In this document: piece after piece, positions 1 to 64,000 of the stretch
Layout: each line of letters starts with the position of its first letter
How positions within the stretch are numbered: position 1 is the first letter of the stretch
From: an uncultured delta proteobacterium
GTDB lineage: Bacteria; Desulfobacterota; Binatia; Binatales; Binataceae
Assembly: GCA_963842085.1 (NCBI GenBank)
Contig: CAWJET010000001.1
Span: forward strand, 3,180,342-3,244,341
Direction of reading: 5' to 3'
DNA: 64,000 nt
Position numbers and translations under genes: made by a program
The notes under the pieces: model-generated
The model's input: the letters and a program-made list of their open reading frames with translations, nothing else
Databases searched by the model: none
Told to the model about the DNA's origin: nothing

Positions 1-414
1 CTCCGCGCCGGCGAGCTTCGCATCCGACTCGCGCACCGTCACGCGGCCCGCAAGATCGACGTCGAAGAGGTGAATCTTGCGATAGGCAGCGATCTGGCCG
101 CCGTCGGGGCCGAGCAGCACAGAGGTGTTGTAGCATCGCGAATCGCCGGTGACCTGCTCGGTGATCGATCCGGCGATGAGGTGGATTCCCAGCTCGCGCG
201 CGAGCCGCGACATCAGCGCCAGCGATTGACCGTCGAGCGTTTCCGCCGCCGCCGCCTGCTCATTGCGTTTGCCGCGCCAGTTGAAGACTTCGGGCAGCGC
301 GACCAGGTTTGCACCGCGAGCAGCGCCGACGCGGACGAGCCGTTCGGCGCGTTCCAGGTTTGCCGCTTTGTCGGAGCCGGCGCTCATCTGGATTGCGGCT
401 GCCAGGTAGGTCAT
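1..414 (-). CDS. Carbon-nitrogen hydrolase (nitrilase/Nit1-like), runs off the window edge
   Basis: Manual translation from ATG at 414: MTYLAAAIQMSAGSDKAANLERAE...LVALPEVF...YRKIHLFDV (nitrilase E and K motifs). Not in the ORF track because it is partial. Confidence 0.85.
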   Translation of the reverse strand, partial: MTYLAAAIQMSAGSDKAANLERAERLVRVGAARGANLVALPEVFNWRGKRNEQAAAAETLDGQSLALMSRLARELGIHLIAGSITEQVTGDSRCYNTSVLLGPDGGQIAAYRKIHLFDVDLAGRVTVRESDAKLAGAE

Positions 415-456
415 CGCGGGATTTCCCTTCGGCATTATTGCGCGTTGAGCGTCGGG

Positions 457-783
457 TTAGTAGCGCGGCGTCGCCGGATCCGCGGTCTCGGACCATGCGT
501 CGATTCCGCCTGACAGATTGAGCACGTGCGCGAAACCCATCCGCAGAAGGTACATCGCGACCTGCGCGCTGCGGACGCCGTGATGGCATACGACGACGGT
601 CTCGCGGTCGGGATCGAGCTCGGTCAGGCGCGAGGGAATGTCGCCCATCGGGATGTGACTCGCGCCGGGGAATGGCGCCAGCGAAACTTCAAATGGCTCG
701 CGCACGTCGAGGATGAAGATACGCTCGCCTTGATCGAGGCGGGCCTTGAGCGCCGCCGGTTCGATTGCGCCGATGTCAGGCAT
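457..783 (-). CDS. Rhodanese-like sulfurtransferase
   Basis: ILDVREPFE, CHHGVRS active-site loop, LSGGIDAW. Confidence 0.9.
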   Translation of the reverse strand: MPDIGAIEPAALKARLDQGERIFILDVREPFEVSLAPFPGASHIPMGDIPSRLTELDPDRETVVVCHHGVRSAQVAMYLLRMGFAHVLNLSGGIDAWSETADPATPRY

Positions 784-807
784 CAGGCGACCGGGGCGCG
801 CGCCGCG

Positions 808-1320
808 CTACTCTTTGATGTCGTTTGAAAACAGCTCGACCTTCGAGAACACCGGCAGCTCGGTGCATGAAATCGAAAATCCGAACGTGTCGCTCTGACC
901 CGGCTGGATCGGATCGAAATGCGGCTTCTCGTTCAGGATTTTCTGTATATAGGGGTCATCAGCCAGGCTCTCGGCATGATGGTTGTAAAGGCTCTCGCCG
1001 TGAAGCACCTTGCCGTCCTGATCCTCGAACGCGAAGTGCAGGCGGACATAGTCTATCGGCCGACCGCTGACGTTGGTTATTTTGCCCGCGATTACCAGGC
1101 TCGGCGGCATGCAGCACGAATGCATAATCACGTCGCGCGTGATTACAACTTTAAGCTGGTCGTTGGGAACGACCTGGGTCTTGGGATGATCGTAGCGAGC
1201 GTGCATGTCCGCTTCCGCTGCGGCATCCTCGCTATTCTTGAACTGGACGTGAGTGGCGGCAAAGGTAGCGCTGGCCACAGCGAAGACCAGAAAAGTCGCG
1301 ATTGCGATTGGCTTTTTCAT
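808..1320 (-). CDS. Secreted hypothetical protein (FxLYD-like Ig fold possible)
   Basis: Signal peptide; IAGKITNVSG...FEDQDGKV...IQPGQS pattern. Confidence 0.6.
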   Translation of the reverse strand: MKKPIAIATFLVFAVASATFAATHVQFKNSEDAAAEADMHARYDHPKTQVVPNDQLKVVITRDVIMHSCCMPPSLVIAGKITNVSGRPIDYVRLHFAFEDQDGKVLHGESLYNHHAESLADDPYIQKILNEKPHFDPIQPGQSDTFGFSISCTELPVFSKVELFSNDIKE

Positions 1321-1410
1321 GTCCTTGACCCCTGTCAGCCGATCTTGGTGCGGGGCTTCGCCAATGTCAATCTGCTAATTGAAGGCTAGTGTAGCCGTGG
1401 CAAGAATCAC

Positions 1411-1884
1411 ATGAGGGCCGCTGAACACCTGCAGTTTATGGCCAAGGCTATTGCTGAAGCCCGTCGCGCTGACGCCGAGGGTGAAGTTCCGGTCGGCGCG
1501 ATCGCGGTCGCGAATGGGCAAATAGTCGGCGCAGGGCACAACCGGCCGATCGGGCTTGGCGACCCGACGGCGCATGCGGAAATTCTGGCAATCCGCGCGG
1601 CCGCCTCGACGCTCAAAACGTACCGGCTTACCGCCGTGTCGATATACGTCACGCTCGAGCCGTGCGTCATGTGCGTCGGTGCGATGCTGAATGCGCGAAT
1701 TGCGCGAGTGGTGTACGGGGCGCGCGACGACAAGGCAGGCGCGCTCGGCTCGGTGTACGATATCGGCCGAGACGGCAGGTTGAACCATCGATTGGAAGTC
1801 GTCGGCGGGGTGATGGAGTCCGAGTGCGCGGAGCTGATGCGCGGATTTTTTCGCGCGCGGCGCGGTGCGAAGAGCGCCGATTAA
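1411..1884 (+). CDS. tadA: tRNA adenosine(34) deaminase
   Basis: EVPVGA, PTAHAE and TLEPCVMC motifs. Confidence 0.95.
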   Translation: MRAAEHLQFMAKAIAEARRADAEGEVPVGAIAVANGQIVGAGHNRPIGLGDPTAHAEILAIRAAASTLKTYRLTAVSIYVTLEPCVMCVGAMLNARIARVVYGARDDKAGALGSVYDIGRDGRLNHRLEVVGGVMESECAELMRGFFRARRGAKSAD

Positions 1885-1901
1885 GAGAAGCGGGCGGGGC
1901 A

Positions 1902-2243
1902 ATGGGCAACTTCAGATTCTATCGGCGCGTCTCGATCTTTCCGGGACTGTCGGTCAACGTCTCGAAATCGGGACCGAGCGTGACGGTCGGGATGCGCGGC
2001 GCGCACTTCACGTTTGGCAGCAAGGGAATTCGCAGGACGGTCGGCATCCCGGGCACCGGCATCTACTATACGTCGCACAGCGGATACCATTCGGGGGTGC
2101 ATTCGGCGCACGTCGAGCAACCGATTTCTGAAAGTCAGCAGACGACGGCGCACGGGATCGCGCAGTTGATCGGGTTGATGGTCATCATCGGCGCCGTGGC
2201 GTTTGCAATCGCGCTGGTCGGCTCGATCGCCGGCCGCAAGTGA
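1902..2243 (+). CDS. DUF4236-like protein with C-terminal TM helix
   Basis: MGNFRFYRRVSIFPGLSVNVSKSG...TVGIPGTGIYY. Confidence 0.8.
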   Translation: MGNFRFYRRVSIFPGLSVNVSKSGPSVTVGMRGAHFTFGSKGIRRTVGIPGTGIYYTSHSGYHSGVHSAHVEQPISESQQTTAHGIAQLIGLMVIIGAVAFAIALVGSIAGRK

Positions 2244-2282
2244 TTCCGGGTGCGATCCCGAAATCTCGTCCATTCGGGAAAG

Positions 2283-3068
2283 CTACAGCGTCAGGCCGCC
2301 GTCTACGACTAATTCCGCGCCCGTGATGTATTGCGCCTCATCGGAGGCGAGAAAGAGCGCCGCGTGCGCTGCGTCCCAGGCAGTGCCCTGGCGGCCCATC
2401 GGGCAGTGCGCATCGCGCTGGTGCATGATCTTGGCGACTTCGTCGGGCGGCAGGTCGCGGTAATAGGTGCGGATGTGCGGCGTATCCATCATGCCGAGCA
2501 GGATCACGTTGCAGCGGATTTTCTTTGCGGCGTACTGGCGCGCAATGACGCGGGTCATGTGATTCAGCGCGGCCTTGGAGGTGTGATACGAGAAGTACGG
2601 CACCGGGCTCCATCTGATACTGGCGACGGAGGAGACGTTGATGATCGCGCCGCCGCGCGCCTCCATGTGCGGAATCGCATACTTGCACATCATGAAGACG
2701 CTCTTGAGATTGACCGCGTGTACGCGATCCCAGTCCTCCTCGGTGGTTGAAACGGGATCGCCGGCGATCTCGATTCCCACGTTGTTGTGAATGACGTCGA
2801 TGCGGCCGAAGCGCGCAATGGTTTGATCGACAATCGCGCGGACGTCTTCCGAGCGGCTGACGTCGGCGGCGATCGCGATTGCGCGTCCGCCCTCCGCTTC
2901 AATCGCGCGCACGGTTTCCTGCGCCGCCGCGAGATTCTGGTCCACCGCGACGATCGAGGCGCCTTCGCGCGCGAACAACATCGCGGCCGCCTTGCCGTTG
3001 CCCATGCCGTCGCCGGAGGTGCCGGCGCCGGTAACAATCGACACTCTGTCCTTGAGGCGCGTGCCCAT
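2283..3068 (-). CDS. SDR family oxidoreductase
   Basis: VTGAG..G.G, NNVG, YHTSK (YxxxK), ITGAELVVDGG. Confidence 0.95.
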   Translation of the reverse strand: MGTRLKDRVSIVTGAGTSGDGMGNGKAAAMLFAREGASIVAVDQNLAAAQETVRAIEAEGGRAIAIAADVSRSEDVRAIVDQTIARFGRIDVIHNNVGIEIAGDPVSTTEEDWDRVHAVNLKSVFMMCKYAIPHMEARGGAIINVSSVASIRWSPVPYFSYHTSKAALNHMTRVIARQYAAKKIRCNVILLGMMDTPHIRTYYRDLPPDEVAKIMHQRDAHCPMGRQGTAWDAAHAALFLASDEAQYITGAELVVDGGLTL

Positions 3069-3092
3069 AGCCTTTCTCCGATCGATATTTGT

Positions 3093-3878
3093 TCAGGCCG
3101 TGCCCGCCGGCCGCAATCCCAAAAGCCGGTCGGGCGCCTGCGGTATGGTCTTCCAAAGGTCCGGGTCGTGTCCCGTGATGATCATCGCGCCGCCGTCGCG
3201 CAGCGCGCGCAGGCGCCGTATCGACTCGAGCATCTGCTCGCGATTGTACATCGCGGTTGGCAGATGGAAGTTGTCGAGCGTGCGGCGCAGGTAGCAGGCG
3301 TCGCCGGTCATCACTATTTCTTCGGAGCCGATTCGCACGCGCAGAGATTGATGGCCAGGAGTGTGGCCGGGCGTGGGGATGCACACGACCGAACCGTCGC
3401 CGAAGACGTCGTGCTCGCCGTCGATCATTTTCACTTTGTGCCCGTGGTCGTAGTCGTGCGGATCGTAGTAAACGCTTTCGATCAGCTCGGCATTGTGGCC
3501 GGCCTCCCACTCGCGGCGCTGAATCAGCAAGGTCGCGTTAGGCAATTGCTCGTTGCCGCCGCAGTGGTCGAAATGGAGATGCGAATTGATGATGAAATCG
3601 ATCTTCGACAGCGCCATGCCGAGCGACTCGAGACGCGCCGCGATCTCCTCGCCGGGCTTGAATCCCACCGTGTGATAAGGGGCGAGCCGTCCGAGGCGGC
3701 GATTCGGATCGGTTTGCGTCTCGAGGTGGAGGCCGCTGTCGAAGATCGCACGCCCTTTCGGATGCTCGATCAGATATGCAGGCACGGGCACCGTGAGGCT
3801 TCCCTTTTCGCCCGCGAGCAGAAGCGCGGCCGGAAGAGTCAACCATCCGCACGTGAACGCATAGACGTTGAGCGACAT
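3093..3878 (-). CDS. Metallo-beta-lactamase fold hydrolase (N-acyl homoserine lactonase family)
   Basis: SHLHFDHCG, TPGHTPGHQS, GDACY, TGHD. Confidence 0.9.
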   Translation of the reverse strand: MSLNVYAFTCGWLTLPAALLLAGEKGSLTVPVPAYLIEHPKGRAIFDSGLHLETQTDPNRRLGRLAPYHTVGFKPGEEIAARLESLGMALSKIDFIINSHLHFDHCGGNEQLPNATLLIQRREWEAGHNAELIESVYYDPHDYDHGHKVKMIDGEHDVFGDGSVVCIPTPGHTPGHQSLRVRIGSEEIVMTGDACYLRRTLDNFHLPTAMYNREQMLESIRRLRALRDGGAMIITGHDPDLWKTIPQAPDRLLGLRPAGTA

Positions 3879-4009
3879 ATAAACCTCGTCTGCGAATGCC
3901 GGCGCGCGCCGGACGAGCCGATTTACAGTCTGGCAAATTTCCCTTACACCAAACAGCGGCCCCGCGCGATCAACAGCGCCGGCGCCTAACGCTCTCGCAG
4001 GAGGTTGTC

Positions 4010-4561
4010 ATGAGCCTGGTCGCGTATCCCGATATTGCGAGCCTGCCCGAAGAAGTGCGCACTGCTATTGCGCGGGCTCCCGTTCAGCTCAACATCTTCA
4101 AGATGATGGCGAACGCCGAGACCTGTTTCATCCCGCTGACCCGGCTGGGCGGCACGATTCTCAGCCGCCAGCAGCTCGACGCGAAGTTGCGCGAGCTGGC
4201 CATCCTGATGGTCGCGAAGATCGAAGGCGGCGAGTACGAATGGATTCAGCACGTGCCAATCGCGATTTCCGTCGGCGCGACGCCGGCGCAGGTCGATGCG
4301 CTCGAGCACGACGCGATCGATTCGCCATGCTTCAGCGAGGTCGAGCGCGCGGCGCTGCGCTTCACCGAAGAAGTCGTAAATCGCGTCAAGGCTGACGAGG
4401 GGACAGTCAGGGAACTGACGAAATTTCTGTCGCCGCGCGAAATCGTCGAACTGATCCTCGCGATCGGATTCTACATGACGATGGCGCGGCTTACGGAGAC
4501 GACGCGCACCGATCTCGATCCGTCGGCCGGCACCAAAATCGTGGATGCAATCCGCCGATGA
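4010..4561 (+). CDS. Carboxymuconolactone decarboxylase/AhpD-like protein
   Basis: LRELAIL...YEWIQH motif; GGAGG RBS before ATG 4010. Confidence 0.85.
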   Translation: MSLVAYPDIASLPEEVRTAIARAPVQLNIFKMMANAETCFIPLTRLGGTILSRQQLDAKLRELAILMVAKIEGGEYEWIQHVPIAISVGATPAQVDALEHDAIDSPCFSEVERAALRFTEEVVNRVKADEGTVRELTKFLSPREIVELILAIGFYMTMARLTETTRTDLDPSAGTKIVDAIRR

Positions 4562-4630
4562 CGGAGCGTGAACTCCTGCGCGGCGCCGTATAGTTCGTCC
4601 ATCGCTCGCGAGCGTGTTACATATTGAGCA

Positions 4631-5761
4631 GTGAGCACAACGGATTCGATCGTCATCGATTGCGACTCGCATGTGATGGAGCCGCCGGACCTCTGGGAGA
4701 AGTACCTCGAGTCGAAGTTTCGCGATCGCGCCATCCGGATCGTCAAAGATCCCGGTGACGGGCTCGAGGTCCTGATGGTCGACAATCAACCGCTCCTGAA
4801 AGGGATGCTCGCCGGACTTGGCGGCGCCAATCAGCCGCGCCAGGAACTTTTCATCCCGGGCCGGCTCGGCTACCTCGATGGATGCCCGCCCGCGAGCTAT
4901 CTCCCCGCCGAGCGGGTCAAGCTGCTCGACGAATGGGGCGTGAACGCTGGCGTGCTGTTCCCGACGGTCGGAATTCTTTGGGATGTCGCGGACCACGAAC
5001 TGGCGGCGGCCTACGCGCGCGCCTACAACAACTGGGTCAACGACTTCGCCAGCTCGGTGCGCAGCCGCGTAATTCCGATCGCGCACATCGCGTTGCAGGA
5101 CGTCGATGCGGCGCTGGTCGAGCTCAAGCGATGCCTCAAGCTGGGATTCAAGGGGATCTTCCTCGCGCCTGAAAATGTAGCTGGACGACGCTTCTCTCAT
5201 CCTGACTTCGATCCGATCTGGCGCGAGTGCGAGGAAGCGGGAATCCCCGCCTGCCTGCATGTGATCGTGCGCTTCAACCGCCCGCCGGGAATTATCGGGC
5301 AGTTCTACCAGCCCGGCGAGTTTCGCACCGTGTTCGGATTCGCGCTCGGCGGGTTTGCGCAGGTAGTGCCAGCCGCGATGACGATGGTTGCCGACGGTCT
5401 GTTCGATCGCTTTCCCCGCCTCAAGGTCCTGTGCGTCGAGGCGGGATGCGGTTGGGCGCCCTACATCATGGACCGGATGGATCAGAAGTATGAGTTGCTC
5501 GGGTGGACCTATCCGACCAGGTTGAAGCCTTCGGACTACTTCCGGCGCAACCTGTGGGTGGTTGCAGAGCCCGAGGAGCGCACCATCGGTGCTGTGATGG
5601 ATTTGCTCGGCGAAGATCGCGTGCTCTGGGGCTCGGATTTTCCGCACGTCGATTCCAACCTCGAAGCGCCGCAGCTGATTCGAAATTCAATCTCGAATTT
5701 GAGCGTATCCCGGCAACGCAAGCTGCTCGGCGAGAACGCGCGCATCGTGTTCCCGGCATAG
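4631..5761 (+). CDS. Amidohydrolase_2 family protein
   Basis: IDCDSHVMEP, CLH, VEAGCGW, WGSDFPH. Confidence 0.92.
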   Translation: MSTTDSIVIDCDSHVMEPPDLWEKYLESKFRDRAIRIVKDPGDGLEVLMVDNQPLLKGMLAGLGGANQPRQELFIPGRLGYLDGCPPASYLPAERVKLLDEWGVNAGVLFPTVGILWDVADHELAAAYARAYNNWVNDFASSVRSRVIPIAHIALQDVDAALVELKRCLKLGFKGIFLAPENVAGRRFSHPDFDPIWRECEEAGIPACLHVIVRFNRPPGIIGQFYQPGEFRTVFGFALGGFAQVVPAAMTMVADGLFDRFPRLKVLCVEAGCGWAPYIMDRMDQKYELLGWTYPTRLKPSDYFRRNLWVVAEPEERTIGAVMDLLGEDRVLWGSDFPHVDSNLEAPQLIRNSISNLSVSRQRKLLGENARIVFPA

Positions 5762-5815
5762 CTAGACATCGGGGTAGGAATGAAATGACATCTTCAGAAC
5801 CGTGGTGCGGACGCG

Positions 5816-6019
5816 ATGCCGAGTGACAAGGCCAAGGCAAACAAGGCGCTGACCGCGACCTGCGTCGCGTGCAAGAAATCCGTATCAACGGAGAGCGCGG
5901 TCGCGCTGACGGGCGTCGAGGACGGACACCGCCAGCAGTACGTCGTGTGCAACGCATGCGCGAACGGCGGATGGCGTCCGCCGGGCTTCGTCGGCTTGTA
6001 TGCGTTCCGCCGCGAGTAG
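5816..6019 (+). CDS. Small hypothetical protein with CxxC...CxxC
   Basis: CVAC and CNAC; fills the gap between convergent genes. Confidence 0.6.
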   Translation: MPSDKAKANKALTATCVACKKSVSTESAVALTGVEDGHRQQYVVCNACANGGWRPPGFVGLYAFRRE

Positions 6020-6029
6020 CGAGCGAGAG

Positions 6030-7382
6030 CTAAACTTTGTACAGGCGTTTGGCTTCCGCTCGTAGTTCCGATCTGAAGTCGGGATGCGCGATCGAGACCA
6101 ATTCGTCGATGCGTTGACGAATCGATTTGCCCTTCAGAGTCGCGATGCCGTATTCGGTCACCACATGATGCACGAAGCCGCGCGGCGACGTCACCACGCT
6201 GCCCGCGTCGAGCACCGGCACGATGCGCGATACGCGCTTGCCATTGACCGTCGAGCTCGACGGCACCACGATTACCGTCTTGCCGCCCGCCAGGCACGCG
6301 GCGACGACGAAGGCCGTCTGCCCACCGGTGCCGGTGTACATCAGCGGTCCGATCGACTCGCCGTTGGTCTGCCCGGTCAAATCTACCGCCAGCGCGTTGT
6401 TGACCGAGATGAGCCCTTCTTCTTGCGCGACGAAACGGATGTCGTCGGTGGTGTTGAAATCGTAGAGCGCGAACGCGGGATTGCCGTCGATGAAATCCAG
6501 CTCTTCGCGCGGTGTCAGCGGCGCGAAACCGGCGCCGACCACCAATCCCGGAAATAGCTTCTTGTGCTTGCCGGTCAGCACGCCCGCCTCCACCAGCGGC
6601 GCAGTGTGCAGCGGAATAATCTCGGTCTGCATCCCGAGCTCGTGATGATTGAGGAGATGCTGGCACAGCTTGCCGGACATCGAGCCGACGCCAATTTGCA
6701 GCGTCGCGCGATCGGGGATCAGTTCCTTGGCGACCGTCGCGCAGACCGTCGCGATATTTCGCGCTTCCTCTTCACCGGGCTCGGGCAGGTTGATCGCCGG
6801 CAGCTCGACGGTGCGCTCGACGAAGTAGTCTATTTCCGAAATATGGATCGAGTTGTCGCCGCCGACGCGAATCGAATTCTTGTCGATCTCCGCAATCACC
6901 AGGTTGGCGTTGCGCGCGAGCAGCTTCGACATGATCTGCGCTTCGCCGAAGTTGCAGTAGCCATGCTCGTCGGGCGGCGACACGGTCATCAGGTACACAT
7001 TGAAATTGTCCAGCGCGGGCGGCAGATGCCCGGCGCGATAGTACTGAATCGGCGTGAAGTCTGCCGCGCCGCGATGGTAAATCGCGCGGTCGTACGGCGA
7101 CAGGTACATCGACTCGAGGCGGAAGCGCTCGCCCAGCCCGGGCAAATCCCAGTTCATCACGGCGGCGCCGTGATTGACAACGACGTTATCCAACTCCATC
7201 AAGCGCCCCGCGAGCGCGGGGCAGAGCTCGAACGGCGTCGCCTGCGCGATCGACAGACACACCCGGTCGCCCGACTTGATCTGCGCGACAGCTTCGTCCG
7301 CCGCGACCAGCCGCGCACCTAGTTGTGCGCGCCAATCGCTCCCGGATTTTTGGCCGCGATGCTGGCTCGATGCGGTCGCCAT
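6030..7382 (-). CDS. Acetyl-CoA hydrolase / 4-hydroxybutyrate CoA-transferase family
   Basis: VSPPDEHGYC, TLQIGVG, VDLTGQ, GTGGQ, VVTEYGIA, IAHPDFR. Confidence 0.92.
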   Translation of the reverse strand: MATASSQHRGQKSGSDWRAQLGARLVAADEAVAQIKSGDRVCLSIAQATPFELCPALAGRLMELDNVVVNHGAAVMNWDLPGLGERFRLESMYLSPYDRAIYHRGAADFTPIQYYRAGHLPPALDNFNVYLMTVSPPDEHGYCNFGEAQIMSKLLARNANLVIAEIDKNSIRVGGDNSIHISEIDYFVERTVELPAINLPEPGEEEARNIATVCATVAKELIPDRATLQIGVGSMSGKLCQHLLNHHELGMQTEIIPLHTAPLVEAGVLTGKHKKLFPGLVVGAGFAPLTPREELDFIDGNPAFALYDFNTTDDIRFVAQEEGLISVNNALAVDLTGQTNGESIGPLMYTGTGGQTAFVVAACLAGGKTVIVVPSSSTVNGKRVSRIVPVLDAGSVVTSPRGFVHHVVTEYGIATLKGKSIRQRIDELVSIAHPDFRSELRAEAKRLYKV

Positions 7383-7383
7383 C

Positions 7384-8376
7384 TCAGGCGGCAGCAGCGA
7401 GCGTGGGGTTGATTCCCATCTCGCGCATGAAGGCTGAAGTGCGCTCGTTCAGCAACCCCACCTTTTGCATGTTACTGACGACGGTCTGATGCATCTCGCG
7501 GCGGAAAAGTTTACGGAACAATGCGTATTCGCTGCCGAGCGCGATTTCCTTACGCGCCTTGCGGACGGCTTCGATATCGGCTGCGCTCATGCCGATCGTT
7601 TCGTAGGCTTCGCGTGGAAATTGCCCGGTCATAACGAGCACCAGCGCCTCGCGCGTGAAGTCCTCGAGTTCGTGCAGGTCACCGGGGCTGAGGCCGCGAA
7701 TCTCGTCGGGCAGGCTCAGGATCGAGAAGCCCATGTGGCGCGATTCGTCAGCCAGGATGCGCCGGCAAATTTCGCGCAGCAGCGGATCCTTTGCGGTTTC
7801 CATCAGCATCCGGAACAGCGCCACCGCAAACGTCTCGGCCAGCAATTGCAGACCGACCGTTTTGATGAACCATTTGCCATTGCCGAGGATGTAGTCGAAC
7901 AGCGTCTTGATATTCCCGGTTATCGGATAAATCCGGCCGCCGCACTTCTCGAGCAGGTAGCGGCTCAGCACTTCGGCGTGCCGCGCTTCATCGACGACCT
8001 GCGTCGCCTGGAAAAACTTCGCGTCGTTGCCCGGCACCATGTCGACCAGTTGGCTGCACGCGAGCATCGCGCCTTCCTCGCCATGGAGCAGTTGCGACAG
8101 CCGCCAGCATGAGAACTCGACGTTGAGCCGCTGGAACTCGCGCGGTTCGAGGCGCTCGAGCGTGGGAGTGCCGTGGCCGTCGACCAACTCGTCGGCGAAG
8201 ATGCCGTGCTCCGGGTCGACTTCGAGTTTCCAATCGATGTCGCTCGACGCGTTCCACTGGTCGCGCTTGGCATTTTCGTAGAGACGGCGGAGGTCGGGAG
8301 CCTCGACCGCGTAGTAGCGCTGGAAGGTGGTGTCGAATGAAGTCGGGATTCGGTCGGCGATCGAATTCGATGACAT
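7384..8376 (-). CDS. Ferritin-like diiron protein (AurF-like)
   Basis: LYENAKRDQW, SQLLHGEEGA, DEARH, DESRH. Confidence 0.85.
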   Translation of the reverse strand: MSSNSIADRIPTSFDTTFQRYYAVEAPDLRRLYENAKRDQWNASSDIDWKLEVDPEHGIFADELVDGHGTPTLERLEPREFQRLNVEFSCWRLSQLLHGEEGAMLACSQLVDMVPGNDAKFFQATQVVDEARHAEVLSRYLLEKCGGRIYPITGNIKTLFDYILGNGKWFIKTVGLQLLAETFAVALFRMLMETAKDPLLREICRRILADESRHMGFSILSLPDEIRGLSPGDLHELEDFTREALVLVMTGQFPREAYETIGMSAADIEAVRKARKEIALGSEYALFRKLFRREMHQTVVSNMQKVGLLNERTSAFMREMGINPTLAAAA

Positions 8377-8536
8377 AAGAACGCGCTCCTGGGCTCGCTT
8401 GAGAAACCTCATCAACGCTAGCAAATTCCAGCATGATCGGAAAATCGGCGGCAACGCGGCTAATCGGCGCATCGAAATCAAGGCGACGCAGGTCAGCTTG
8501 ACTGCGCCGGAGCAAACATCGATGCTCGTCTGTCGC

Positions 8537-8626
8537 GGAGAGGTTCGGGAGTCTGGTTTAACCGGCCTGACTCGAAATCAGGTGAGCCTAACGGCTCCGG
8601 GGGTTCGAATCCCTCCCTCTCCGCCA
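8537..8626 (+). tRNA. tRNA-Ser(CGA)
   Basis: GGAGAGG acceptor stem pairing with CCTCTCC-G-CCA; anticodon arm CCTGA-CTCGAAA-TCAGG; long variable arm; GGTTCGAATCC T-loop. Confidence 0.96.
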
Positions 8627-10017
8627 CACAGTTGGTAGTGTTTAGCTACAGCCCGGAGATGGCGACAAATTCGCGCGTGGGCGGGCCGATTCGCGCAGCT
8701 CGTGGCACCGGAGAGCGCGACCAATCTTGCAAATCGCCAATTCGCCGCGATTCCTCTCTGTTCCGAAGAGATTCGGTGCCACGAGCGGATTCTGTGCGAT
8801 CGCCCCTTGACGCTTCTCGCTTCGCTAGATCGATTGGTCCTTAGTGGGTAAGTAGCAGAGAGGCCCGGCCCTCTAATCCGCAAGGAGCCGCTGCTGCGCG
8901 TCCCATTCGATCGGAAGACCGGCCTGAGTCTTGAGACGCTCGGCAGAGAGACAGACCCCTTGCCGCCCCGCGCAGATGGATTCCACGACTGCTGGAGCGA
9001 GCAGGGCTAGCGGCACCATATGACGCACATAGCTTTCGCTCACACCTTCTCGAATGGCGATCTGACTGGTTAAAGTGGCAGTTCCTGCCGCGAGTTCGCC
9101 GAACCACTGGTACCCGCGGGCCAATGCTCGAAGCAGGGCAGGATCTGTCCGCGGAGCTACGACCGCTTCGCTTGGGAGCACCAGCGCGTTTCCACGCCAC
9201 GACGCCTCATCTGCAGCGGAACAAGACGGGTCATTCGGAGGTTGGCTCCGCCGGCGGGGAACCGATCGGGTGGCAGAAGCGCTCGTAGATTGAGTGTGAT
9301 CTGCATTCCGTCCCGCCTTAGCTCGACTCGCTCTATGAGCGTCCCCGTATCCTCTGCCGTCTCGACCCGCTGATGAGATTTGACCTTCGAATCGATTGCC
9401 CCGACCGCCTGCTTGAGTTCTGCAGCAGCGAAGCCAAAAGCTCTGAGGGTTGAGGCCAGCGCCCCGCGATCCGAGAGCATTGGTCTTGTGCCGGCCATTA
9501 CCGCCAGTTCAGTTCGTTCGGCAGGCAGGCGCCACCCACGTTCATCCGGCTTCGCGGTTCCCCTGACCAGCCTCTTCGAGACGAAGTACCTGTAGCGCCG
9601 CTGTCCTTTTTTCGCCCAGCAGGAATACAGCGGCTCGCCGCTCTGATCGAAGAGTTTGCCCATGAGGAGGCCAGGGCTTCTTCTGACCGTTCGTCCCCGA
9701 GGGTGAGCGGCTTTCTGGCTCAGCATCTCCTGAACCTGCTGCCAAGTCACTCTTTCGATTATCGCTTCGTGCTGACCCGGGTAGGTGACATTCTTGTGCC
9801 GGATCTCGCCCACGTAGACCGGATTGGCGAGCAGGTGATAGAGCGCGCAGCGTCCGAAAGGGAAACCGCCGTGCCGTACACTACCTCTCGACACCCGTTG
9901 CTTGGAGAGAATCGACCTGCGGTCCAGTTCTTTTTTGACCCTACGCAAGGTCTTGAATTCGAGATAGAGCTTAAAGATCAATTGCACCGTCTTAGCTTCG
10001 GCTTCGTTTACCACTAG

Positions 10018-11293
10018 CAGGCTGCGGAAAAAGTCCGGTTAGTTATGAATTTGTCCACTCCGGGTAGTTGTTAGTGTTATTGAGCGAGCATCTAAGGGCC
10101 AGCGCAGTGGAGCGCCGACAGGTTCTGGTGTTCGCTTCAGGTGGCGATTGGCAAGAGGTTGCGCATCCTCACCAAGTTGTAGGCGGCGGCCGCGAAGGTA
10201 AACACCCAACCGACCCGGGCGGCACCCCGATGCCGGGTTTTGCGCAAGCCGCCGATGGTCTTCATCCAACCGAAGATCTCTTCCACCCGTTTGCGCTTGA
10301 TCTGACTGATGGCGTAACCCGGATGGCGAGTTGTGCGGTGGTCGATGGCGCTGTGCACTTTGCGCGCGACGTGCGGAGTAACCTGATGCGCGCGCAACTC
10401 ACGCACCAATTCCTTCTGATCGTAACCCTTATCGGCGCCCAGCGTGACTCGATGCTGGCCCGCGATCTGGGCCGCCATCGCGAGGGCCGCCTCGGGTTCG
10501 GCGCTGCCGCTGGCCTGAGTCAGCCGGGTGTTGACCACCAAGCCATGGCGATTGTCCATCTGCACGTGCCCGGCGTAACAGAGCTTGGCCTCTTTGCCCG
10601 ACCCTTTGCGGGCCAGCCGTGCCTGGGGATCGGTGGTCGATTGGTGCGTGGCGTTGGTGCGTCGCTCACCATGGAAGTCCACGCTCGGGTTACCGGGATC
10701 ATCGGGCGGGGTTTGCTGGTCGTCTCCTTTGCGCTTGAAACTCTTGTGTCCGGCCCAGGCCTCGATCAGGGTGCCGTCGACGGTAAAATGCTCGTTGGAG
10801 AGCAGGTCTTGGGCACGCGCTTGCTCGAGCACTGCGTTGAAAAAGCCCTGCGCTACCTCGGCCACCAGCAAGCGCTCGCGGTTCTTGGTGAAGACGGTCA
10901 CGTCCCATACTGGGTCGTCGATGTTGAGCCCCACAAACCAGCGAAACAGGAAGTTGTAATCGAGCTGCTCCATCAAAAGTCGCTCACTGCGCACCGTGTA
11001 GAGCACCTGCAAGAGCAGCGCCCGCAGCAGCTTTTCGGGCGCGATCGACGGCCGCCCGCAGTTCGCGTAGACCGCGTCGAAGCGCCACGACGACTCCTTA
11101 AGGGCGGCGTCCACCATTACCCGAATCGCTCGCAACGGATGATCCTTGGGTACTCGCCGCTCCGCCGATATGTAACTGAACATTCCGCTCTGCTGATGGT
11201 CCACCCCACGCATCACCGTCACCTCCTCCTACAACCTCTTCCTACTCCACTATATCCGATCGAGCGGAAAACTCCTCGTTTTTCCACAGCCTG
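10018..11293 (-). mobile_element. IS5-family insertion sequence, 1276 bp
   Basis: Terminal IRs CAGGCTGCGGAAAAA / TTTTTCCACAGCCTG; CTAG duplicated at 10014-10017 and 11294-11297. Confidence 0.95.
10137..11222 (-). CDS. IS5-family DDE transposase
   Basis: GRPSIAPEKLLRALLLQ, VDGTLIEAWA, GADKGYD, RKRVEEIFGW. Confidence 0.95.
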   Translation of the reverse strand: MTVMRGVDHQQSGMFSYISAERRVPKDHPLRAIRVMVDAALKESSWRFDAVYANCGRPSIAPEKLLRALLLQVLYTVRSERLLMEQLDYNFLFRWFVGLNIDDPVWDVTVFTKNRERLLVAEVAQGFFNAVLEQARAQDLLSNEHFTVDGTLIEAWAGHKSFKRKGDDQQTPPDDPGNPSVDFHGERRTNATHQSTTDPQARLARKGSGKEAKLCYAGHVQMDNRHGLVVNTRLTQASGSAEPEAALAMAAQIAGQHRVTLGADKGYDQKELVRELRAHQVTPHVARKVHSAIDHRTTRHPGYAISQIKRKRVEEIFGWMKTIGGLRKTRHRGAARVGWVFTFAAAAYNLVRMRNLLPIAT

Positions 11294-11820
11294 CTAGACG
11301 ACGATCGCGCAGGTCGTAGCCCAGCGGCGGCGTGCCTCCCATCCACATCCCTTTCTGCTTGGACGCCGCGATCTTGTCGCGGATGCGCTCGCCGGTCACC
11401 TCGCGTTCGAACTGTGCAAATGAGAGCAGCACGTTCAGGGTTAATCGGCCCATCGACGTGGTGGTGTTGAACTGCTGCGTGACCGTGACAAACGACACGC
11501 CGTGGGTATCGAAGACTTCCACGATCTTGGCGAAGTCGGCCAGAGAGCGGGTCAGGCGGTCTACCTTATAGACCACGACCACGTCGATCCGCTTTTCCTT
11601 GACGTGGGCGAGCAGGGCTTTCAGGGCCGGTCGCTCCATCGTCGCGCCGGAAAATCCGCCGTCGTCGTAACCCGTTTTAATCAGACGCCAGCCCTCGCCG
11701 GTCTGACTTTTGACGAATGCTTCGCAGGCCTGACGCTGTGCGTGCAGGGAGTTGAAGTTCTGCTCGAGCCCTTCTTCCGAGGACTTGCGCGTGTAGACTG
11801 CGCAGCGTTTGGGAGCGCCG

Positions 11821-12303
11821 TCACTTCGAGCCATGACTCGCCTCCCGTCGCTTGCTGCGCAGACCGAAGAACTGTGGCCCGTTCCAGTGCGCGCTGGTGA
11901 TTACCTTGGCGACCTCGGTGAGTGACCGGTAGCGCTTTCGTTTGTACAGCACTCCCTGATCAAGCACTCGCACTTCGTGCGTCACGCCGTGCCACCCGCG
12001 CATCAGGACTGTTCCTGCAGGCGCTGCTGCGGCCGGCTCAAGTTTAAGGGGCTGTCCTGACCGTGCGTCGTTGGCGAGGCGAATCAGCAGTCTTCGGGTG
12101 GAGGGTCTGAGTCCTCCGTGGAGTTGCTCCTGAATTCGATACGCCACGGCACGGGTCAGCAGTTTGCGGCTGATGCGAAGCGGCGGCTCGGAGTTGTAGA
12201 GCGCCCGCCACTGCTGCTTAAGCTCGGCGATCGCAGACGATTTCAAGAAAGCAACTCGCTGCGGGATCATCTCCGCCGATTTAGTAAATCTCTGGTCCTC
12301 CAT
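11821..12303 (-). CDS. DUF2924 domain protein (start uncertain)
   Basis: LTRAVAYRIQEQLHGGL, GTVLMRGWHG, YRSLTEVAKVIT, WNGPQFFGL; overlaps the recombinase start. Confidence 0.9.
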   Translation of the reverse strand: MEDQRFTKSAEMIPQRVAFLKSSAIAELKQQWRALYNSEPPLRISRKLLTRAVAYRIQEQLHGGLRPSTRRLLIRLANDARSGQPLKLEPAAAAPAGTVLMRGWHGVTHEVRVLDQGVLYKRKRYRSLTEVAKVITSAHWNGPQFFGLRSKRREASHGSK

Positions 12304-12495
12304 GTGTGCCCGGCCTCCTGGCGGGCAGACACACACATTGCTCTGGTTCGCCACCGAAGCCAGTCGACGTGTTCATGCCCATTCGCCTTCCCATCGCCTT
12401 CCGGGTCTCACTAAATGAGCGCTCATCGCTCGCTTCGTGCGCGCAACAGAGCAAGCATCCGAGGCCAGCCGTTATGGCTGAAGGAGAGCAAGAGA

Positions 12496-12735
12496 ATGGA
12501 ACGCGCGAAATTGACAAACGGTGAAAAGATTGAGCCGGTAAACATCAAGTCTGCACGAGCGCCACGGGAGAAGACCGAGCGTAAGCCCAAAGCGGAGAAG
12601 CTCGTGTGCCGCTACTGCGGGAGCGACGATCTGGCCCCGAGCTTTATCAAGCGACGCGATCGCCGTTGCCGGAAGTGTTTCAGCAAACGCTATGGATCGG
12701 CGGCGCGCGGGAAGAAAGCAACCGCAAAAAAGTAG
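12496..12735 (+). CDS. Small basic protein with CxxC...CxxC
   Basis: AAGGAG RBS; CRYC and CRKC; followed by a terminator. Confidence 0.65.
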   Translation: MERAKLTNGEKIEPVNIKSARAPREKTERKPKAEKLVCRYCGSDDLAPSFIKRRDRRCRKCFSKRYGSAARGKKATAKK

Positions 12736-12760
12736 CTGCACTACCACAAGATCAGAGACC

Positions 12761-12788
12761 GCGCCCGAAAGGGCGCGCTCTCTTTTTT
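12761..12788 (+). terminator. Rho-independent terminator
   Basis: GCGCCC-GAAA-GGGCGC hairpin followed by CTCTCTTTTTT. Confidence 0.65.
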
Positions 12789-13021
12789 CGTTGTTACGCT
12801 GTGCCCCGACACCGTCTGTTCCAGGGCTCCTACAGAAGTCGCCTGATGGGATGGACCCAGCCCTCACTTTTCAGTGCGGCCTCTGGATGGGCCAGTATTT
12901 ACGGCTGGCCGAGATCAATCGCTAGACTTTTCAACGGTTTCGGAGTTTTAGTGGGGACAGGGATGATGCGGCGCTATTTCGAGGTTCGCATGCAATCGTG
13001 CTGACGTGAGGATGTCTGGCA

Positions 13022-14344
13022 ATGGCTGAAACAGCGATCAACGATGACGGCGATTTTTTTCGGGTGCCCGCCAACGAGGCGTGGACTCTTCTGCAGTTCA
13101 CCACGCTGCTGTACTACCTGCACGAAACCAATCCAGACAACCTACTGGTCCGCGACAAGACTGACCCGAAGACCCCGGTAAGTATTGCGGCCGTCGGAAT
13201 GGCATTGGCCACGATCCCGGTGATTGTCGAGCGCGGCGTCTTCATCCGCGAATTCGCGGCCAAGCACACCTTGAAACAACTGCGATACCTGCTGCAATGC
13301 CCGCAGGGTCCCGAGCCCGAGGCCTCCGGCTACAACGGCTTCTTCTATCATTTTCTGGACATCGAAACAGGCCGGCGCGTTTGGCAGTGTGAGCTGTCGA
13401 CCATCGATTCGGCCTTTCTGTTCGCGGGCGCGTTGACGGTCGCCACCTATTTTGACCGCGGCACCGCCGACGAGGCCGAGATCCGCAGGCTCGCCGATGC
13501 GCTCTACCAGCGCGCCGATTGGAACTGGGCTCGCGATGGCGCAGCCACACTCACGCACGGCTGGCGGCCGGAGAGCGGATTCATCCCACACCGGTGGCAA
13601 GGCTACGACGAAGGCCTGCTGCTCTACATCTTGGGGCTGGGCTCGCCCACACATCCATTGCCGCCGGAGAGTTATCGCGCCTACTGCGCAACCTACCAAT
13701 GGAAAAGCATCTACGCCCGCGAGTTGCTCTACTCGGGCCCGCTATTTACCCATCAACTGTCACACATGTGGATCGACTTTCGCGACATTCGTGACGAATT
13801 CATGAGACAGCATAGCAGCGACTACTTCAAGAACAGCCGTCAGGCGACCTTTGTGCAGCAAGAGTACGCAGTTCGCAACCCCATGAACTTCGCCGGCTAC
13901 GGGAAAGACTGCTGGGGATTCACGGCATGCGATGGACCGGGATGGATCAAACGAGTCGTCAACGGTGTTGAGCGCCAGTTCTTCGACTACACCGCTCGCG
14001 GCGCCCCCTTCGGTCCCGATGACGGCACCGTCGCACCCTGGGTGGTCGTCGCCTCCCTGCCTTTCGCTCCGGAGATTGTCATACCGGCTGTGCGCAATTT
14101 TGCCCAACTGGATTTGGGCATGATAAGAAAATACGGATTCTTGCCTTCGTTCAATCAATCGTTCGCCGTAGAAGGCAGTCCGACCGGCTGGTGGGTTTCG
14201 CCGTATCACTTCGGTGTCGATCAAGGTCCGGTGGTGCTGATGATCGAGAATCATCGCACCGGGTTGTTGTGGGAGATCATGCGCCGTTGCTCGCCAATCT
14301 TGACCGGTTTGCGTCGGGCAGGCTTTACCGGAGGCTGGTTGTAG
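13022..14344 (+). CDS. Glucoamylase-family / GH144-like beta-1,2-glucanase
   Basis: SIAAVG, GFFYHFLD, ELSTIDSA, GWRPESG, GPLFTHQ, WGFTACDGP, GVDQGP. Confidence 0.85.
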   Translation: MAETAINDDGDFFRVPANEAWTLLQFTTLLYYLHETNPDNLLVRDKTDPKTPVSIAAVGMALATIPVIVERGVFIREFAAKHTLKQLRYLLQCPQGPEPEASGYNGFFYHFLDIETGRRVWQCELSTIDSAFLFAGALTVATYFDRGTADEAEIRRLADALYQRADWNWARDGAATLTHGWRPESGFIPHRWQGYDEGLLLYILGLGSPTHPLPPESYRAYCATYQWKSIYARELLYSGPLFTHQLSHMWIDFRDIRDEFMRQHSSDYFKNSRQATFVQQEYAVRNPMNFAGYGKDCWGFTACDGPGWIKRVVNGVERQFFDYTARGAPFGPDDGTVAPWVVVASLPFAPEIVIPAVRNFAQLDLGMIRKYGFLPSFNQSFAVEGSPTGWWVSPYHFGVDQGPVVLMIENHRTGLLWEIMRRCSPILTGLRRAGFTGGWL

Positions 14345-14520
14345 TTCGGTGATCCGGGCGCCTACAGTCAGAGGAGCCTTGATATCTTTATCTTTAGGGG
14401 CACCTCGTTGCGTTCGGGCCCATGCACCGCCAAGGCCCATGGCGTCCTTCCAGAAGAATGCGGGCTTGGAGTACTCATTGAGCGAACACCCTGCACCGTT
14501 CAAACACCAGACTATTCCCC

Positions 14521-14547
14521 TGTTCGTCCTCAAAACTTGGTCCGCAC
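14521..14547 (+). repeat. IS-end-like inverted repeat, copy 1
   Basis: TGTTCGTCCTCAAAACTTGGTCCGCAC; 24/27 identical to the reverse complement of 17845-17871. Confidence 0.75.
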
Positions 14548-14567
14548 GAATTCGTTGATGGTAGTGT

Positions 14568-14597
14568 TTGACTCAATTGGTTGGACCACTGTATAAG
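14568..14597 (+). promoter_or_regulatory. Sigma70-like promoter with FadR/PdhR-type operator
   Basis: TTGACT-N18-TATAAG; AATTGGT-TGG-ACCA lies between the two boxes. Confidence 0.7.
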
Positions 14598-14608
14598 TGG
14601 ACCACCGA

Positions 14609-15364
14609 ATGACCTCTGTCGTGAAAATCGTTGACTTCCGGCCCGCCGTGCGCCGCCGCGTCCATGAGGATATCGCCGAGCAACTTCGCGACGCGATTCT
14701 CGACGGGCGCTTTCCCGCCGGAAGCAAACTGCCGCCTGAGCGCGAGCTGGCGACTGAATTCAGGGTGAATCGCACGTCCATCCGCGACGCCATCAAAGTT
14801 CTCGAAGGACTAAGTCTAATACGCGTACGGCAGGGCGACGGGGCGACGGTGCAGCCGCTGGTTGACGCCTCGTTCGATCTGCTGCCGGCTATGATCTTTC
14901 ACGGCGGACGCCTTGATGTTCGTGTGCTACTCGAGCTGCTGGAAGTTACAAGGCCGCTTTTGTTCGAGATGGCCAAGCTCGGACTGGAGCGATCAACGGA
15001 CGCGCAAATTGAAGGTCTGTGCGCCTTGAGCGATCAGATGGCTGACGAGGATTTGAAAGACGAGGAGCGCGCAGCCGCAGGACGCGAGCTGCTGGTCGCG
15101 ATCGCGGATATGACGGGAAATCGCGTCTGGCGGATGCTTGCGCGTCGCTTGCGCGCTCTGCTCGCTTCCGATCCTTTGCAGGAGGCCAGGCGCAGAGTCC
15201 GCAAGGACCATGGACGTCTCGCCGCCTTTGTCAACGATTCGATCAGGCATCACAAGGCGGGCCGTCAAGAAAAGGCGCTGGCAGCGCTTCGTCGCGCGCT
15301 CGAAGTTCTCGGTCAAGGGTTCAACGATTACGCGCAAATCAGACCCGCGAAGGGCAAGCAATGA
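14609..15364 (+). CDS. GntR/FadR family regulator
   Basis: LPPERELA..F.VNRTSIRDAI..LE...L...RQGDG. Confidence 0.92.
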   Translation: MTSVVKIVDFRPAVRRRVHEDIAEQLRDAILDGRFPAGSKLPPERELATEFRVNRTSIRDAIKVLEGLSLIRVRQGDGATVQPLVDASFDLLPAMIFHGGRLDVRVLLELLEVTRPLLFEMAKLGLERSTDAQIEGLCALSDQMADEDLKDEERAAAGRELLVAIADMTGNRVWRMLARRLRALLASDPLQEARRRVRKDHGRLAAFVNDSIRHHKAGRQEKALAALRRALEVLGQGFNDYAQIRPAKGKQ

Positions 15365-15440
15365 TCCATTCATAAGCAGCAAGCACATTCCAGGAACTCA
15401 ACCAACAAGATGGAAATTCCACACAGCTGAAGGAGGCTTC

Positions 15441-16538
15441 ATGAGCACCAATTCCGATAGCAACCCCGCCGGACTGTACCCTTGGCAGGAGCTTGCCGGA
15501 TACGAGACTGCGATGGACGTCGCCTGGAACTTTTCTTACGAGATCGACAGCGAAAAGCTGCGCAACCTTTACTCGAAGGCGAAGCAAAACCAGTGGGACG
15601 CCGAGACTCAGCTCGACTGGTCGATCGAGATCGACCCGTCAAAGCCGATCGTCGGCGAGGGTCGCTTTCCGTTCCTGAGGGTGCCGTTCTTCCAGAAGTT
15701 GTCGAAGACCACGCGCGAGACGTTCGTCGCGCATGCGACCTGCCAGTTGCTGTCGCAGTTTTTGCACGGCGAGCAGGGGGCGCTGATGACCGCCGCCGCC
15801 GTGACGCACGCCGCGCCCGACTATGAGGCCAAGCTCTATTCCGCCAGCCAGACCTTCGATGAGGCTCGCCACGTTGAGGTCTACGATGCCTACATCAGGA
15901 AGCTGGGACTGGTGTATCCGATCTCCGTCTGGCTGAAGGAGCTGATCGACGCGACGCTGCAGTCGCACAGCTTTGCCAAGACGATGGTCGGCATGAACAT
16001 GATTGTTGAGGGGCTCGCCCTCGCCGCATTCCACAATATGCGCAAGCAGGCGTCTTGTCCGTTGCTGCGCTCGCTGACGGAGTACGTTCTGCGCGACGAA
16101 TCGCGTCACGTGGCCTTCGGCAACGTTTACCTGCGAAAGACGATTGCCGACATGCACCCTGATGATCGCGAGGATGTCGCCCAGTTCGCATTCGACGCGG
16201 TCAAGGCGATGGCGGACGCTACCGGCGGCGCCGATGGGAAGGGTATGCCCAAGCCGGACCCGGGTTTTCAGCTCGTCCTCGAGCGCAGCGGTATTGCCCT
16301 CGAAGACTTTCTCAAGGGACTGATGGAAGCGGGCGGCGCGGGTTTCGCCGCTCATCTGCCGCCGGGGCATATCCACGCCTTCCGCGATCTGATGATGCCC
16401 GCGCTTGTGCGTGTAGGTGCCGTGACCGAGCGAACACGCGAGCTCTACAAGAACGCCGACATCCCGGTGTGGGACGATGTCCGCGTGCTCGAGTCGATGG
16501 AGGATGCCACCACCGGCGACATCCAGATGCCAAACTGA
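15441..16538 (+). CDS. Ferritin-like diiron protein (AurF-like)
   Basis: GGAGG RBS; LYSKAKQNQW, SQFLHGEQGA, DEARH, EGLA, DESRH. Confidence 0.88.
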   Translation: MSTNSDSNPAGLYPWQELAGYETAMDVAWNFSYEIDSEKLRNLYSKAKQNQWDAETQLDWSIEIDPSKPIVGEGRFPFLRVPFFQKLSKTTRETFVAHATCQLLSQFLHGEQGALMTAAAVTHAAPDYEAKLYSASQTFDEARHVEVYDAYIRKLGLVYPISVWLKELIDATLQSHSFAKTMVGMNMIVEGLALAAFHNMRKQASCPLLRSLTEYVLRDESRHVAFGNVYLRKTIADMHPDDREDVAQFAFDAVKAMADATGGADGKGMPKPDPGFQLVLERSGIALEDFLKGLMEAGGAGFAAHLPPGHIHAFRDLMMPALVRVGAVTERTRELYKNADIPVWDDVRVLESMEDATTGDIQMPN

Positions 16539-16808
16539 TCTGAAGAGGGGCGGCACGATCGAAGAGGCGCGGTGTCACCGCTCCGGCCTCGTCGCTGAGA
16601 GTCTGAGCTGGCGTGCCCGATGACGGTGAGCCACAAGGGACCATCACCGCCTGGGATGGCTCGCGGTTGCCGCTGGCTCGACTAGAGCCGCGACCGACCC
16701 CATTTCAGAAAGGCGATGGATGAGCGAATTTTGCTCGAAGCGTGAAGCGAACCGGCTTTTCTGCGCCTGGAGACAAACCCGAGAAATTCGCCGAATCGGC
16801 TGCAGGAC

Positions 16809-16925
16809 TCGCGCTCTCCGGTTCGCATCGAGCGCACACGCGCCGCGTCACGCGGGGATTTTCCGCTCACTCCAGATTGTGGGGAAGCACTACAGACTGT
16901 GTGGCGGAGCGAGGCGGATTCGAAC
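16809..16925 (-). repeat. tRNA-3'-end/att-like module, inverted copy
   Basis: Reverse complement GTTCGAATCCGCCTCGCTCCGCCACACAGTCTGTAGTG is 32/38 identical to 8603-8640; shares ACCGGAGAGCGCGA. Confidence 0.75.
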
Positions 16926-17001
16926 TGTGCCTTCTCAAAACTTAATCTGCAGTGATTGATTGGCGATTTCAAACGCCTGGCGATAGCCTGCCTGCAGGAC
17001 A

Positions 17002-17817
17002 ATGCCGACCGCCGACGCGCGTAACGAGCCTCGAACTCATACCGATCTGGTCCTGGAAGCGATTGCGCTGCGCCATCAGATTGCGGTGCTGAAGCGAAGC
17101 GGAACCCGCCGCCCCTGTTTCCGTCTTTGGGATCGATTGTTTTGGATCTTTCTGTCGTGGTGGTGGCCGAACTGGCACGAGAGCCTGCTGATCGTACAAC
17201 CGGCAACGGTGCAGCGCTGGCGGTGTAATGGCTGGTCAGGGCTCTGGAGATACCGTTCACGCGGTCGCTGGCGAGGCGGGCGCCCGAGAGTATCTCGGGA
17301 AGTACGTTGCTTGATCACCCGGATGGCCCGCGAGAACTTTCTGTGGGGCGCACCACGGATCCACGGCGAGCTTCTCATGCTCGGGTTCCAAGTCTCTCAA
17401 GCAACGGTTTCGCGCTACCTGTCGACTTCAGGCCGGAGCACGGGCCAGTCGTGGCGAACGTTTATTCGCAATCAGGCGATTGCCTTCAGCGACAAGGACA
17501 TCACGGAGCACGAATACGGTGCAGAAGACCTGGGTTTGTCGGAGCATTTTGGTGGCGGCAGACCCATGCACTTTGGTGCAGGGATTGCGAGATTAGAGGC
17601 TGCCCCTTGGATCTCGCATGAGCCGATAAGACCTAGGCGGCATGCGGAAGGACTCACCGAGCGTCCTGGATGGCGCGCACGAGGTGCTCTGGTCCCCGTC
17701 CAGCGCTTGGGCTCCCCGTCTGGTCGCACGCTCAATTCTCATCTGAATCCTTTTCTAACCGAGGTTCAGATGCGAGGTCCTCCTCATCACGCATGGGCGT
17801 CATCCAAGCTGCAGTAA
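17002..17817 (+). pseudogene. Integrase-core (IS481/IS3-like) transposase remnant: N-terminal HTH part only
   Basis: ALRHQIAVLKR, IVQPATVQRW, GRPR, RENFLWGAPRIHGEL, SWRTFIRN; no DDE core follows. Confidence 0.8.
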
Positions 17818-17844
17818 CGCTCGAATCGACAGGGTCGGTCTTTT

Positions 17845-17871
17845 GTGCGGACCAAGTTTTGAGGAGCGACA
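17845..17871 (-). repeat. IS-end-like inverted repeat, copy 2
   Basis: GTGCGGACCAAGTTTTGAGGAGCGACA. Confidence 0.75.
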
Positions 17872-17879
17872 GCCCCACC

Positions 17880-18091
17880 GTAAGTGGCTCACGCAGCAAC
17901 GGGTTTTCCTTGAGGTACAGCATTCCGAGGCACAGATAGAGGCTGGCGCGCCAGTAGGCGTCGATGTCGCGCAGCTCGTCCGGGCTGAGCGGCGTCCCTT
18001 TGATCGTCGAGCGGGCGGGACCATACGCCGATATCGTAGATGTCTTTTCGTCGTAAGGGACGGCCTCCGACTTTCTTGCGACTGTGGTCAT
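17880..18091 (-). pseudogene. Phosphoketolase 5' fragment
   Basis: [51 protein letters not shown] closely matches the N-terminus of 27546..29990, then breaks near the IS end. Confidence 0.9.
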
Positions 18092-18137
18092 GGCCCGCAC
18101 CTTCTCCTTTGAGCCCCGTGAAGCGAGGTAAGCACCC

Positions 18138-19310
18138 CTACAGGACAAATTCGGGCTGCGACGTACCCAACAGATATCCGCCCACCGCCTTTGCGAGCGG
18201 ATCCGGAGACAGGTAGGCGTGCGCCATCGCCGCCTCGATGTCTTGAAAGCGCTGTTGTAGCGGGTGATCGACGAACACCGCGCGTCCAGTTGACGCCCGA
18301 AACAGATCGTTGATCGCCTGTGCGACCAAGTCGCATCCGTGGTTCATGTTCCAGCGCACCTGCGCCTTGAGTTGCATCGGAACCGGCGCGCGGTCCTGCG
18401 CCATCTGCCACAATTCCGCTATGTCGGCTCGCAGTTGCCCGATCGTGACGTCGATAAGCCAGATCGCCTCGGCGAGCCGCCGCTGCATGAGAGCATCGTC
18501 GGCCGCCCTTCCGCCCAAGCTCAACTTGCGCTCGCGCGTCTGCGAAATCCACGCATCGACGAACCCGCGTGAAGCGCCCAGCATCGAAGCAACCAGCGCC
18601 GTGTTAAAGACTACCGACCAGGGTAGCCGATAAAGCGGACCGCTGTTGCGCTCTTGCCCCGGCAGCGGCGCATTCATCGCGTAATCGATGAGAGACTGAG
18701 ATCGATAATCAGGTACGAAAGCGCTTTCGACAATGATGTCTTTGCTGCCGGTGCCCTTGAGTCCGGCAACGTGCCAGTTGTCGTCGATGCGATATTGATC
18801 GCCCAACAAGAGAAAAGACCTGAAGTCCGGCACTGGTCTGCCCAGCACCTCGCGCGTGCCGCAAATCGCTCCCAGCATCACGCCGTGACAATGATCGCAT
18901 CCGGACGAGAACGACCATCGCCCCGAAAGCTTGTAGCCGCCGGCCACCTTCTCCGCCTTGCCGGTAGGATTGTAAGACGAGGAGTGCATCAGGGCGGGGT
19001 CCTTACCCCACATCTCCTGCTGCGCTCTTTCATCAAAGAGAGCGAGCTGCCAGGGATGTAGCCCGATTACGCCGGCGATCCATGCAGCGGAAGGCGAAAC
19101 GCGCGCGAGCTCGATCGTGGCGTCGACAAATTCCATCAGCGGTACTTCGCCGCCGCCCCATCGCGCCGGCTGTAGCGATCGCAAAAAGCCGTTGTCCATC
19201 AGGATATTCCAAGTGCGATCGCTGAGCCTCCGGAGTGCGTTGTCCTCGGCGGCGGTCTCGCCAAGCTCCGGCGCGATCCGTCTTGCGGTCTCTACGAGTT
19301 CGTTCGTCAT
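18138..19310 (-). CDS. Flavin-dependent monooxygenase oxygenase subunit (HsaA/acyl-CoA dehydrogenase-like)
   Basis: QPARWGG, SSYNPTG, LSGRWSFSSGCDH, WHVAGLKGTGS, LQQRFQDI. Confidence 0.9.
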   Translation of the reverse strand: MTNELVETARRIAPELGETAAEDNALRRLSDRTWNILMDNGFLRSLQPARWGGGEVPLMEFVDATIELARVSPSAAWIAGVIGLHPWQLALFDERAQQEMWGKDPALMHSSSYNPTGKAEKVAGGYKLSGRWSFSSGCDHCHGVMLGAICGTREVLGRPVPDFRSFLLLGDQYRIDDNWHVAGLKGTGSKDIIVESAFVPDYRSQSLIDYAMNAPLPGQERNSGPLYRLPWSVVFNTALVASMLGASRGFVDAWISQTRERKLSLGGRAADDALMQRRLAEAIWLIDVTIGQLRADIAELWQMAQDRAPVPMQLKAQVRWNMNHGCDLVAQAINDLFRASTGRAVFVDHPLQQRFQDIEAAMAHAYLSPDPLAKAVGGYLLGTSQPEFVL

Positions 19311-19316
19311 TGACTA

Positions 19317-20201
19317 TTACCTCCAGGATGAAGCGGCTTGGCTGGCACGCTCAGGCTGCATTTCAGCCTCGATGGATCCGATGCGGTCTATCTCGACACG
19401 CACCTTGTCGCCTGCCTTGAGCCACTGCGGCGGCTGCATCGCAAGCCCGACGCCACCTGGAGTTCCCGTAAAGATTATGTCGCCGGGTTCCAGCGTCATG
19501 GCGCGGCTCAGGTGCGCGATCTGATCGTACACGTTGAACACGAGGTTCTGGGTATTCGAATTCTGGCGCCGCTCGCCATTGACGAAACATCGGATGCCCA
19601 TCGTGTGGGGATCGCCAATCTCCCCCGCGGTAACAATCCAGGGGCCGATCGGCGCGTGCGTATCGAACGACTTGCCCAGCACCCATTGCGTGGTCTGCAT
19701 CTGCCAGTCGCGCACCGATACGTCGTTGCCGGCGCAATAGCCGAATACAACATCGGCTGCGCTCTCCTTCGGAACGTGCTTGCAGCGCTTGCCGACAATC
19801 ACCACCAGCTCCGCCTCGTAATCAACCTGCGCGGAAGCAATCGGTAGCTCGATGGGATCAAACGGTCCGTTGATCGAGGTCACCGCCTTGGTGAACCAGA
19901 TTTGATGCGGCGGCATCTTTTGACCTGTCTCTCTGATGTGGTCCGCGTAGTTGAGACCGATCGCCATGATCTTGCCGGGTCGCGCTACCGGGGCGAGCAG
20001 CCGCACGTTTGCCAAAGCTGCATCCGGCGCACTGTCTGAAACGATCTTCTCCAGTTGGGGCTTAGCTTGGCTCCACTGTTGGATGAGCTCGATTGCTTTG
20101 TCGGACAGAGAAGGGAATCGGCGGGTTAGATCGATGACGCCGTCGCCTTTAACTGCTCCGAGTTTGACGCCGGTTTCATCCTTGTATCTGGCTATCTTCA
20201 T
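19317..20201 (-). CDS. Fumarylacetoacetate hydrolase family protein
   Basis: IGLNYADH, DYEAEL, NDVSVRD, GKSFDT, TGTPGGVG. Confidence 0.95.
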   Translation of the reverse strand: MKIARYKDETGVKLGAVKGDGVIDLTRRFPSLSDKAIELIQQWSQAKPQLEKIVSDSAPDAALANVRLLAPVARPGKIMAIGLNYADHIRETGQKMPPHQIWFTKAVTSINGPFDPIELPIASAQVDYEAELVVIVGKRCKHVPKESAADVVFGYCAGNDVSVRDWQMQTTQWVLGKSFDTHAPIGPWIVTAGEIGDPHTMGIRCFVNGERRQNSNTQNLVFNVYDQIAHLSRAMTLEPGDIIFTGTPGGVGLAMQPPQWLKAGDKVRVEIDRIGSIEAEMQPERASQAASSWR

Positions 20202-20210
20202 GATAGCTCC

Positions 20211-21137
20211 TTATGATCCCATAGTGCTGGGAGCCATCGACCCCCATTGGGTACCGACCACTTCCTGAATTGAGGAAACGCGCGAGCCCCACGCCGCGTC
20301 GAGCAGATCGCCATCGGTCCAATGCTCCAGCGTGTGTCCCCAAGGGTCACGCCAATAATCGAAGATTTGGCTCCCAAGCAGATGGCGCCCGACGCCCCAT
20401 TCGTGACGGCGTCCCTTCTGTTTGAGCCAGTCATGACCGCACATCAGATCGTCGAAATCCGCTACTTCAAAAGCGGCATGATTGAATCCGGGCTTGCCGG
20501 TTCCCAGCAGAAACATTGTGTGATGGTCGCTCGGGATCGGGCCGCGATCGCATCGCAGGAATGCGCCGAGTGCCTGCTCGGGAGATCCGAGATTGATTTC
20601 GTCGGAAGTAATCAGCCCTAAGCGCGACTTGTACCAGGCTTCCGACTCGCGGAAGTTCTTCACATTAAGCACGCAATGGCCGAGACGCTTCACATGCGAG
20701 GGTCCTTTTGCGAGGCGCTTGAGCGCGTTGAGCCGTGGCGTTGCATAGGCGTCGTTGAGGGGAGCTCGCGCAGGTGGCTCGATTCGCGCAGCCGGTGCAC
20801 GTGCCGCGACTACTTCTATTTGGAAGCCGTTGGGATCCGTTAGCTTTAGTAGAGCACCGCCGCCGGGACCATCCAGACGATCGAGCGACGCATTTTCTTC
20901 TCGCGCGAGCGCTTCGAGGTCTTGCATTGATACGGCTTCGAATCCAGCTGCGACAAATCGCGGCTCGCCCTTGTGCGTCACATGAAGAAATGCATCTCCG
21001 TCGAGGCCGCGCATGTAAAGCGTGTCACCAGTTCGGTCTGCACGGACCATCCCGAACTCGGTTAGAAAAGCTTCCATCTGGTCCAGGTCCGGTGCGCTGA
21101 ATCTTACGTATGCGATATCTTGAATCTTGATTCCCAT
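20211..21137 (-). CDS. VOC/extradiol dioxygenase-like protein
   Basis: RLGHCVL, DHH, HAAFEV, WGVGRHLLGSQIFDYWRDPWG..EH. Confidence 0.88.
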   Translation of the reverse strand: MGIKIQDIAYVRFSAPDLDQMEAFLTEFGMVRADRTGDTLYMRGLDGDAFLHVTHKGEPRFVAAGFEAVSMQDLEALAREENASLDRLDGPGGGALLKLTDPNGFQIEVVAARAPAARIEPPARAPLNDAYATPRLNALKRLAKGPSHVKRLGHCVLNVKNFRESEAWYKSRLGLITSDEINLGSPEQALGAFLRCDRGPIPSDHHTMFLLGTGKPGFNHAAFEVADFDDLMCGHDWLKQKGRRHEWGVGRHLLGSQIFDYWRDPWGHTLEHWTDGDLLDAAWGSRVSSIQEVVGTQWGSMAPSTMGS

Positions 21138-21147
21138 GAAGTACTCC

Positions 21148-21816
21148 TTACTCCCGTGGGAGAATTGCTTCGATCGCGTCACGCATGATGCGCTCCGCCT
21201 CCGCGCGTTTGAGGCCAAGCCCATGAAGCAGAATTGTGCCAAGTCCCTGTACGAATTCGCGTACACGGCCCGCCGGTAGGTCGAGCGCGCGGTTCAATCC
21301 GGCCGTGAAAACGCCCATTACGCACGCGACCACGGCATCCTCGGAGGTCGCGACGATCCGGCCTTGAGTCATGCCTTCCGCGGCATCGCGACGTACGCCG
21401 GAGTTGATGGGCGCCGCCGGATCGGTCGCGCGCGGGAAGAGCCGCATCATCGCGGTAGCCTGCTGCGGTACGCTGATGCCGAGTTGTAGCAGGCTCAGGA
21501 ATGCACGTGCGATTCGCTCCGGAGGATCGATGACTCCCTCGTTCACGCGCGCGATCTCACCTTCAATCCGCGCACGCGACTGCGATGCGAGTTCGCGTTC
21601 GAGGGCTTCCTTGTCGGCGAAGTAGTTGTAGAAGGTTCCATGGGCCACGTCCGCGCGCTCTACGATTTCGTCGACGCCCAGCGCATCCATGCTGCGTGAC
21701 ACGAGCAGCGACCGCGCTGCGTCCAACAGAGCGTCGCGAGTCGCAAGCTTGCGCCTCTCGCGGCGGTTGGACAACGCCGGCGGTTTTGCATGGCGAACTT
21801 GGCCTTCTTCTCTCAT
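21148..21816 (-). CDS. TetR family regulator
   Basis: TRDALLDAA...VDEIVERADVAHGTFYNYF.DKE. Confidence 0.92.
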   Translation of the reverse strand: MREEGQVRHAKPPALSNRRERRKLATRDALLDAARSLLVSRSMDALGVDEIVERADVAHGTFYNYFADKEALERELASQSRARIEGEIARVNEGVIDPPERIARAFLSLLQLGISVPQQATAMMRLFPRATDPAAPINSGVRRDAAEGMTQGRIVATSEDAVVACVMGVFTAGLNRALDLPAGRVREFVQGLGTILLHGLGLKRAEAERIMRDAIEAILPRE

Positions 21817-21958
21817 GTGTCTTCACTGACTATCTTGCTCATAGTTGACATTAACGTCATATTTAGACACGATTGTCAAGAGGGTGGCTCGGAGTAAAGA
21901 TGGTAACTATCGGTCGGTCAGAGGATCGAATTCGATGGGAAGCCGATTGATCATCGTA
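21805..21958. promoter_or_regulatory. TetR promoter/operator region, duplicated at 46346-46497
   Basis: TGAC-ATTAAC-GTCA (21846-21859) and AGAC-ACGATT-GTCA (21865-21878). Confidence 0.7.
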
Positions 21959-22036
21959 CCGGAATGGCGGGAAATCCTTCATGGTCGCACTGAAGTCGTC
22001 CTCTACTTTCGCGACCTTCTTCGAACCCGCAGACCG

Positions 22037-22111
22037 AATAAGAACCCCTTCTACACCAAATCGGGACCGCAAGATAACGACTCTTGAGGTGGATTACCTT
22101 AACTTCCCTAC
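22037..22111 (+). promoter_or_regulatory. Conserved upstream element, copy 1
   Basis: TACACC...CAAGATAACGACTCT...ATTACCTT shared with the copies at 27400 and 44442. Confidence 0.7.
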
Positions 22112-22415
22112 CATGCAAGGAGACAAACAACTGTCGTGCAACCACTTCGCTACGTCGGCTCTGCGTATGAAACTATACCGGGAGCGAAAGACGGTTCGTG
22201 CGTTGCAGGCAGCGCGTGAACTCATGCGCGGAGAGCCGGACTATGAACGGCTTTTCGCGCGAATCTGGCAAACCTCGCTCGCCCAAAGCGAGGTTGTCAG
22301 AGGCGAGACGGCGGCCGTTGCCCTCCCCCCGACGGCCGCCGTCAAAGCCAGAGTTTCGCGCTTGCTTAACCAGGCGCAAGCGCTGAACTTCAGTAGGCCA
22401 AAGAGGAGAAGTGAG

Positions 22416-22601
22416 ATGAGAGCAACTCCGCAAGGAATGGTCCGCGATCCTCGGACCGGCGAAGTGCACATGCCACACAAGGCGCTCTCAATTATACGGA
22501 CCATGGAGAATCTCGACCGCACGCTGATCAAAATAAAATGGCAGGCGGGCGCTGAATCGGTTCTCCTTCCCGACGACATCGATTGGTATGAAGGCAGGTG
22601 A
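22416..22601 (+). CDS. Small hypothetical protein
   Basis: GAGGAG RBS before MRATPQG; the upstream in-frame part resembles the TPR gene tail. Confidence 0.5.
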   Translation: MRATPQGMVRDPRTGEVHMPHKALSIIRTMENLDRTLIKIKWQAGAESVLLPDDIDWYEGR

Positions 22602-22605
22602 GCCA

Positions 22606-23103
22606 ATGGCGAATACTATTCCCCAATTCAAGGTGACAGATCCGGCCGATTACGAGCTCTCATTTCGATCCGACGCCGTTCTGCCCGCGCAGTTCTTTCA
22701 CGAGCGGCAAGGCGGCGGAGCGCTCAAGCCATTCTCGCGCCTTATGCACGCAATTCTGATCGATGCAGTGCGATGCTATCAGATGAATTTCGACGCTCGC
22801 CGCCCGTCGAAGAAGCAGCAATTTTCGGAAGCCCGGGGCTGGCTTTTTCATGACGAGGACAGTGGACCTTTCTCGTTCCGTAAGGTGTGCGACGCGTTGG
22901 AAATCGATCCGGATCATGTCCGCCGTGGTCTCATTAGTTGGAAGGTAAAAGGACTCGCTGGCGAAAAGGTAGCTGCGATCAGGCGTTCGCCAGTCCCTAT
23001 AGCTGGCCGCATTTCCCAACCACGGTCCGGCGAGCCACGCCCCGACCTCGTCCGCCAATCGGGCGAGAAACGCAACGGTCAAGACTCAATTGAACCAGAT
23101 TAG
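22606..23103 (+). CDS. Hypothetical protein (LPAQFF...RLMxAxLxDA...PFSFxxVCxxLxxDP family)
   Basis: Motif shared with the paralog at 45390..45845. Confidence 0.75.
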   Translation: MANTIPQFKVTDPADYELSFRSDAVLPAQFFHERQGGGALKPFSRLMHAILIDAVRCYQMNFDARRPSKKQQFSEARGWLFHDEDSGPFSFRKVCDALEIDPDHVRRGLISWKVKGLAGEKVAAIRRSPVPIAGRISQPRSGEPRPDLVRQSGEKRNGQDSIEPD

Positions 23104-23575
23104 GTTTACAGGGCTAGCGCTCGCCGCGATCGCACTTGCGGGATGCTCCGACCAGACTCTTACGGCGAGCCGCGAACAGCCGCGCTGCGAGCTTATGGTT
23201 TCGGATATCTGCTCAATGGCTATGCAGACGCGGATGCTTGAAGGAGTGGTGAATGCCAGCGATACCTCGAAACCCGACGAAGCACATCTGGAGGCATTCG
23301 TAATCCCGCTGTTACTCGCAAACGGACGCCCCGCCGCGATAGTTGACTGCTACGTAAACACCAATATGCACATGTTTTCGTTAGTTCATTCTGAGCTCTC
23401 AATTCCCGCTCGATCGAAAGACGCGATTGACTATCTTCGCAATCAGCACTTATGTGCCGACCAGGGATCCTATCCGGAGGACAAGCACACTCGCTTCGAG
23501 ACGGCGTCAAGATTTCCATCTTCTAGAGGCCCAGCCGTAGCGGGTGTCTTAGATGAGAGACGTTACTCACAGTGA
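23090..23575 (+). CDS. Putative lipoprotein
   Basis: LAGC lipobox after a hydrophobic stretch. Confidence 0.6.
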   Translation: MNQIRFTGLALAAIALAGCSDQTLTASREQPRCELMVSDICSMAMQTRMLEGVVNASDTSKPDEAHLEAFVIPLLLANGRPAAIVDCYVNTNMHMFSLVHSELSIPARSKDAIDYLRNQHLCADQGSYPEDKHTRFETASRFPSSRGPAVAGVLDERRYSQ

Positions 23576-23627
23576 ACCGACGCGCATACTCGTCCCGTCG
23601 AAACCCGGACCCGGAATGGTAGTTCTT

Positions 23628-24458
23628 ATGTTCAGCAACCGAAACTCCCGATCTCAGCTGGCACTACTTGCCCTGGCTATCTTGCTGCTCCTGCTGCTGC
23701 GGATTGGGGGTAACGCAATCGCGGGCGGAACTGAGGAACAAGTTTGTGATGTCGGCGCGGACTATTCCCTCGCGGTCGAAGACTATGCAGAGACGATTCG
23801 TCGTCACGTCGAAGCCCTGCGAGAGCATCCGGACAACGCGCTCGCCCATTATCATCTGGGATTTGCCCTGGGGATGCTTGGCGAAAGGATGGCGGAGATC
23901 AAAGAATATCAGCGAGCCGCAGCGCTTGGGTTGAGAAATTGGGACTTATTCCTGAACTTGGGGCTGGCTCAGCTCGAGAATGGCGACCTCGACGCAGCGG
24001 CGGACAGTCTGCGAAGGGCGGTTCTCCTCGGTGAAAAACACTCTGAATCACATTTCAACCTCGCGCTCGTAGATCAGCGGCGTGGAATGCTGGCGGATGC
24101 GGAGCAAGAAACACTCGCGTCGCTGCAGTTGAATCCCAGGCAAGCGGACGCGCGCAACCTCCTGGGCGTGATCTACGCCCAGGAGGGAAAGACTGTCCGC
24201 GCGTCGCTGGTGTGGCGTCAGCTCGTGCGCGACGTGCCGGACTATGAGCCAGCGCGCACTAATCTGACAATTCTGGGCAGCCAAAAAGAGGTTGCTCTTG
24301 GCGAGGCGGCGGCCGTTGCCCTCCCCACCCCAGCGGCCCCCGTCAAAGCCCAAAAAAATGAGCACAAAACGACACTCGCGGACATGCAAAATACGCCTGA
24401 GCCCGAGATCCGCGAGACAACCGGAGGTGAAAACCGTGGGCGCATTAGTTCAAATTGA
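23628..24458 (+). CDS. Membrane-anchored TPR protein
   Basis: N-terminal TM; AHYHLG, LFLNLG, SHFNLA and ARNLLG TPR motifs. Confidence 0.85.
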   Translation: MFSNRNSRSQLALLALAILLLLLLRIGGNAIAGGTEEQVCDVGADYSLAVEDYAETIRRHVEALREHPDNALAHYHLGFALGMLGERMAEIKEYQRAAALGLRNWDLFLNLGLAQLENGDLDAAADSLRRAVLLGEKHSESHFNLALVDQRRGMLADAEQETLASLQLNPRQADARNLLGVIYAQEGKTVRASLVWRQLVRDVPDYEPARTNLTILGSQKEVALGEAAAVALPTPAAPVKAQKNEHKTTLADMQNTPEPEIRETTGGENRGRISSN

Positions 24459-24585
24459 GTCCTCGCGCTTCGCATCACTCAAGGCGATCGTAGTGCCGCC
24501 ACGACCTTGGATCGTGCCGGTTAGCCCGGTTCACGTTCGCGAACCACGTGAGTTTCCTGAGGCGTCCATACCTCCAGCGCTTCCT

Positions 24586-24774
24586 ATGACAATCCGCGAC
24601 GAAATGCTGGAATTTTACGCGTTCGTATTCTGTCAGGGCGGCTTTCGCCAAGTGGGTATGACCTTCGAACAATTCCTGCTTGTCGCCGCTGCAATCAAGC
24701 CGGCGGATCTGCCGGCGACCCGAGAGGAAACACGGACTCGGACGTTTGAACTCATCCCACTCGATGCCGCATGA
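24586..24774 (+). CDS. Small hypothetical protein (start uncertain)
   Basis: Protein-like segment MTIRDEMLEFYAFVFCQGGFRQVGMTFEQFLL. Confidence 0.45.
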   Translation: MTIRDEMLEFYAFVFCQGGFRQVGMTFEQFLLVAAAIKPADLPATREETRTRTFELIPLDAA

Positions 24775-24797
24775 GCCGACTATAGGAAATTCCTACG

Positions 24798-25289
24798 ATG
24801 AGCACTGGACTGCACAGCTTCAACAACGGCTCCAGCAGCAGAGGCGGCGTTGCTTGTTCTGAGCGATGCGAGTTGTCCAGGATACAGACAGCCGCACTCT
24901 ACGCGATGCTATATTGGACGGCGATTGCATTGGGTATCTGGGCAGGATTGAAGGTATCGGCCCGGCCTGCGCACAGCATTACATCTGTTGTGCGCCGAAC
25001 CGGACCGCTTTCATGCCGCAGTGTGAGAGAGATCGTCGCTGGGGCTCCTGTGCCGGCCGATTACATACCGATCGGCCTTCTTGAAATCGACGACAGTTGC
25101 TTCGCCATCCTTGCTAAGCAAGCTGGGCCTTTGCCCGGGAAGGACACAGTGTCGGGCGGCGGCTCTGCAGACGTGTTTGATCGCCAAGGGCATCTGGTCC
25201 GGCGCTACATCGCCACCGAGCATACCAACAACTCATGGGAACTCACGGAACTGATAGCACTACCGTCCGCAAGCGCGACCGGACTATAG
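24798..25289 (+). CDS. Hypothetical membrane-anchored protein
   Basis: One TM segment; lies in a co-oriented gene run. Confidence 0.5.
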   Translation: MSTGLHSFNNGSSSRGGVACSERCELSRIQTAALYAMLYWTAIALGIWAGLKVSARPAHSITSVVRRTGPLSCRSVREIVAGAPVPADYIPIGLLEIDDSCFAILAKQAGPLPGKDTVSGGGSADVFDRQGHLVRRYIATEHTNNSWELTELIALPSASATGL

Positions 25290-25302
25290 GAGCTTCCTTA
25301 CT

Positions 25303-25575
25303 ATGAGCACCGAACTTCTCAATTTCAAGAGCGGCTCCAGAGTATGGGTGTGGGATTCGACTTGGTTGCCAGCGATCGTCGTTCACCGTGCCCAGACCGA
25401 TTGCTTGTTGGTCAGGCTCGCGCATGGAGTTACTTTCAGCGTACCCCCTGCCGTTCTCCGGCCGCGCGACCCCGCTTGCCGAGGCGGCGACGTCCCTTCA
25501 GCAGATACGCGTCACTGGATCACAATTGGACACCAACAAAGAGGAGCTAAAGAACATGAACCGCGAAGAGTGTAG
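25303..25575 (+). CDS. Small hypothetical protein (SH3/Tudor-like beta pattern)
   Basis: AGGAG RBS; GSRVWVW..WLPAIVV...LVRL..G. Confidence 0.5.
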   Translation: MSTELLNFKSGSRVWVWDSTWLPAIVVHRAQTDCLLVRLAHGVTFSVPPAVLRPRDPACRGGDVPSADTRHWITIGHQQRGAKEHEPRRV

Positions 25576-25779
25576 AGAAATCCTATCCTTGGCACGCTTT
25601 GACTATCGCTACTTTCGGCGGCATCGTCGTTCGTTGCTGGCAGTGTTCCAAGCTTTGCACCGAATACCGGGAACCATCTCAGAGATCCAACGGCGCAGAG
25701 TCTTAGCGGTCGAAGTAGGAGCGACAAGCGTAGAATCACGACCAAGGCTTTAGTGTCCTGAGTCCTTGAATTCCTTATT

Positions 25780-27318
25780 ATGAGCGCTGATATCCAAACC
25801 GCAAATCTTCCTCCCTTCCCGCTGGATTATCGTGCCTGTGGCGTGCTCGAGCACGTCACTTCCCTGCCCTCGCCATACGGCATCGGGGATTTGGGTCCTG
25901 CCGCCTTTGCGTGGATTGACCGCCTTTGCGAAGCGGGCCAGACGTGGTGGCAAGCACTCCCCGGGGGCCCCACCGGATATGCCAACTCACCATACCAATC
26001 TCTATCTTCCTTCGCCGGCAACTGGCTACTGATAAGCCCGGCCCGCTTGATAGAAGACGGTCTGCTGCATAAGAGCGACTGCGAAGGTCAGTCATTTCCG
26101 GCAACTGTTGTCGACTACGAGGCTGTCATCAGGTTCAAACACCGGCTGCTCGATATCGCCTGGGTCAGTTTCGTTAGTGGTGAACGACGGGACTTGGGAA
26201 CGGCCTACGAGACTTTCTGCCGTGACCAGGCTCGCTGGCTAAGCGACTACGCCTTGTTCCGGGCGCTAAAAGCAAAGTACAACGGCACCTATTACCTTGA
26301 TTGGCCGATTGAGGTGGTCGAGCGCAGACCGTCAGCCCTAGCCCAAGCCCGTCGAGAACTGACGCGCGAGATTGGCAAGATTTGCTTTGCACAATTCCTG
26401 TTGTTCCGGCAAGCGGATCAACTTAAGCGATATGCGCACGCCAAGGGCGTCCGCTTGATTGGAGACTTGCCTTTTTTTGTTTCCCCCGATTCGAGCGACG
26501 TATGGAGCGACCCAGAGCTCTTCATCCTGGATGAGCGGCGCAGACCGAGTTTCGTTGCAGGCGTACCTCCTGACTATTTCAGTGCGGATGGACAGCGCTG
26601 GGGGAACCCGGTTTATGATTGGGAAGCCCTTCGGCGGACCGGCTATCAATGGTGCGTTGACCGCTTGCGCGCCCTGCTCGCGCACGTGGATGTGATCCGC
26701 CTGGATCATTTCCGTGCTTTCGCTGCGGCCTGGCATATCCCGGAGGCTGCATCGACCGCCCAAGCCGGGCATTGGGTGCCGGGCCCGGGCGCGGAGTTCT
26801 TCAGCACGGTGCAAAGAGAACTGGGCGGACTGCCATTTATCGCCGAGGATTTGGGACTGAGCACGCCTGACGTCCGGAGGCTTCGAGATCAATTCCATCT
26901 GCCCGGAACAAAAGTTCTCCAGTTCGCGTTTGACGGCCATTCAGACAATCCGTATCTTCCCGAGAACTACGGTGCCAACACCGTCGCCTACACGGGAACC
27001 CATGACAACGATACGACACGTGGCTGGTTCGAGGCTTTACCGCAGAACCAACGGGAAAAAGTCTGGAATTATCTAAAGCGCAGACCCGGTGAGAGCAGTG
27101 AAATCGCTTGGGAATTGATCCGCCTTGCATGGTCGTCCGTGGCGGCACTCGCGATGGCTCCGCTCCAGGATGTGCTGAACCTCGGGACGGAGGCCCGAAT
27201 GAACTTGCCCGGTCGCGTCGAGGGCAACTGGCGCTGGCGTTGCCCGGAAGACATGCTGCCCGAGCCAGCCCTTCGACGCCTTCGCGAGCTGACAGCGACC
27301 TCCAACCGGGTACGCTAA
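25780..27318 (+). CDS. malQ: 4-alpha-glucanotransferase (GH77)
   Basis: TSLPS.YGIGDLG, SPYQS.SSFAGN, GVPPDYFS..GQRWGNP, RLDHFR, IAEDLG, YTGTHDNDT. Confidence 0.96.
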   Translation: MSADIQTANLPPFPLDYRACGVLEHVTSLPSPYGIGDLGPAAFAWIDRLCEAGQTWWQALPGGPTGYANSPYQSLSSFAGNWLLISPARLIEDGLLHKSDCEGQSFPATVVDYEAVIRFKHRLLDIAWVSFVSGERRDLGTAYETFCRDQARWLSDYALFRALKAKYNGTYYLDWPIEVVERRPSALAQARRELTREIGKICFAQFLLFRQADQLKRYAHAKGVRLIGDLPFFVSPDSSDVWSDPELFILDERRRPSFVAGVPPDYFSADGQRWGNPVYDWEALRRTGYQWCVDRLRALLAHVDVIRLDHFRAFAAAWHIPEAASTAQAGHWVPGPGAEFFSTVQRELGGLPFIAEDLGLSTPDVRRLRDQFHLPGTKVLQFAFDGHSDNPYLPENYGANTVAYTGTHDNDTTRGWFEALPQNQREKVWNYLKRRPGESSEIAWELIRLAWSSVAALAMAPLQDVLNLGTEARMNLPGRVEGNWRWRCPEDMLPEPALRRLRELTATSNRVR

Positions 27319-27399
27319 TTTGGTCAAACTGTCTGATGGAGACGCACTGCTTCGCGCCAACATCGTCTTTTGCCTCGAGTTTCTCGACCCCACATCTCC

Positions 27400-27475
27400 A
27401 ATAGGAACCCTTTTTACACCGAAACAGGACTTCAAGATAACGACTCTGAACCCGAATTACCTTTACCTTTGCTAC
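27400..27475 (+). promoter_or_regulatory. Conserved upstream element, copy 2 (about 70 bp before xfp)
   Basis: AATAGGAACCCTTTTTACACCGAAACAGGACTTCAAGATAACGACTCTGAACCCGAATTACCTTT. Confidence 0.75.
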
Positions 27476-27545
27476 GGAACCACGAGAGAATGTCATTCAA
27501 AGCACTGATAATCAACGGGTCCGTGACCCAAGGAGATTATTAACC

Positions 27546-29990
27546 ATGGCCACGCTCGCGAGAACGTCTGAGACGGTTCGCGCTGATGAAAACATCTCCG
27601 CGTATGGTAAGGCTCGCTCGACGGTTAAGGGAACGCCGCTCAGTCCCGATGAATTACGCAAGATCGACGCATACTGGCGAGCCACCCTGTATTTGAGCCT
27701 GGGGATGCTCTATCTGAAGGAAAATCCCTTGCTGCGCGAACCGCTAAAGCTCGAGCAAACCAAACCGCGCCTGCTGGGCCACTGGGGCTCGGACGCCGGG
27801 CAGAGCTTCACCTACATTCACTTTAACAGGTTGATAAAAAAGTATGACCTCAGTGCGATCTATGTCTCTGGCCCCGGACACGGCGCGCCTGCTGTATTGT
27901 CGAACGCATACCTTGAGGGAACGTACTCCGAAATCTATCCCGAAAAGAGTGAAGATCTTGCCGGTATGCAGCGCTTCTTCAAGCAGTTCAGCTTTCCGGG
28001 CGGTATCGGCAGCCATGCGACTCCCGAAACGCCTGGCAGTATCCACGAGGGCGGAGAACTCGGCTACAGCATCTCGCACGCCTACGGGACGGTCTACGAC
28101 CATCCAGACCTGATCACGCTCGTTATGGTGGGTGACGGCGAGTCCGAGACCGGCCCGCTCGCGACAAGCTGGCATAGCAACAAGTTTCTCAACCCTATAG
28201 TTGATGGCGCGGTGCTGCCGGTCCTACACTTGAACGGCTACAAGATCAACAATCCCACCCTACTGGCTCGAATCAGCCACGAAGAGCTGGAGGCGCTGTT
28301 CGTCGGATACGGATACACGCCTTGCTTCGTCGAGGGCAGCGATCCGCAGAGCATGCACCAGGCGATGGCTGCGACCATGGAGCATTGCGTACTCGAGATT
28401 CGCAAAATCCAGGACGAAGCGAGGCGGACCGGGAAGGCGACCCGGCCGCGATGGCCGATGATCGTCTTGCGCAGCCCCAAGGGGTGGACAGCGCCGCGGC
28501 AGGTCGATGAGCACTACCTGGAGGGATTCTGGCGAGCGCATCAGATCCCGATTACCGACATCGCTACGAATCCAAAACATCTGAAAATCCTTGAAAGCTG
28601 GATGCGTAGTTACAAGCCCGAAGAGCTCTTCGACGACGAAGGTCGGTTGATCGCCGAGTTGAAGGCCTTGGCTCCCAAAGGAAATCGGCGGATGAGTGCA
28701 AACCCGATCGCTAATGGCGGTCTGGTTCGCAAGCCGCTCGATATGCCCGATTTTCGGAATTCGGCAGTTGAGGTCAAAAAGCCGGGCGCGACTTCAGCCG
28801 GGAACGTTCCAACCCTCGGCAATTACCTGCGGGAAGTGATGCGGCGGAACATGGATCGCTTCCGTGTGTTCGGTCCGGATGAAACGCAATCCAACCGACT
28901 CGAGGCAATTTACGAAGTGGCAAAGAAGGTCTGGCTAGGAGAGTACTTCCCCGAAGACGCTGACGGCGGCGAGCTTGCTCCAAACGGACGCGTGATGGAG
29001 ATGCTGAGCGAGCATACCGTCGAAGGATGGCTGGAAGGTTACCTCTTGAGCGGGCGGCACGGCTTACTCAATAGCTACGAGCCGTTCATACATGTAGTCG
29101 ACTCGATGTTTAACCAGCACGCCAAGTGGCTGGAAAAGTGCAACGAACTCCCGTGGCGGGCCAAGGTGTCGTCACTGAACCTGCTGATAACCGCTTTGGT
29201 CTGGCGGCAGGATCACAATGGCTTCACGCATCAAGACCCCGGTTTCCTCGACGTGGTCGCCAACAAGAGTCCCAGTGTCGTCCGCATCTACCTGCCGCCA
29301 GACGCTAACTGTCTGCTATCGGTCGCCGATCACTGCTTGCAGAGCGTCAATTACGTGAACGTCATCGTCGCCGACAAACAAGTGCATCTGCAGTACCTGG
29401 ACATGGAAGCGGCGATCGAGCACTGCACTAAGGGCGTCGGCATCTGGAATTGGGCCAGCAACGATCAGGGCGCGGAGCCCGATGTAGTCATGGCGAGTTG
29501 TGGCGATTGCCCAACAATGGAGTCGTTGGCCGCTACGGCTCTGCTTCGCCAGCACATACCCGACGTGAAGGTGAGATTCGTCAACGTGGTCGATCTGGCT
29601 CGACTGGTTCCCAGCAGCGAACATCCTCATGGTATGACGGATCGTGAGTTCGAGGCTATCTTCACACCGAACAAGCCGGTCATCTTCAACTTTCATTCCT
29701 ATCCATGGTTGATTCACCGCCTTACGTATCGCCGTCCTGGCCAACACAACATTCACGTGCGCGGCTACAAGGAAAAGGGAAACATCAACACGCCGCTGGA
29801 ATTGGCTATCCAGAACCAAACCGATCGCTTCAGCATCGCAATTGACGCAATCGATCGAATGCCGCGTTTCCAGGTCACGGGAGCCGGGGTGCGCGAGGCG
29901 CTGCTCAATCATCAGATAGCAGCCAAGAGCTACGCTCACGAGTTCGGCATCGATCAGCAGGACATCACGAATTGGCAGTGGCCATTCTGA
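27546..29990 (+). CDS. xfp: Xylulose-5-P/fructose-6-P phosphoketolase
   Basis: [27 protein letters not shown] (TPP), [17 protein letters not shown]. Confidence 0.97.
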
Positions 29991-30010
29991 CGATCGAAGG
30001 AACTGTAGTC

Positions 30011-30598
30011 ATGCTGCCTGTCGTTTACCTCGCAAGGCACGGTGAGACTGCATGGAGTCTCTCGGGCCAGCACACTGGACTTACCGATTTGCCATTGACC
30101 GATCGCGGCGAAAGCAATGCACGACGTCTTGGTGAACGTTTGACCGGACTGAGTTTCAGCAAAGTCTTTACCAGTCCATTGCAGCGCGCGAGGAGGACTT
30201 GTGAATTGGCGGGCTTTGGTCGCCGAGCCGAAGTCGATCGCGACCTGCTTGAATGGAATTACGGCGAATACGAAGGCCGCCGCACAGAAGAAATCCATGC
30301 AGAGCGCCCGGACTGGCAACTGTTTCGCGACGGCTGTCCCGGAGGCGAGTCACCGGGGCAGGTGGGCGAACGTGCTGATCGAGTGGTGAGGCGAGTGCGC
30401 GAGATTCAAGGTAACGTGCTGATTTTCTCAAGCGGTCACATTTTGCTAGTACTCGCCGCGCGCTGGCTAGGGCTGGAACCAATCGCCGGTAAGTACTTCC
30501 TGCTGAGCACTGCGAGCTTGAGCGCGCTTGGCTACGAATACAACTTGTCCCGGCCAGTAATACAACTGTGGAACGACACAAATCACGTGAGCTCCTGA
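30011..30598 (+). CDS. Histidine phosphatase family protein
   Basis: LARHGETAWS, SPLQRA, EWNYGEYEG. Confidence 0.92.
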   Translation: MLPVVYLARHGETAWSLSGQHTGLTDLPLTDRGESNARRLGERLTGLSFSKVFTSPLQRARRTCELAGFGRRAEVDRDLLEWNYGEYEGRRTEEIHAERPDWQLFRDGCPGGESPGQVGERADRVVRRVREIQGNVLIFSSGHILLVLAARWLGLEPIAGKYFLLSTASLSALGYEYNLSRPVIQLWNDTNHVSS

Positions 30599-30618
30599 TC
30601 GATAACAGGAAGAAAACG

Positions 30619-33114
30619 ATGGCAGCATCTCCCAAGACACCAACCTTCGATCTTATTTCGAAACTAATCGCGCAATACGGATGCGGCCCGATTAAATTCA
30701 GCGGCACCGATGAAGCGCTTTACGAGCGCCATCTGCTGTTCGACAACATCGTCGATGCCAGCGATGTCACGTTGCGGGAGCGATATGAAGCCGTCGCCCG
30801 ATCGGTGCGGGACGTCCTCTCTCAGCGATGGATACATACTGAGCAAACTTACGAGCGCGAGAATCCCAAACGCGTTTACTATCTCTCGATAGAATTCCTA
30901 CTGGGTCGCTCGCTTGCGAACAACATCAATAATCTCCTGCTCGATCCTATCGCGGCGCACCTTATCAAGGAGAAGAACGTCGACTGGCTAGGTCTGCTCG
31001 AGCAGGAGCCTGACCCTGGTCTGGGTAATGGTGGGCTTGGGCGTTTGGCGGCCTGCTTTTTGGATTCGATGGCGACGATGCAACTGCCCGCGATGGGCTA
31101 CGGGCTGCGTTACGAATACGGTATGTTTAAGCAGTCCATTAAAGATGGCTGGCAGGAAGAGCGGCCGGACCATTGGCTGCGCCACCCCGATCCTTGGCAG
31201 ATATTGCGGCCACGGGAAAGCGTAGAAGTGAAGCTGAACCGCTCCTTCCAGATAGCCGGCGGAAGCTTGCACGCCCAGCCCGGAAAGCCCACCAAGTTAT
31301 TCGGCATCCCTCGCGATCTCCCAATAGTCGGATATGGCGGCCGAACCATCAATTCACTGCGACTGTGGGCCGCGGCCGCACCGGATTACTTCGACTTCCA
31401 GGAATTCAGCCACGGCGATTTCGTCGGTGCACTTGCTGAGAAGCTGGCGGCCGAAACGCTGACGAGAGTCCTGTATCCCGACGATTCGACCAGCTTGGGG
31501 CAGAGCTTGCGCTTCGTGCAGGAGTATTTTCTCGTGGCATGCTCGCTCGCCGATATTGTACGGCGGTTTCGTCGCAGCAACCCAGATTGGAGCACGCTTC
31601 CCGACAAGGTTGCGATCCAGCTCAACGATACGCATCCAACGATGGCGGTGTCCGAGTTGATGCGGATTTTGCTCGACGAGGCGAAGCTCGGATGGGACGA
31701 AGCGTGGGACCTAACGCGAAGAACGCTGGCGTACACCAACCATACGCTGCTGCCTGAAGCACTCGAGAAATGGCCGGTTGCGTGGTTTGAGACGATGATG
31801 CCGCGGAACCTGGAGATCATTTTCGAAATCAATCGCCGGTTAGTCGATGACGTTCGCGTGCGGTTCCCAAGCGACGAAGGTCGGATTGCGCGCGTGAGCC
31901 TGATCGAGGAAGGCCCAATCAAGCACGTGCGTATGGCCAACCTGGCCATCGTCGGATCGCACAGTACGAACGGTGTAGCCGCGATTCACTCCGAGTTGCT
32001 ACGCACGACCACGGTCAAAGACCTGGCCGAGATGTTTCCAGAACGCTTCAACAATAAGACCAACGGTGTCACGCCGCGCCGCTGGCTGCTGCTGGCCAAT
32101 CCGACGCTCGCTCGCACAATCAGCGACGCGATCGGTGAGGGCTGGATTACCGATCTCAGCCAACTGAGCAAGCTTAGGCCGCTTGCCGATAACAAAGCCT
32201 TTCGCGACAACTTCCGCGTAGCAACTCGCGAGACGAAGGCCCGCTTTGCCAACTGGCTCAAATCGAAGACCGGACAAACGATAGATCCGGACACCATTTT
32301 TGATTGCCAAGTCAAGCGCATCCACGAATACAAGCGTCAACTGCTGAACGCGCTGCGAATCGTCATTCTCTACAATCGCGTCAGGCAAACCCCCAACCTT
32401 GAGATGTCTCCGCGAACATTCCTGTTTTCTGGTAAGGCGGCGCCTGCCTACCATCTGGCCAAGCTCATCATAAAGTTCATCAACAATCTGGCCAGTACGA
32501 TCGATGGCGATCCCACGGTGCGCGGCCAGCTCAAGGTACTCTTCATCCCTGAGTACGACGTAACACTTGCCGAGCAGCTGATTCCTGCCAGTGATGTATC
32601 CAATCAGATTTCAACCGCGGGCTATGAGGCGAGCGGCACAAGCAACATGAAGTTCATGATGAACGGGGCGTTGACTATCGGCACGCGCGACGGAGCAACC
32701 ATCGAGATGGCGCAGGAGGCGGGCGAGGAAAATTTCTTCTTGTTCGGGTTGACTGCGCAACAAGTCGCGGATAGCCGGGGCTGGTACGACCCGCATTGGC
32801 ACTATGAGCACGAGCCTGCGACGCGAGCGGCGCTGGACCTGATCTTTTCGGACCACTTCAGCCGCCACGAACCCGGCATCTTCGAACCGCTGCGCGACAC
32901 GCTCCTGACACATGGTGACTACTACATGCATCTCGCGGATCTCACGTCCTATCTGGACGCCGACCGCAGGCTGATTGAACTATACGCGAAACCCGAAGAA
33001 TGGACGCGTAAGGCGATCCTGAATGTCGCCGGCTCTGGAAAATTCTCGAGCGACCGCACCATTGCGCAGTATGCAGCCGAGATCTGGAACGCCAAGCCGT
33101 GTCGCGTCGGTTAG
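30619..33114 (+). CDS. glgP: Glycogen/starch phosphorylase
   Basis: GNGGLGRLAAC, QLNDTHP, KRIHEYKRQ, EASGTSNMKF (PLP lysine). Confidence 0.97.
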   Translation: MAASPKTPTFDLISKLIAQYGCGPIKFSGTDEALYERHLLFDNIVDASDVTLRERYEAVARSVRDVLSQRWIHTEQTYERENPKRVYYLSIEFLLGRSLANNINNLLLDPIAAHLIKEKNVDWLGLLEQEPDPGLGNGGLGRLAACFLDSMATMQLPAMGYGLRYEYGMFKQSIKDGWQEERPDHWLRHPDPWQILRPRESVEVKLNRSFQIAGGSLHAQPGKPTKLFGIPRDLPIVGYGGRTINSLRLWAAAAPDYFDFQEFSHGDFVGALAEKLAAETLTRVLYPDDSTSLGQSLRFVQEYFLVACSLADIVRRFRRSNPDWSTLPDKVAIQLNDTHPTMAVSELMRILLDEAKLGWDEAWDLTRRTLAYTNHTLLPEALEKWPVAWFETMMPRNLEIIFEINRRLVDDVRVRFPSDEGRIARVSLIEEGPIKHVRMANLAIVGSHSTNGVAAIHSELLRTTTVKDLAEMFPERFNNKTNGVTPRRWLLLANPTLARTISDAIGEGWITDLSQLSKLRPLADNKAFRDNFRVATRETKARFANWLKSKTGQTIDPDTIFDCQVKRIHEYKRQLLNALRIVILYNRVRQTPNLEMSPRTFLFSGKAAPAYHLAKLIIKFINNLASTIDGDPTVRGQLKVLFIPEYDVTLAEQLIPASDVSNQISTAGYEASGTSNMKFMMNGALTIGTRDGATIEMAQEAGEENFFLFGLTAQQVADSRGWYDPHWHYEHEPATRAALDLIFSDHFSRHEPGIFEPLRDTLLTHGDYYMHLADLTSYLDADRRLIELYAKPEEWTRKAILNVAGSGKFSSDRTIAQYAAEIWNAKPCRVG

Positions 33115-33145
33115 TGTCGATTGCAGGTTCTTCGGAGAGCAAACA

Positions 33146-34795
33146 ATGGAAGTGAGTCCACTCGCGGGTAAGCCCGCTGACCCTTCGATTCTCATCGATG
33201 TTTCCAAGTTGGTGTCTGCCTATTACAGCGAGCAACCAGATCCGTCCCTGCCTGCGCAGAGGGTCGCCTTCGGGACCTCCGGGCATCGCGGCTGCTCGCT
33301 CGACAACTCGTTCAACGAAGCGCATATCCTCGCGATAACCCAGGCGATATGTCTTTACCGCAAACAGCAGAGCATCGATGGCCCGCTTTACATCGGTTTC
33401 GATACGCACGCGCTCTCGGAGCCGGCTTTTAGAAGTGCATTGGAAGTGCTGGCGGGCAACGGCGTCGATGTAATGGTCGATGCGGCCAATAGTTACACTC
33501 CCACCCCGGTTATCTCGCATGCGATCCTCAGCTACAACCGGGGCCGCAAGCGCGGCGGCGCCGACGGTATCGTCATCACACCATCGCACAATCCGCCTCG
33601 ATTCGGCGGCTTCAAGTATGATCCTCCGCATGGAGGACCTGCGGACACTCATGTAACCGAATGGATCCAGGAGCGTGCCAACGCCTTGATCGCGGACGGC
33701 CTCCGTGGAATTGCGAGGATGCCGCTCGAGCGAGCGCGCACAGCTTCGACGACTCATAAGCACGAGTACCTGGACTTCTATGTGAACGATCTTTCCTCGG
33801 TGGTCGACCTGCAGGGGATCAAGGAGAGCAACGTGCGTATCGGCGTCGATCCCCTAGGCGGCGCCAGCGTGGGTTACTGGGATGCCATCGGCGATCGCTA
33901 CGGCTTGAACCTCAAGGTTGTTAATCACACCGTGGACCCGACCTTCCGGTTCATGACCGTCGACTGGGACGGCCAAATCAGAATGGACCCTTCATCGCCG
34001 TACGCGATGGCGCGCATGGTCGGCCTGAAGGATCGGTTCGATGTCGCGTTCGCAAGCGATACCGATGCCGATCGCCACGGAATCGTCAGCCACAGCCAAG
34101 GATTGCTCGATCCAAATCATTATCTCTCTGTGGCGATTTCATACCTATTCGCAAACCGCCCGCAATGGTCCCAGACGGTCGCCGTCGGCAAGACCGTGGT
34201 CAGCAGCAGCATGATCGATCGAGCGACGTCGCGCCTGAAACGTCAACTCTTCGAAGTGCCAGTGGGCTTCAAGTGGTTCGTCGAGGGACTTATTGATGGC
34301 AGCGTCGGGTTTTGCGGCGAGGAGAGTTCGGGTGCGACATTTCTGCGGCGCGACGGCACTGTTTGGACGACGGACAAAGACGGAATCGTTCCCAACCTGT
34401 TGGCTGCAGAGATCACCGCTCGGACTGGCAGTGACCCGGGTGAGCATTACCGCAAACTTACTGCGGCGCTGGGCGAATCTTACTACGAGCGCGTGGACGC
34501 ACCTGCAACGGCAGAACAGAAGGAGAGGCTCGAGAGTCTATCTCCTGAAGCAATCTCCGCATCGAACCTCGCAGGCGAACGGATTACCGCCAAGCTGAAC
34601 AAGGCGCCTGGCAACCATGCTCCTATAGGCGGTGTCAAAGTGACTACCATCAATGGCTGGTTCGCTGCTCGCCCCTCTGGAACCGAAAGCATCTACAAGA
34701 TCTACGCGGAAAGTTTCAAGGACCGCGCTCACCTTGACGCTATACTTCGCGAAGCCCAGGAGATCGTGAACAAAGCTCTGGAGGTGAAATCATGA
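33146..34795 (+). CDS. pgm: Phosphoglucomutase
   Basis: FGTSGHRG, TPSHNPP, DTDADRHG, GEESSG, RPSGTE. Confidence 0.97.
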   Translation: MEVSPLAGKPADPSILIDVSKLVSAYYSEQPDPSLPAQRVAFGTSGHRGCSLDNSFNEAHILAITQAICLYRKQQSIDGPLYIGFDTHALSEPAFRSALEVLAGNGVDVMVDAANSYTPTPVISHAILSYNRGRKRGGADGIVITPSHNPPRFGGFKYDPPHGGPADTHVTEWIQERANALIADGLRGIARMPLERARTASTTHKHEYLDFYVNDLSSVVDLQGIKESNVRIGVDPLGGASVGYWDAIGDRYGLNLKVVNHTVDPTFRFMTVDWDGQIRMDPSSPYAMARMVGLKDRFDVAFASDTDADRHGIVSHSQGLLDPNHYLSVAISYLFANRPQWSQTVAVGKTVVSSSMIDRATSRLKRQLFEVPVGFKWFVEGLIDGSVGFCGEESSGATFLRRDGTVWTTDKDGIVPNLLAAEITARTGSDPGEHYRKLTAALGESYYERVDAPATAEQKERLESLSPEAISASNLAGERITAKLNKAPGNHAPIGGVKVTTINGWFAARPSGTESIYKIYAESFKDRAHLDAILREAQEIVNKALEVKS

Positions 34796-35868
34796 AGGCT
34801 ACTCAATGGCTCCACAATTTGGGGCAAAGCATCTGGCTCGATAACATCACGCGCGACCTGCTCGACAGCGGCACCCTCAAGCGCTACATCGATGATCTCT
34901 CGGTCACCGGGTTGACCTCTAATCCGACGATCTTCGATCACGCTATCACTCACAGCAAATCGTACGATTCTGAAATTCGCCGACTCATGGGGACCGGCCT
35001 CTCCGGTGAGGCATTGTTCTTTGAGCTGGCGGTGCAGGACCTGACGCGAGCCGCCGATCTGTTTGCTCCGATCAACGAACGCAGCGCCGGCGTAGACGGC
35101 TTCGTATCGCTGGAAGTGTCGCCGCTGCTCGCGTACGACGCAAAGAATACGGTCGCGCAGGCCAAAGCGCTTCACAAAAGGGCCAATCGATGCAACCTAT
35201 TCATCAAGATTCCGGGCACCAAGGAAGGAGCGCCTGCGATCGAAGAAGCGATCTTTTCGGGCGTGCCGGTGAATGTGACTCTGCTCTTCTCTCGTGAGCA
35301 TTACGTCGACGCGGCCGAGGCTTATATGCGCGGACTGGAGCGGCGCATCGCGGCCGGTATGAGTCCAGACGTCCGTTCGGTGGCGTCGCTCTTCATCAGC
35401 CGCTGGGACAAAGCGACGATGGATAAAGTGCCCGAGCGCGATCGCGACAAACTGGGAGTCGCAATCGGCCAGCAGACTTACAGGGCGTACCGCGACGTAC
35501 TCCAGTCGGATCGATGGCAGCGGCTGGCGAACTGCGGTGCTCGCTCGCAAAGGTTGCTGTTCGCAAGCACCGGCACCAAGGATCCTAAGGCCTCCGATGT
35601 CCTTTATATAGGCGCGCTGGCCGCCCCCAACACAATCAACACTATGCCGGAGGAGACCTTGCTCGCGTTCGGTGAGCACGGTCGGGTAACCGGCGTCATT
35701 CCGCGCGACGGCGCGGATTGTGAACAAGTCCTCGCAGAGTTCGGTCGGGTCGGAATTGACGTGGCAAAGCTCGGCGCCGATCTGCAGACGGAGGGAGCCA
35801 AATCCTTCGACGACTCCTGGAAGGATCTGTTAAACGCAATCGAGGCCAAGAGCAAAGCGCTGAAGTAA
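34792..35868 (+). CDS. tal: Transaldolase
   Basis: GQSIWLDNI, GLTSNPTIF, FIKIPGT, NVTLLFS, ASTGTKDP. Confidence 0.95.
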   Translation: MKATQWLHNLGQSIWLDNITRDLLDSGTLKRYIDDLSVTGLTSNPTIFDHAITHSKSYDSEIRRLMGTGLSGEALFFELAVQDLTRAADLFAPINERSAGVDGFVSLEVSPLLAYDAKNTVAQAKALHKRANRCNLFIKIPGTKEGAPAIEEAIFSGVPVNVTLLFSREHYVDAAEAYMRGLERRIAAGMSPDVRSVASLFISRWDKATMDKVPERDRDKLGVAIGQQTYRAYRDVLQSDRWQRLANCGARSQRLLFASTGTKDPKASDVLYIGALAAPNTINTMPEETLLAFGEHGRVTGVIPRDGADCEQVLAEFGRVGIDVAKLGADLQTEGAKSFDDSWKDLLNAIEAKSKALK

Positions 35869-35923
35869 TCAAGACGATTGACTCGCTCGCTTTTTTTCGA
35901 CCGACCATTCGAGGAGAACTAGC

Positions 35924-36841
35924 ATGACGCGCGGATATGATCTGCCACTGTACGTCCTGCCTTTCGATCATCGAGCATCTTTTGAGACGGGGATGTTCGG
36001 ATGGAAAGGCGAATTGACCCCCGAACAGACCGCTCAGATCGCCGAGGCAAAACGGGTGATCTACGACGGTTTGAAGGCGGCAATCGCCTCCGGAGTGCCG
36101 AAGCAGAAAGCAGCTATCCTGGTGGACGAGCAATTCGGGGCAGCCATTCTGCGCGACGCCAAGGCGGACGGCTACATGATCGCGTGTCCGGTTGAGAAAA
36201 GCGGACAGGACGAGTTCGATTTCGAGTACGGCGAAGCCTTCCACAACCACATCGAGGCCTTCCAGCCAACATTCTGCAAAGTCCTGGTGCGATACAACCC
36301 GGAGGGCGACCAAGCTCTGAACCGGAGACAAACGAAGCGTCTCACGCGGTTGTCCTATTACCTGCATAACTCGAAACCTAGACTTTTCATGTTTGAGCTC
36401 CTGGTTCCGGCAGAGAAAGCACAACTGGAAAAGGTCAAGGGCGACAAGAATGCGTACGACCTGGAGATTCGTCCTCGGCTAATGGTCCAGACCATCGAAG
36501 AGCTGCAGGACGCGCATGTCGAACCAGACGTTTGGAAGATCGAAGGCCTTGACCGCAGAGAGGATTGCGAGCGCGTTGTGGCGGCGGCTCGCTACGGGGG
36601 CCGCGACAAAGTCGGTTGCATCGTTCTGGGTCGCGGCGAGAACGACAAGAATGTGCGCGAATGGCTGACAACCGCGGCAACCGTGCCGGGCTTCATCGGA
36701 TTCGCCGTCGGTCGCACGGACTTCTGGGAACCTCTGGTCGGGTGGCGGGAGAAGAAAACCACGCGCGAAGCTGCGGTTGATGAAGTTGCCCGGCGGTATC
36801 GTGAATTCGTCGACATTTTTGAGAAAGCACGCGCCCAATAG
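35924..36841 (+). CDS. Stand-alone DUF2090 (IolC C-terminal, class I aldolase-like) protein
   Basis: LPFDHR, ILVDEQFG, KVLVRYNP, DVWKIEG, VLGRG, GFAVGRT. Confidence 0.85.
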   Translation: MTRGYDLPLYVLPFDHRASFETGMFGWKGELTPEQTAQIAEAKRVIYDGLKAAIASGVPKQKAAILVDEQFGAAILRDAKADGYMIACPVEKSGQDEFDFEYGEAFHNHIEAFQPTFCKVLVRYNPEGDQALNRRQTKRLTRLSYYLHNSKPRLFMFELLVPAEKAQLEKVKGDKNAYDLEIRPRLMVQTIEELQDAHVEPDVWKIEGLDRREDCERVVAAARYGGRDKVGCIVLGRGENDKNVREWLTTAATVPGFIGFAVGRTDFWEPLVGWREKKTTREAAVDEVARRYREFVDIFEKARAQ

Positions 36842-36911
36842 ACGCCGAATAACCAATTGCGCCGTGCCGGGTGAGCAGTCGCATCGAGAATTCGGTGGAG
36901 GCAAACGTCAA

Positions 36912-38072
36912 ATGGCTTCTCACGTCATACTATGCGTGAACAGCGGATCCTCTTCGCTCAAATTCGCACTCTACCGAATCGGTCATGGTGAAGAACTCCT
37001 GCTCGCGCAAGGTGCGGCCGAGCTCAACGATGGGCAAATCACTCGGCTTTGGATTCACAGCGCGCACGAGAAAGTCGAGAAAACGGGCAGCGAAATTTCT
37101 TCTGCGTCAACACCGCTGCACGCACTTGCCGTCGAGTTGAAGCGGTTGCGGCTCCCGCATCCCGACGCAGTCGGTCATAGACTGGTACACGGCGGCCGGC
37201 ACCATGGCAGCCCGGAACGGATCACTGATACGCTCTTCAATGAACTGGGCAGTTTGATCCCCTTTGCACCGCTGCATCTACCCAACGAGATTGCCGGCAT
37301 TGAGGCGGTCACTTCGAACTTCCCGAGCCTGCCGCAGGTCGCCTGCTTCGACACTGCTTTTCACCGCTCGATGCCGGAAGTTGCGCAGCGCTTCGCATTG
37401 CCGTGTGCGCTCTGGAACGAAGGCATTCGCCGCTACGGGTTTCACGGAATTTCCTACGAATACATCGTGCGGACTTTGGGTGTTAATCTGCCCTCCCGCC
37501 TAATTATCGCTCATCTCGGTAACGGCGCGAGCATGGCGGCAGTGAAAGACGGAAACCCGCTCGACACCACGATGGGATTCACTCCGGCTGGGGGCTTCAT
37601 GATGGGAACGCGCAGCGGAGATCTGGACCCCGGAATCTTTCTCTACCTATTAAACCAGAGGCATTTCGACGCACACAAACTCGCCGATCTTGTGAACCAT
37701 AAATCCGGATTACTCGGCGTATCAGGCATCTCCGATATGAGGATGCTGCTCGAACGAAGAGATACCGCACCAGATGCTGCGCTGGCGGTGCACATGGTTT
37801 GCTATCAGCTCCGAAAGCAGATCGGCGCCTTCACCGCCGCGCTGGGCGGACTCGATCTTCTGGTTTTTACGGGCGGCATTGGCGAACGAGCCGCTCCTGT
37901 GCGATGGGAGACGTGTAATGGTTTGGAGCACCTCGGCATCAACCTCGAACGCGAACGAAATCAGGCCAACGCCGACACGATTAGCAGCGATGACAGCCGC
38001 TGTCTCGTTCGCGTAATTCCAACGAATGAGGACCTGATGATAGCCCGTCATACCTACGAACTTGTCTTCTAG
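36912..38072 (+). CDS. ackA: Acetate kinase
   Basis: NSGSSSLKFALY, GHRLVHGG, YGFHGIS, HLGNGAS, FTGGIGE, PTNED. Confidence 0.95.
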   Translation: MASHVILCVNSGSSSLKFALYRIGHGEELLLAQGAAELNDGQITRLWIHSAHEKVEKTGSEISSASTPLHALAVELKRLRLPHPDAVGHRLVHGGRHHGSPERITDTLFNELGSLIPFAPLHLPNEIAGIEAVTSNFPSLPQVACFDTAFHRSMPEVAQRFALPCALWNEGIRRYGFHGISYEYIVRTLGVNLPSRLIIAHLGNGASMAAVKDGNPLDTTMGFTPAGGFMMGTRSGDLDPGIFLYLLNQRHFDAHKLADLVNHKSGLLGVSGISDMRMLLERRDTAPDAALAVHMVCYQLRKQIGAFTAALGGLDLLVFTGGIGERAAPVRWETCNGLEHLGINLERERNQANADTISSDDSRCLVRVIPTNEDLMIARHTYELVF

Positions 38073-38085
38073 GCGCGGTAGATCC

Positions 38086-40167
38086 ATGGCTAACTGGTCG
38101 CAAATCGAAGGTTCGCCACAGCCTCTTGGCGCTACTTGGCTCAAAGAGGAAAAGAGCTACAACTTCGCGCTGTACTCCAGGCATGCTACCGGCGTGACAC
38201 TCTTGCTGTACACGGCGCGCGATTTGGTTAACCCGGTTCTTCGTATCTCGCTCAATTATTTGACTCACAAATCAGGACGAATCTCGCATTGCCGCCTCAA
38301 AGCGGACGAGGTCGCCAATGCCTCTTACTACGCGTACTCGGTCGAAGGTCCGAGTAGCGCACTGGGGGAGGTCCACTTTTTCGATCCGGACAAAGTCCTT
38401 CTCGATCCTTACGCAAGGTCGCTCTTCTTTCCACCGGATTTTCGGCGTAGTGCTTCGATCGGACGGGGATCGAATGCCGGAAGAACGCCTCTTGGCGCGC
38501 TGCCAGTCAACATTCCAGAGTTTGACTGGGGCGGCGAATCCAACCCGTTTGACTGGGGCGGCGAATCCAACTCCCGCCACACGTCAGACACCATCATCTA
38601 TGAAATGCACGTCAGAGGTTTTACCAACAGAGACAATTCCGGAGTGTCCGCGGACAAGCGAGGAACATTTGCAGGAGTTGTTGAGAAAATTCCCTATCTC
38701 AAAGAGCTTGGAGTTACCGCGCTCGAGTTGATGCCGGTATTTCAGTACGACCCGGACGAAGGCAATTACTGGGGATACATGCCGCTGAACTTTTTCTCTC
38801 CGCATGAGGCTTACGCGGCGAATTTACCCGTCGCAGAAGCTGCAGCCGACTTCAAGGCGATGGTGAAAGAACTCCATTGCGCCGGGATCGAAGTAATTCT
38901 GGACGTGGTCTACAACCACACCACCGAAGCAGGCGCTGACGGGCCTACCTATAGCTATCGGGGCATTTGCAATAGCACCTACTACCTTCTCGACGAAAGC
39001 ATGACGCACTATCGGAACGATACCGGGACAGGCAATGTCTTGCGAGCGGCACATCCGACGGTGCGCAAGATGATAATCGACAGTCTCCGTTTCTGGATAC
39101 TTGAGATGCATGTCGACGGTTTCAGATTCGATCTCGCTTCCATCTTCAGCCGTAATGTCGACGGCTCGATCAACCTGAAAGACCCTCCATTGATTTCCGA
39201 GATAACGGGCGGCGCAGAATATGCTGATGTCCGGCTGATCGCCGAGGCATGGGATCCGGCCAGTTACGAACTAGGTCGCAGCTTCCCCGGTCAAACATGG
39301 AGCCAGTGGAATGGCAGGTTTCGAGATGATGTTCGCGAATTCGTCAAAAGCGATCCCGGAAAAGTTGGCGACCTCATGACCCGGCTCTATGGCAGCAGCG
39401 ATTTGTTTCCGGATGATCTCGACGACGCCTACCATCCTGCTCAAAGCATTAACTACGTCACTTCGCACGACGGCTTTTGTCTCTATGATCTGGTCGCGTA
39501 CAACGACAAGCATAATTTGGCTAATGGCCAGAACAATACTGATGGGACCGACAACAATCTGAGCTGGAACTGCGGATGGGAGGGCGATGAGAATGTGCCA
39601 GCGGAAGTGATGCGATTGCGAAAGCAGCAAATCAAGAATTTCTTTGCGATTTTGATGGTCTCGAACGGAACCCCGATGTTCTGTGCCGGCGATGAATTCA
39701 TGAATACGCAGCGCGGCAACAACAATCCCTGGAACCAGGATAACGAAACGACCTGGCTCGACTGGGATTTGCTCGAAAAGAACGGCGACATGTTCCGCTT
39801 CTTCAAAGGAATGATCGCTTTTCGCAAAGCGCACCCATCTTTGGCTCGCAGCCGATTCTGGCGTGATGACGTTAGCTGGTACGGTGTGAACGGTCAGGTG
39901 GATCTTGGCTATCTGTCGCATAGCCTCGCGTTCTGTTTGCATGGTTCTTCGCAACAGGATCGAGACATCTACGTGATGATAAACGCATACTGGCAGGATC
40001 TCAATTTCAAAATACAAGAGGGAAAGGCCGGCGACTGGAACTGTGTAGCAGATACAGGGATGTCGAGCCCGTCCGATTTTTTCGAGGTCGGGGAGCAAAA
40101 GGCTCTGACCTCATTGAGCTATGAGGTCAAAGCCAGATCGGTTGTAGTTCTGCTGCGCACGGCCTGA
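38086..40167 (+). CDS. glgX: Glycogen debranching enzyme/isoamylase (GH13)
   Basis: LLDPYA, IYEMHVRGFT, NYWGY, DVVYNHT, DGFRFDLA, AEAWD, HDGF. Confidence 0.95.
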   Translation: MANWSQIEGSPQPLGATWLKEEKSYNFALYSRHATGVTLLLYTARDLVNPVLRISLNYLTHKSGRISHCRLKADEVANASYYAYSVEGPSSALGEVHFFDPDKVLLDPYARSLFFPPDFRRSASIGRGSNAGRTPLGALPVNIPEFDWGGESNPFDWGGESNSRHTSDTIIYEMHVRGFTNRDNSGVSADKRGTFAGVVEKIPYLKELGVTALELMPVFQYDPDEGNYWGYMPLNFFSPHEAYAANLPVAEAAADFKAMVKELHCAGIEVILDVVYNHTTEAGADGPTYSYRGICNSTYYLLDESMTHYRNDTGTGNVLRAAHPTVRKMIIDSLRFWILEMHVDGFRFDLASIFSRNVDGSINLKDPPLISEITGGAEYADVRLIAEAWDPASYELGRSFPGQTWSQWNGRFRDDVREFVKSDPGKVGDLMTRLYGSSDLFPDDLDDAYHPAQSINYVTSHDGFCLYDLVAYNDKHNLANGQNNTDGTDNNLSWNCGWEGDENVPAEVMRLRKQQIKNFFAILMVSNGTPMFCAGDEFMNTQRGNNNPWNQDNETTWLDWDLLEKNGDMFRFFKGMIAFRKAHPSLARSRFWRDDVSWYGVNGQVDLGYLSHSLAFCLHGSSQQDRDIYVMINAYWQDLNFKIQEGKAGDWNCVADTGMSSPSDFFEVGEQKALTSLSYEVKARSVVVLLRTA
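38521..38574 (+). repeat. In-frame 27-bp tandem duplication in glgX
   Basis: TTTGACTGGGGCGGCGAATCCAAC occurs twice (FDWGGESNP-FDWGGESNS). Confidence 0.9.
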
Positions 40168-40232
40168 GCTCGCAGCGCACAGAGCCTTTTATCTCGCTTT
40201 GAGAGTCACTGGCGAGTGATTCCCGCAGCATT

Positions 40233-40769
40233 TTACTTGCTTTTGACGCCAGCAGCGATATCTAATCGTCTACGGATCTCGGCAAGCATATTCTGATCAA
40301 TCCACGCGCCGTGGCGGTTGGGGCAGGCCATCCCAGCCAATCCTGCCTCACCAGGCGCGACCGCAGCTTTGGCTTGAAGCCGAGTGCCACATTCGGGGCA
40401 ATCGATTTCCGTCGGATGCTTGTGACGTAGATCTTCGACAAGTTCACCAACTTGGACAAAGGCTTTTTCGCCGAGGGACTCATGGTGAATCGCTGCCGCG
40501 TTCTTGAGGCGGGCGGCGATTTGCATCAGCGCTTCCTCGTCGCACCATGCACCGTGGTGAATAGGGCAAGCCATACCGCCAACGCCGATCGCCACCCTTG
40601 CATCAAGATTCTTGCTACACTGCGGACAATGAATCGGCTTGACGTACTTCTGCCGGAGCTTTTCAATTATCTCAGTATCGCGTTGACGCGCCCACTGATC
40701 CTCGCGGGCCCGCTCCGCTTGGTGGAGTTTGTCACCTAGCCGGTCCTTTTCGTCAGCCATGACTCCCAA
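40233..40769 (-). CDS. Protein with two zf-TFIIB-like zinc ribbons
   Basis: CPQC...CPIHHGAWCD and CPEC...CPNRHGAWID. Confidence 0.8.
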   Translation of the reverse strand: MGVMADEKDRLGDKLHQAERAREDQWARQRDTEIIEKLRQKYVKPIHCPQCSKNLDARVAIGVGGMACPIHHGAWCDEEALMQIAARLKNAAAIHHESLGEKAFVQVGELVEDLRHKHPTEIDCPECGTRLQAKAAVAPGEAGLAGMACPNRHGAWIDQNMLAEIRRRLDIAAGVKSK

Positions 40770-40844
40770 CTTATGGTCGTTTTCTGGACAGTTTCCCGTG
40801 TTGATCGTTAGGCTCGTCGAGCGTCATACAGAAGTGCGCTAATT

Positions 40845-41114
40845 TTACTTCGATGCCTCGACGTAAAGTGTGATCCGTCCTATACCTTTGGAAACTGATC
40901 GCGATGGTTAGCCGGACGGATTGTATCCAAGGAAGTACTCGACTGCGACGACAGTGTAAGAATCCCAATCTCTCGGACCCTTAAGGGGGATGAAAATGCG
41001 CTCTCCCGTCCGCGGAACGAACTTGATTTCCGTCAAGGGTGCTTTTGCGACCTTCTCTTTCCTGGCGAGATCATACAGCTCAAGGTAGCTCTCTTGTTCT
41101 TTGTTTGACGCCAT
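40845..41114 (-). pseudogene. Small protein with premature TAA; paralog of 51316..51558
   Basis: Reads ...EYFLGYNPSG*PSRSVSKGIGRITLYVEASK*; the paralog ends DRVTLYVEESK. Confidence 0.75.
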
Positions 41115-41241
41115 ACCACTGTTCTCCGAGTTTGCCCAAGTCCGGGGCTCTTAGCAACGGTATATTTCTAGCTGCCGCCCTGGGCCGGCGTATTTCGAAA
41201 AAAAGCGAAAAATTGCGGATTTCTATGAAATAACATTCAGG

Positions 41242-44200
41242 TCAAGGAAGAGATGATCTTTTGCCTACTATTTTGACTCGTTTACTCGTAGTCCTTGAGC
41301 GCGCACCATTAGTAGGTTCGCCGGTCTCGAGCAATTTGCGAACCGACGGTGCCGAGAGGAAAATCTTACGAAGCGGCTCGTCAGCCGGCATGGAATCAGC
41401 CAGTTTGAGAATCGTTGCTCGGCTAAGCTCGCGGTGATGTTCGGCCTCCTTGCTCTTTTCGCTGCCTCGACAAAGCTCGGCAGCTGTTGCGTGGACTCTC
41501 CAGGCAGCCAGCGGAACCTCGAAGCCTTGCATCGTTGACAAGGCATTCGTGATGCATTCGTGCGCGCGCTCGAGATCGCGCTGCGCCATCGCGACACGTG
41601 CGTTCGCCTCCCAAGCCACCGCCTGCCAAGTGCGCTCGGCAGTCACGAGAGTGACTTCGAGAAACCTCTCCGCCTCGGTTCGAGCCTGCTTCAAATCCCC
41701 CTTCGCCAGCCATAGTTCTGTAAGACTCGACTGGAGCTGCATGCGCCAGTACCAGTCTACTATGACCATCTGCTGGTTCATCGCGTTTCGAGCAGTCGAC
41801 AGATGCTCGAGCGCGAGATCATAATTTCCCAAACCTAATTCTGCTGAGCCTTGTATGATCAGACTGATGCGAGCGTCCTCTGGAAGCGGGCTTGAGGAAC
41901 CGGACTCCGCGCTCAGTACAGAATTTTCGGGATGAGAAAAAGACGATTCACAGATCTTCAACGCGCCCTCAAAGTCCATGGCGTGGAGATGTGCCCATGC
42001 CGGATAGAGCATCAAGGCGCTCGCGCGATACTGTTCACCATTCTTGTCCAGCATTGCGATTCCGGATCTATATTCGCGTAAGGCTTCTCCCCACTCTCCC
42101 AAAAAGAGAAGGCTTGAGGAGCCGAAGAGCTGATATACCCAGACGGCAAGGCTCAGATTTAGATAGTTCTCTTCGACGGTCTCGAACATCTTGTTGGATA
42201 CAGTCCCGGACAAGTTGCGGTGAGCATCGCGGTATTCGGAGGAAAGCCACTGTATCAAGCTGTATTGCGCCAAATGGTAGGAAAAGGTCACTGGGTCGCC
42301 GACCTCACGAATTTCATTCAGCGCAATTCGACACTCTTCCGCGTCCTGCGAATTCCATCCGCCTGCCCAAATTCGATAGAAGAAGCAGTTCATTCGGAAA
42401 CTTGCCCGCAGCAGCTGAACACTCTGGCTATTGCTAAGGAGTAGAGCCCGTTCCAGTACTTTGAGGCACCGATCGGAACTGATCCACATCAGGGGATATG
42501 CCAATCCGATCAGGGCGCGCGCCTCAACATCAATCAAGCCGAGGTGAGCGGCCCGCGATGCCATCGCTTCATAGTTGTCAATTGCCCGACGGTCATATTC
42601 GAGAGAGTAGATCATCCCCAGCTTCTCAAGAATTTCGATCTCGCTGACCGCACGCTTCTCCTCCGGAAGTTTGCTCGATAGTTCGAGTGCGCGCTGCAAA
42701 CTGGCCATAGCTTCCTGACTGGCAAAACGGTGTCTGGCGGTTTCAGCCGCGACGCGAAGATATTTGACTGCGCGCTGCCAGTCCGAAGCCTGCTCGAAGT
42801 GATGCGCCAATTCGGGCGCTGCCTCGCTCAAACGATCCGAGAAGAGTGTTTCCATCTCCTCTCCGATCCGCTGATGCAGCCTGGCCGCACGCCCCGATGC
42901 CAGCCTGCGATAGAGAACCTCTCGATAGAGTGCATGCACAAATTCGTAGCGCGCAGAGACGGTTCCGTCCGGCGATCGCTCCGAACCTGCCGAACGCACT
43001 ATGTGATGCCGGCGTGAGAGTTCTTCGCAGAAGTCTTCAAAGTCTTCTTGATCAACACCGGCTGCCGCCGCGCAGACCCTTGCTGAGAAGGCAACTCCAG
43101 CCACGCTTGCCACGTCCAGGGCGTGCCGCTGTTCGTCTGAAAGGTTGTCAATCTGCGCTTCGATCATGCGCCGCAACTTCTCTGGCGCGGCGAGAGCGAC
43201 TTGCTCCAGGGGGACCCGGAGCTTCCATGCCCCGCGCTCCTGGAAAACGAGGCCCTGCTCGGTCAGGTGGTCAAGCATCGCCACAACGAACAAGGGATTC
43301 CCCTCCGTGTGGTGATAGATCAACTTGGCCAAGCCCTCGGTAAGTTTGTCGCCCGACGACTCCGCCTCAAGATATTCAGCGACTTCTGCTTCGCTCAGTG
43401 GCTCCAAGTTGATCTGGCGACATAGCTGATGCAGCAGCAGGTCCTGCTTCAGCGCCTTCAACGGATGTTCCGGAATCACCATGTCCACCGGTCGCTTGGT
43501 CGCGACCAGCATCAGTTTGGCCGGCGCCCGTCGGCGCGCCAGCGCCGAGATGAGATCGACCGTCGAGGGATCCACCCACTGTAAATCCTCAAACAGCAAG
43601 AGCATGGGACTTGCCGAAGTGATGGCCTCCAGAGCATCGCCGATCTCGCGCAACATGCGCTCCCGTGTCGAGCCTAGAATCTCTCGCTGCAGCATCTCGC
43701 GCTGTTCGCGTTTCACCAACGCAGGAAACTGGACCAGCCAAGTTGGTGCCTGCGCGGCGAGTATTTGGACGACCGAGTCTCCACCGGCGCCGCGGCATAA
43801 CTGACCAAGAGTTTCAAGCATCGGGTAATAGGCTTCTTTGCCGCCGTAGCCCTCGACGCATTGGCCGCGCGCAATCCGAAGGCCCGGTGCCTCGACCGCC
43901 GCTTGGCGCTGGAACGCCTCGGCCAGCGCGGTTTTGCCGATGCCCGGCTCCCCCGTGATGAACACGATCTGCCGCTCGCCCCTTAACGCTTTCCCAAGGC
44001 AATCGCCCAGCTCGCTCAACTCTCGTTCTCTTCCGACCAGTTTGCCTCGCGCCGGCTGTGCTGGAACGGCCTGCAGAGCAGCCGTGCCCTCGCTCACTGC
44101 AGCGATAAACCGGTATCCCCGGCGATGCAGAGTTTCGATAAAGAGAGGGTTATTCGCCTGGTCGCCCAGCGCGCCTCTGAGGTCGAGGACGAGCTTTTTT

Positions 44201-44406
44201 ATGGCCTGCGGTTGAATGTGGGTGTTTGGCCACACCGCATCGAGGAGCTCATCATGCGTCACCAGACGTCCGGCTTGTTCCACCAGATGGTGCAGCACTG
44301 CGAACGCCTTGGGCGTCAACAGGATGCGCTCGTCGGCACCCTTCGTCCTGCGGCGCCACAGACACTGGTTGACGGTGTCGAGCCGGAATGGCGGAAACTC
44401 CTTCAT
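41242..44406 (-). CDS. Winged-HTH (Trans_reg_C) + AAA/STAND ATPase + helical-repeat regulator
   Basis: LTPKAFAVL...IETLHRRGYRF; LVGRERE; Walker A GEPGIGKT; EDLQW; TEGNPLF. Confidence 0.92.
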   Translation of the reverse strand: MKEFPPFRLDTVNQCLWRRRTKGADERILLTPKAFAVLHHLVEQAGRLVTHDELLDAVWPNTHIQPQAIKKLVLDLRGALGDQANNPLFIETLHRRGYRFIAAVSEGTAALQAVPAQPARGKLVGRERELSELGDCLGKALRGERQIVFITGEPGIGKTALAEAFQRQAAVEAPGLRIARGQCVEGYGGKEAYYPMLETLGQLCRGAGGDSVVQILAAQAPTWLVQFPALVKREQREMLQREILGSTRERMLREIGDALEAITSASPMLLLFEDLQWVDPSTVDLISALARRRAPAKLMLVATKRPVDMVIPEHPLKALKQDLLLHQLCRQINLEPLSEAEVAEYLEAESSGDKLTEGLAKLIYHHTEGNPLFVVAMLDHLTEQGLVFQERGAWKLRVPLEQVALAAPEKLRRMIEAQIDNLSDEQRHALDVASVAGVAFSARVCAAAAGVDQEDFEDFCEELSRRHHIVRSAGSERSPDGTVSARYEFVHALYREVLYRRLASGRAARLHQRIGEEMETLFSDRLSEAAPELAHHFEQASDWQRAVKYLRVAAETARHRFASQEAMASLQRALELSSKLPEEKRAVSEIEILEKLGMIYSLEYDRRAIDNYEAMASRAAHLGLIDVEARALIGLAYPLMWISSDRCLKVLERALLLSNSQSVQLLRASFRMNCFFYRIWAGGWNSQDAEECRIALNEIREVGDPVTFSYHLAQYSLIQWLSSEYRDAHRNLSGTVSNKMFETVEENYLNLSLAVWVYQLFGSSSLLFLGEWGEALREYRSGIAMLDKNGEQYRASALMLYPAWAHLHAMDFEGALKICESSFSHPENSVLSAESGSSSPLPEDARISLIIQGSAELGLGNYDLALEHLSTARNAMNQQMVIVDWYWRMQLQSSLTELWLAKGDLKQARTEAERFLEVTLVTAERTWQAVAWEANARVAMAQRDLERAHECITNALSTMQGFEVPLAAWRVHATAAELCRGSEKSKEAEHHRELSRATILKLADSMPADEPLRKIFLSAPSVRKLLETGEPTNGARSRTTSKRVKIVGKRSSLP

Positions 44407-44441
44407 AATCGCGCCTCGCGACTCCCAGTTTCCACGAACCG

Positions 44442-44517
44442 AACAGGAACTCTTTTTACACCAAAACGGGACTACAAGATAACGACTCTAAACCCGGATT
44501 ACCTTTATTTTCAGACG
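44442..44517 (+). promoter_or_regulatory. Conserved upstream element, copy 3 (divergent intergenic region)
   Basis: AACAGGAACTCTTTTTACACCAAAACGGGACTACAAGATAACGACTCTAAACCCGGATTACCTTT. Confidence 0.75.
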
Positions 44518-44562
44518 TGCGAAGAGAGCGATCAACGCCAACGAAACGTCGAGGGGATAGTC

Positions 44563-45378
44563 GTGAGAATAGGCATCGGTTCGGACAGCAGCGGTTTCCA
44601 GTTCAAGGAAAATCTGAAGGCCAGACTCAGAGCCCGAAGTCATGCGGTCGAAGATGTGTGCGCTTCTGATGTCACTCCAAGCGCGTGTCACGCTGCGACC
44701 GATCGACTCGCATCTGCCATCGGCCGTGGTCGTGTCGAACGGGGTATACTGATTTGCTCTGGCGCTATTGGCGCGTCGATTGCCGCTAAGAAACATCCCC
44801 GAGTTCGCGCAGCCTTTTGCCACGAAGTGCGCTCAGTTCAACGCGGCGTGCAGGACGACAACATGAATTTTCTGGTCCTGGAAACGCAGGCTGTCACGCA
44901 TGATTTTGCCTGCAAGTTGGCTGATATTTTCATAAACGCCTCCTGTTCTTCACGCGACAATACGTTCGGCATTCCTCCTCTCCGCTTGGCGCGCGTAGTT
45001 GAACGAATCAGAAGGAATCTGGATAAGCCGCTTGAGGTTGGCGAACTGTCGGGGCTAGCCGAGATGAGCCAGTCGCACTTTTCCAAGTTGTTCAAGCATA
45101 GCAGTGATCTGACCCCACATCAGTTCATCCTCCGTGAACGCATCAATCGTTCCAAGGAACTTTTGCGTCAAGGCAAGACAAAGATTGTGGACATCGCGCT
45201 CGAGGTTGGATTCCAGAGTCAGGCTCACTTCACAACGGTTTTCGGAAGTCTCGTCGGCATGACGCCGCGACAATTCCAGCGTTCTTGCTGTTACGGCATG
45301 CCGGTGGCGTATCCAAAAGCGCTGCCAGTTTTAAACCACCAGCAAGACGGTGTTCTTTCCTCGTTGGCTTCAACGTGA
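44563..45378 (+). CDS. RpiB/LacAB-domain + AraC-HTH fusion regulator
   Basis: RIGIGSDSSGFQFKE...RGILICSGAIGASIAAKKHPRVRAAFCH, then MSQSHFSKLFK...IALEVGFQSQAHFT.VF...GMTPRQF; GAGGGG RBS before GTG. Confidence 0.88.
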   Translation: MRIGIGSDSSGFQFKENLKARLRARSHAVEDVCASDVTPSACHAATDRLASAIGRGRVERGILICSGAIGASIAAKKHPRVRAAFCHEVRSVQRGVQDDNMNFLVLETQAVTHDFACKLADIFINASCSSRDNTFGIPPLRLARVVERIRRNLDKPLEVGELSGLAEMSQSHFSKLFKHSSDLTPHQFILRERINRSKELLRQGKTKIVDIALEVGFQSQAHFTTVFGSLVGMTPRQFQRSCCYGMPVAYPKALPVLNHQQDGVLSSLAST

Positions 45379-45389
45379 AGGAGGATTCG

Positions 45390-45845
45390 ATGGCTAGTCC
45401 AGGTACCAATTTCATAAGGGAATCTGAAGGGCAGCCCGATCATCGGGGTGTTTGTGCCTACCGTTCCGATCTTCGGCCCCAACTGATTCGATCAGCACAC
45501 TTCCGCGGAAAACGGCTAGGGGAAAATAAGACCGAACCGCTTCGTCGCCTGATGGCCGCTGTTCTTTGTGAAGCGGTCAACCGCTTTCAGAGAAACCTGT
45601 TTCACACCTCTCTCTACGGAAGGTGCGAATTTGTCGAGGCCGAGTTCTGGTTGTTCAGGGACCAGAGCAAAGCCCTCTTTTCCTTCAACAACGTGTGCGA
45701 TTTTCTCTCCCTTGATCCACAGCACATAAGACGGCGGCTCTGCGATTGGCGGCGGAGCCAGGTACGAGCCGCTAGTTCGACTGAAACCACTATGAAGGAC
45801 CCCGAAAGAGATCTGAGTGGTGAGCGTCCTTCCCCCTGTGGATAA
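45390..45845 (+). CDS. Hypothetical protein, paralog of 22606..23103
   Basis: EPLRRLMAAVLCEAV...EAEFWLF...FSFNNVCDFLSLDP..IRRRL; AGGAGG RBS. Confidence 0.75.
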   Translation: MASPGTNFIRESEGQPDHRGVCAYRSDLRPQLIRSAHFRGKRLGENKTEPLRRLMAAVLCEAVNRFQRNLFHTSLYGRCEFVEAEFWLFRDQSKALFSFNNVCDFLSLDPQHIRRRLCDWRRSQVRAASSTETTMKDPERDLSGERPSPCG

Positions 45846-45862
45846 AATGGAGGACTCGGCAA

Positions 45863-46279
45863 GTGAAAATTCATTCTAGGTTTGAAAAATGCAGCGAGGC
45901 CAAGTCCGTTTCACGCATGTTGGTCGCGAGCGTCATGATTGCGGTCGCGACTTCTGCTTGGGGCTGCTCGTCGCGCGTTGAATCACGTGTCGAATCCTCC
46001 GATGACTGGGATTCCAGCTCCTACGCGTCGTTCCCCTACTCACCCGGAAATATTTCAGATGCATCAGCTTCGGTCGCCCATGTCCATTTGGGAGACGATT
46101 CTGCTGCAGGCGCGCGGTCCGGGTATACAGATCCTCGCTGGGAACGTGCAGAGACCAATTGGGAGCGCGGCGGTGAAGTTCTTTCTCCCGCCACCAACAA
46201 TCGAGTGCTCGAAGTTCCGCAGATGCTAGATGGGGATAATACCGCCGCGACTATACCGATCCCGGGAGAAGGCGATTAA
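45863..46279 (+). CDS. Putative lipoprotein
   Basis: Hydrophobic stretch followed by AWGC. Confidence 0.5.
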   Translation: MKIHSRFEKCSEAKSVSRMLVASVMIAVATSAWGCSSRVESRVESSDDWDSSSYASFPYSPGNISDASASVAHVHLGDDSAAGARSGYTDPRWERAETNWERGGEVLSPATNNRVLEVPQMLDGDNTAATIPIPGEGD

Positions 46280-46345
46280 CACTTCAGCGCGAGGCAGCGA
46301 ATGGATTCCCGGAGCCTCGGCGGGTCGCGCGACAATCATCGAAGT

Positions 46346-46497
46346 TTCTTCTCTCGTGGGGCTTCACTGACCATTGTGTTCATATTTGACAATAACGTCA
46401 ATATTAGACATACTTGTCAGGGGGGCCCGGAGTGCGCGTTGCTAACTACCAGCCGGTCGGAGGATCGAATTCGATGAGAAGCCGATTGATCATCGTA
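46346..46497. repeat. Diverged direct copy of the TetR regulatory region, upstream of the RND pump
   Basis: TGAC-AATAAC-GTCA (46387-46400), AGAC-ATACTT-GTCA (46406-46419), GAGGATCGAATTCGATG.GAAGCCGATTGATCATCGTA. Confidence 0.85.
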
Positions 46498-46712
46498 AGC
46501 GTGTCTATCATCGTGGCAACCATAGCCGGTGTATGGGTCGGCAAAAGATCGTAATGACAACTCTGCGAGAACGGATTAACTTTCAGACGGCCAGTGGCAG
46601 CATCTGACTATGAACTCAGAATACTTTGCGGCGTCGGCCGCGCTCGCTGGATCAGCGATCGTCGGGTTGACGATCGGTCATGATGATCGGTTATAAGTAG
46701 GGGGATAGTAAC

Positions 46713-47957
46713 GTGGTTCAGAAACCCCAGCCATGTTTTTCGGCTTCAAGAGCGAAGCCGACCGCGCCCGCTGGCATCGCCGCCGGGATTTTGATGGTAG
46801 CAATGGCCCTTTTTGCGTCGGGCTGCAAAAAGCCGGCACTGACCGCCGCGCCACTCGTCCCCGAAGTCGCTGTCACCGAAGTCATCCAGAAGGACGTAAC
46901 TTTGTACTCGGATTTTGTCGGCACCACCGTTGGGTTCGTCAACGCGGAGATCTATCCAAAAGTCTCCGGCTATCTACTGAAGCAGGATTACCGAGACGGC
47001 TCGCACGTGCACTCCAATCAACTGCTGTTTGAAATAGACGATCGCCCGTATAAGGCCGCGCTCGACCAGGCGCTCGGCACGCTCGCCGAGGAACAAGCCA
47101 CCCTAAAACAAAATCAACAGGACCTTGACCGCGATACCATACTTTATCAAAAACAGGTGATTCCCAAGGAGACTTTCGACCACATCACCCAGGCGTTTAA
47201 GGGGAGTGCGGCGCAAGTGCAAGCGGCGCAGGCTGCGGTCGAGAACGCCAAGCTCAACCTCGGATGGACCAAGGTCTACTCGCCGATAGATGGCGTCGCG
47301 GCAATCGCACAGGCCCAGGTCGGCGACCTGCTCAGCACCACGACTCTGCTGACGACAGTCTCGCAGCTCGACCCCATCAAAGTCACATTCCCAATTCCCG
47401 AGAAGGAGTACATGCACTTCGCGGCACAGATTAACGCGGTGGAGAACGGAGTTACGTTGCCGCCGCTGCCATTCCAAATGATCCTGGACAATGGCGAGAC
47501 CTACCAACATCTAGGCCAGTTTTACGCTGCTAATCGGCAGGTTGACATCCAGACCGGTACGATTCAGATTCAGGCAACTTTTCCGAACCCCGACAATATT
47601 CTGCGCCCTGGTCAGTACGCGAAGATCCGCGTCGCCGCCAGCGTCGTGCATAACGCGCTGCTCGTTCCGCAGGACGCCGTGCTCGAGACCCAAGGGCAAT
47701 ACCAAGTCGCCGTCGTGGGCTCGGACAACAAGGTGACGATGCGCACCGTCGAGCTCGGCCAGCAGGCAGGCGGTCTTCAACTCATCAAGAAGGGGATCTC
47801 GCCCGGCGAGCGTGTCGTCACCGAGGGATTGCAGATGGTTCACGACGGGATGGAAGTGAAACCGCGCGTTGTACCGGCCCAGCCTGCGCCGGAGGCTACA
47901 CCTGGATCTGCCGGCGAAGCGCCCTCGCCCGGCGCGACCTCACGCAGCCAGAGCTAG
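46713..47957 (+). CDS. RND efflux periplasmic adaptor (MFP)
   Basis: ASGC lipobox, [30 protein letters not shown]. Confidence 0.93.
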
Positions 47958-47961
47958 AGCA

Positions 47962-50900
47962 GTGTCGAAGTTTTTCATCAATCACCCGATCGTTGCGGTC
48001 GTTATCGCGATCTTCTTCGTCATCGCCGGTGCAGTGATGGCACTTCGGCTTCCGATCGCGCAGTTCCCCGACATCGTGCCGCCTCAGATCCAGACCACCG
48101 CCGTCTATACCGGCGCCGATGCGCTCACCGTCGAGGCTTCGGTCGCCACTCCGATCGAGGAGCAGGTCAACGGCGCCAAGCGCATGATCTACATGCAGTC
48201 GATCAACGGCAACGACGGGTCGATGACGCTGCAGGTCAGTTTCGAGACTGGCAGTGATGTCGATATCGACCAGGTCCAAGTCCAGAACCGGCTCTCCCAA
48301 GCGACCGCGAGCCTGCCTGCACAGGTCAACAGCTATGGGCTGACGACGCAGCAGACGGTCGGCATCCCATTGCTGGTGTTTACGATAAGTTCGCCGAACA
48401 GGACCTGGGACGCAACATTTTTGGCCAACTACGTTGCAATCAATATCGAAGACGAGCTTGCCCGGATTCCCGGCATCGGCCAGGTCAAGCTGTATGGAGC
48501 GTCCAACTATGCGATGCGGATTTGGGTCGCACCAGATGTCCTCTCCAAGCTTCAGTTGACGGTTGCAGACCTTGAGAATGCGATCGCGGCCCAGAATGTG
48601 GTCAATCCCGTGGGCCAGATCGGAGGTGAACCAGCCCCGCCGGGCCAGCAACTCACCTACACCGTGCGTGCCAAGGGACGCCTGATGAACGCGGAGGAGT
48701 TCGGGGAAATTATTATTCGCGCCAACCCGGACGGATCGCTGGTACGGCTAAAGGATGTCGCTCGGATTGATCTCGGCGCGGAAACCTACACGGAGCAGGC
48801 ATCTTTCAACGGAGCGCCGGCTGCGATCGTCGGCCTTTTCCAGAACCCCGCCTCCAATGCGCTCGCCGCCGCCAACCTGGCGAAGGCCAAAATGGCCGAA
48901 CTCGAGCGTCATTTTCCGGCAGACATGAAAGCCAATCTGACGTTGGACACGACTATCCCCGTCACCGAGGGCGCCTTGGAGATCGTGAAGACCCTGCTCG
49001 AAGCAATCGCCCTCGTGATCCTGGTGGTCTTCATCTTTTTGCAAAGCTGGCGGGCGACGTTGATCCCGCTGCTTACTATTCCCGTCTCGCTGGTAGGAGC
49101 TTTCATGTTCTTCCCGGCGGTCGGGTTCACGGTCAACACGCTTGCGCTTTTGGGGCTGGTGCTGGCGGTAGGCTTGGTGGTGGACGACGCTATCGTCGTG
49201 GTCGAAGCGATCCAGGCAAAGATCGAGCAGGGACGCTCGCCGAGGGACGCTGCCTTGGAAGCTATGGACGAGGTCGGCGGGGCGCTGGTCGGAATCGCCC
49301 TGGTGCTCTCCGCCGTCTTTATCCCGGCCGGATTCATGGCGGGAATAACGGGCTCGCTTTACCGCCAGTTCGCACTGACGATCGCATTTTCCGTGCTGCT
49401 CTCGTGCTTCAACGCTCTCACGCTGAGCCCGGCGCTCGGCGCAATTCTGCTGCGTCCAAAAAGCACCGGCACCGGCCGCGGACCACTCGCGCGCTTCTTC
49501 GCACTGTTCAACGCGGGGTTTGCGCGCGCGCAAAACGGCTACATCCGAACCTGCGATCTGCTCATCCGTAAGGTTGTGGTGGCGATCCTTGCGCTGCTGG
49601 GTTTTGCGGTATTTGCCGGCGGCTTGGGAAAGAATCTGCCGCAATCATTCCTGCCCGACGAAGACCAGGGCTGGTTTCTAATTCAGGTCCAGCTTCCCGC
49701 GGCCGCGTCGCTGCAGCGGACTAACGCCGCGATGAAGCAAATCGATCAAATCATCAGGAGCGAACCTGCGATCCTCTACTATAGCTCGAGCTCCGGCTTA
49801 AACTTCCTCACGCAGTTGAGCAGCCCCCGGAGCGGAGCCTATTTCTGCCAACTCCAGCCCTATGGCGAGCGAGGGACCGCTGCTCAGCAATCGCCAGCGA
49901 TCGTAGCTGACCTCAACCGCAAGCTGGCGGCGCTTCCCCAGGTGCAAGCTTTTGCATACTTGCCGCCGCCGATTCCCGGCATCGGCGAGGCTAGCGGTAT
50001 CGATTTCTTCGTTCAGGATCGGGCTGGCAAAACCGTCGATTATCTATGGGATAATACTCGGAAGTTCCTTGCCGCGGCGAAAAAACGGCCGGAGATTGGG
50101 CCTGTGTTCCTCCTGTTCGACCCAGCGGTTCCGCAGATGTTCGCCGCGGTTGACAAGGACAAGGTGTTCAAGCTCGGCGTTCCTATCGAAGACGTGTACA
50201 GCGCATTGCAGACCCTGCTTGGTGGCTATTACGTCAACCAGTTCAACCGCTTCGGGCGCGTGTGGAAGGTGTTCGTCGAAGCGGAGCCGCAGTACCGAGT
50301 CAGCGCGACTGACATCGGCCAGTTTTACGTCCGCAACAATCAGGGTTCGATGGTTCCGTTGTCGACGCTGATCGACATGAAGCGGGCGTTCGGCCCCGAA
50401 TATACAACCCGCTTCAACGAGTACCGCGGCATCGAGATATTCGCAGTCCCTGCTCCCGGTTACAGCACCGGCCAGGCGATGAACGCGGTGGGCGAGGTCG
50501 CAAACCAGGTTCTCCCCCGTGATATGGGATATGCTTGGAACGGAATCTCTTACCAGCAGGCTGTCGCCGGCGGTGGGGCTCAAGTCTTCGCGCTGTCGCT
50601 GGTATTTGTATTTCTGATCCTGGCTGCTCTCTATGAGAGCTGGTCGCTGCCCTTCAGCGTGCTACTGAGCGTGCCGGTCGCCGTATGTGGCGCTTTCTTC
50701 GGCCTGTGGTCACGCCATCTCGACAACGACGTCTATGCCCAGGTCGGTCTCATAATGCTGATCGGTCTGTCGGCCAAGAATGCGATCTTAATAGTTGAGT
50801 TTGCCAAAGCCGAGCTCGAGAAGGGCGAGTCGATAGTCTCGGCGGCGCTCAAGGGCGCCCGCGTGCGTCTGCGGCCGATCCTGATGACTTCCTTCGCGTT

Positions 50901-51156
50901 CATCATCGGCCTGTCTCCTTTATGGATCGCTTTGGGTGCTGGCGGGCAAGCCCGCCGTCTGATCGGGACGGTGACCATAACCGGCATGTTCTTCTCCACC
51001 GCCTTCGCCATCTTCCTCATTCCGGCGCTGTTCGTCGTTGTCGAGCGGATGTCGCATGGCATTAAGGGTAAGCCGCTTGAGCCGTCGGCAACTCAGCGGC
51101 GGGCTTCCGCGCAGGTGCGTCTACTTCGCGAGCCGGATAAAGGGCCGCTGCGCTGA
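47962..51156 (+). CDS. RND efflux permease (AcrB/HAE1 family)
   Basis: [56 protein letters not shown]. Confidence 0.96.
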
Positions 51157-51315
51157 GCGGGCGTTTAAAGATGGCAGGCTACCAGCCAAATTACGCCATT
51201 TCGCGGGCCATGTCCGGGAAAGCTCGCGTAGTGCCCGTTCACCGATTTCGCTATCGTCGATTGTTAAAATGGGGAACTTTGTACAGATGTTGCAATACAG
51301 TTTGGAGGACGCCAC

Positions 51316-51558
51316 ATGGCAACTGACAACGAGACCTACCTGGAGTTATTGGACGTTTCCACAAAGACGCAAGTAGGCAAAGCGCCCCTTGCCTCGATTA
51401 GATTTATGCCGCGAGTAGGTGAGCGCATTTTCCTTCCGCTCGACGAACCGGGACATTGGGATTCCTACACCGTGGTGTCGGTTGAGTACTTTCTCGGTGG
51501 CCGGTCTCCGTCAGGGCGTATGGACCGGGTGACTCTCTACGTCGAGGAGTCAAAATAG
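51316..51558 (+). CDS. Small hypothetical protein
   Basis: GGAGG RBS; paralog at 40845..41114. Confidence 0.75.
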   Translation: MATDNETYLELLDVSTKTQVGKAPLASIRFMPRVGERIFLPLDEPGHWDSYTVVSVEYFLGGRSPSGRMDRVTLYVEESK

Positions 51559-51809
51559 AATTGCGGGTCTGTGGTCGAAAAGATCCTTGACCGTCGGGGA
51601 GACGCATAGTCTGTATCTGTGTCCCTCATCTGCGACTGCGGGGCGGTTAGATTTGAAACCCAAGATCGGCGTCGAAATAAACGGTCGGCCGTAAGTCTAT
51701 CGAATCTACGATTAGCCGCAAAAGGGGTACTTGGAGTGTCGGGTGCGGGTTCGTTGGCGCTGTTGGCGGGCGGAGTGGCGATATATCTCTCTTCGATCAT
51801 CTCCTTGAG

Positions 51810-52113
51810 CATAATGATCATTACGCAGGTCAGCTCGATGTCGTGGTTTGCACTTTTGGTACTCCCGGTCTTCGTCATTCTGACTCTCCTGAGCAGGACG
51901 ACACCGCTAGAGATTATGCCCGTGACGTTGCAGCGAATAATGCAATTCTCACCCTCGACTCGCTTTGCTAGCTTCGCCCAGGACGTGCTCTATCGTGGAG
52001 CGGGATTCGACGTTGTATCGTGGGACTGCGCCATAATCACAGCCCTCCGACTCCTCTTCTTGGGGGTAGCTTTGATGCGTTTCCGGCGGATGCTCTTTCA
52101 GATCCAGGCTTGA
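51810..52113 (+). pseudogene. ABC-2 permease (YhhJ-like) C-terminal fragment
   Basis: FALLVLPV...LLS..TPLE.MP..LQ.IMQFSPST.F..FAQ.VLYRGAG. Confidence 0.7.
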
Positions 52114-52589
52114 TGGTTATGGCCGCTCCTTCCGCCCAGGACGTCGCAATTGGCCTGCCGCTGGTCATTTCTCTGGTCACGATCTTGGTCACGATAGTGA
52201 TCCACGCGCTCGCGCTGCTGGGCATCTTCCATTTCGTTCGCCGCGAGCACCTGCTCCGGCGCAGCGGCGTCCGATTCTGGAGAGACCTAGCAATTGTATC
52301 CGGTGCAACCCTGCTGGCGGGTGTGGCCCACCTCGTGGAGGTATTCATCTGGGCAGTGGTGTTCGTTTTGTGCGGTGAGTTCCGCCGACTCGCTCCCGCC
52401 TTTTACTGTTCCGCTAACCTCTACACAACCCTAGGCTACGGTGACGCAGTCATGTCGTCGTCATGGAAAATGTTGGGGCCGTTCGAGACAGCCGATGCGA
52501 TGCTAATGTTCGGCCTGTCTACTGCTATCGCGATTTCGGTAATACAGTTGATAGTTCGGACGCGGTTCCATGATCTTCCCAATTTATAG
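52113..52589 (+). CDS. Potassium-channel-family (Ion_trans_2) membrane protein
   Basis: AFYCS..YTTLGYGD filter-like motif between TM helices. Confidence 0.82.
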   Translation: MVMAAPSAQDVAIGLPLVISLVTILVTIVIHALALLGIFHFVRREHLLRRSGVRFWRDLAIVSGATLLAGVAHLVEVFIWAVVFVLCGEFRRLAPAFYCSANLYTTLGYGDAVMSSSWKMLGPFETADAMLMFGLSTAIAISVIQLIVRTRFHDLPNL

Positions 52590-52859
52590 GAGCGATGTAC
52601 CTCCATCACTCTTGCGCTAGTCCTCCGCGGACGGTGACTTCAGCGAATTGGTCCGCCAATTCACAAGTGCTTTCAAATCTTCCGCTTCGCCATTGGGCGC
52701 AACCGCCTTATCTCGAAGAATACTTTGGTTTATCCCGCACGGCGGCTCGGCGAGGAACGACTGATGTTAATTCAGATGTTCCTCAGTCAGAAAGTGCTGT
52801 AGAATCACGGCAGATTGGTGCACCCTCCGATGAGTCTTCGGAAAAGCCGAGGTTGCGAA

Positions 52860-53035
52860 GGCGCTTGGAGAAACGCGCGTACTCGGCGCAACCACGACTG
52901 GGCCAGGGCACTTTCCGCATTCTCGTCACGGACGTCTACCACCGACACTGCGCCATGACCGGAGAGAAAGTGCTGCCCGTCCTCGAGGCCGCACATATCC
53001 GGCCGTATGCCGAAGGCGGCGAACACCGCATCTAA
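52860..53035 (+). pseudogene. HNH endonuclease fragment
   Basis: RLGQGTFRILVTDVY.RHCAMTGEK.LPVLEAAHIRPY, stops before the N...H residues. Confidence 0.75.
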
Positions 53036-53283
53036 AGTAAGATGGCGATCGCGGATTGTTTAAACTACAGCTCGCCCTGATTTGCTCTCGCGACGAAGCC
53101 TTCGAGCGTCAAGATGTCAACCGTATCAGCGTCTACAAGATACGACTTCAAACCCCCTCCGACAAAAAAATTTCGCAGCTTCCAGCCCTCTCCCCCGAGC
53201 GTTCCGCCAACCGCAAGCATCGGGACCGAATTACTCGCCCGCGGAGAGAAAATCGAAGTGAGGCGGCACAGCTCACCATTCGA

Positions 53284-53399
53284 GCGCTCTCCGGTCCCGA
53301 TGGCGCGTGCGCATCGCCACTGCACGCGCGCAGTTTGCGCACTTCCCCAGAGAATCCCTCAAACCTGAGACTCGCTGGCGGAGGGAAGTGAATTCGAAC
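53284..53399 (-). repeat. tRNA-3'-end/att-like module, second inverted copy
   Basis: Reverse complement GTTCGAATTCACTTCCCTCCGCCA, with ACCGGAGAGCGC 104 nt downstream. Confidence 0.65.
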
Positions 53400-53564
53400 T
53401 GACGGTACCGATTCGGAACTTTCAGACGACGGCCCTAAGTGATGGTTTTCGGAAACTGCTCGACGAGCGGCCGGTACGCACTTTCCTCAACATGAGATAG
53501 ATTCAATGTAGCCGCGCTCCGATCGTCCTAGCCCCAGCCGACATCCATGCTCGTGATTGAGCCG

Positions 53565-56279
53565 TCACACGACAAACGCGCACTGCTCCTGGGGTGTCCG
53601 AGTATCCATGTTCCGCCCCCGATTTAGGTGGTCATCGATCTCTGCGGCAGCGCCGATCATGCGGCCATAAAGGAACACATTGAAGGCAGCTGTCTCCAGG
53701 TCCTTTTCGGTCAGCGCCCCCGACCGATAGTCCTTCCAGAGGACCGCGAGAAGCAGAGCAGCAATGATTGCATCGACATTGACGCAGAAGACATACCGCG
53801 AAGCGCCGGCGTCATAGAGCGCCTGCACGAGTTCACGGTAGAATGCGTGGAAGACATTGTAGTCCCCACGGTTTTCCATGAACTCCGCAATGAACCGCTC
53901 GCGCGGATCGTAGTTTACCGGCTTGCCCTTGAAGATCGGGTGATGAACACCCGGCAACGCGCGTGGCCCCTCGAAGCCGGCTTCCTTCGATTGAGACTTC
54001 TCGTCCCTGTACACATCGGCAAACCTCATGGCCATCGCCTTCAGATCAAGGCCGTGCTCGCGATCGCTTGGGTTCTCGAGGTCGACGCCCTTGAACTGCT
54101 CCAGGAGAAAGGCCATGGCCTCAAATCCATTGCCGCCGTGGCTGTAGCCGCTGTGCGTCAGGAAGCCGACCATCGCCTTGTTGATCTGCACCCGACCCGG
54201 CGTCTGCGGGCCGTCGGCCGCAACCGCTCCCTTGGCGCCCTGCGCCGTGATCGAGCCCGGACCGTTCGAGATCAGCAGCCCGATCAGGATTTGCAGCGGC
54301 CGCGCCTCTATCTCGGTCGGCTTCTTGCCGGTTAAAGCCAGAAACAGGAATTCTGCCATAGTCCACCGGCCGAAGCGTTCGTCGCGGAGGATGCCCCGAA
54401 GACTGCCATGTTGGTGATACTTGCCGGGGATCGAGGCGCCGATCATCACTCCGTATAGGCGCAGATACCACGGCAGCGTCTCCGCAGTGAGCCGCGAAAT
54501 CCGCTTGCGCATCAACGGCCCCCACGCGATCGTCATTGCAATGGCAGCCAGGATCGCGTCGCGCGAAAGCCGTCCGTCCAGCGACTCCAGAAACTTGAGA
54601 AACAGCGATTTGCCGCCGCGATCACGGACTGCCTTAAGCATTGCCTCGGGACGCGGGTCGTTCGCCTCGGCGGCTGTGGCCAGGAACAGCGTGCGAGCCT
54701 TCTCGTCAACTTCGATCACGCTGAAGTCCATGCCCTCGTCATGAGAATCGAGCCGCCCGGAATGCGCGAACAGGTCGATGAGCCGCTTGGAGCAGAGCAG
54801 CGCGCGTTCGACGCGCTTCGGACCGATGAGCGCTGCTGCAGCCGCCATTACCGTGTTGGGCGAGTTTCCCGCCTCGCGCGCCGCGTCCGCTGCGGCCAGC
54901 GCCGCGTCGCCGACGAGGTTGATCTCCGCCGCGACGGCAATATCGAGCAGGGCCCAATCGTTCTCCGAGGCGATCTCGTGCACCAGCGGCAGCGCGAAAT
55001 TGGCTTCGAGCGGCAGCAGCGCAAGATCGAGCAGGGAATGGCCGTGCACGCTCGTCACCTGCGTTCGCGGATCCATGACCGTGGCGCCGGACTTGTCCTT
55101 CATGGTCTGGCGCGGAACGACTGCACCGATCTGGTCGCCGAGTGAGCTGATCTGGCTGTTGTACGGCGGCAGGGCTTCGACCGTTTCCAGCGCGAGCGCC
55201 TGCGGCAATTTCAGGCCCTGGTCATTGGCGATCCACGGCTTGAGTAGAAGGCTGCCGCGCCGCGGTAAATCCGGCCTTGCCCCGTTGAGTTTCATTACGG
55301 CGCTCAGCGCAAGCGGGATATGCGCGATATTGGTCACGACCGCGCCTCTCGCGGAGACAACCGGCTTCTCGGGCGTGAATAGTCCATCCACGCCGAACGC
55401 TTCCATGAACCATCGCTCTTTGTCCTCGGCCTTGTCGCCGGAGCCCGCCATGGCGCCGGCATGTCCCACGGCTCGCGTCAGTTTGGATTTCCACCGGCCG
55501 ACGACGCATGCCACGACCGGCTTATGGAAGTCGACGCCCTGCTCGTAGTAGCCGCCGGGCTCCGCATAGAGCACGGCCGCCTTGCTGCGCGGATCGTTCT
55601 TGAGCGCGTGGGCAAAGTCGCGAGCGGCATAATGGATGTAGACGTCCTTGCCGGACGAGATGAGCGTCGTGGTACCCCAGCCCTCGGTTGTGAGATACTG
55701 GGCAATGGTGGTGGTGAATCCGCCGGAGTTGGAGAATATCGCGACCGAGCCTTTGAGCAGGACCTCCTCGGGATTGTCGCCGCCGAGCGCGCCGCCGATC
55801 CGCACGCGGTTCCAGGAATCGGCCACGCCAAGGCAGTTGGCGCCAAAGATGTCGATGCCGTTGGCCTGGCCGAGCGCCCGGATCTCGCGGGCATCGTGCA
55901 CCGAGACCTTCTCGGTTATCATGACGATCTTCTCAAGATCCGGATTCACCCGGATCAGCTCGGCAACGCCGTCGCGGACCCCCGATGGCGGCAGGTAGAC
56001 CACGCCGGTGTTGAACGAAAGCCCCTCGTCGAGCCCTTCGCGGACATTGTTGTAGACGGGAATGTCGCCGACCGGTGTCGGCAGCACCTGCCCGCGCCGA
56101 CCCGGCGATGTACCGAACGCGACGTTACCGCTAGAAAATGCGTGGCTGACCGGCGTCACCTGGCGAGACTCAGCGCCCAGGATATTGAGAACGCAAACGC
56201 GATCGTCGCGCGTAGCCACCTTGTCGAGCGCGTCGATGCCCAGATAGTACGGGAAGCCCTCGATGCCTCTCTTGAACAT
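53565..56279 (-). CDS. aclA: ATP-citrate lyase large subunit (CoA-binding + ligase + citrate-synthase-like domains)
   Basis: GANCLG, SNSGG, AEPGG, GHAGA (phospho-His), HGGNG, PGVHHP, VNVDA.IA. Confidence 0.8.
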   Translation of the reverse strand: MFKRGIEGFPYYLGIDALDKVATRDDRVCVLNILGAESRQVTPVSHAFSSGNVAFGTSPGRRGQVLPTPVGDIPVYNNVREGLDEGLSFNTGVVYLPPSGVRDGVAELIRVNPDLEKIVMITEKVSVHDAREIRALGQANGIDIFGANCLGVADSWNRVRIGGALGGDNPEEVLLKGSVAIFSNSGGFTTTIAQYLTTEGWGTTTLISSGKDVYIHYAARDFAHALKNDPRSKAAVLYAEPGGYYEQGVDFHKPVVACVVGRWKSKLTRAVGHAGAMAGSGDKAEDKERWFMEAFGVDGLFTPEKPVVSARGAVVTNIAHIPLALSAVMKLNGARPDLPRRGSLLLKPWIANDQGLKLPQALALETVEALPPYNSQISSLGDQIGAVVPRQTMKDKSGATVMDPRTQVTSVHGHSLLDLALLPLEANFALPLVHEIASENDWALLDIAVAAEINLVGDAALAAADAAREAGNSPNTVMAAAAALIGPKRVERALLCSKRLIDLFAHSGRLDSHDEGMDFSVIEVDEKARTLFLATAAEANDPRPEAMLKAVRDRGGKSLFLKFLESLDGRLSRDAILAAIAMTIAWGPLMRKRISRLTAETLPWYLRLYGVMIGASIPGKYHQHGSLRGILRDERFGRWTMAEFLFLALTGKKPTEIEARPLQILIGLLISNGPGSITAQGAKGAVAADGPQTPGRVQINKAMVGFLTHSGYSHGGNGFEAMAFLLEQFKGVDLENPSDREHGLDLKAMAMRFADVYRDEKSQSKEAGFEGPRALPGVHHPIFKGKPVNYDPRERFIAEFMENRGDYNVFHAFYRELVQALYDAGASRYVFCVNVDAIIAALLLAVLWKDYRSGALTEKDLETAAFNVFLYGRMIGAAAEIDDHLNRGRNMDTRTPQEQCAFVV

Positions 56280-56305
56280 GCGCCGGTCCTATCGCCTGCT
56301 GTCCA

Positions 56306-57586
56306 TCAGGCCGCATTCTTCAAGCCGAGGTGCGCCGCGATCTGCGCCCGGCCCCCAGCCTTCATCCACTCGTCGATCTTCTTGGCGTAGTTGACGACCT
56401 CCGAGATCGCGCTGTCGAAACCGAAGAAGCGATAGGGAAGGTTGAGGGAGTCGCAGGTCTCGGCGAGCGCGCCCATCCCGCGCACGAGGTTAGGTCCTCC
56501 GCGGCCGACCACGACGTAGAACGGGGTTGCGCCATGGCTGCTGAAATGCTCGCGCAGCGCGTCACCCATCGCGCGGAAGGTCTCGTAGATGTCGGTATTG
56601 TTCGACTTTCCGCCGATGATGAATAGCACATTGGCCTGTTTGAGCCAGTGTTTGTAGCAGATGCGCGCAACCTCCTTCATCTTCTCGTACGGGGGATTGC
56701 CGCCGAAGTCCGACGAGATGATCGCCGCCTCGCCCAGAACTTCCGTCACCAATGAATTCGCGCCGCCGCCGAAGGTCGGCGCAAGGATCGTTCCTTTATC
56801 GTTGATGACGAAGACGTCCGACTGGCCTTGGTGGGTACGCAACTGGTTCACCTCATGCTCGAAGTCCGACGTGTCCGCCGTGAACAGGTGATCCGGAAGC
56901 CCCAGGCGTTGCCAGCGCGGATCGTCGCGATCGAAGCCGCACTTGAAATCGCAGGCGACCGGAATTAGCCGTCCCTCGCCGCCGGGGCGCATCCGGATCG
57001 GATTCAATTCCAGCGTGGTCATGCCGTAGTGATGCATCAGCTCCCACAGTTTCGGCAGGTGCTGAACCAGCGGCGAGATAATCTCCTTCGGTGCGCCGAT
57101 ATCGGTCAGCGCGTTGGCAACGACGAAGGCCTTCAGGCCGGTCAAGGCCTCGAAGGGCACTTGCGCGACCTCCTTCTTGTCGAGCTCCTCGATGTCGACG
57201 CCGCCCCGGTGCGTCAGCGTCATCGTCGGTGCGCGGAACTCCGTCGCGTCGGTGATAGCAAAATAGACCTCATGCTCTGCCGGCACTCCGCCTTCGAAGG
57301 TAACGCCGTTGGACTTTGCAACTATATTCCCGTGCCGGTGCTCGGCGAAATACAGCCGCTCCTTCTCCTTGAGCGCCGTCTTGAGATCGGCCGCCTTGCC
57401 GATTAGGCCGGCTTTGCCCTTCTTGCCGATGCCGCCCCGGAACAACGGCTTGATGAAAATGAGCTTGTGTCGATCGATCAGGCCTTGGATCTCGTCTTCC
57501 GTCGCGCCCGGACCCAAGATCTCGGCCGCCGGAAACTCGACGTGCTCGAGCAGGCGGGCCCCATACAGCATCCCTGTGATCTGCAT
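56306..57586 (-). CDS. aclB: ATP-citrate lyase small subunit (ATP-grasp + citrate-binding)
   Basis: GKKGKAGL, GGVDIE, LELNP, FGGGANS, DFGGNP, IIGGKSNNTDI, VGRGGPN. Confidence 0.82.
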   Translation of the reverse strand: MQITGMLYGARLLEHVEFPAAEILGPGATEDEIQGLIDRHKLIFIKPLFRGGIGKKGKAGLIGKAADLKTALKEKERLYFAEHRHGNIVAKSNGVTFEGGVPAEHEVYFAITDATEFRAPTMTLTHRGGVDIEELDKKEVAQVPFEALTGLKAFVVANALTDIGAPKEIISPLVQHLPKLWELMHHYGMTTLELNPIRMRPGGEGRLIPVACDFKCGFDRDDPRWQRLGLPDHLFTADTSDFEHEVNQLRTHQGQSDVFVINDKGTILAPTFGGGANSLVTEVLGEAAIISSDFGGNPPYEKMKEVARICYKHWLKQANVLFIIGGKSNNTDIYETFRAMGDALREHFSSHGATPFYVVVGRGGPNLVRGMGALAETCDSLNLPYRFFGFDSAISEVVNYAKKIDEWMKAGGRAQIAAHLGLKNAA

Positions 57587-57739
57587 CCTAGCCTCCGAGC
57601 TGGGATTTCAGCTTTGACTCTCCGATTCCAACTCCCGTATAGGCGGGACGACCTCTCTCTGCAAGGTTTTAGCCGGTATTGGTCCACGGCGTTTCCAGCG
57701 GCGCCGGGAGGGGCCGGTTTCGCATCTGTTGGGCACACA

Positions 57740-57870
57740 ACGCCGGGAAATCCCCCGGGAGCCTGCTCAAGCACGGCGTGATCGGCACGTATCACATCGT
57801 GAGCCGCAAGTACTTGCCGCTGTACCTTAACGAGTTTTCCTTCCGCTTCAACTATCGCAAGAATGCGCGA
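57740..57870 (+). pseudogene. IS1595-family transposase C-terminal fragment
   Basis: SLLKHGVIGTYHIVSRKYLPLYLNEFSFRFNYR. Confidence 0.8.
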
Positions 57871-57946
57871 CATCTTCGGGAGCGCCATAGCAGGATGCTG
57901 AAGCACCCGAACCGGCGGTTGCTTCAGCATACGCATCGAGACGGCC

Positions 57947-58034
57947 TGTCTGTGGCGAATTACTGTTTTTCCCAGAATCAGCAATTCGCCACACACACCC
58001 CGGCTGCCGCCTGAATTGGGATTCGCCACAGACA
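57947..58034. repeat. Palindromic REP/MITE-like element, copy 1
   Basis: TGTCTGTGGCGAAT...ATTCGCCACAGACA 14-bp perfect IR; the first 51 bp nearly match 62106-62156. Confidence 0.8.
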
Positions 58035-58153
58035 AGTTCGCATTGCCGCTCGCACAGTTCGATCTGGCGGATGTGGCGGCGCGCGCCGTCAAGTCGAAAT
58101 GAGGGCGACCGCGAGTGCAACCGCCCTCGTCACCATCAAGCGTGAGCGCGAAA

Positions 58154-58558
58154 TTACGGAGTGGCAGGAGCCGGGCCAGCACCGCCAGAATCGCCACCTG
58201 CCGCCGGCGCCGCTTCAGGAGCGGCTGCCGCTGCATGGTGATGATGGCGACGACGCATCGGATGCTGCTCGGCCATCGCCCTACTCGCGATCGCCTCTGC
58301 ACGATCCGCGGCCGCCTTGGCATCGCTGGCCGCCTGCGCTACGCGACTCGCTGCCGCCTGAGCCTGCGCCGCCGATGCTGCCGATTTCTGGGCAGCCGCA
58401 TCAGCGCGGGCCGCAGCCTGATCGGCCTGGTTCGCCGCGTTGGTGGCGCGCTGTTCTGGAGTCGGCTCATTCGACGAACATCCTGCAAGCAGCGAGAGGG
58501 CTAATATAGCCCCGGCAAGACCGACAACCATTGAAGATTTTCTCATTAGCCGTTCCAT
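58154..58558 (-). CDS. Alanine-zipper lipoprotein
   Basis: AGGAGG RBS; LAGC lipobox; Ala-rich coiled coil; His/Arg patch. Confidence 0.8.
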   Translation of the reverse strand: MERLMRKSSMVVGLAGAILALSLLAGCSSNEPTPEQRATNAANQADQAAARADAAAQKSAASAAQAQAAASRVAQAASDAKAAADRAEAIASRAMAEQHPMRRRHHHHAAAAAPEAAPAAGGDSGGAGPAPATP

Positions 58559-58962
58559 GTCTTCCCTCCTAAAGAGCGCGGCAGGAGGATTATCAAGTGG
58601 TTCGCGGACTCCTCCGTTAATCTTTCTCACGAACTCCCAGCCCTATGCAAGCCAAGACGTTGGTCGTGTGAATTGCCCGCTAGAATGCCATTTGAAAGTT
58701 GCCAGTGAACTAGCAAGCAGCAGAGCCCGGTATTTATTGCGTCGAACGCCATCCAAGAAACTGGACGCCATCATGGGGAATTGTGCCAAAGCTAACAAAG
58801 GAAGCTGTTGATCATCGTCGTCGCTTCATTTCCCGCGGCGCTAGCTCGGGCCATTTCCACGTCCAGCTCAGACGGAAACGTAAGAATCCTTCCTCGTACA
58901 ACATGACTCTAACAGCCACCATCAGGAGCGCGGCAGCGTCGCGCGAGTTCATGCTCATCCGC

Positions 58963-59259
58963 CTACCTTTCCTGTCCTATGTCATTCGAGCGCACGCATC
59001 GCGTGTTCTTATTTTTCCCTTCGATTATGGTTTCGATCATCGAAGGGGGAACCTTGTTAGACGCTTCAGAGAAGGTATCTGACCAGGCTTTTAGGTAGCT
59101 ATCTCGATAGCGATTGCACTGTCGCATGTCGGCGAACTCTTGCTTGGAGACTTTCCAACGATTGATAGGGAGATCGGAACGAACTTTGCCGTCAATCACA
59201 GGCGGAGAAATCATATACCAGCCCGCAAGCACGAGCGCGGCGGTGTGGCAGAGGTTCAT
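58963..59259 (-). CDS. Small exported hypothetical protein
   Basis: AALVLAGWYMISPP...W...F....C...RC pattern. Confidence 0.65.
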   Translation of the reverse strand: MNLCHTAALVLAGWYMISPPVIDGKVRSDLPINRWKVSKQEFADMRQCNRYRDSYLKAWSDTFSEASNKVPPSMIETIIEGKNKNTRCVRSNDIGQER

Positions 59260-59744
59260 TTCGAGAACGATTTACCAGACAGCCGCGCGACGGGCAAATG
59301 GCGGCAGGTATTTCCGCGAAGCGGACCGCGAGTTTGTGCCTGCTTGCTGGAACTAGGGAGATTAGAAACCTCGGTGTCGCGAGCATTCGAGGTTCTGCGC
59401 CGCGTGAATCGGCCTCTCTCGCAATGCTACGAAGGCCGGGTCGGGGCGAATCGCAACTCGAATCAGTTTGACAGCGCGCTTGATCCAGTCATCGGGTGCG
59501 CATGTGCTAGCAGTACTTCCGGAATCACGCGCACTGAACCGGCGCCCCCAACCATCCCATCGACGACTGCTCGGTGAAAGATGGTCTTCGGGGTAGTATC
59601 GTTTCCCGCTCGACTGGAGCCCCGTGCGTGCGAAATCGCGGAGCGAAAGGAACTCGAGTTTCTGGTACGGCTTGCATAACGCCAGCATAAGAGCCTCGGC
59701 GCGGTCGGGTTGTGCAAGCACCCGTGAAAGCCACTGAGGGGAAG

Positions 59745-59885
59745 CGCGTGACGTGCATCGCCCCGCGTGAAAGCTTGCCAGCGACGCACAACGGTATCGA
59801 CGTACAGCGGATCGATCTCGAGCCCGTAGCAACGCCGCCCAGTGCGTTCCGCCGCGATCACGGTGGTGCCGCTGCCGAGAAACGT
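59745..59885 (-). pseudogene. DNA methyltransferase (N4/N6) C-terminal fragment
   Basis: FLGSGTTVIAAERTGRRCYGLEIDPLYVDTVVRRWQAFT. Confidence 0.82.
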
Positions 59886-59923
59886 ATAATTGTCAATGAT
59901 ATATCGTTGATTGGTGGACGAAC

Positions 59924-60658
59924 ATGGCACGACTTGATTCCGACGGTGGATTCATCAAACGGCTGGAAGAAATCGTCGGCGAGTTTCCGAGCAGAGCGGC
60001 CTTGGCCAAAAAGGCCGATCTGCCGCCAAGTTCGTTGCAGAGCTATATTGAAGGCGCCGTTCCGACCCGGCCGGCGCTCGTGGCATTGGCGAGAGCCGCC
60101 GAAGTCTCTCTCGAATGGCTCGCCGACAATCGCGGCTACAAGAAGCCTCATCCGCCGGTGCCAGATGGCTACGCCGAGATCCCCGTCTACGACGTTCGTA
60201 AATCGGGCGGTTACGTTTATCCGCTGGTGATGGAAGAGATCGCGTCCTGGATCTACTTGAAGCTGGACTTGTTCAAGTACCCGCGAATGCAACCGGCCAA
60301 ATTATTTGTGGTTGAAGCGCTTGGGTCGCGGGCGCCAGAAATCGCGGATGGAGATTTGTTGGTGGTCGATTCGTCTTGGCGCACGAGATTCGTCGATACA
60401 AGCACAACTATACCGCCGGGTAATTACCTGGTTTCGCGGCAGGCGAGATTGTCAATTCGTCAGGCGACAGGCGTTCACGATGATGTTGTCGAGTTCCTCA
60501 TGCCCGATGCCCCAGGTCGAAAGGAAGCTTTCCGCCTCGGCGAGGACGGGTTTGTTGTTCACGGCAGGATAATCTGGTACGGGCGGGCGCTGCCAACTGC
60601 TGGTACCGTCAAACCCGACGACGCGTTTCGCATCACGAACAGGAGAAAAACCCGTTGA
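59924..60658 (+). CDS. Phage CI-like repressor (HTH + S24-like domain)
   Basis: N-terminal HTH (ALAKKADLPPSSLQSY...VSLEWL); IPVYDV; PEIADGDLLVVD; VHGRIIW. Confidence 0.8.
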   Translation: MARLDSDGGFIKRLEEIVGEFPSRAALAKKADLPPSSLQSYIEGAVPTRPALVALARAAEVSLEWLADNRGYKKPHPPVPDGYAEIPVYDVRKSGGYVYPLVMEEIASWIYLKLDLFKYPRMQPAKLFVVEALGSRAPEIADGDLLVVDSSWRTRFVDTSTTIPPGNYLVSRQARLSIRQATGVHDDVVEFLMPDAPGRKEAFRLGEDGFVVHGRIIWYGRALPTAGTVKPDDAFRITNRRKTR

Positions 60659-60786
60659 CCGAATTTCTCTGCGGTGCCTGGATTTAGGGACCCTGATGGG
60701 ATGGACCGCTCCCTGCTGGATAACGGCCTCAGTGGGCCAAGGTGGTACGCTCGACCACCAACAATCGAAGTGGGGAGGGTCCGAAA

Positions 60787-61827
60787 ATGCAGGTTACTAT
60801 TGTTGGAATCGATTTGGCAAAGAACGTGTTTTGTCTTCATGGCTGCGACACGAACGGGAAGCCGGTGTTGCGCAAGCAACTCGCGCGGCGGCAGCTGCTG
60901 AGCTTCGTCGCCATTCTGCCGCGGTGCCTGGTTGCGATGGAGGCATGTGCGAGCGCGCACTACTGGGCGCGCGAGATTGAGAAGCTCGGTCACCAGGTGC
61001 GGCTCATCAGTCCCAGGTTCGTAAAGCCTTACGTCAAAGCCAACAAGAACGACGCCAGCGACGCCGAGGCGATCTGCGAGGCGGCGGGCCGGCCGACGAT
61101 GCGCTTCGTCGCGGTCAAGAGTACCGCGCAGCAGGAGGTGCAGGCGGTCCATCGGGTGCGCCAACAGCTGGTGAAAACCCGAACTGCCCTGGTCAACCAG
61201 GCGCGCGGACTGCTGGAATTCGGCATCGTGGTCGCGCAGGGAGTTGGGCGCCTGCGCCGCGCCCTACCGACGATCCTCGAGGATCGGGAAAACGGACTCA
61301 GCGGAGTGATGCGCGAGCTGCTCGGAGAGATCGGCGAACGTCTGAGCTTCATCGATGATCGCCTGCACAAGTATGACCTGACCATCCAGCGGCTCTTCCG
61401 CCAGGATGAACGCTGCCAGCGAGTGGCCGCAGTTGAAGGCGTGGGTCCGCTGGTCGCCACTGCCCTGGTCGCTGCGGTGGGCAACGCCACCGACTTCAGA
61501 AGCGGGCGCGAACTGGCGGCCTATCTCGGACTGGTTCCGCGCCATCGCGCCAGCGGTGGGCGCACGGTGCTGCTCGGGATCAGCAAGCGTGGCGATCGTT
61601 ACCTGCGCACGCTGCTGATTCACGGTGCGCGCTCGGCCCTGCTCCGGATCGAGCGGCAACGCAGTGCGCGCGCCATCTGGGCCGCGCGGCTCAAGCTTCG
61701 CCGTGGATCTAATGTGGCGGCGGTTGCGTTGGCGAACAAGAATGCGCGAGTGCTGTGGGCGCTGCTCAACCGACACCAGAGCTATCAACCAGCGCCGTTT
61801 CCCGCCCGCGTCCCCCAAAGTGGTTGA
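60787..61827 (+). CDS. IS110 DEDD recombinase/transposase
   Basis: GIDLAK, AMEAC, KNDASDAEAI, GVGP, AYLGLVP..ASGG, ISKRGDRYLR. Confidence 0.95.
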   Translation: MQVTIVGIDLAKNVFCLHGCDTNGKPVLRKQLARRQLLSFVAILPRCLVAMEACASAHYWAREIEKLGHQVRLISPRFVKPYVKANKNDASDAEAICEAAGRPTMRFVAVKSTAQQEVQAVHRVRQQLVKTRTALVNQARGLLEFGIVVAQGVGRLRRALPTILEDRENGLSGVMRELLGEIGERLSFIDDRLHKYDLTIQRLFRQDERCQRVAAVEGVGPLVATALVAAVGNATDFRSGRELAAYLGLVPRHRASGGRTVLLGISKRGDRYLRTLLIHGARSALLRIERQRSARAIWAARLKLRRGSNVAAVALANKNARVLWALLNRHQSYQPAPFPARVPQSG

Positions 61828-61859
61828 GGGAACGGCGGGCGGAAAATGGCTTTACCAGC

Positions 61860-62075
61860 CCTGAGATTGCGCAGGCTGTAGCGGAGAGCATGATGGCGAA
61901 CCGGTCGGAACCGGCACCTTCTCGAACCTGGCCACACACAAGGCCTTCGAGGCCGTGAACCTGATCAGGCGAAGGTGCGCGAACTTCCATCTGGGCCCGG
62001 GGCACAAAATGACGCCCCACTCAACGAGGCCGAATATATGACTGCAACCGGATCATCGCTCATCAAACTCCACAA
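61860..62075 (+). ncRNA. Putative seek/bridge RNA of the IS1111 element (ends approximate)
   Basis: GCCACACACA (61931-61940) is the reverse complement of the right flank; ATATATGA (62034-62041) equals the predicted circle junction; several hairpins. Confidence 0.75.
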
Positions 62076-62105
62076 ACAGTCTTGCGCCCGGGAGCGGTCC
62101 ATATA

Positions 62106-62156
62106 TGTGTGTGGCGAATTACTGATTTCCCCAGAATCAGCAATTCGCCACACACA
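62106..62156. repeat. Palindromic REP-like element, copy 2 (IS1111 target)
   Basis: TGTGTGTGGCGAATT-A-CTGATT-TCCCCAG-AATCAG-C-AATTCGCCACACACA; 22-bp stem with one mismatch. Confidence 0.88.
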
Positions 62157-62234
62157 GGCTGACCTTCGTCTGGCTACATGTCTAACCCGGTGCCGCTGGT
62201 TTCTGAGGGGGATGCTTAGGCGTTCTCCGTGACG

Positions 62235-63248
62235 TCACTCCGAGCCACGGCCTCTTTTGCGTGTGCGGCTGTTACGGCGGGTTCGTGTCGTGACGTTTTG
62301 CGTCAGCCGAACTTTGTGGGGTTGCCCTCCAAGCTGCCAGTCCGGCTTTACGTTGTTCACGGCGTTCTCCGTCTTGATGGCCTCGATCAAGACGAACAAG
62401 GCCTGAGGGTGCACGGCATCCGCGCGATAGATCATTCCCTCGGCGGTCGGGACTGGAAAACCCTTTAGAGGGATGGTCACCAGAGTGCCGCTTTCCAGTT
62501 CCTGCCGGACCACGCAGCGCGGAAGAATCGTCAGGAACTCGCCTTCGCAGAGCACTGCCTTGAGAAAACTCATGGACCCGGAGGTGATCATCGGCTTTGG
62601 TGGCTCTGCACCGGCGGTGCGAAACGCGTATTCGAACCACTCGACGACCTGCTGCGGGCGGTTCGGCACTATCCAGCGCTGCTTTGCTATGAGCGGTAGA
62701 GATTTCCGTCTCTCCGCCAGGATTGGATGATCTGGGCGACACACCACCGCAAACTCTCCCGCTACGAGTTCCTCGTGCACGAGCTCCTCCGCCCGATGCA
62801 TCATAGGGAAGCCGCTCGCAACGGCATCCAGTACGCCTTCTCGGACCAGCGCCGTCAGGCCTTCGTAGGTTCCATCGACGATGTCGAACGACAGCCCCGG
62901 CGTGGTCGCGAGTAGTTGCGCGATCACCCGCGGCAGGAACGAGATCGAAAAGTTCGCCACGCCGAGCCGCAGATGACCGACGTGCCCGGCCTTCACGGCT
63001 TGGATCTCAGCGACTGCCCGTTCGCCCTTATTGAGCAGCAGCCGCGCGTGGCGCAGCAGGATCTCTCCGTAGATCGTGGGTGCCACGCCGCGCGGCCCGC
63101 GCGTGAACAATTGCACGCCCAGATCATCCTCGAGATGGTGGATGCTCTTCGTCAGTGCCGGCTGCGAGAGGTGGATGTGATCGGCAGCGCGCCGCACGTT
63201 GCCGTGCTCCACCACTGCCATGAATTGCCGAAGCTGTCGCATGTCCAT
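62235..63248 (-). CDS. LysR family regulator
   Basis: MDMRQLRQF..V...G....AA..H.SQPALTKSI..LE..LG..LF.R. Confidence 0.95.
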   Translation of the reverse strand: MDMRQLRQFMAVVEHGNVRRAADHIHLSQPALTKSIHHLEDDLGVQLFTRGPRGVAPTIYGEILLRHARLLLNKGERAVAEIQAVKAGHVGHLRLGVANFSISFLPRVIAQLLATTPGLSFDIVDGTYEGLTALVREGVLDAVASGFPMMHRAEELVHEELVAGEFAVVCRPDHPILAERRKSLPLIAKQRWIVPNRPQQVVEWFEYAFRTAGAEPPKPMITSGSMSFLKAVLCEGEFLTILPRCVVRQELESGTLVTIPLKGFPVPTAEGMIYRADAVHPQALFVLIEAIKTENAVNNVKPDWQLGGQPHKVRLTQNVTTRTRRNSRTRKRGRGSE

Positions 63249-63380
63249 TCGCGTAACCTTTCGCCGCGTGGGATATAGCTAGTTAAGATATAGCCGAAAG
63301 GAATCAGGTGATGAAAATATACTATTGGACGACTATCGCGGCTGGGCCTATTGTCTTATTTATCGAGGGAGGGAAACCTA

Positions 63381-64000
63381 ATGCAAACGACGAAGACTCA
63401 ATCATCCCGCAACGGCGCGGCCGCGCCGACGCACGCCGAACTTTTTCAGCCCATCCGGATCGGGAATTGCAAGATCAAGAACCGCATTGCCATGGCGCCG
63501 ATGAACACGGTCTTCTCGATGGACAACCGGGGCTATCCGAACGAACAGATCATGGCCTACTATGCCGCGCGCGCGAAAGGTGGCACGGGGCTGATAATCA
63601 CCGAGTGCGTCCTCGGGACCCGACTGGCCTCGCGCTTCCCGTACACGTCCAACCTGCACTTGTTCAACGGAACACACCTGCCCGGTCTCGAAGAGCTGGT
63701 CGAGACGATCCACGCTTTTGACGCCAAGGTCTTTATCCAGCTGTCGATCGGCTTCGGCCGCCAGGGCCACAGCCACGACCACGAGGCGCCGCCCGCGCCG
63801 TCGGCGGGGATTCCGTATCAGACCGATCCCGAGATGTTGCCGGCGAAGATGCGCAAGCTCGTCGAGAAGAGCGGGTTCTTCATGAACCCGAAGATCCCGA
63901 CGATGATCATGGCCCACATGCCGCGGGAGATGACGCGCGAAGAGATCAAGAGCGAGATCGCGGAGTTCGGCCACTCGTGTGTCCTTGCCGTGATGGCGGG
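63381..64000 (+). CDS. NADH:flavin oxidoreductase (Old Yellow Enzyme family), runs off the window edge
   Basis: Manual translation: LFQPIRIG..KIKNRIAMAPM...YYAARAKGGTGLIITE; GGGAGG RBS; divergent from the LysR gene. Confidence 0.9.
   Translation, partial: MQTTKTQSSRNGAAAPTHAELFQPIRIGNCKIKNRIAMAPMNTVFSMDNRGYPNEQIMAYYAARAKGGTGLIITECVLGTRLASRFPYTSNLHLFNGTHLPGLEELVETIHAFDAKVFIQLSIGFGRQGHSHDHEAPPAPSAGIPYQTDPEMLPAKMRKLVEKSGFFMNPKIPTMIMAHMPREMTREEIKSEIAEFGHSCVLAVMA

What the first reader, a model, noticed from the sequence alone, without database searches (positions are those of the whole stretch)
44563..45378. RpiB isomerase domain fused to an AraC DNA-binding domain: candidate sugar-phosphate sensor
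Seen: an RpiB/LacAB-like N-terminus in one open frame with a complete AraC double HTH. The RpiB motifs have drifted: GSDH became GSDS, CGTGxG became CSGAIG, and ANK became AKK. Established: RpiB binds ribose-5-P/ribulose-5-P, and AraC proteins usually use cupin or similar sensor domains. Inference: an enzyme repurposed as a ligand-sensing module that could activate the nearby phosphoketolase/glycogen operon in response to pentose phosphates. I know of no characterised example, but cannot search.
Basis: partly seen in the sequence, partly recalled or inferred. Interest (0 to 1): 0.75.

Follow-up and report, generated by a model that had tools for sequence, protein, structure and literature searches.

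The report
RpiB-like domain fused to AraC regulator
This gene encodes a transcription factor whose sensing half is a decayed copy of a sugar-phosphate isomerase, and the same fusion recurs in soil bacteria next to sugar-phosphate metabolism genes, so it is probably a so far undescribed metabolic regulator.

Summary
Window 44563-45378 (+) encodes a 271-aa protein with a LacAB_rpiB domain (residues 3-130, E 1.8e-26) and an AraC double HTH (165-240, E 6.7e-20). The fusion is not an assembly accident: 118 of the 120 best database relatives carry both domains.

The RpiB half is degenerate. The catalytic Cys is kept in 119 of 119 core members. The ring-opening His, the Thr, an Arg and the phosphate-binding C-terminal helix are replaced. 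The genome has a separate RpiA.

In 43 of 46 metagenome loci with enough downstream sequence, the fusion sits directly upstream of pentose-phosphate genes, typically tkt-rpiB-tal/pgi-gnd-zwf. In this genome and two related ones it lies beside a STAND regulator and a phosphoketolase/glycogen operon.

A roughly 70-nt element containing CAAGATAACGACTCT occurs only three times in the 4.9-Mb genome: upstream of the fusion, of xfp, and of one unknown gene pair.

Best reading: a sugar-metabolite-sensing AraC regulator built on a pseudo-RpiB dimer. The ligand and the factor that binds the element are unproven. The STAND regulator is an equal candidate for the element. I rate it a new variant of a known kind, of moderate interest.

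The parts
44563..45378 (+). Gene for the RpiB-like/AraC fusion protein (271 aa, GTG start, TGA stop)
   Evidence: Translation. Pfam domains. The start agrees with homologues.
44569..44952 (+). RpiB-like domain, residues 3-130. It has the RpiB fold with an altered pocket and is predicted to form the dimer.
   Evidence: Pfam LacAB_rpiB 1.8e-26. Foldseek matches E. coli RpiB 2vvr_B and 1nn4_A at rmsd 1.6 A over 126 columns, and 3he8_A at TM 0.83. Residue conservation. Homodimer model score 0.50 against best control 0.00.
44938..44976 (+). Linker, residues 126-138. It stands where the phosphate-binding C-terminal helix lies in RpiB.
   Evidence: AlphaFold2 gives no helix or strand at 126-138 and pLDDT below 50 at 130-133. 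The Pfam match stops at profile position 128 of 138.
44977..45294 (+). AraC-type DNA-binding domain with two helix-turn-helix motifs, residues 139-244
   Evidence: HTH_18 and HTH_AraC. Seven helices between residues 139 and 244. Foldseek matches 3oio at rmsd 1.4 A and 3w6v_A at 1.2 A.
45295..45375 (+). C-terminal tail, predicted disordered and poorly conserved
   Evidence: pLDDT below 50 at 246-271. No consensus in the family alignment beyond residue 240.
44438..44507 (+). Copy 3 of the roughly 70-nt upstream element, holding CAAGATAACGACTCT at 44475-44489, which starts 88 nt before the GTG
   Evidence: Conserved in two related genomes.
27400..27465 (+). Copy 2 of the element, between malQ and the phosphoketolase gene. 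The 15-mer is at 27433-27447 and starts 113 nt before ATG 27546.
   Evidence: The same position is held upstream of xfp in G346 and G347.
22033..22100 (+). Copy 1 of the element, upstream of the unknown gene pair orf22167/orf22588. The 15-mer is at 22070-22084.
   Evidence: The orthologous copy is in G346.
41242..44406 (-). Divergently transcribed STAND-type regulator (OmpR-type winged helix, AAA_16 ATPase, TPR). It is the rival candidate for binding the element.
   Evidence: Pfam. Conserved next to the fusion in L003, L004 and L038.
45390..45845 (+). Small gene starting 12 nt after the fusion's stop codon, with no Pfam family. It follows the fusion at short distance in all four close loci, so it is probably co-transcribed (inference).
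   Evidence: Paralogue of orf22588 (38% identity, E 3.4e-22). The nearest atlas clusters are hypothetical proteins, commonest in Candidatus Binatota.
27546..40167 (+). Putative target operon: phosphoketolase, histidine phosphatase, glycogen phosphorylase, phosphoglucomutase, transaldolase, DUF2090, acetate kinase, isoamylase
   Evidence: Pfam. Same-strand genes that abut or overlap.

Best explanation
The gene encodes a one-component AraC-family transcription factor. Its N-terminal module is an RpiB domain that has lost isomerase chemistry. The module keeps the RpiB fold, the RpiB-type dimer and a conserved pocket at the dimer interface.

Proposed mechanism, all inferred:
- The pseudo-RpiB domains dimerise and bind a small sugar-derived metabolite of pentose-phosphate or phosphoketolase metabolism in the old active site.
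- Occupancy changes how the two flexibly linked AraC DNA-binding domains engage repeated sites at target promoters.

The regulon is sugar-phosphate rearrangement. In the main soil (Acidobacteriota-labelled) clade it would be the tkt-rpiB-tal/pgi-gnd-zwf operon that the gene heads. In this genome it would probably be the phosphoketolase/glycogen operon and the fusion gene itself, through the shared roughly 70-nt element.

Shown: the architecture, the fold, the residue losses, the conservation, the gene contexts and the genome-unique shared element. Inferred: ligand binding, ligand identity, DNA target and the sign of regulation.
For: **Domains and fold**
- Domains. Two well-folded domains joined by a low-confidence linker.
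- RpiB fold and AraC DNA-binding fold by Foldseek.

**Dimer**
- The N-domain homodimer model scores 0.50 against a best control of 0.00. The three runs share at least 97% of contacts and partner pLDDT is at least 86. That mark was reached by 20 of 30 solved pairs of one chain and 1 of 23 single chains in the calibration.
- Solved RpiB dimers exist, so the pass may reflect likeness only.
- The interface includes residues 67-70 and 98-99, that is, the old active site.

**Pocket in 119 core members**
- Kept: Asp8 in 118, Cys65 in 119, Asn76 in 118.
- Position 98, His in RpiB, is Asp in 112.
- Position 9, His in RpiB, is Gln in 53, Arg in 25, Ser in 17 and His in 6.
- The position of the Arg after G-G (109) is Gln, Cys, Tyr or Gly.
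- The Pfam match ends at profile position 128 of 138, and the C-terminal Arg/His helix is replaced by the linker.
- These lost residues anchor the phosphate or open the ring in real RpiB (passages of PMC4783025).

**The enzyme role is covered elsewhere**
- The genome has an RpiA elsewhere, and the fusion is its only PF02502 match.

**Context**
- 43 of 46 metagenome loci and 5 of 6 genome loci have pentose-phosphate genes directly downstream on the same strand.
- All four close loci (L003, L004, L038, L039), like the window itself, have orf45390 downstream. The three with upstream sequence have the STAND gene.

**Element**
- Three exact 15-mers in the window. The 80-nt probe finds only these three places in 4.93 Mb.
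- It holds the same positions in G346 and G347.
- It was not found in 5 same-genus genomes that also lack the fusion and a close STAND orthologue, although 4 of the 5 have xfp. One of the five, G274, is unpublished.
- No consensus RNA fold and no Rfam match, which fits a DNA-level site.
Against: - The pocket has lost the phosphate-binding residues and gained two acidic ones (Asp98, Asp/Glu99). That argues against an anionic pentose phosphate bound the way RpiB binds it.
- More distant fusion clades (P0129, P0137, P0142) have Thr or Ser instead of the Cys. A common ligand across the whole family is therefore doubtful.
- No operator shared between the two clades was found, although the recognition helices are nearly identical. 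The best shared 9-mer hit 15 of 48 upstream regions, against a mean of 16.4 for shuffled cores.
- In the window the element adjoins the 5' end of the STAND gene in 2 of 3 copies, one of them a remnant. G346 has a copy beside a second STAND paralogue. The STAND protein may therefore be the binder.
- In the main clade the gene is preceded by a sigma-54-type promoter. AraC proteins are not known to drive that promoter type (recalled).
- No expression data, ligand data or DNA-binding data exist.
Confidence: 0.55

Rival explanations
1. The element belongs to the STAND regulator, and the fusion is a regulon member rather than the master regulator. The OmpR-type winged helix of the 1054-aa STAND protein would bind the roughly 70-nt element and switch on the xfp/glycogen operon, the unknown gene pair and the fusion gene. 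This would resemble a MalT-like ATP-dependent activator of glucan catabolism (the MalT analogy is recalled). The fusion would then have other, unknown targets.
For: - The STAND gene is divergent from the fusion-side copy of the element.
- A 39-codon remnant of a STAND 5' end (MKDFPPFR...) adjoins copy 1.
- In G346 a second STAND paralogue adjoins a fourth copy.
- Similarity among copies extends upstream towards the STAND start, so the repeated unit looks like a duplicated STAND-side intergenic region.
- The STAND gene, the fusion and the element occur together in the 3 genomes examined that have them. None was found in 5 same-genus genomes.
Against: - The xfp copy has no STAND remnant beside it.
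- The co-occurrence data do not separate STAND from the fusion.
- AraC-family genes commonly sit by their targets and regulate themselves (recalled).
Confidence: 0.4
2. The protein is a trigger enzyme. The RpiB half would still isomerise some substrate, perhaps an unphosphorylated sugar, and would couple turnover to DNA binding.
For: - The catalytic Cys is kept in 119 of 119 core members and Asp8 in 118.
- In three genomes (G000, G346, G347) the fusion is the only PF02502 match.
- Some RpiB enzymes accept unphosphorylated sugars (stated in passages of PMC4207490 and PMC4783025).
Against: - The His at position 98 is Asp in 112 of 119, and the Thr position is Arg, Gly or Ser.
- In L. donovani RpiB, H102N was inactive. 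In E. coli RpiB, H99N lowered kcat 26-fold.
- An Arg and the C-terminal helix are lost.
- Scores lie below all NCBIfam RpiB cut-offs: 91.7 against 135, and 66.4 against 138.65.
- G000 has RpiA.
- Distant clades lack the Cys.
Confidence: 0.12
3. There is no metabolite ligand. The RpiB half would be only a dimerisation scaffold, or its buried Cys would act as a redox switch linking oxidative stress to the NADPH-producing pentose-phosphate operon.
For: - The predicted dimer uses the RpiB interface.
- Cys65 is invariant in the core clade, and Cys86 is present in 113 of 119.
- In the main clade the gene sits by zwf and gnd, and divergent from an ECF-like sigma factor and a PAS-PP2C phosphatase, in 46 of 54 metagenome loci with enough upstream sequence.
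- In E. coli, zwf is under the AraC-family regulators SoxS, MarA and Rob (recalled).
Against: - A pure scaffold would not need Asp8, Cys65 and Asp98/99 conserved together.
- Cys86 is also conserved in ordinary RpiB (5 of 5 neighbouring stand-alone copies), so it says nothing about redox sensing.
- No second Cys is placed to form a disulfide in any result obtained here.
Confidence: 0.15
4. The fusion regulates the RND efflux pump genes just downstream (46713-51156), as many small AraC regulators do.
For: An MFP gene and an AcrB-type gene follow about 1.3 kb downstream on the same strand.
Against: - In L003, 8 kb downstream of the fusion holds no match to the MFP or AcrB protein.
- No copy of the element precedes the pump genes.
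- The pump is not a neighbour in the other loci, as far as the queries used would show (the pump proteins were not among the queries, so this point rests on L003-L009).
Confidence: 0.05

Closest known systems
Ribose-5-phosphate isomerase B (RpiB/AlsB; solved examples 2vvr, 1nn4, 3he8)
   Same: - Same fold: rmsd 1.6 A over 126 columns to E. coli RpiB.
- Same predicted dimer interface.
- Keeps the Asp of G-S-D, the catalytic Cys, the A-N-K helix (Lys in this strain) and the M-N-x-L strand.
   Different: - His after the Asp, Thr after the Cys, ring-opening His, an Arg and the C-terminal Arg/His helix are replaced.
- Below NCBIfam RpiB cut-offs.
- Carries a DNA-binding domain.
- The genome has its own RpiA.
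AraC/XylS regulators with an enzyme-like (DJ-1/PfpI, GATase1-like) N-terminal domain, such as FtrA and GbdR
   Same: - A catalytically doubtful enzyme-fold domain in front of the AraC double HTH.
- The DNA-binding half matches the FtrA and GbdR NCBIfam models at 2e-16 and 4e-16 over residues 140-241.
   Different: - The N-terminal fold is RpiB, not DJ-1/PfpI.
- Far below those models' full-length cut-offs.
- The description of those regulators' N-domains is recalled, not tested here.
RpiR/HexR family (HTH_6 plus SIS phosphosugar-binding domain)
   Same: - Same logic: a domain of isomerase ancestry senses a phosphosugar and controls rpiB, zwf or sugar-acid genes.
- An RpiR-type regulator binding a phosphosugar is described in the abstract of bioRxiv 10.64898/2025.12.10.693482, seen in the listing. 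The rest is recalled.
   Different: - Different sensor fold (SIS against RpiB) and different DNA-binding domain.
- Opposite domain order.
- No sequence relation was seen in any search here.
MarA/SoxS/Rob branch of the AraC family
   Same: - The DNA-binding domain matches MarA, SoxS, RamA and Rob structures and models.
- SoxS-type control of zwf is a precedent for AraC-family control of the pentose-phosphate pathway (recalled).
   Different: - MarA and SoxS have no sensor domain, and Rob has a GyrI-like one.
- No marbox-like site was recognised in the element by eye (inspection only).

Membership tests
AraC/XylS family of transcription factors | A conserved C-terminal domain of about 100 residues with two helix-turn-helix motifs | tested here: met
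   HTH_18 at 71.6 bits (cut-off 33.6) and HTH_AraC at 71.1 bits (cut-off 26.6), with two stretches. Seven helices between residues 139 and 244. Foldseek matches AraC-type domains 3oio, 3w6v and 3lsg at rmsd 1.2-1.4 A.
AraC/XylS family of transcription factors | Sequence-specific DNA binding and control of transcription | not testable with these tools
   Only indirect evidence: a shared upstream element and conserved gene context.
RpiB/LacA/LacB sugar-phosphate isomerase family (Pfam PF02502) | Domain match above Pfam's gathering score, and the RpiB fold | tested here: met
   93.2 bits against a cut-off of 24.7. Foldseek TM 0.81-0.83 normalised to the target for 2vvr, 3he8 and 1o1x.
Ribose-5-phosphate isomerase B (functional enzyme) | Score above the curated NCBIfam RpiB model cut-offs | tested here: not met
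   NF004051 scores 91.7 against 135, TIGR01120 scores 66.4 against 138.65, and TIGR00689 scores 69.4 against 88.3.
Ribose-5-phosphate isomerase B (functional enzyme) | Catalytic base (Cys of the C-G-T-G loop, or Glu in the mycobacterial type) | tested here: met
   Cys65 is present here and in 119 of 119 core members. It is Thr, Thr and Ser in three distant clades. Its role is stated in PMC4783025.
Ribose-5-phosphate isomerase B (functional enzyme) | Ring-opening His (E. coli His99) and the Thr two residues after the Cys | tested here: not met
   In the alignment to 3he8 the His column is Asp and the Thr column is Gly. In the family, Asp stands at the His column in 112 of 119, and Arg, Gly or Ser at the Thr column.
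Ribose-5-phosphate isomerase B (functional enzyme) | Phosphate-anchoring residues: the His after the Asp, an Arg after the G-G turn, and Arg/His/Arg of the C-terminal helix | tested here: not met
   Ser9 and Gln109 stand at the first two positions. The Pfam match ends at profile position 128 of 138, and a linker follows. Their roles are stated in PMC4783025.
Ribose-5-phosphate isomerase B (functional enzyme) | Homodimer with the active site at the interface | tested here: inconclusive
   The model supports a dimer: score 0.50, best control 0.00, with interface residues 67-70 and 98-99. Solved RpiB dimers exist, so the pass may come from likeness.

The most novel reading that the evidence does not exclude
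The RpiB fold has been recruited as a true effector-sensing domain of a transcription factor, which I found no description of in print. The old catalytic thiolate pocket at the dimer interface would read out pentose-phosphate or phosphoketolase pathway status, through a sugar ligand or its own redox state. On this reading the family is the dedicated regulator of the complete pentose-phosphate operon in an abundant but uncultured lineage of soil Acidobacteriota. It would have been transferred into Binatota-like bacteria and rewired there to a phosphoketolase/glycogen module.
Probability: 0.35. Interest if true: 0.7.

Novelty: new variant of a known kind. Interest (0 to 1): 0.55.

Why it matters
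- **Annotation.** The source names shown for these proteins call them RpiB or a sugar-phosphate isomerase. That is probably wrong, and it can create a false isomerase step in metabolic reconstructions of soil metagenome genomes. Three genomes here have no other PF02502 match.
- **Sensor repertoire.** If the pocket binds a metabolite, this adds a new sensor fold to the AraC family and a new case of an enzyme turned into a sensor.
- **Experimental handle.** It would give a way to study how the pentose-phosphate pathway and a phosphoketolase route from glycogen are controlled in uncultured Acidobacteriota and Binatota-like soil bacteria. My four searches found no paper on such a regulator or on control of these pathways in those groups.
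- **Testable regulon.** The three-copy, genome-unique element defines a very small regulon that can be tested directly with synthetic DNA and purified protein.

Tried and rejected
- **Known RNA.** No Rfam match in 44300-44700 at E up to 1.
- **Structured leader RNA.** RNAalifold on nine copies gave 0 pairs.
- **Sigma-70 consensus promoter near the gene.** 0 found in 44380-45480.
- **Operator shared between the two clades.** By eye, a T-A-A-C-G-x-C core looked shared. The objective test was negative: the best 9-mer with up to one mismatch hit 15 of 48 non-redundant upstream regions, and 120 of 200 shuffled cores did as well or better.
- **Distribution in species-representative genomes.**
  - 0 of 200 other genomes of the window's phylum at E 1e-40.
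  - No match spanning both domains in 150 other genomes of its class.
  - 0 of 300 others in the phylum and 0 of 120 others in the order of the acidobacterial genome G350. Only 8 and 21 first-look candidates per genome were scored in those two searches.
  - The family is therefore rare in the genomes searched but recurrent in soil metagenomes. This is 'not found in those searched', not 'absent'.
- **Expression.** No RNA holder was listed. This says nothing either way.
- **Literature.** Four full-text searches found no paper on this architecture: RpiB + AraC + fusion; LacAB_rpiB + HTH_18; Acidobacteria + pentose phosphate + AraC + sigma-54; RpiB + AraC family + sensor domain. The library lacks most subscription journals and supplements were closed, so a mention there cannot be excluded.
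- **Earlier notes of this scan.** Nothing relevant by place, sequence or words.
- **RND pump as the target.** Rejected because the neighbourhood is not conserved in L003.
Full report
**1. The observation**

The frame from GTG 44563 to the TGA at 45376-45378 gives a 271-aa protein. Pfam places LacAB_rpiB on residues 3-130 (E 1.8e-26, 93.2 bits against a cut-off of 24.7, profile positions 1-128 of 138). It places HTH_18 on residues 165-240 (E 6.7e-20) together with HTH_AraC.

The mechanical ORF list shows a longer frame from ATG 44125. That extension overlaps the opposite-strand gene 41242-44406.

**2. The fusion is real and conserved**

- Of the 120 best 90%-identity clusters, 118 carry PF02502 together with an AraC-type HTH family. 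P0048 lacks the first and P0056 lacks the second. They are 59-93% identical to the window's protein and most are 260-277 aa long.
- At the 50%-cluster level only about eight to ten full-length fusion clusters appear before plain AraC proteins take over. They include divergent ones at 31-40% identity.
- Contigs of two other soil runs cover 44339-45012 and 44300-45013 without a break, so they cross the domain junction.

**3. Structure**

AlphaFold2 with 119 sequences gives mean pLDDT 83.3. It shows two confident domains, no regular structure at residues 126-138 (pLDDT below 50 at 130-133), and a disordered tail at 246-271.

Foldseek matches the N-domain to RpiB structures: E. coli 2vvr_B and 1nn4_A at rmsd 1.6 A over 126 columns, and 3he8_A at a target-normalised TM of 0.83. 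It matches the C-domain to AraC-type DNA-binding domains: 3oio at rmsd 1.4 A and 3w6v_A at 1.2 A.

A two-copy model of residues 1-130 scores 0.50 against a best control of 0.00.
- The three runs agree in at least 97% of contacts, and partner pLDDT is at least 86.
- That mark was reached by 20 of 30 proteins solved as pairs of one chain and by 1 of 23 solved as single chains.
- The counts hold only roughly, because my own alignment was used.
- RpiB dimers are solved, so the pass may show likeness rather than binding.
- The interface contains residues 67-70 and 98-99, the old active site.

**4. The pocket**

The alignment to C. thermocellum RpiB (3he8) shows five changes:
- the His after the G-S-D Asp is Ser;
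- the Cys of the catalytic loop is kept;
- the Thr two residues on is Gly;
- the E-H-N stretch reads Q-D-D;
- the Arg after the G-E turn is Gln.

Across 119 core family members, including this protein:

| Position | Residue in RpiB | In the fusion family |
|---|---|---|
| 8 | Asp | Asp in 118 |
| 9 | His | Gln 53, Arg 25, Ser 17, His 6 |
| 65 | Cys | Cys in 119 |
| 76 | Asn | Asn in 118 (the window's Lys is the single exception) |
| 98 | His | Asp in 112 |
| 99 | Asn in 3he8; Asp in the neighbouring stand-alone RpiBs | Asp 105, Glu 14 |
| 109 | Arg | Gln, Cys, Tyr or Gly |

Five stand-alone RpiB genes that lie next to the acidobacterial fusions keep His9, Cys65, His98 and Arg109. They also keep the C-terminal E-E-R-H-x-R-R-L helix. 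They are 37% identical to the window's N-domain.

Three divergent fusion clades have Thr or Ser in place of the Cys.

Passages of PMC4783025 give the roles of these residues:
- the Cys is the catalytic base and the Thr is a proton relay;
- the ring-opening His matters for catalysis (L. donovani H102N inactive; E. coli H99N with kcat down 26-fold);
- His11, Arg113, Arg137 and Arg141 anchor the phosphate.

The protein also falls below all NCBIfam RpiB cut-offs. Its genome has an RpiA, and the fusion is its only PF02502 match. I conclude that R5P isomerase activity is very probably lost. A pocket with an invariant Cys and three conserved acidic residues has been kept.

The Lys76 variant is a strain polymorphism. 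Contigs of three of four runs laid read C at 44790 (Asn), and one run agrees with the window.

**5. Gene context, main clade**

In locus L008 the fusion is followed on the same strand by:
- transketolase;
- a normal RpiB;
- a transaldolase/PGI fusion;
- 6-phosphogluconate dehydrogenase;
- glucose-6-phosphate dehydrogenase.

It is preceded, divergently, by an ECF-like sigma factor and a PAS-PP2C phosphatase.

Counts from tblastn with these proteins:
- Of 80 metagenome loci, 46 have at least 1 kb downstream.
- Of those 46, 43 have a pentose-phosphate gene on the same strand starting within 2.5 kb. In 41 of them it is transketolase.
- The exceptions are L039, L105 and L115.
- Of 7 genome loci, 6 have at least 1 kb downstream and 5 of those show the pattern. 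The exception is L003.

These loci carry record titles naming Acidobacteriota, Acidoferrales and, for one 11-kb contig, Udaeobacter.

**6. Gene context, this genome's clade**

The window, L003 and L004 are syntenic. L003 and L004 are 80% identical to the window's protein, and their record titles name Binataceae and an uncultured delta proteobacterium. All three have the divergent STAND regulator (OmpR-type winged helix, AAA_16, TPR) and the small gene orf45390 close behind the fusion; ackA lies upstream in all three and isoamylase in the window and L004. The metagenome loci L038 and L039 (83% identical) show the same neighbours as far as they reach.

Upstream in the window lies an uninterrupted same-strand gene series from 27546 to 40167. 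It encodes phosphoketolase, histidine phosphatase, glycogen phosphorylase, phosphoglucomutase, transaldolase, DUF2090, acetate kinase and isoamylase. malQ lies just before it.

Both contexts centre on enzymes that rearrange sugar phosphates.

**7. The element**

All three are on the + strand and start 88-113 nt before a + strand start codon, taking ATG 22167 for copy 1. The tool's chance estimate (mean 1.02) is for up to three mismatches, whereas these are exact matches.

- About 70 nt are alike among the copies.
- An 80-nt probe finds only these three places in the 4.93-Mb genome, at 100, 89 and 81% identity.
- The related genomes G346 and G347 have four and two copies. They lie upstream of the fusion, of xfp, of the orf22167/orf22588 pair, and beside a second STAND paralogue.
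- Five same-genus genomes lack the element. The only match is a 24-nt stretch at E 0.127 in G274, which is unpublished. They also lack the fusion and any STAND match above 42% identity, although four of the five have xfp.
- The nine copies give no consensus RNA fold, and there is no Rfam match.

The element is therefore best read as a DNA-level promoter/operator module of a very small local regulon that comes and goes with the STAND-fusion pair.

Which of the two proteins binds it cannot be decided here.
- Two of the window's three copies adjoin a STAND 5' end. One of these is a 39-codon remnant. This favours STAND.
- The custom of AraC genes to sit at, and regulate, their own promoter is recalled knowledge. 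It favours the fusion.

**8. A test that failed**

The DNA-recognition helices are almost identical in the two clades, so a shared operator was expected. A 9-mer comparison between the element and 48 non-redundant acidobacterial upstream regions gave nothing above shuffled controls.

**9. Distribution**

The fusion was not found in:
- 200 other sampled genomes of the window's phylum;
- 150 of its class, where matches cover only one half or the other;
- 300 of G350's phylum and 120 of its order (only part of the first-look candidates were scored).

The family is thus rare among the species representatives searched, yet recurrent in soil metagenomes. It is labelled as coming from more than one phylum. 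This suggests transfer, but binning errors cannot be excluded.

**10. Comparison and verdict**

The protein is a member of the AraC/XylS family by its DNA-binding domain. By fold it belongs to the PF02502 superfamily. It is not a functional RpiB, because several defining catalytic and phosphate-binding features were tested and not met.

It works most like:
- AraC regulators with a decayed enzyme domain (the DJ-1/PfpI type, recalled);
- by logic, RpiR/HexR regulators, which use an isomerase-related SIS domain to sense phosphosugars.

Four literature searches found no description of the architecture. Supplements were closed and subscription journals are mostly missing from the library.

I rate it a new variant of a known kind with interest 0.55. 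The ligand, the DNA target and the sign of regulation remain inferences.

Noticed in passing
Loci L005-L009 and L040-L116, about 50 nt upstream of the fusion start (for example L008 7951-7966): A sigma-54-type site (T-G-G-C-A, six bases, T-T-G-C-A) lies 46-51 nt before the fusion's start codon in 70 of 79 loci with enough upstream sequence. The nine without it include the three Binataceae-type loci. The pattern was written after seeing five of these loci, and the consensus is recalled. All four genomes checked encode a sigma-54.
   Followed up: partly
Same loci, about 167 nt upstream of the fusion start (for example L008 7834-7851): A conserved, partly palindromic motif (T-T-G-A-C-G, two to four bases, A-A-C-G-T-C-G-A-G-G) occurs in 60 of 79 loci, at a fixed distance of about 117 nt from the sigma-54-type site. 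That is where an enhancer-binding protein would sit. No such activator gene was seen nearby.
   Followed up: partly
L008 5663-7706 (- strand) and most metagenome loci: An ECF-like sigma factor and a PAS-PP2C (SpoIIE-type) phosphatase are conserved divergently upstream of the fusion. This holds in 46 of 54 metagenome loci with at least 1.3 kb upstream. It hints at stress input to the pentose-phosphate operon.
   Followed up: no
window 21863-21982 (- strand): A 39-codon remnant begins M-K-D-F-P-P-F-R, like the start of the STAND regulator (M-K-E-F-P-P-F-R). It sits next to copy 1 of the element. This is a relic of a duplicated STAND-side intergenic unit.
   Followed up: yes
window 45390-45845 and 22588-23103 (+): These two small genes are paralogues (38% identity over 98 residues, E 3.4e-22). 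Each is the second gene behind a copy of the element. Neither has a Pfam family. The nearest atlas clusters are hypothetical proteins, commonest in Candidatus Binatota.
   Followed up: partly
window 44790: Residue 76 is Lys here, against Asn in 118 of 119 family members. Contigs of three of four soil runs laid have the Asn codon. Two runs also carry an 8-nt insertion behind 44437, at the upstream edge of the element.
   Followed up: yes
L008 11499-14462: Transaldolase and a phosphoglucose-isomerase domain lie in one 987-aa open frame in the acidobacterial pentose-phosphate operon.
   Followed up: no
L006 against L009: The 11-kb contig titled Udaeobacter (Verrucomicrobiota) has an upstream region and gene order nearly identical to an Acidobacteria-titled locus. 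The cross-phylum label may be a binning error.
   Followed up: no
window 53565-57586 (- strand): Two adjacent genes carry ATP-citrate-lyase-type domains. One has Citrate_bind plus ATP-grasp_2, and the other has Succ_CoA_lig plus CoA_binding.
   Followed up: no
L003 about 750-2770: In the Binataceae-titled relative, a transketolase match sits between DUF2090 and acetate kinase. In the window those two genes abut.
   Followed up: no

Follow-up and report, generated by a model that had tools for sequence, protein, structure and literature searches.

Near the end of the window, as we call the whole 64,000-nucleotide stretch analysed here, a transposase gene lies between inverted repeats, next to a palindromic repeat:

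60694–62105, forward strand: IS1111-group insertion sequence of 1412 bp, with the TG core counted once, at the left; its ends are common to the three genomic copies
60694–60695, forward strand: core dinucleotide TG of the left junction (right-junction TG at 62106–62107)
60701–60713, forward strand: left subterminal inverted repeat ATGGACCGCTCCC, with the 7-nt extension TGATGGG before it
60787–61827, forward strand: transposase/recombinase gene (346 aa) with D9, E52, D89 and D92 and the motif G248-L-x-P251-x4-S256-G257
62090–62102, forward strand: right subterminal inverted repeat GGGAGCGGTCCAT, with the 3-nt extension ATA after it
62106–62156, no strand: REP-like palindrome serving as target; the full repeat adds CC (60692–60693) and GG (62157–62158)
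62147–62158, reverse strand: second, unoccupied target (CCTGTGTGTGGC) at the opposite tip of this palindrome (C1:3242488, minus strand)

The transposase combines a DEDD (RuvC-like) N-terminal domain (PF01548, E = 8.9e-17) with a PF02371 C-terminal domain (E = 4.7e-22), and reaches 342.6 bits (cut-off 140) with the NCBIfam model NF033542, 'IS110 family RNA-guided transposase'. In a 12-sequence alignment of relatives D9, D89, D92, G248, P251 and G257 are invariant, and position 256 is S or T; the window copy has E52. We take D9, E52, D89 and D92 to be the catalytic residues, an assignment made by spacing and by analogy with IS621 rather than from a structure. The window copy would thereby carry the D-E-D-D set together with the IS1111 transposase motif, written GL-P----S(t)G in PMC11187229. 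A distant similarity links the C-terminus to the transposase of IS621 (structure 8wt6, E = 3e-4).

The subterminal inverted repeats are 13 nt long and 100% complementary, and lie 7 nt from the left end and 3 nt from the right end, within the 7–17 bp and the short terminal extensions that mark the IS1111 group. Non-coding sequence occupies 93 nt upstream and 278 nt downstream of the transposase gene, the short left end and long downstream non-coding region (NCR) of the group, whose transposases span 330–350 aa. Insertion is sequence- and orientation-specific and makes no long target duplication, again as in the group: the junctions share only the 2-bp TG. This TG is found at both junctions in all three copies in the genome and in a copy from another genome (L009), and is also consistent with the CA, UG and UG ends of three guides in the RNA; it leaves the position of the IS boundary ambiguous by 2 bp. 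Beyond the shared ends, the flanks of the three genomic copies differ. The IS1111-type identity and the TG core proposed in the first-pass annotation are thus both borne out, the former by the protein domains, the 13-bp repeats and the short left and long right ends. The element would also be intact, as had been suggested, in that open reading frame, presumed catalytic residues, ends and guides are all kept in its sequence.

The IS had been described as lying beside a 51-bp palindrome. The length is correct (22-nt arms at 62106–62127 and 62135–62156, 95% complementary, with a 7-nt loop), but because the palindrome extends by CC and GG the IS sits inside it, 2 bp within the repeat. The insertion site, at the tip of the palindrome, is CC-TG-TGTGTGGC, and the host repeat is a palindrome of about 55 bp located between convergent genes. 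All copies had been expected at one site; the three genomic copies share it (3/3), and L009 and L010 adjoin the same palindrome. The rebuilt empty site does exist: unoccupied copies of CCTGTGTGTGGC number 8 in the genome (1.1 expected), and these empty sites read CC-TG-TGTGTGGC. Complete copies of the palindrome number 13, of which 3 are occupied, a family counted by eye (a loose regular expression gave 68 matches, mostly unrelated). The shared site, the repeat count and the unoccupied sites together bear out a host repeat as the target.

Target guides in the downstream RNA

The conserved RNA lies in the NCR downstream of the transposase gene, and its target-binding part is made up as follows:

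61891–62052, forward strand: conserved core of the bridge/seek RNA (covariance model R1, 154.8 bits)
61914–61921, forward strand: 5′ strand GCACCUUC of the stem closing the target-binding loop; its partner GAAGGUGC is at 61971–61978
61931–61940, forward strand: 5′ target guide GCCACACACA, pairing with the top strand of core and right target (TG plus TGTGTGGC)
61942–61954, forward strand: distal hairpin GGCC-UUCGA-GGCC between the two target guides (helix 6, 78% paired, 3 of 4 pairs compensatory)
61955–61963, forward strand: 3′ target guide GUGAACCUG, of the same sense as left target and core and pairing with the bottom strand

Over 88 loci the covariance model gives 72 matches. The paired fraction of cells in alignment A5 is 89.0%, compared with 71.9% in shuffles (0/500 shuffles as high), and 29 of the 33 pairs show compensatory change on both sides; slid controls pair at 33–50%. 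Helices 3 and 4 are 91–95% paired with compensatory change in 8/8 pairs, and an inner stem joins CCUG (61927–61930) to CAGG (61966–61969); helix 5 is weaker (67.5%). Four matches to DNA had been expected to lie in two internal loops. The two target guides do share one loop between covarying stems, with the hairpin, noted previously after GCCACACACA, between them; the CCATC match is helical instead. AACCUG at 61925–61930 was considered as an extra guide and rejected: it is conserved whichever target is used, so we regard it as structural.

Folded as a single sequence, the whole NCR is not distinctive (minimum free energy z = −1.85, with 9/200 shuffles folding as well); this fold lacks the family architecture and pairs the GGCC of the guide with the GGCC of the hairpin, and we set it aside in preference for the comparative structure. 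When the target-loop segment is folded alone, the closing stem and distal hairpin form in 17 of 20 sequences (read by eye), and the window sequence is among the 3 that lack them. A search of Rfam returned no family; its sole match, which we take as chance, was of a miRNA model to the palindrome (22.5 bits, gathering threshold 114, E = 0.41).

GCCACACACA is, as the first reading of the sequence had it, the exact reverse complement of the 10 nt to the right of the insertion (100% against 62106–62115, core plus right flank); by plain arithmetic assuming uniform bases, as for all chance estimates given here, about 3e-4 such matches are expected in the 278-nt NCR. The left guide is weaker in the window copy. 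GTGAACCTG (61955–61963) agrees with GGGACCCTG (60687–60695) at 7/9 positions with a longest contiguous run of 4 nt, for which about 0.4 matches are expected by chance, so that it is not significant by itself; like the CCATC 5-mer discussed below, it gains weight only from its position and from covariation in relatives. The GAACCTG of the 3′ guide is exact in the flank of copy L002.

Comparison among relatives was scored as the longest complement between loop strand and flank, in cognate and non-cognate pairs. The 5′ loop strand complements its own right flank by at least 7 nt in 12/14 distinct-target elements (mean 7.5 nt), compared with 2/182 non-cognate pairs (mean 3.05 nt). Between the 3′ loop strand and left flank plus core, the cognate mean is 4.9 nt with at least 6 nt in 6/13 elements, and the non-cognate mean 3.08 nt with at least 6 nt in 2/156. 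The exceptions on the right side are L025 and L080, whose 5′ guides have an exact match of just 4 nt (7/8 plus one G-T wobble in L025); on the left, the 3′ guides of L016 and L017 are without a match (2–3 nt). Relatives with non-repeat targets carry complements to their own flanks at the same columns, for example TGGGTCA, CGTGACCA, CAGCAGCCA and GGGGTGCA. The predicted covariation of guide and target in homologues is therefore present, with the right-flank complement at one RNA position, and the left guide, faint in the window, covaries as well. We conclude that natural reprogramming among relatives supports the reading of these segments as putative target guides. In the RNA the top-strand match comes first (5′) and the bottom-strand match second, with an overlap at the insertion point, and the guides change with the target; this order and overlap are those described for IS1111 seekRNAs (PMC11187229).

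Donor side of the RNA

The second part of the RNA holds the matches to the IS ends:

61892–61896, forward strand: GAUGG, 5′ strand of helix 1, identical to the top strand of the IS left end and paired with CCAUC
61987–61991, forward strand: CCAUC, 3′ strand of helix 1 and complement of GATGG in the left end (60695–60699)
61994–62031, forward strand: donor-side stem-loop (outer GGCC 61994–61997 / GGCC 62028–62031, inner GGGG 61999–62002 / CCCC 62015–62018)
62034–62041, forward strand: 3′ donor guide AUAUAUGA, corresponding to right end ATATA, core TG and the first left-end base after the core
62082–62087, forward strand: TTGCGC, candidate −35 element of a junction promoter whose −10 (TA/TGAT) exists only with joined ends

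The 8-mer ATATATGA (62034–62041; about 4e-3 expected by chance) matches the predicted circle junction, as first noticed, and covaries with its DNA partner: in each distinct row compared, the donor guide follows the right-end extension and the core (ACA+TG, GTA+CG, CTA+TG, ACG+TT, ATA+TA and ATA+AG). It is single-stranded, 3′ of a covarying stem; helices 7 and 8 of the donor-side stem-loop are 93% paired, with 7/8 pairs compensatory. A helix closing a donor loop around ATATATGA was looked for and none was found. One candidate, pairing GCGCGA (61979–61984) with TTGCGC (62082–62087), was dropped, as RNAalifold did not predict it and L020, judged by eye, is unable to form it.

CCATC had been read as a loop segment complementary to the left end. 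The complementarity holds and the loop position does not, as the segment lies in a covarying helix with the upstream GAUGG; being paired within the consensus structure, CCAUC is not freely available. In some relatives CCAUC, helix 1 and the left end covary three ways. We think it unlikely, if still worth weighing, that CCATC is only the structural 3′ strand of this helix, with an incidental match to the left end and no role as a donor guide. Such a role in structure alone would fit the helix itself (96.9% paired, 4/5 pairs with compensatory change) and the 5-mer match, of which about 0.3 are expected by chance and which is not significant by itself. It would also fit L036, where the helix has changed (UCGUGG/CCAUGA) and the left end is still TGATGG, and the L035/L026/L030 group, L052, L029 and L023, where the left end is CAATGG or TAATGG and the helix is still UGAUGG/CCAUCA. 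Against it, the inner four pairs of helix 1 follow the left end wherever the left end differs: TGATGA occurs with UGAUGA/UCAUCA in L038 and L039, TAATGA with UAAUGA/UCAUUA in L031, and ..AAGG with ..AAGG/CCUU.. in L061, L063 and L070. In L021 and L022, moreover, CCAUU is Watson-Crick to the left-end AATGG and only wobble to the GAUGG of the RNA.

Helix 1 (UGAUGG/CCAUCN) in effect reproduces the left terminus in RNA, both strands included. No fewer than two or three separate lineages show joint changes of the left-end DNA and the four inner pairs of the helix (ATGG to ATGA, ATGG to AAGG, and second-base G to A in L031). This joint change suggests that the helix might have to open and exchange strands with the DNA end, or that the upstream strand might act as an anti-guide gating the donor. 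It is a speculative and, on balance, improbable idea that a helix, and not an open loop, serves the bridge RNA of this IS1111 clade in reading the transposon left end. If true, donor recognition here would differ from that by the internal loop of IS621, and could explain why a 'long seekRNA' exists when a short one suffices in overexpression assays.

The junction promoter had been proposed as TTGCGC, a 16-nt spacer and TA/TGAT, and across the predicted junction the sequence would read as described. The TTG of TTGCGC is kept in about 15/20 aligned relatives, and the candidate −35 agrees with consensus at just 3/6 positions. No sigma-70-like promoter was found in the integrated element, and no circle junction was seen among the aligned RNA-library contigs.

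Mobility and proposed mechanism

Sequence comparison makes it very probable that 60694–62105 belongs to the IS1111 group of the IS110 family, with a DEDD recombinase and a downstream bridge/seek RNA that guides its insertion. Whether it still moves is a separate matter. The three genomic copies have 100, 97 and 88% identity and no two are identical, so recent movement is not evident. The element could be correctly read and yet be an immobile fossil whose guide/target match records a past insertion. That would agree with these differences of 3% and 12%, with an alanine at the catalytic E52 position in copy L003, with three decayed relatives in the genome (L005/L091, L094 and L095) and with the 8 perfect targets that stand unoccupied. 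Yet the window copy keeps its full open reading frame, D9/E52/D89/D92 and the S256-G257 motif, as well as perfect 13-nt subterminal repeats and an exact 10-nt guide; the NCR of the element or of close relatives is covered by RNA-library contigs, and a 97% copy of the protein lies at the same repeat in another Binataceae MAG (L009). We consider the fossil doubtful. The contigs, from peat metatranscriptomes (two runs of one study), cover 61730–62053 and 61911–62107; they cannot show ends, strand or binding, and DNA can occur in such libraries, so they give a weak hint of transcription. Uncovered stretches carry no information. One X1 contig contains a joint that skips 61910–62026, with just 20 nt on one side, and is not relied on. 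Among the relatives, the right flank of L020 was considered as a tRNA 3′ end and discarded, as ARAGORN found no tRNA in L020.

It is extremely improbable that GCCACACACA is a fragment of the host repeat captured in the NCR and not a guide: it has the same sequence as the palindrome's right arm (62147–62156), but the match is just 10 nt, the adjoining repeat sequence (GAATT...) is absent from the NCR, and the relatives with non-repeat targets carry own-flank complements at those columns, so that this origin is already disfavoured.

For the RNA-guided element we propose the following. A single internal loop of the RNA carries both target guides with the hairpin between them. The 5′ guide GCCACACACA would pair with the top strand of core TG and right target TGTGTGGC, and the 3′ guide, (GU)GAACCUG, with the bottom strand of left target and core; the two matches overlap on TG, the presumed site of strand exchange. 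This anatomy predicts insertion in a single orientation at CC-TG-TGTGTGGC. The second part of the RNA matches the joined IS ends, AUAUAUGA corresponding to right end and core and CCAUC complementing the left end. By analogy with the family, the element would excise to a circle, its RNA would form a complex with the protein, TTGCGC-16-TA/TGAT at the junction would drive recombinase and RNA, and the element may be active at present.

For annotation, an element of a poorly studied soil and peat lineage now has its ends, core, target and every guide segment assigned. Its relatives form a natural reprogramming series, one RNA scaffold with at least 14 targets and several cores and end extensions, from which guide rules can be worked out for IS1111-type systems, about which less is known than about IS621. 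The helix mirroring the left end, and the junction dinucleotides one transition apart in several relatives, raise testable questions of donor recognition.

Comparison with known systems

The element is a further example of the known RNA-guided IS1111 kind and leaves the known picture of the family unchanged; its nearest relatives are in Candidatus Binataceae and 'delta proteobacterium' MAGs. It resembles ISPa11, an IS1111-group element of Pseudomonas aeruginosa with whose DEDD transposase an RNA from the 3′ NCR co-purifies (PMC11187229), in targeting a REP palindrome at a fixed position and in having the top-strand match 5′ of the bottom-strand match (PMC11187229; PMC13604230). Host lineage, repeat and guide sequences differ, the RNAs being compared by description.

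ISEc11, also of the IS1111 group, has the same architecture. Its 82-nt seekRNA with target matches only is described as sufficient for movement, its circle-junction promoter (Pjunc) is known, as cited in PMC13626964, and natural reprogramming has been described for ISEc11 and ISXne4 (PMC11187229). Compared with ISEc11, the clade of the window element offers a larger reprogramming series (14 distinct targets in one RNA family), and its donor-end matches also covary; PMC11187229 describes the role of the long part of the seekRNA as unsettled. Donor-binding bases of IS1111 orthologues are predicted in a multi-loop (PMC11208160), and the supplements of PMC11187229 and PMC11208160 may already show donor-side pairing for IS1111 elements such as ISPa11.

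Like the window element, ISPpu9 and ISPpu10 of Pseudomonas putida are IS110-family elements in REP or stem-loop targets. In the accessible parts of the published accounts, the target stem-loop adds specificity for ISPpu10, and for ISPpu9 a downstream small RNA is dispensable for transposition and no junction promoter forms.

With IS621, of the IS110 group, the element shares an RNA-guided DEDD recombinase with distant protein similarity, two-guide loops that read both strands around a 2-bp core, and a REP target. In IS621, however, the RNA precedes the gene, being located in the left end, and carries its guides in the opposite order; the donor loop there is a simple internal loop, whereas in the window element one donor match is the strand of a helix.

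Element layout, genomic copies and target

The transposase ORF encodes 346 aa and has a good ribosome-binding site. Its product matches Pfam PF01548 (DEDD_Tnp_IS110) and PF02371, and scores 342.6 bits against NCBIfam NF033542 ('IS110 family RNA-guided transposase', cut-off 140). The non-coding parts of the element, 93 nt 5′ and 278 nt 3′ of the gene, reproduce the arrangement with a long 3′ non-coding region (NCR) that passages of PMC11187229 and PMC11208160 give as the IS1111 pattern. An independent repeat-finder report returned the repeats below, and the first-pass annotation of the region holds.

60694-62105, IS1111-group element
60787 (ATG) to 61827, transposase ORF
60701-60713 and 62090-62102, subterminal inverted repeats, 13 nt, perfect
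61931-61940 against 62106-62115, perfect 10-nt complement
62106-62127 and 62135-62156, palindrome arms, 95% complementary, 7-nt loop

The palindrome had been placed next to the IS end; it is there, but the repeat spans CC (60692-93) to GG (62157-58), with the IS two bases inside. Convergent genes enclose the IS and palindrome (plus-strand 244-aa ORF, 59924-60658; minus-strand 337-aa ORF, 62235-63248). The short left end holds two conserved hairpin-like palindromes, GGCCTCAGTGGGCC (60726-60741) and GGTGGTACGCTCGACCACC (60743-60761), both retained among relatives, which may be 5′-UTR structure or protein-binding sites.

The genome (two contigs, 4.93 Mb) contains 8 matches to the element, 3 of them full length at 100%, 97% and 88% identity. 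In an alignment of the ends of these three copies, similarity begins with TGATGGG and ends with ...CCATATA in 3/3. All three have the same palindrome as right flank, while their left flanks are unrelated apart from a terminal CC. The palindrome loop is inverted at copy L002, and therefore either repeat tip is usable, as expected for a near-symmetric target. Counted on both strands, TGTGTGTGGC occurs 24 times in the genome (3 guides within IS copies, 3 occupied sites and 18 others). CCTGTGTGTGGC, for which base composition predicts 1.1 occurrences, is present at 8 sites, none of them occupied; one of these lies at the far tip of the palindrome in the window. Complete palindromes, counted by hand, number 13, of which 3 are occupied. 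Based on the end alignment and this census, the target is CC-TG-TGTGTGGC (core between hyphens), with TG found at the left and right junctions. In soil metagenome run X4, summed contig depth was 2135 over the palindrome (62086-62146) versus about 100 over the IS, and 24 contigs diverge directly left of 62106, so that in this metagenome the repeat greatly outnumbers the IS.

Target guides and RNA structure among relatives

Relatives were sought in one genome per species; 89 were found and 80 loci kept, and the nearest belong to Candidatus Binataceae and 'delta proteobacterium' MAGs. The 3′ NCR is alignable across relatives, and other sequences stand at the GCCACACACA columns where flanks differ.

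Table. Guide-position segments and right flanks (locus; segment; right flank)
L011 group; TGGGTCA; TGACCCA
L032; CGTGACCA; TGGTCACG
L020; CAGCAGCCA; TGGCTGCTG
L019; GAACTCTCA; TGAGAGTTC
L004 (second IS, same genome); GGGGTGCA; TGCACCCC

To score the 5′ guide, the longest stretch of the 5′ loop strand exactly complementary to the 14 nt at the start of the right flank was measured. Cognate pairs averaged 7.5 nt, with at least 7 nt in 12/14, compared with 3.05 nt for non-cognate pairs (n = 182), 2 of which reached at least 7 nt; the guide/target covariation sought in homologs is thus present. Two cognates are weak, L080 and L025 (7/8 with one G-T wobble). The 3′ loop strand was compared with the left flank plus core: cognate pairs averaged 4.9 nt (at least 6 nt in 6/13) and non-cognate pairs 3.08 nt (at least 6 nt in 2/156), which points to covariation weaker than that of the 5′ guide, but clear. 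The window copy's left flank scores 4 only (CCTG; 7/9 overall), that of L002 gives GAACCTG, and L016 and L017 failed this test. Omitted before these counts were loci whose target is common to a listed element (L002, L003, L009, L010, L012, L013, L015, L018) or in which the right end is either absent or decayed (L005, L040, L067); L017 was omitted from the 5′ test for sharing its right target with L016, and L019 and L038 from the 3′ test, their left ends not being found. The four guide segments of L016, L017 and L018 imply a CG core while both junctions are TG, and their 3′ target guide is without a match to the left flank; the L016 and L017 flanks are identical apart from the 8 nt adjoining the left end.

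A covariance model of 20 sequences, its structure hand-written from the alignment and RNAalifold, gave 72 matches over 88 loci and, in the window's genome, 7 matches. Standard pairs occupy 89.0% of alignment cells versus 71.9% in shuffles (0/500 reach the observed value), statistics that lean towards structure because the alignment was fitted to the model. Changes occur on both sides in 29/33 pairs, and pairing falls to 33-50% with partners slid 1-3 columns. In the comparative structure the two target guides face each other across a single internal loop; a stem with strong covariation (61914-21/61971-78) and a weaker CCUG/CAGG stem close this loop, and a GGCC hairpin caps it. Of the two internal loops proposed to hold all four matches, one thus contains both target guides, but CCATC lies in a helix. 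One DNA contig of run X1 joins 61909 to 62027, omitting 117 nt with the whole target-binding loop; its shorter side is only 20 nt, and it may come from another organism.

Donor guide and helix 1

On the 3′ side of a covarying stem-loop (61994-62031) lies AUAUAUGA, the donor guide, which had been matched to the predicted circle junction and tracks each relative's right end plus core.

Table. Donor guides and right ends of relatives (guide; right end after ...CCAT)
ATACATG; ACA-TG
ATGTACG; GTA-CG
ATCTATG; CTA-TG
ATACGTT; ACG-TT
ATATATA; ATA-TA
ATATAAG; ATA-AG

No conserved helix was found that would close the loop on the 3′ side of AUAUAUGA, which fits a remark in part of PMC11208160 that in many IS1111 orthologues the bases binding the donor lie in a multi-loop. 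In ten relatives (L021, L022, L023, L026, L029, L030, L035, L036, L048, L052) the left and right junction dinucleotides often differ by one transition (CA/CG, TA/TG, TG/CG, TA/TT), and in every case it is the right-junction dinucleotide that the donor guide matches. Possible explanations are a mismatch between donor and target core, or tolerance of G-T wobble.

RNAalifold pairs CCAUC (61987-61991) with GAUGG (61892-96) in helix 1, which is 96.9% paired with compensatory change in 4/5 pairs. CCATC, read earlier as a match to the left end, is therefore, in the terms of the first-pass refuting condition, buried in a stem, but changes in the inner helix follow the left end: left ends TGATGA (L038, L039), TAATGA (L031) and ..AAGG (L061, L063, L070) are each accompanied by the identical change in both RNA strands. 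On the other side, in L036 and the CAATGG, TAATGG and TTATGG groups, changes at the two outer pairs are out of step with the first two bases of the left end. Our conclusion is that helix 1 mirrors the left terminus in its inner part.

Expression, other elements and comparison with known systems

No sigma-70-like promoter was found in the integrated element. Joined ends would give a candidate junction promoter, TTGCGC (3/6 consensus positions), a 16-nt spacer and TA-TGAT (5/6; junction at the hyphen), and the TTG of TTGCGC is retained in about 15/20 aligned relatives. The stretch is present in public soil and peat metagenomes. Metatranscriptome contigs from two runs of one study cover 61730-62053 (a single 324-nt contig that differs at 5 positions) and 61911-62107, which hints only weakly at transcription. 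Full ORFs are present in 3/3 copies (346, 346 and 348 aa). The 88% copy, L003 (C2:1664632-1666049; 348-aa ORF at L003:1594-2640), has Ala at the window copy's Glu52, which we take to be the E of DEDD, and may depend on other copies in trans.

The second IS1111-type element (L004/L093, C1:1494334-1495657, minus strand) has its own guide, GGGGTGCA, and the target TTTTGGCC-TG-CACCCC. Three decayed remnants, L005/L091 (C1:2581109-2581626), L094 (C1:1580475-1580631) and L095 (C2:1291507-1291628), retain partial RNA and the right end without an intact transposase gene upstream. A single Y1_Tnp (PF01797) match (C1:1118947-1119174, 33.1 bits, 149-aa frame) may represent a transposase of the REP-associated or the IS200 type.

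Beyond annotation, the analysis adds natural reprogramming on a large scale, as a series of relatives, and a helix that mirrors the left end, the latter perhaps already covered in published figures or supplements. The guide layout agrees with that of published seekRNAs, in which, according to portions of PMC11187229 and PMC13604230, the top-strand match comes first and both matches overlap at the insertion point. REP or stem-loop targets are well known from ISPa11, IS621, ISPpu9 and ISPpu10 (portions of PMC11187229 and PMC13626964, with published abstracts on ISPpu9 and ISPpu10). Because the element has all the IS1111-defining features readable from sequence, and such guide layouts and REP-type targets are already known, it is an IS1111-group member of an already known type, of which the finding gives a correct and unusually complete reading.
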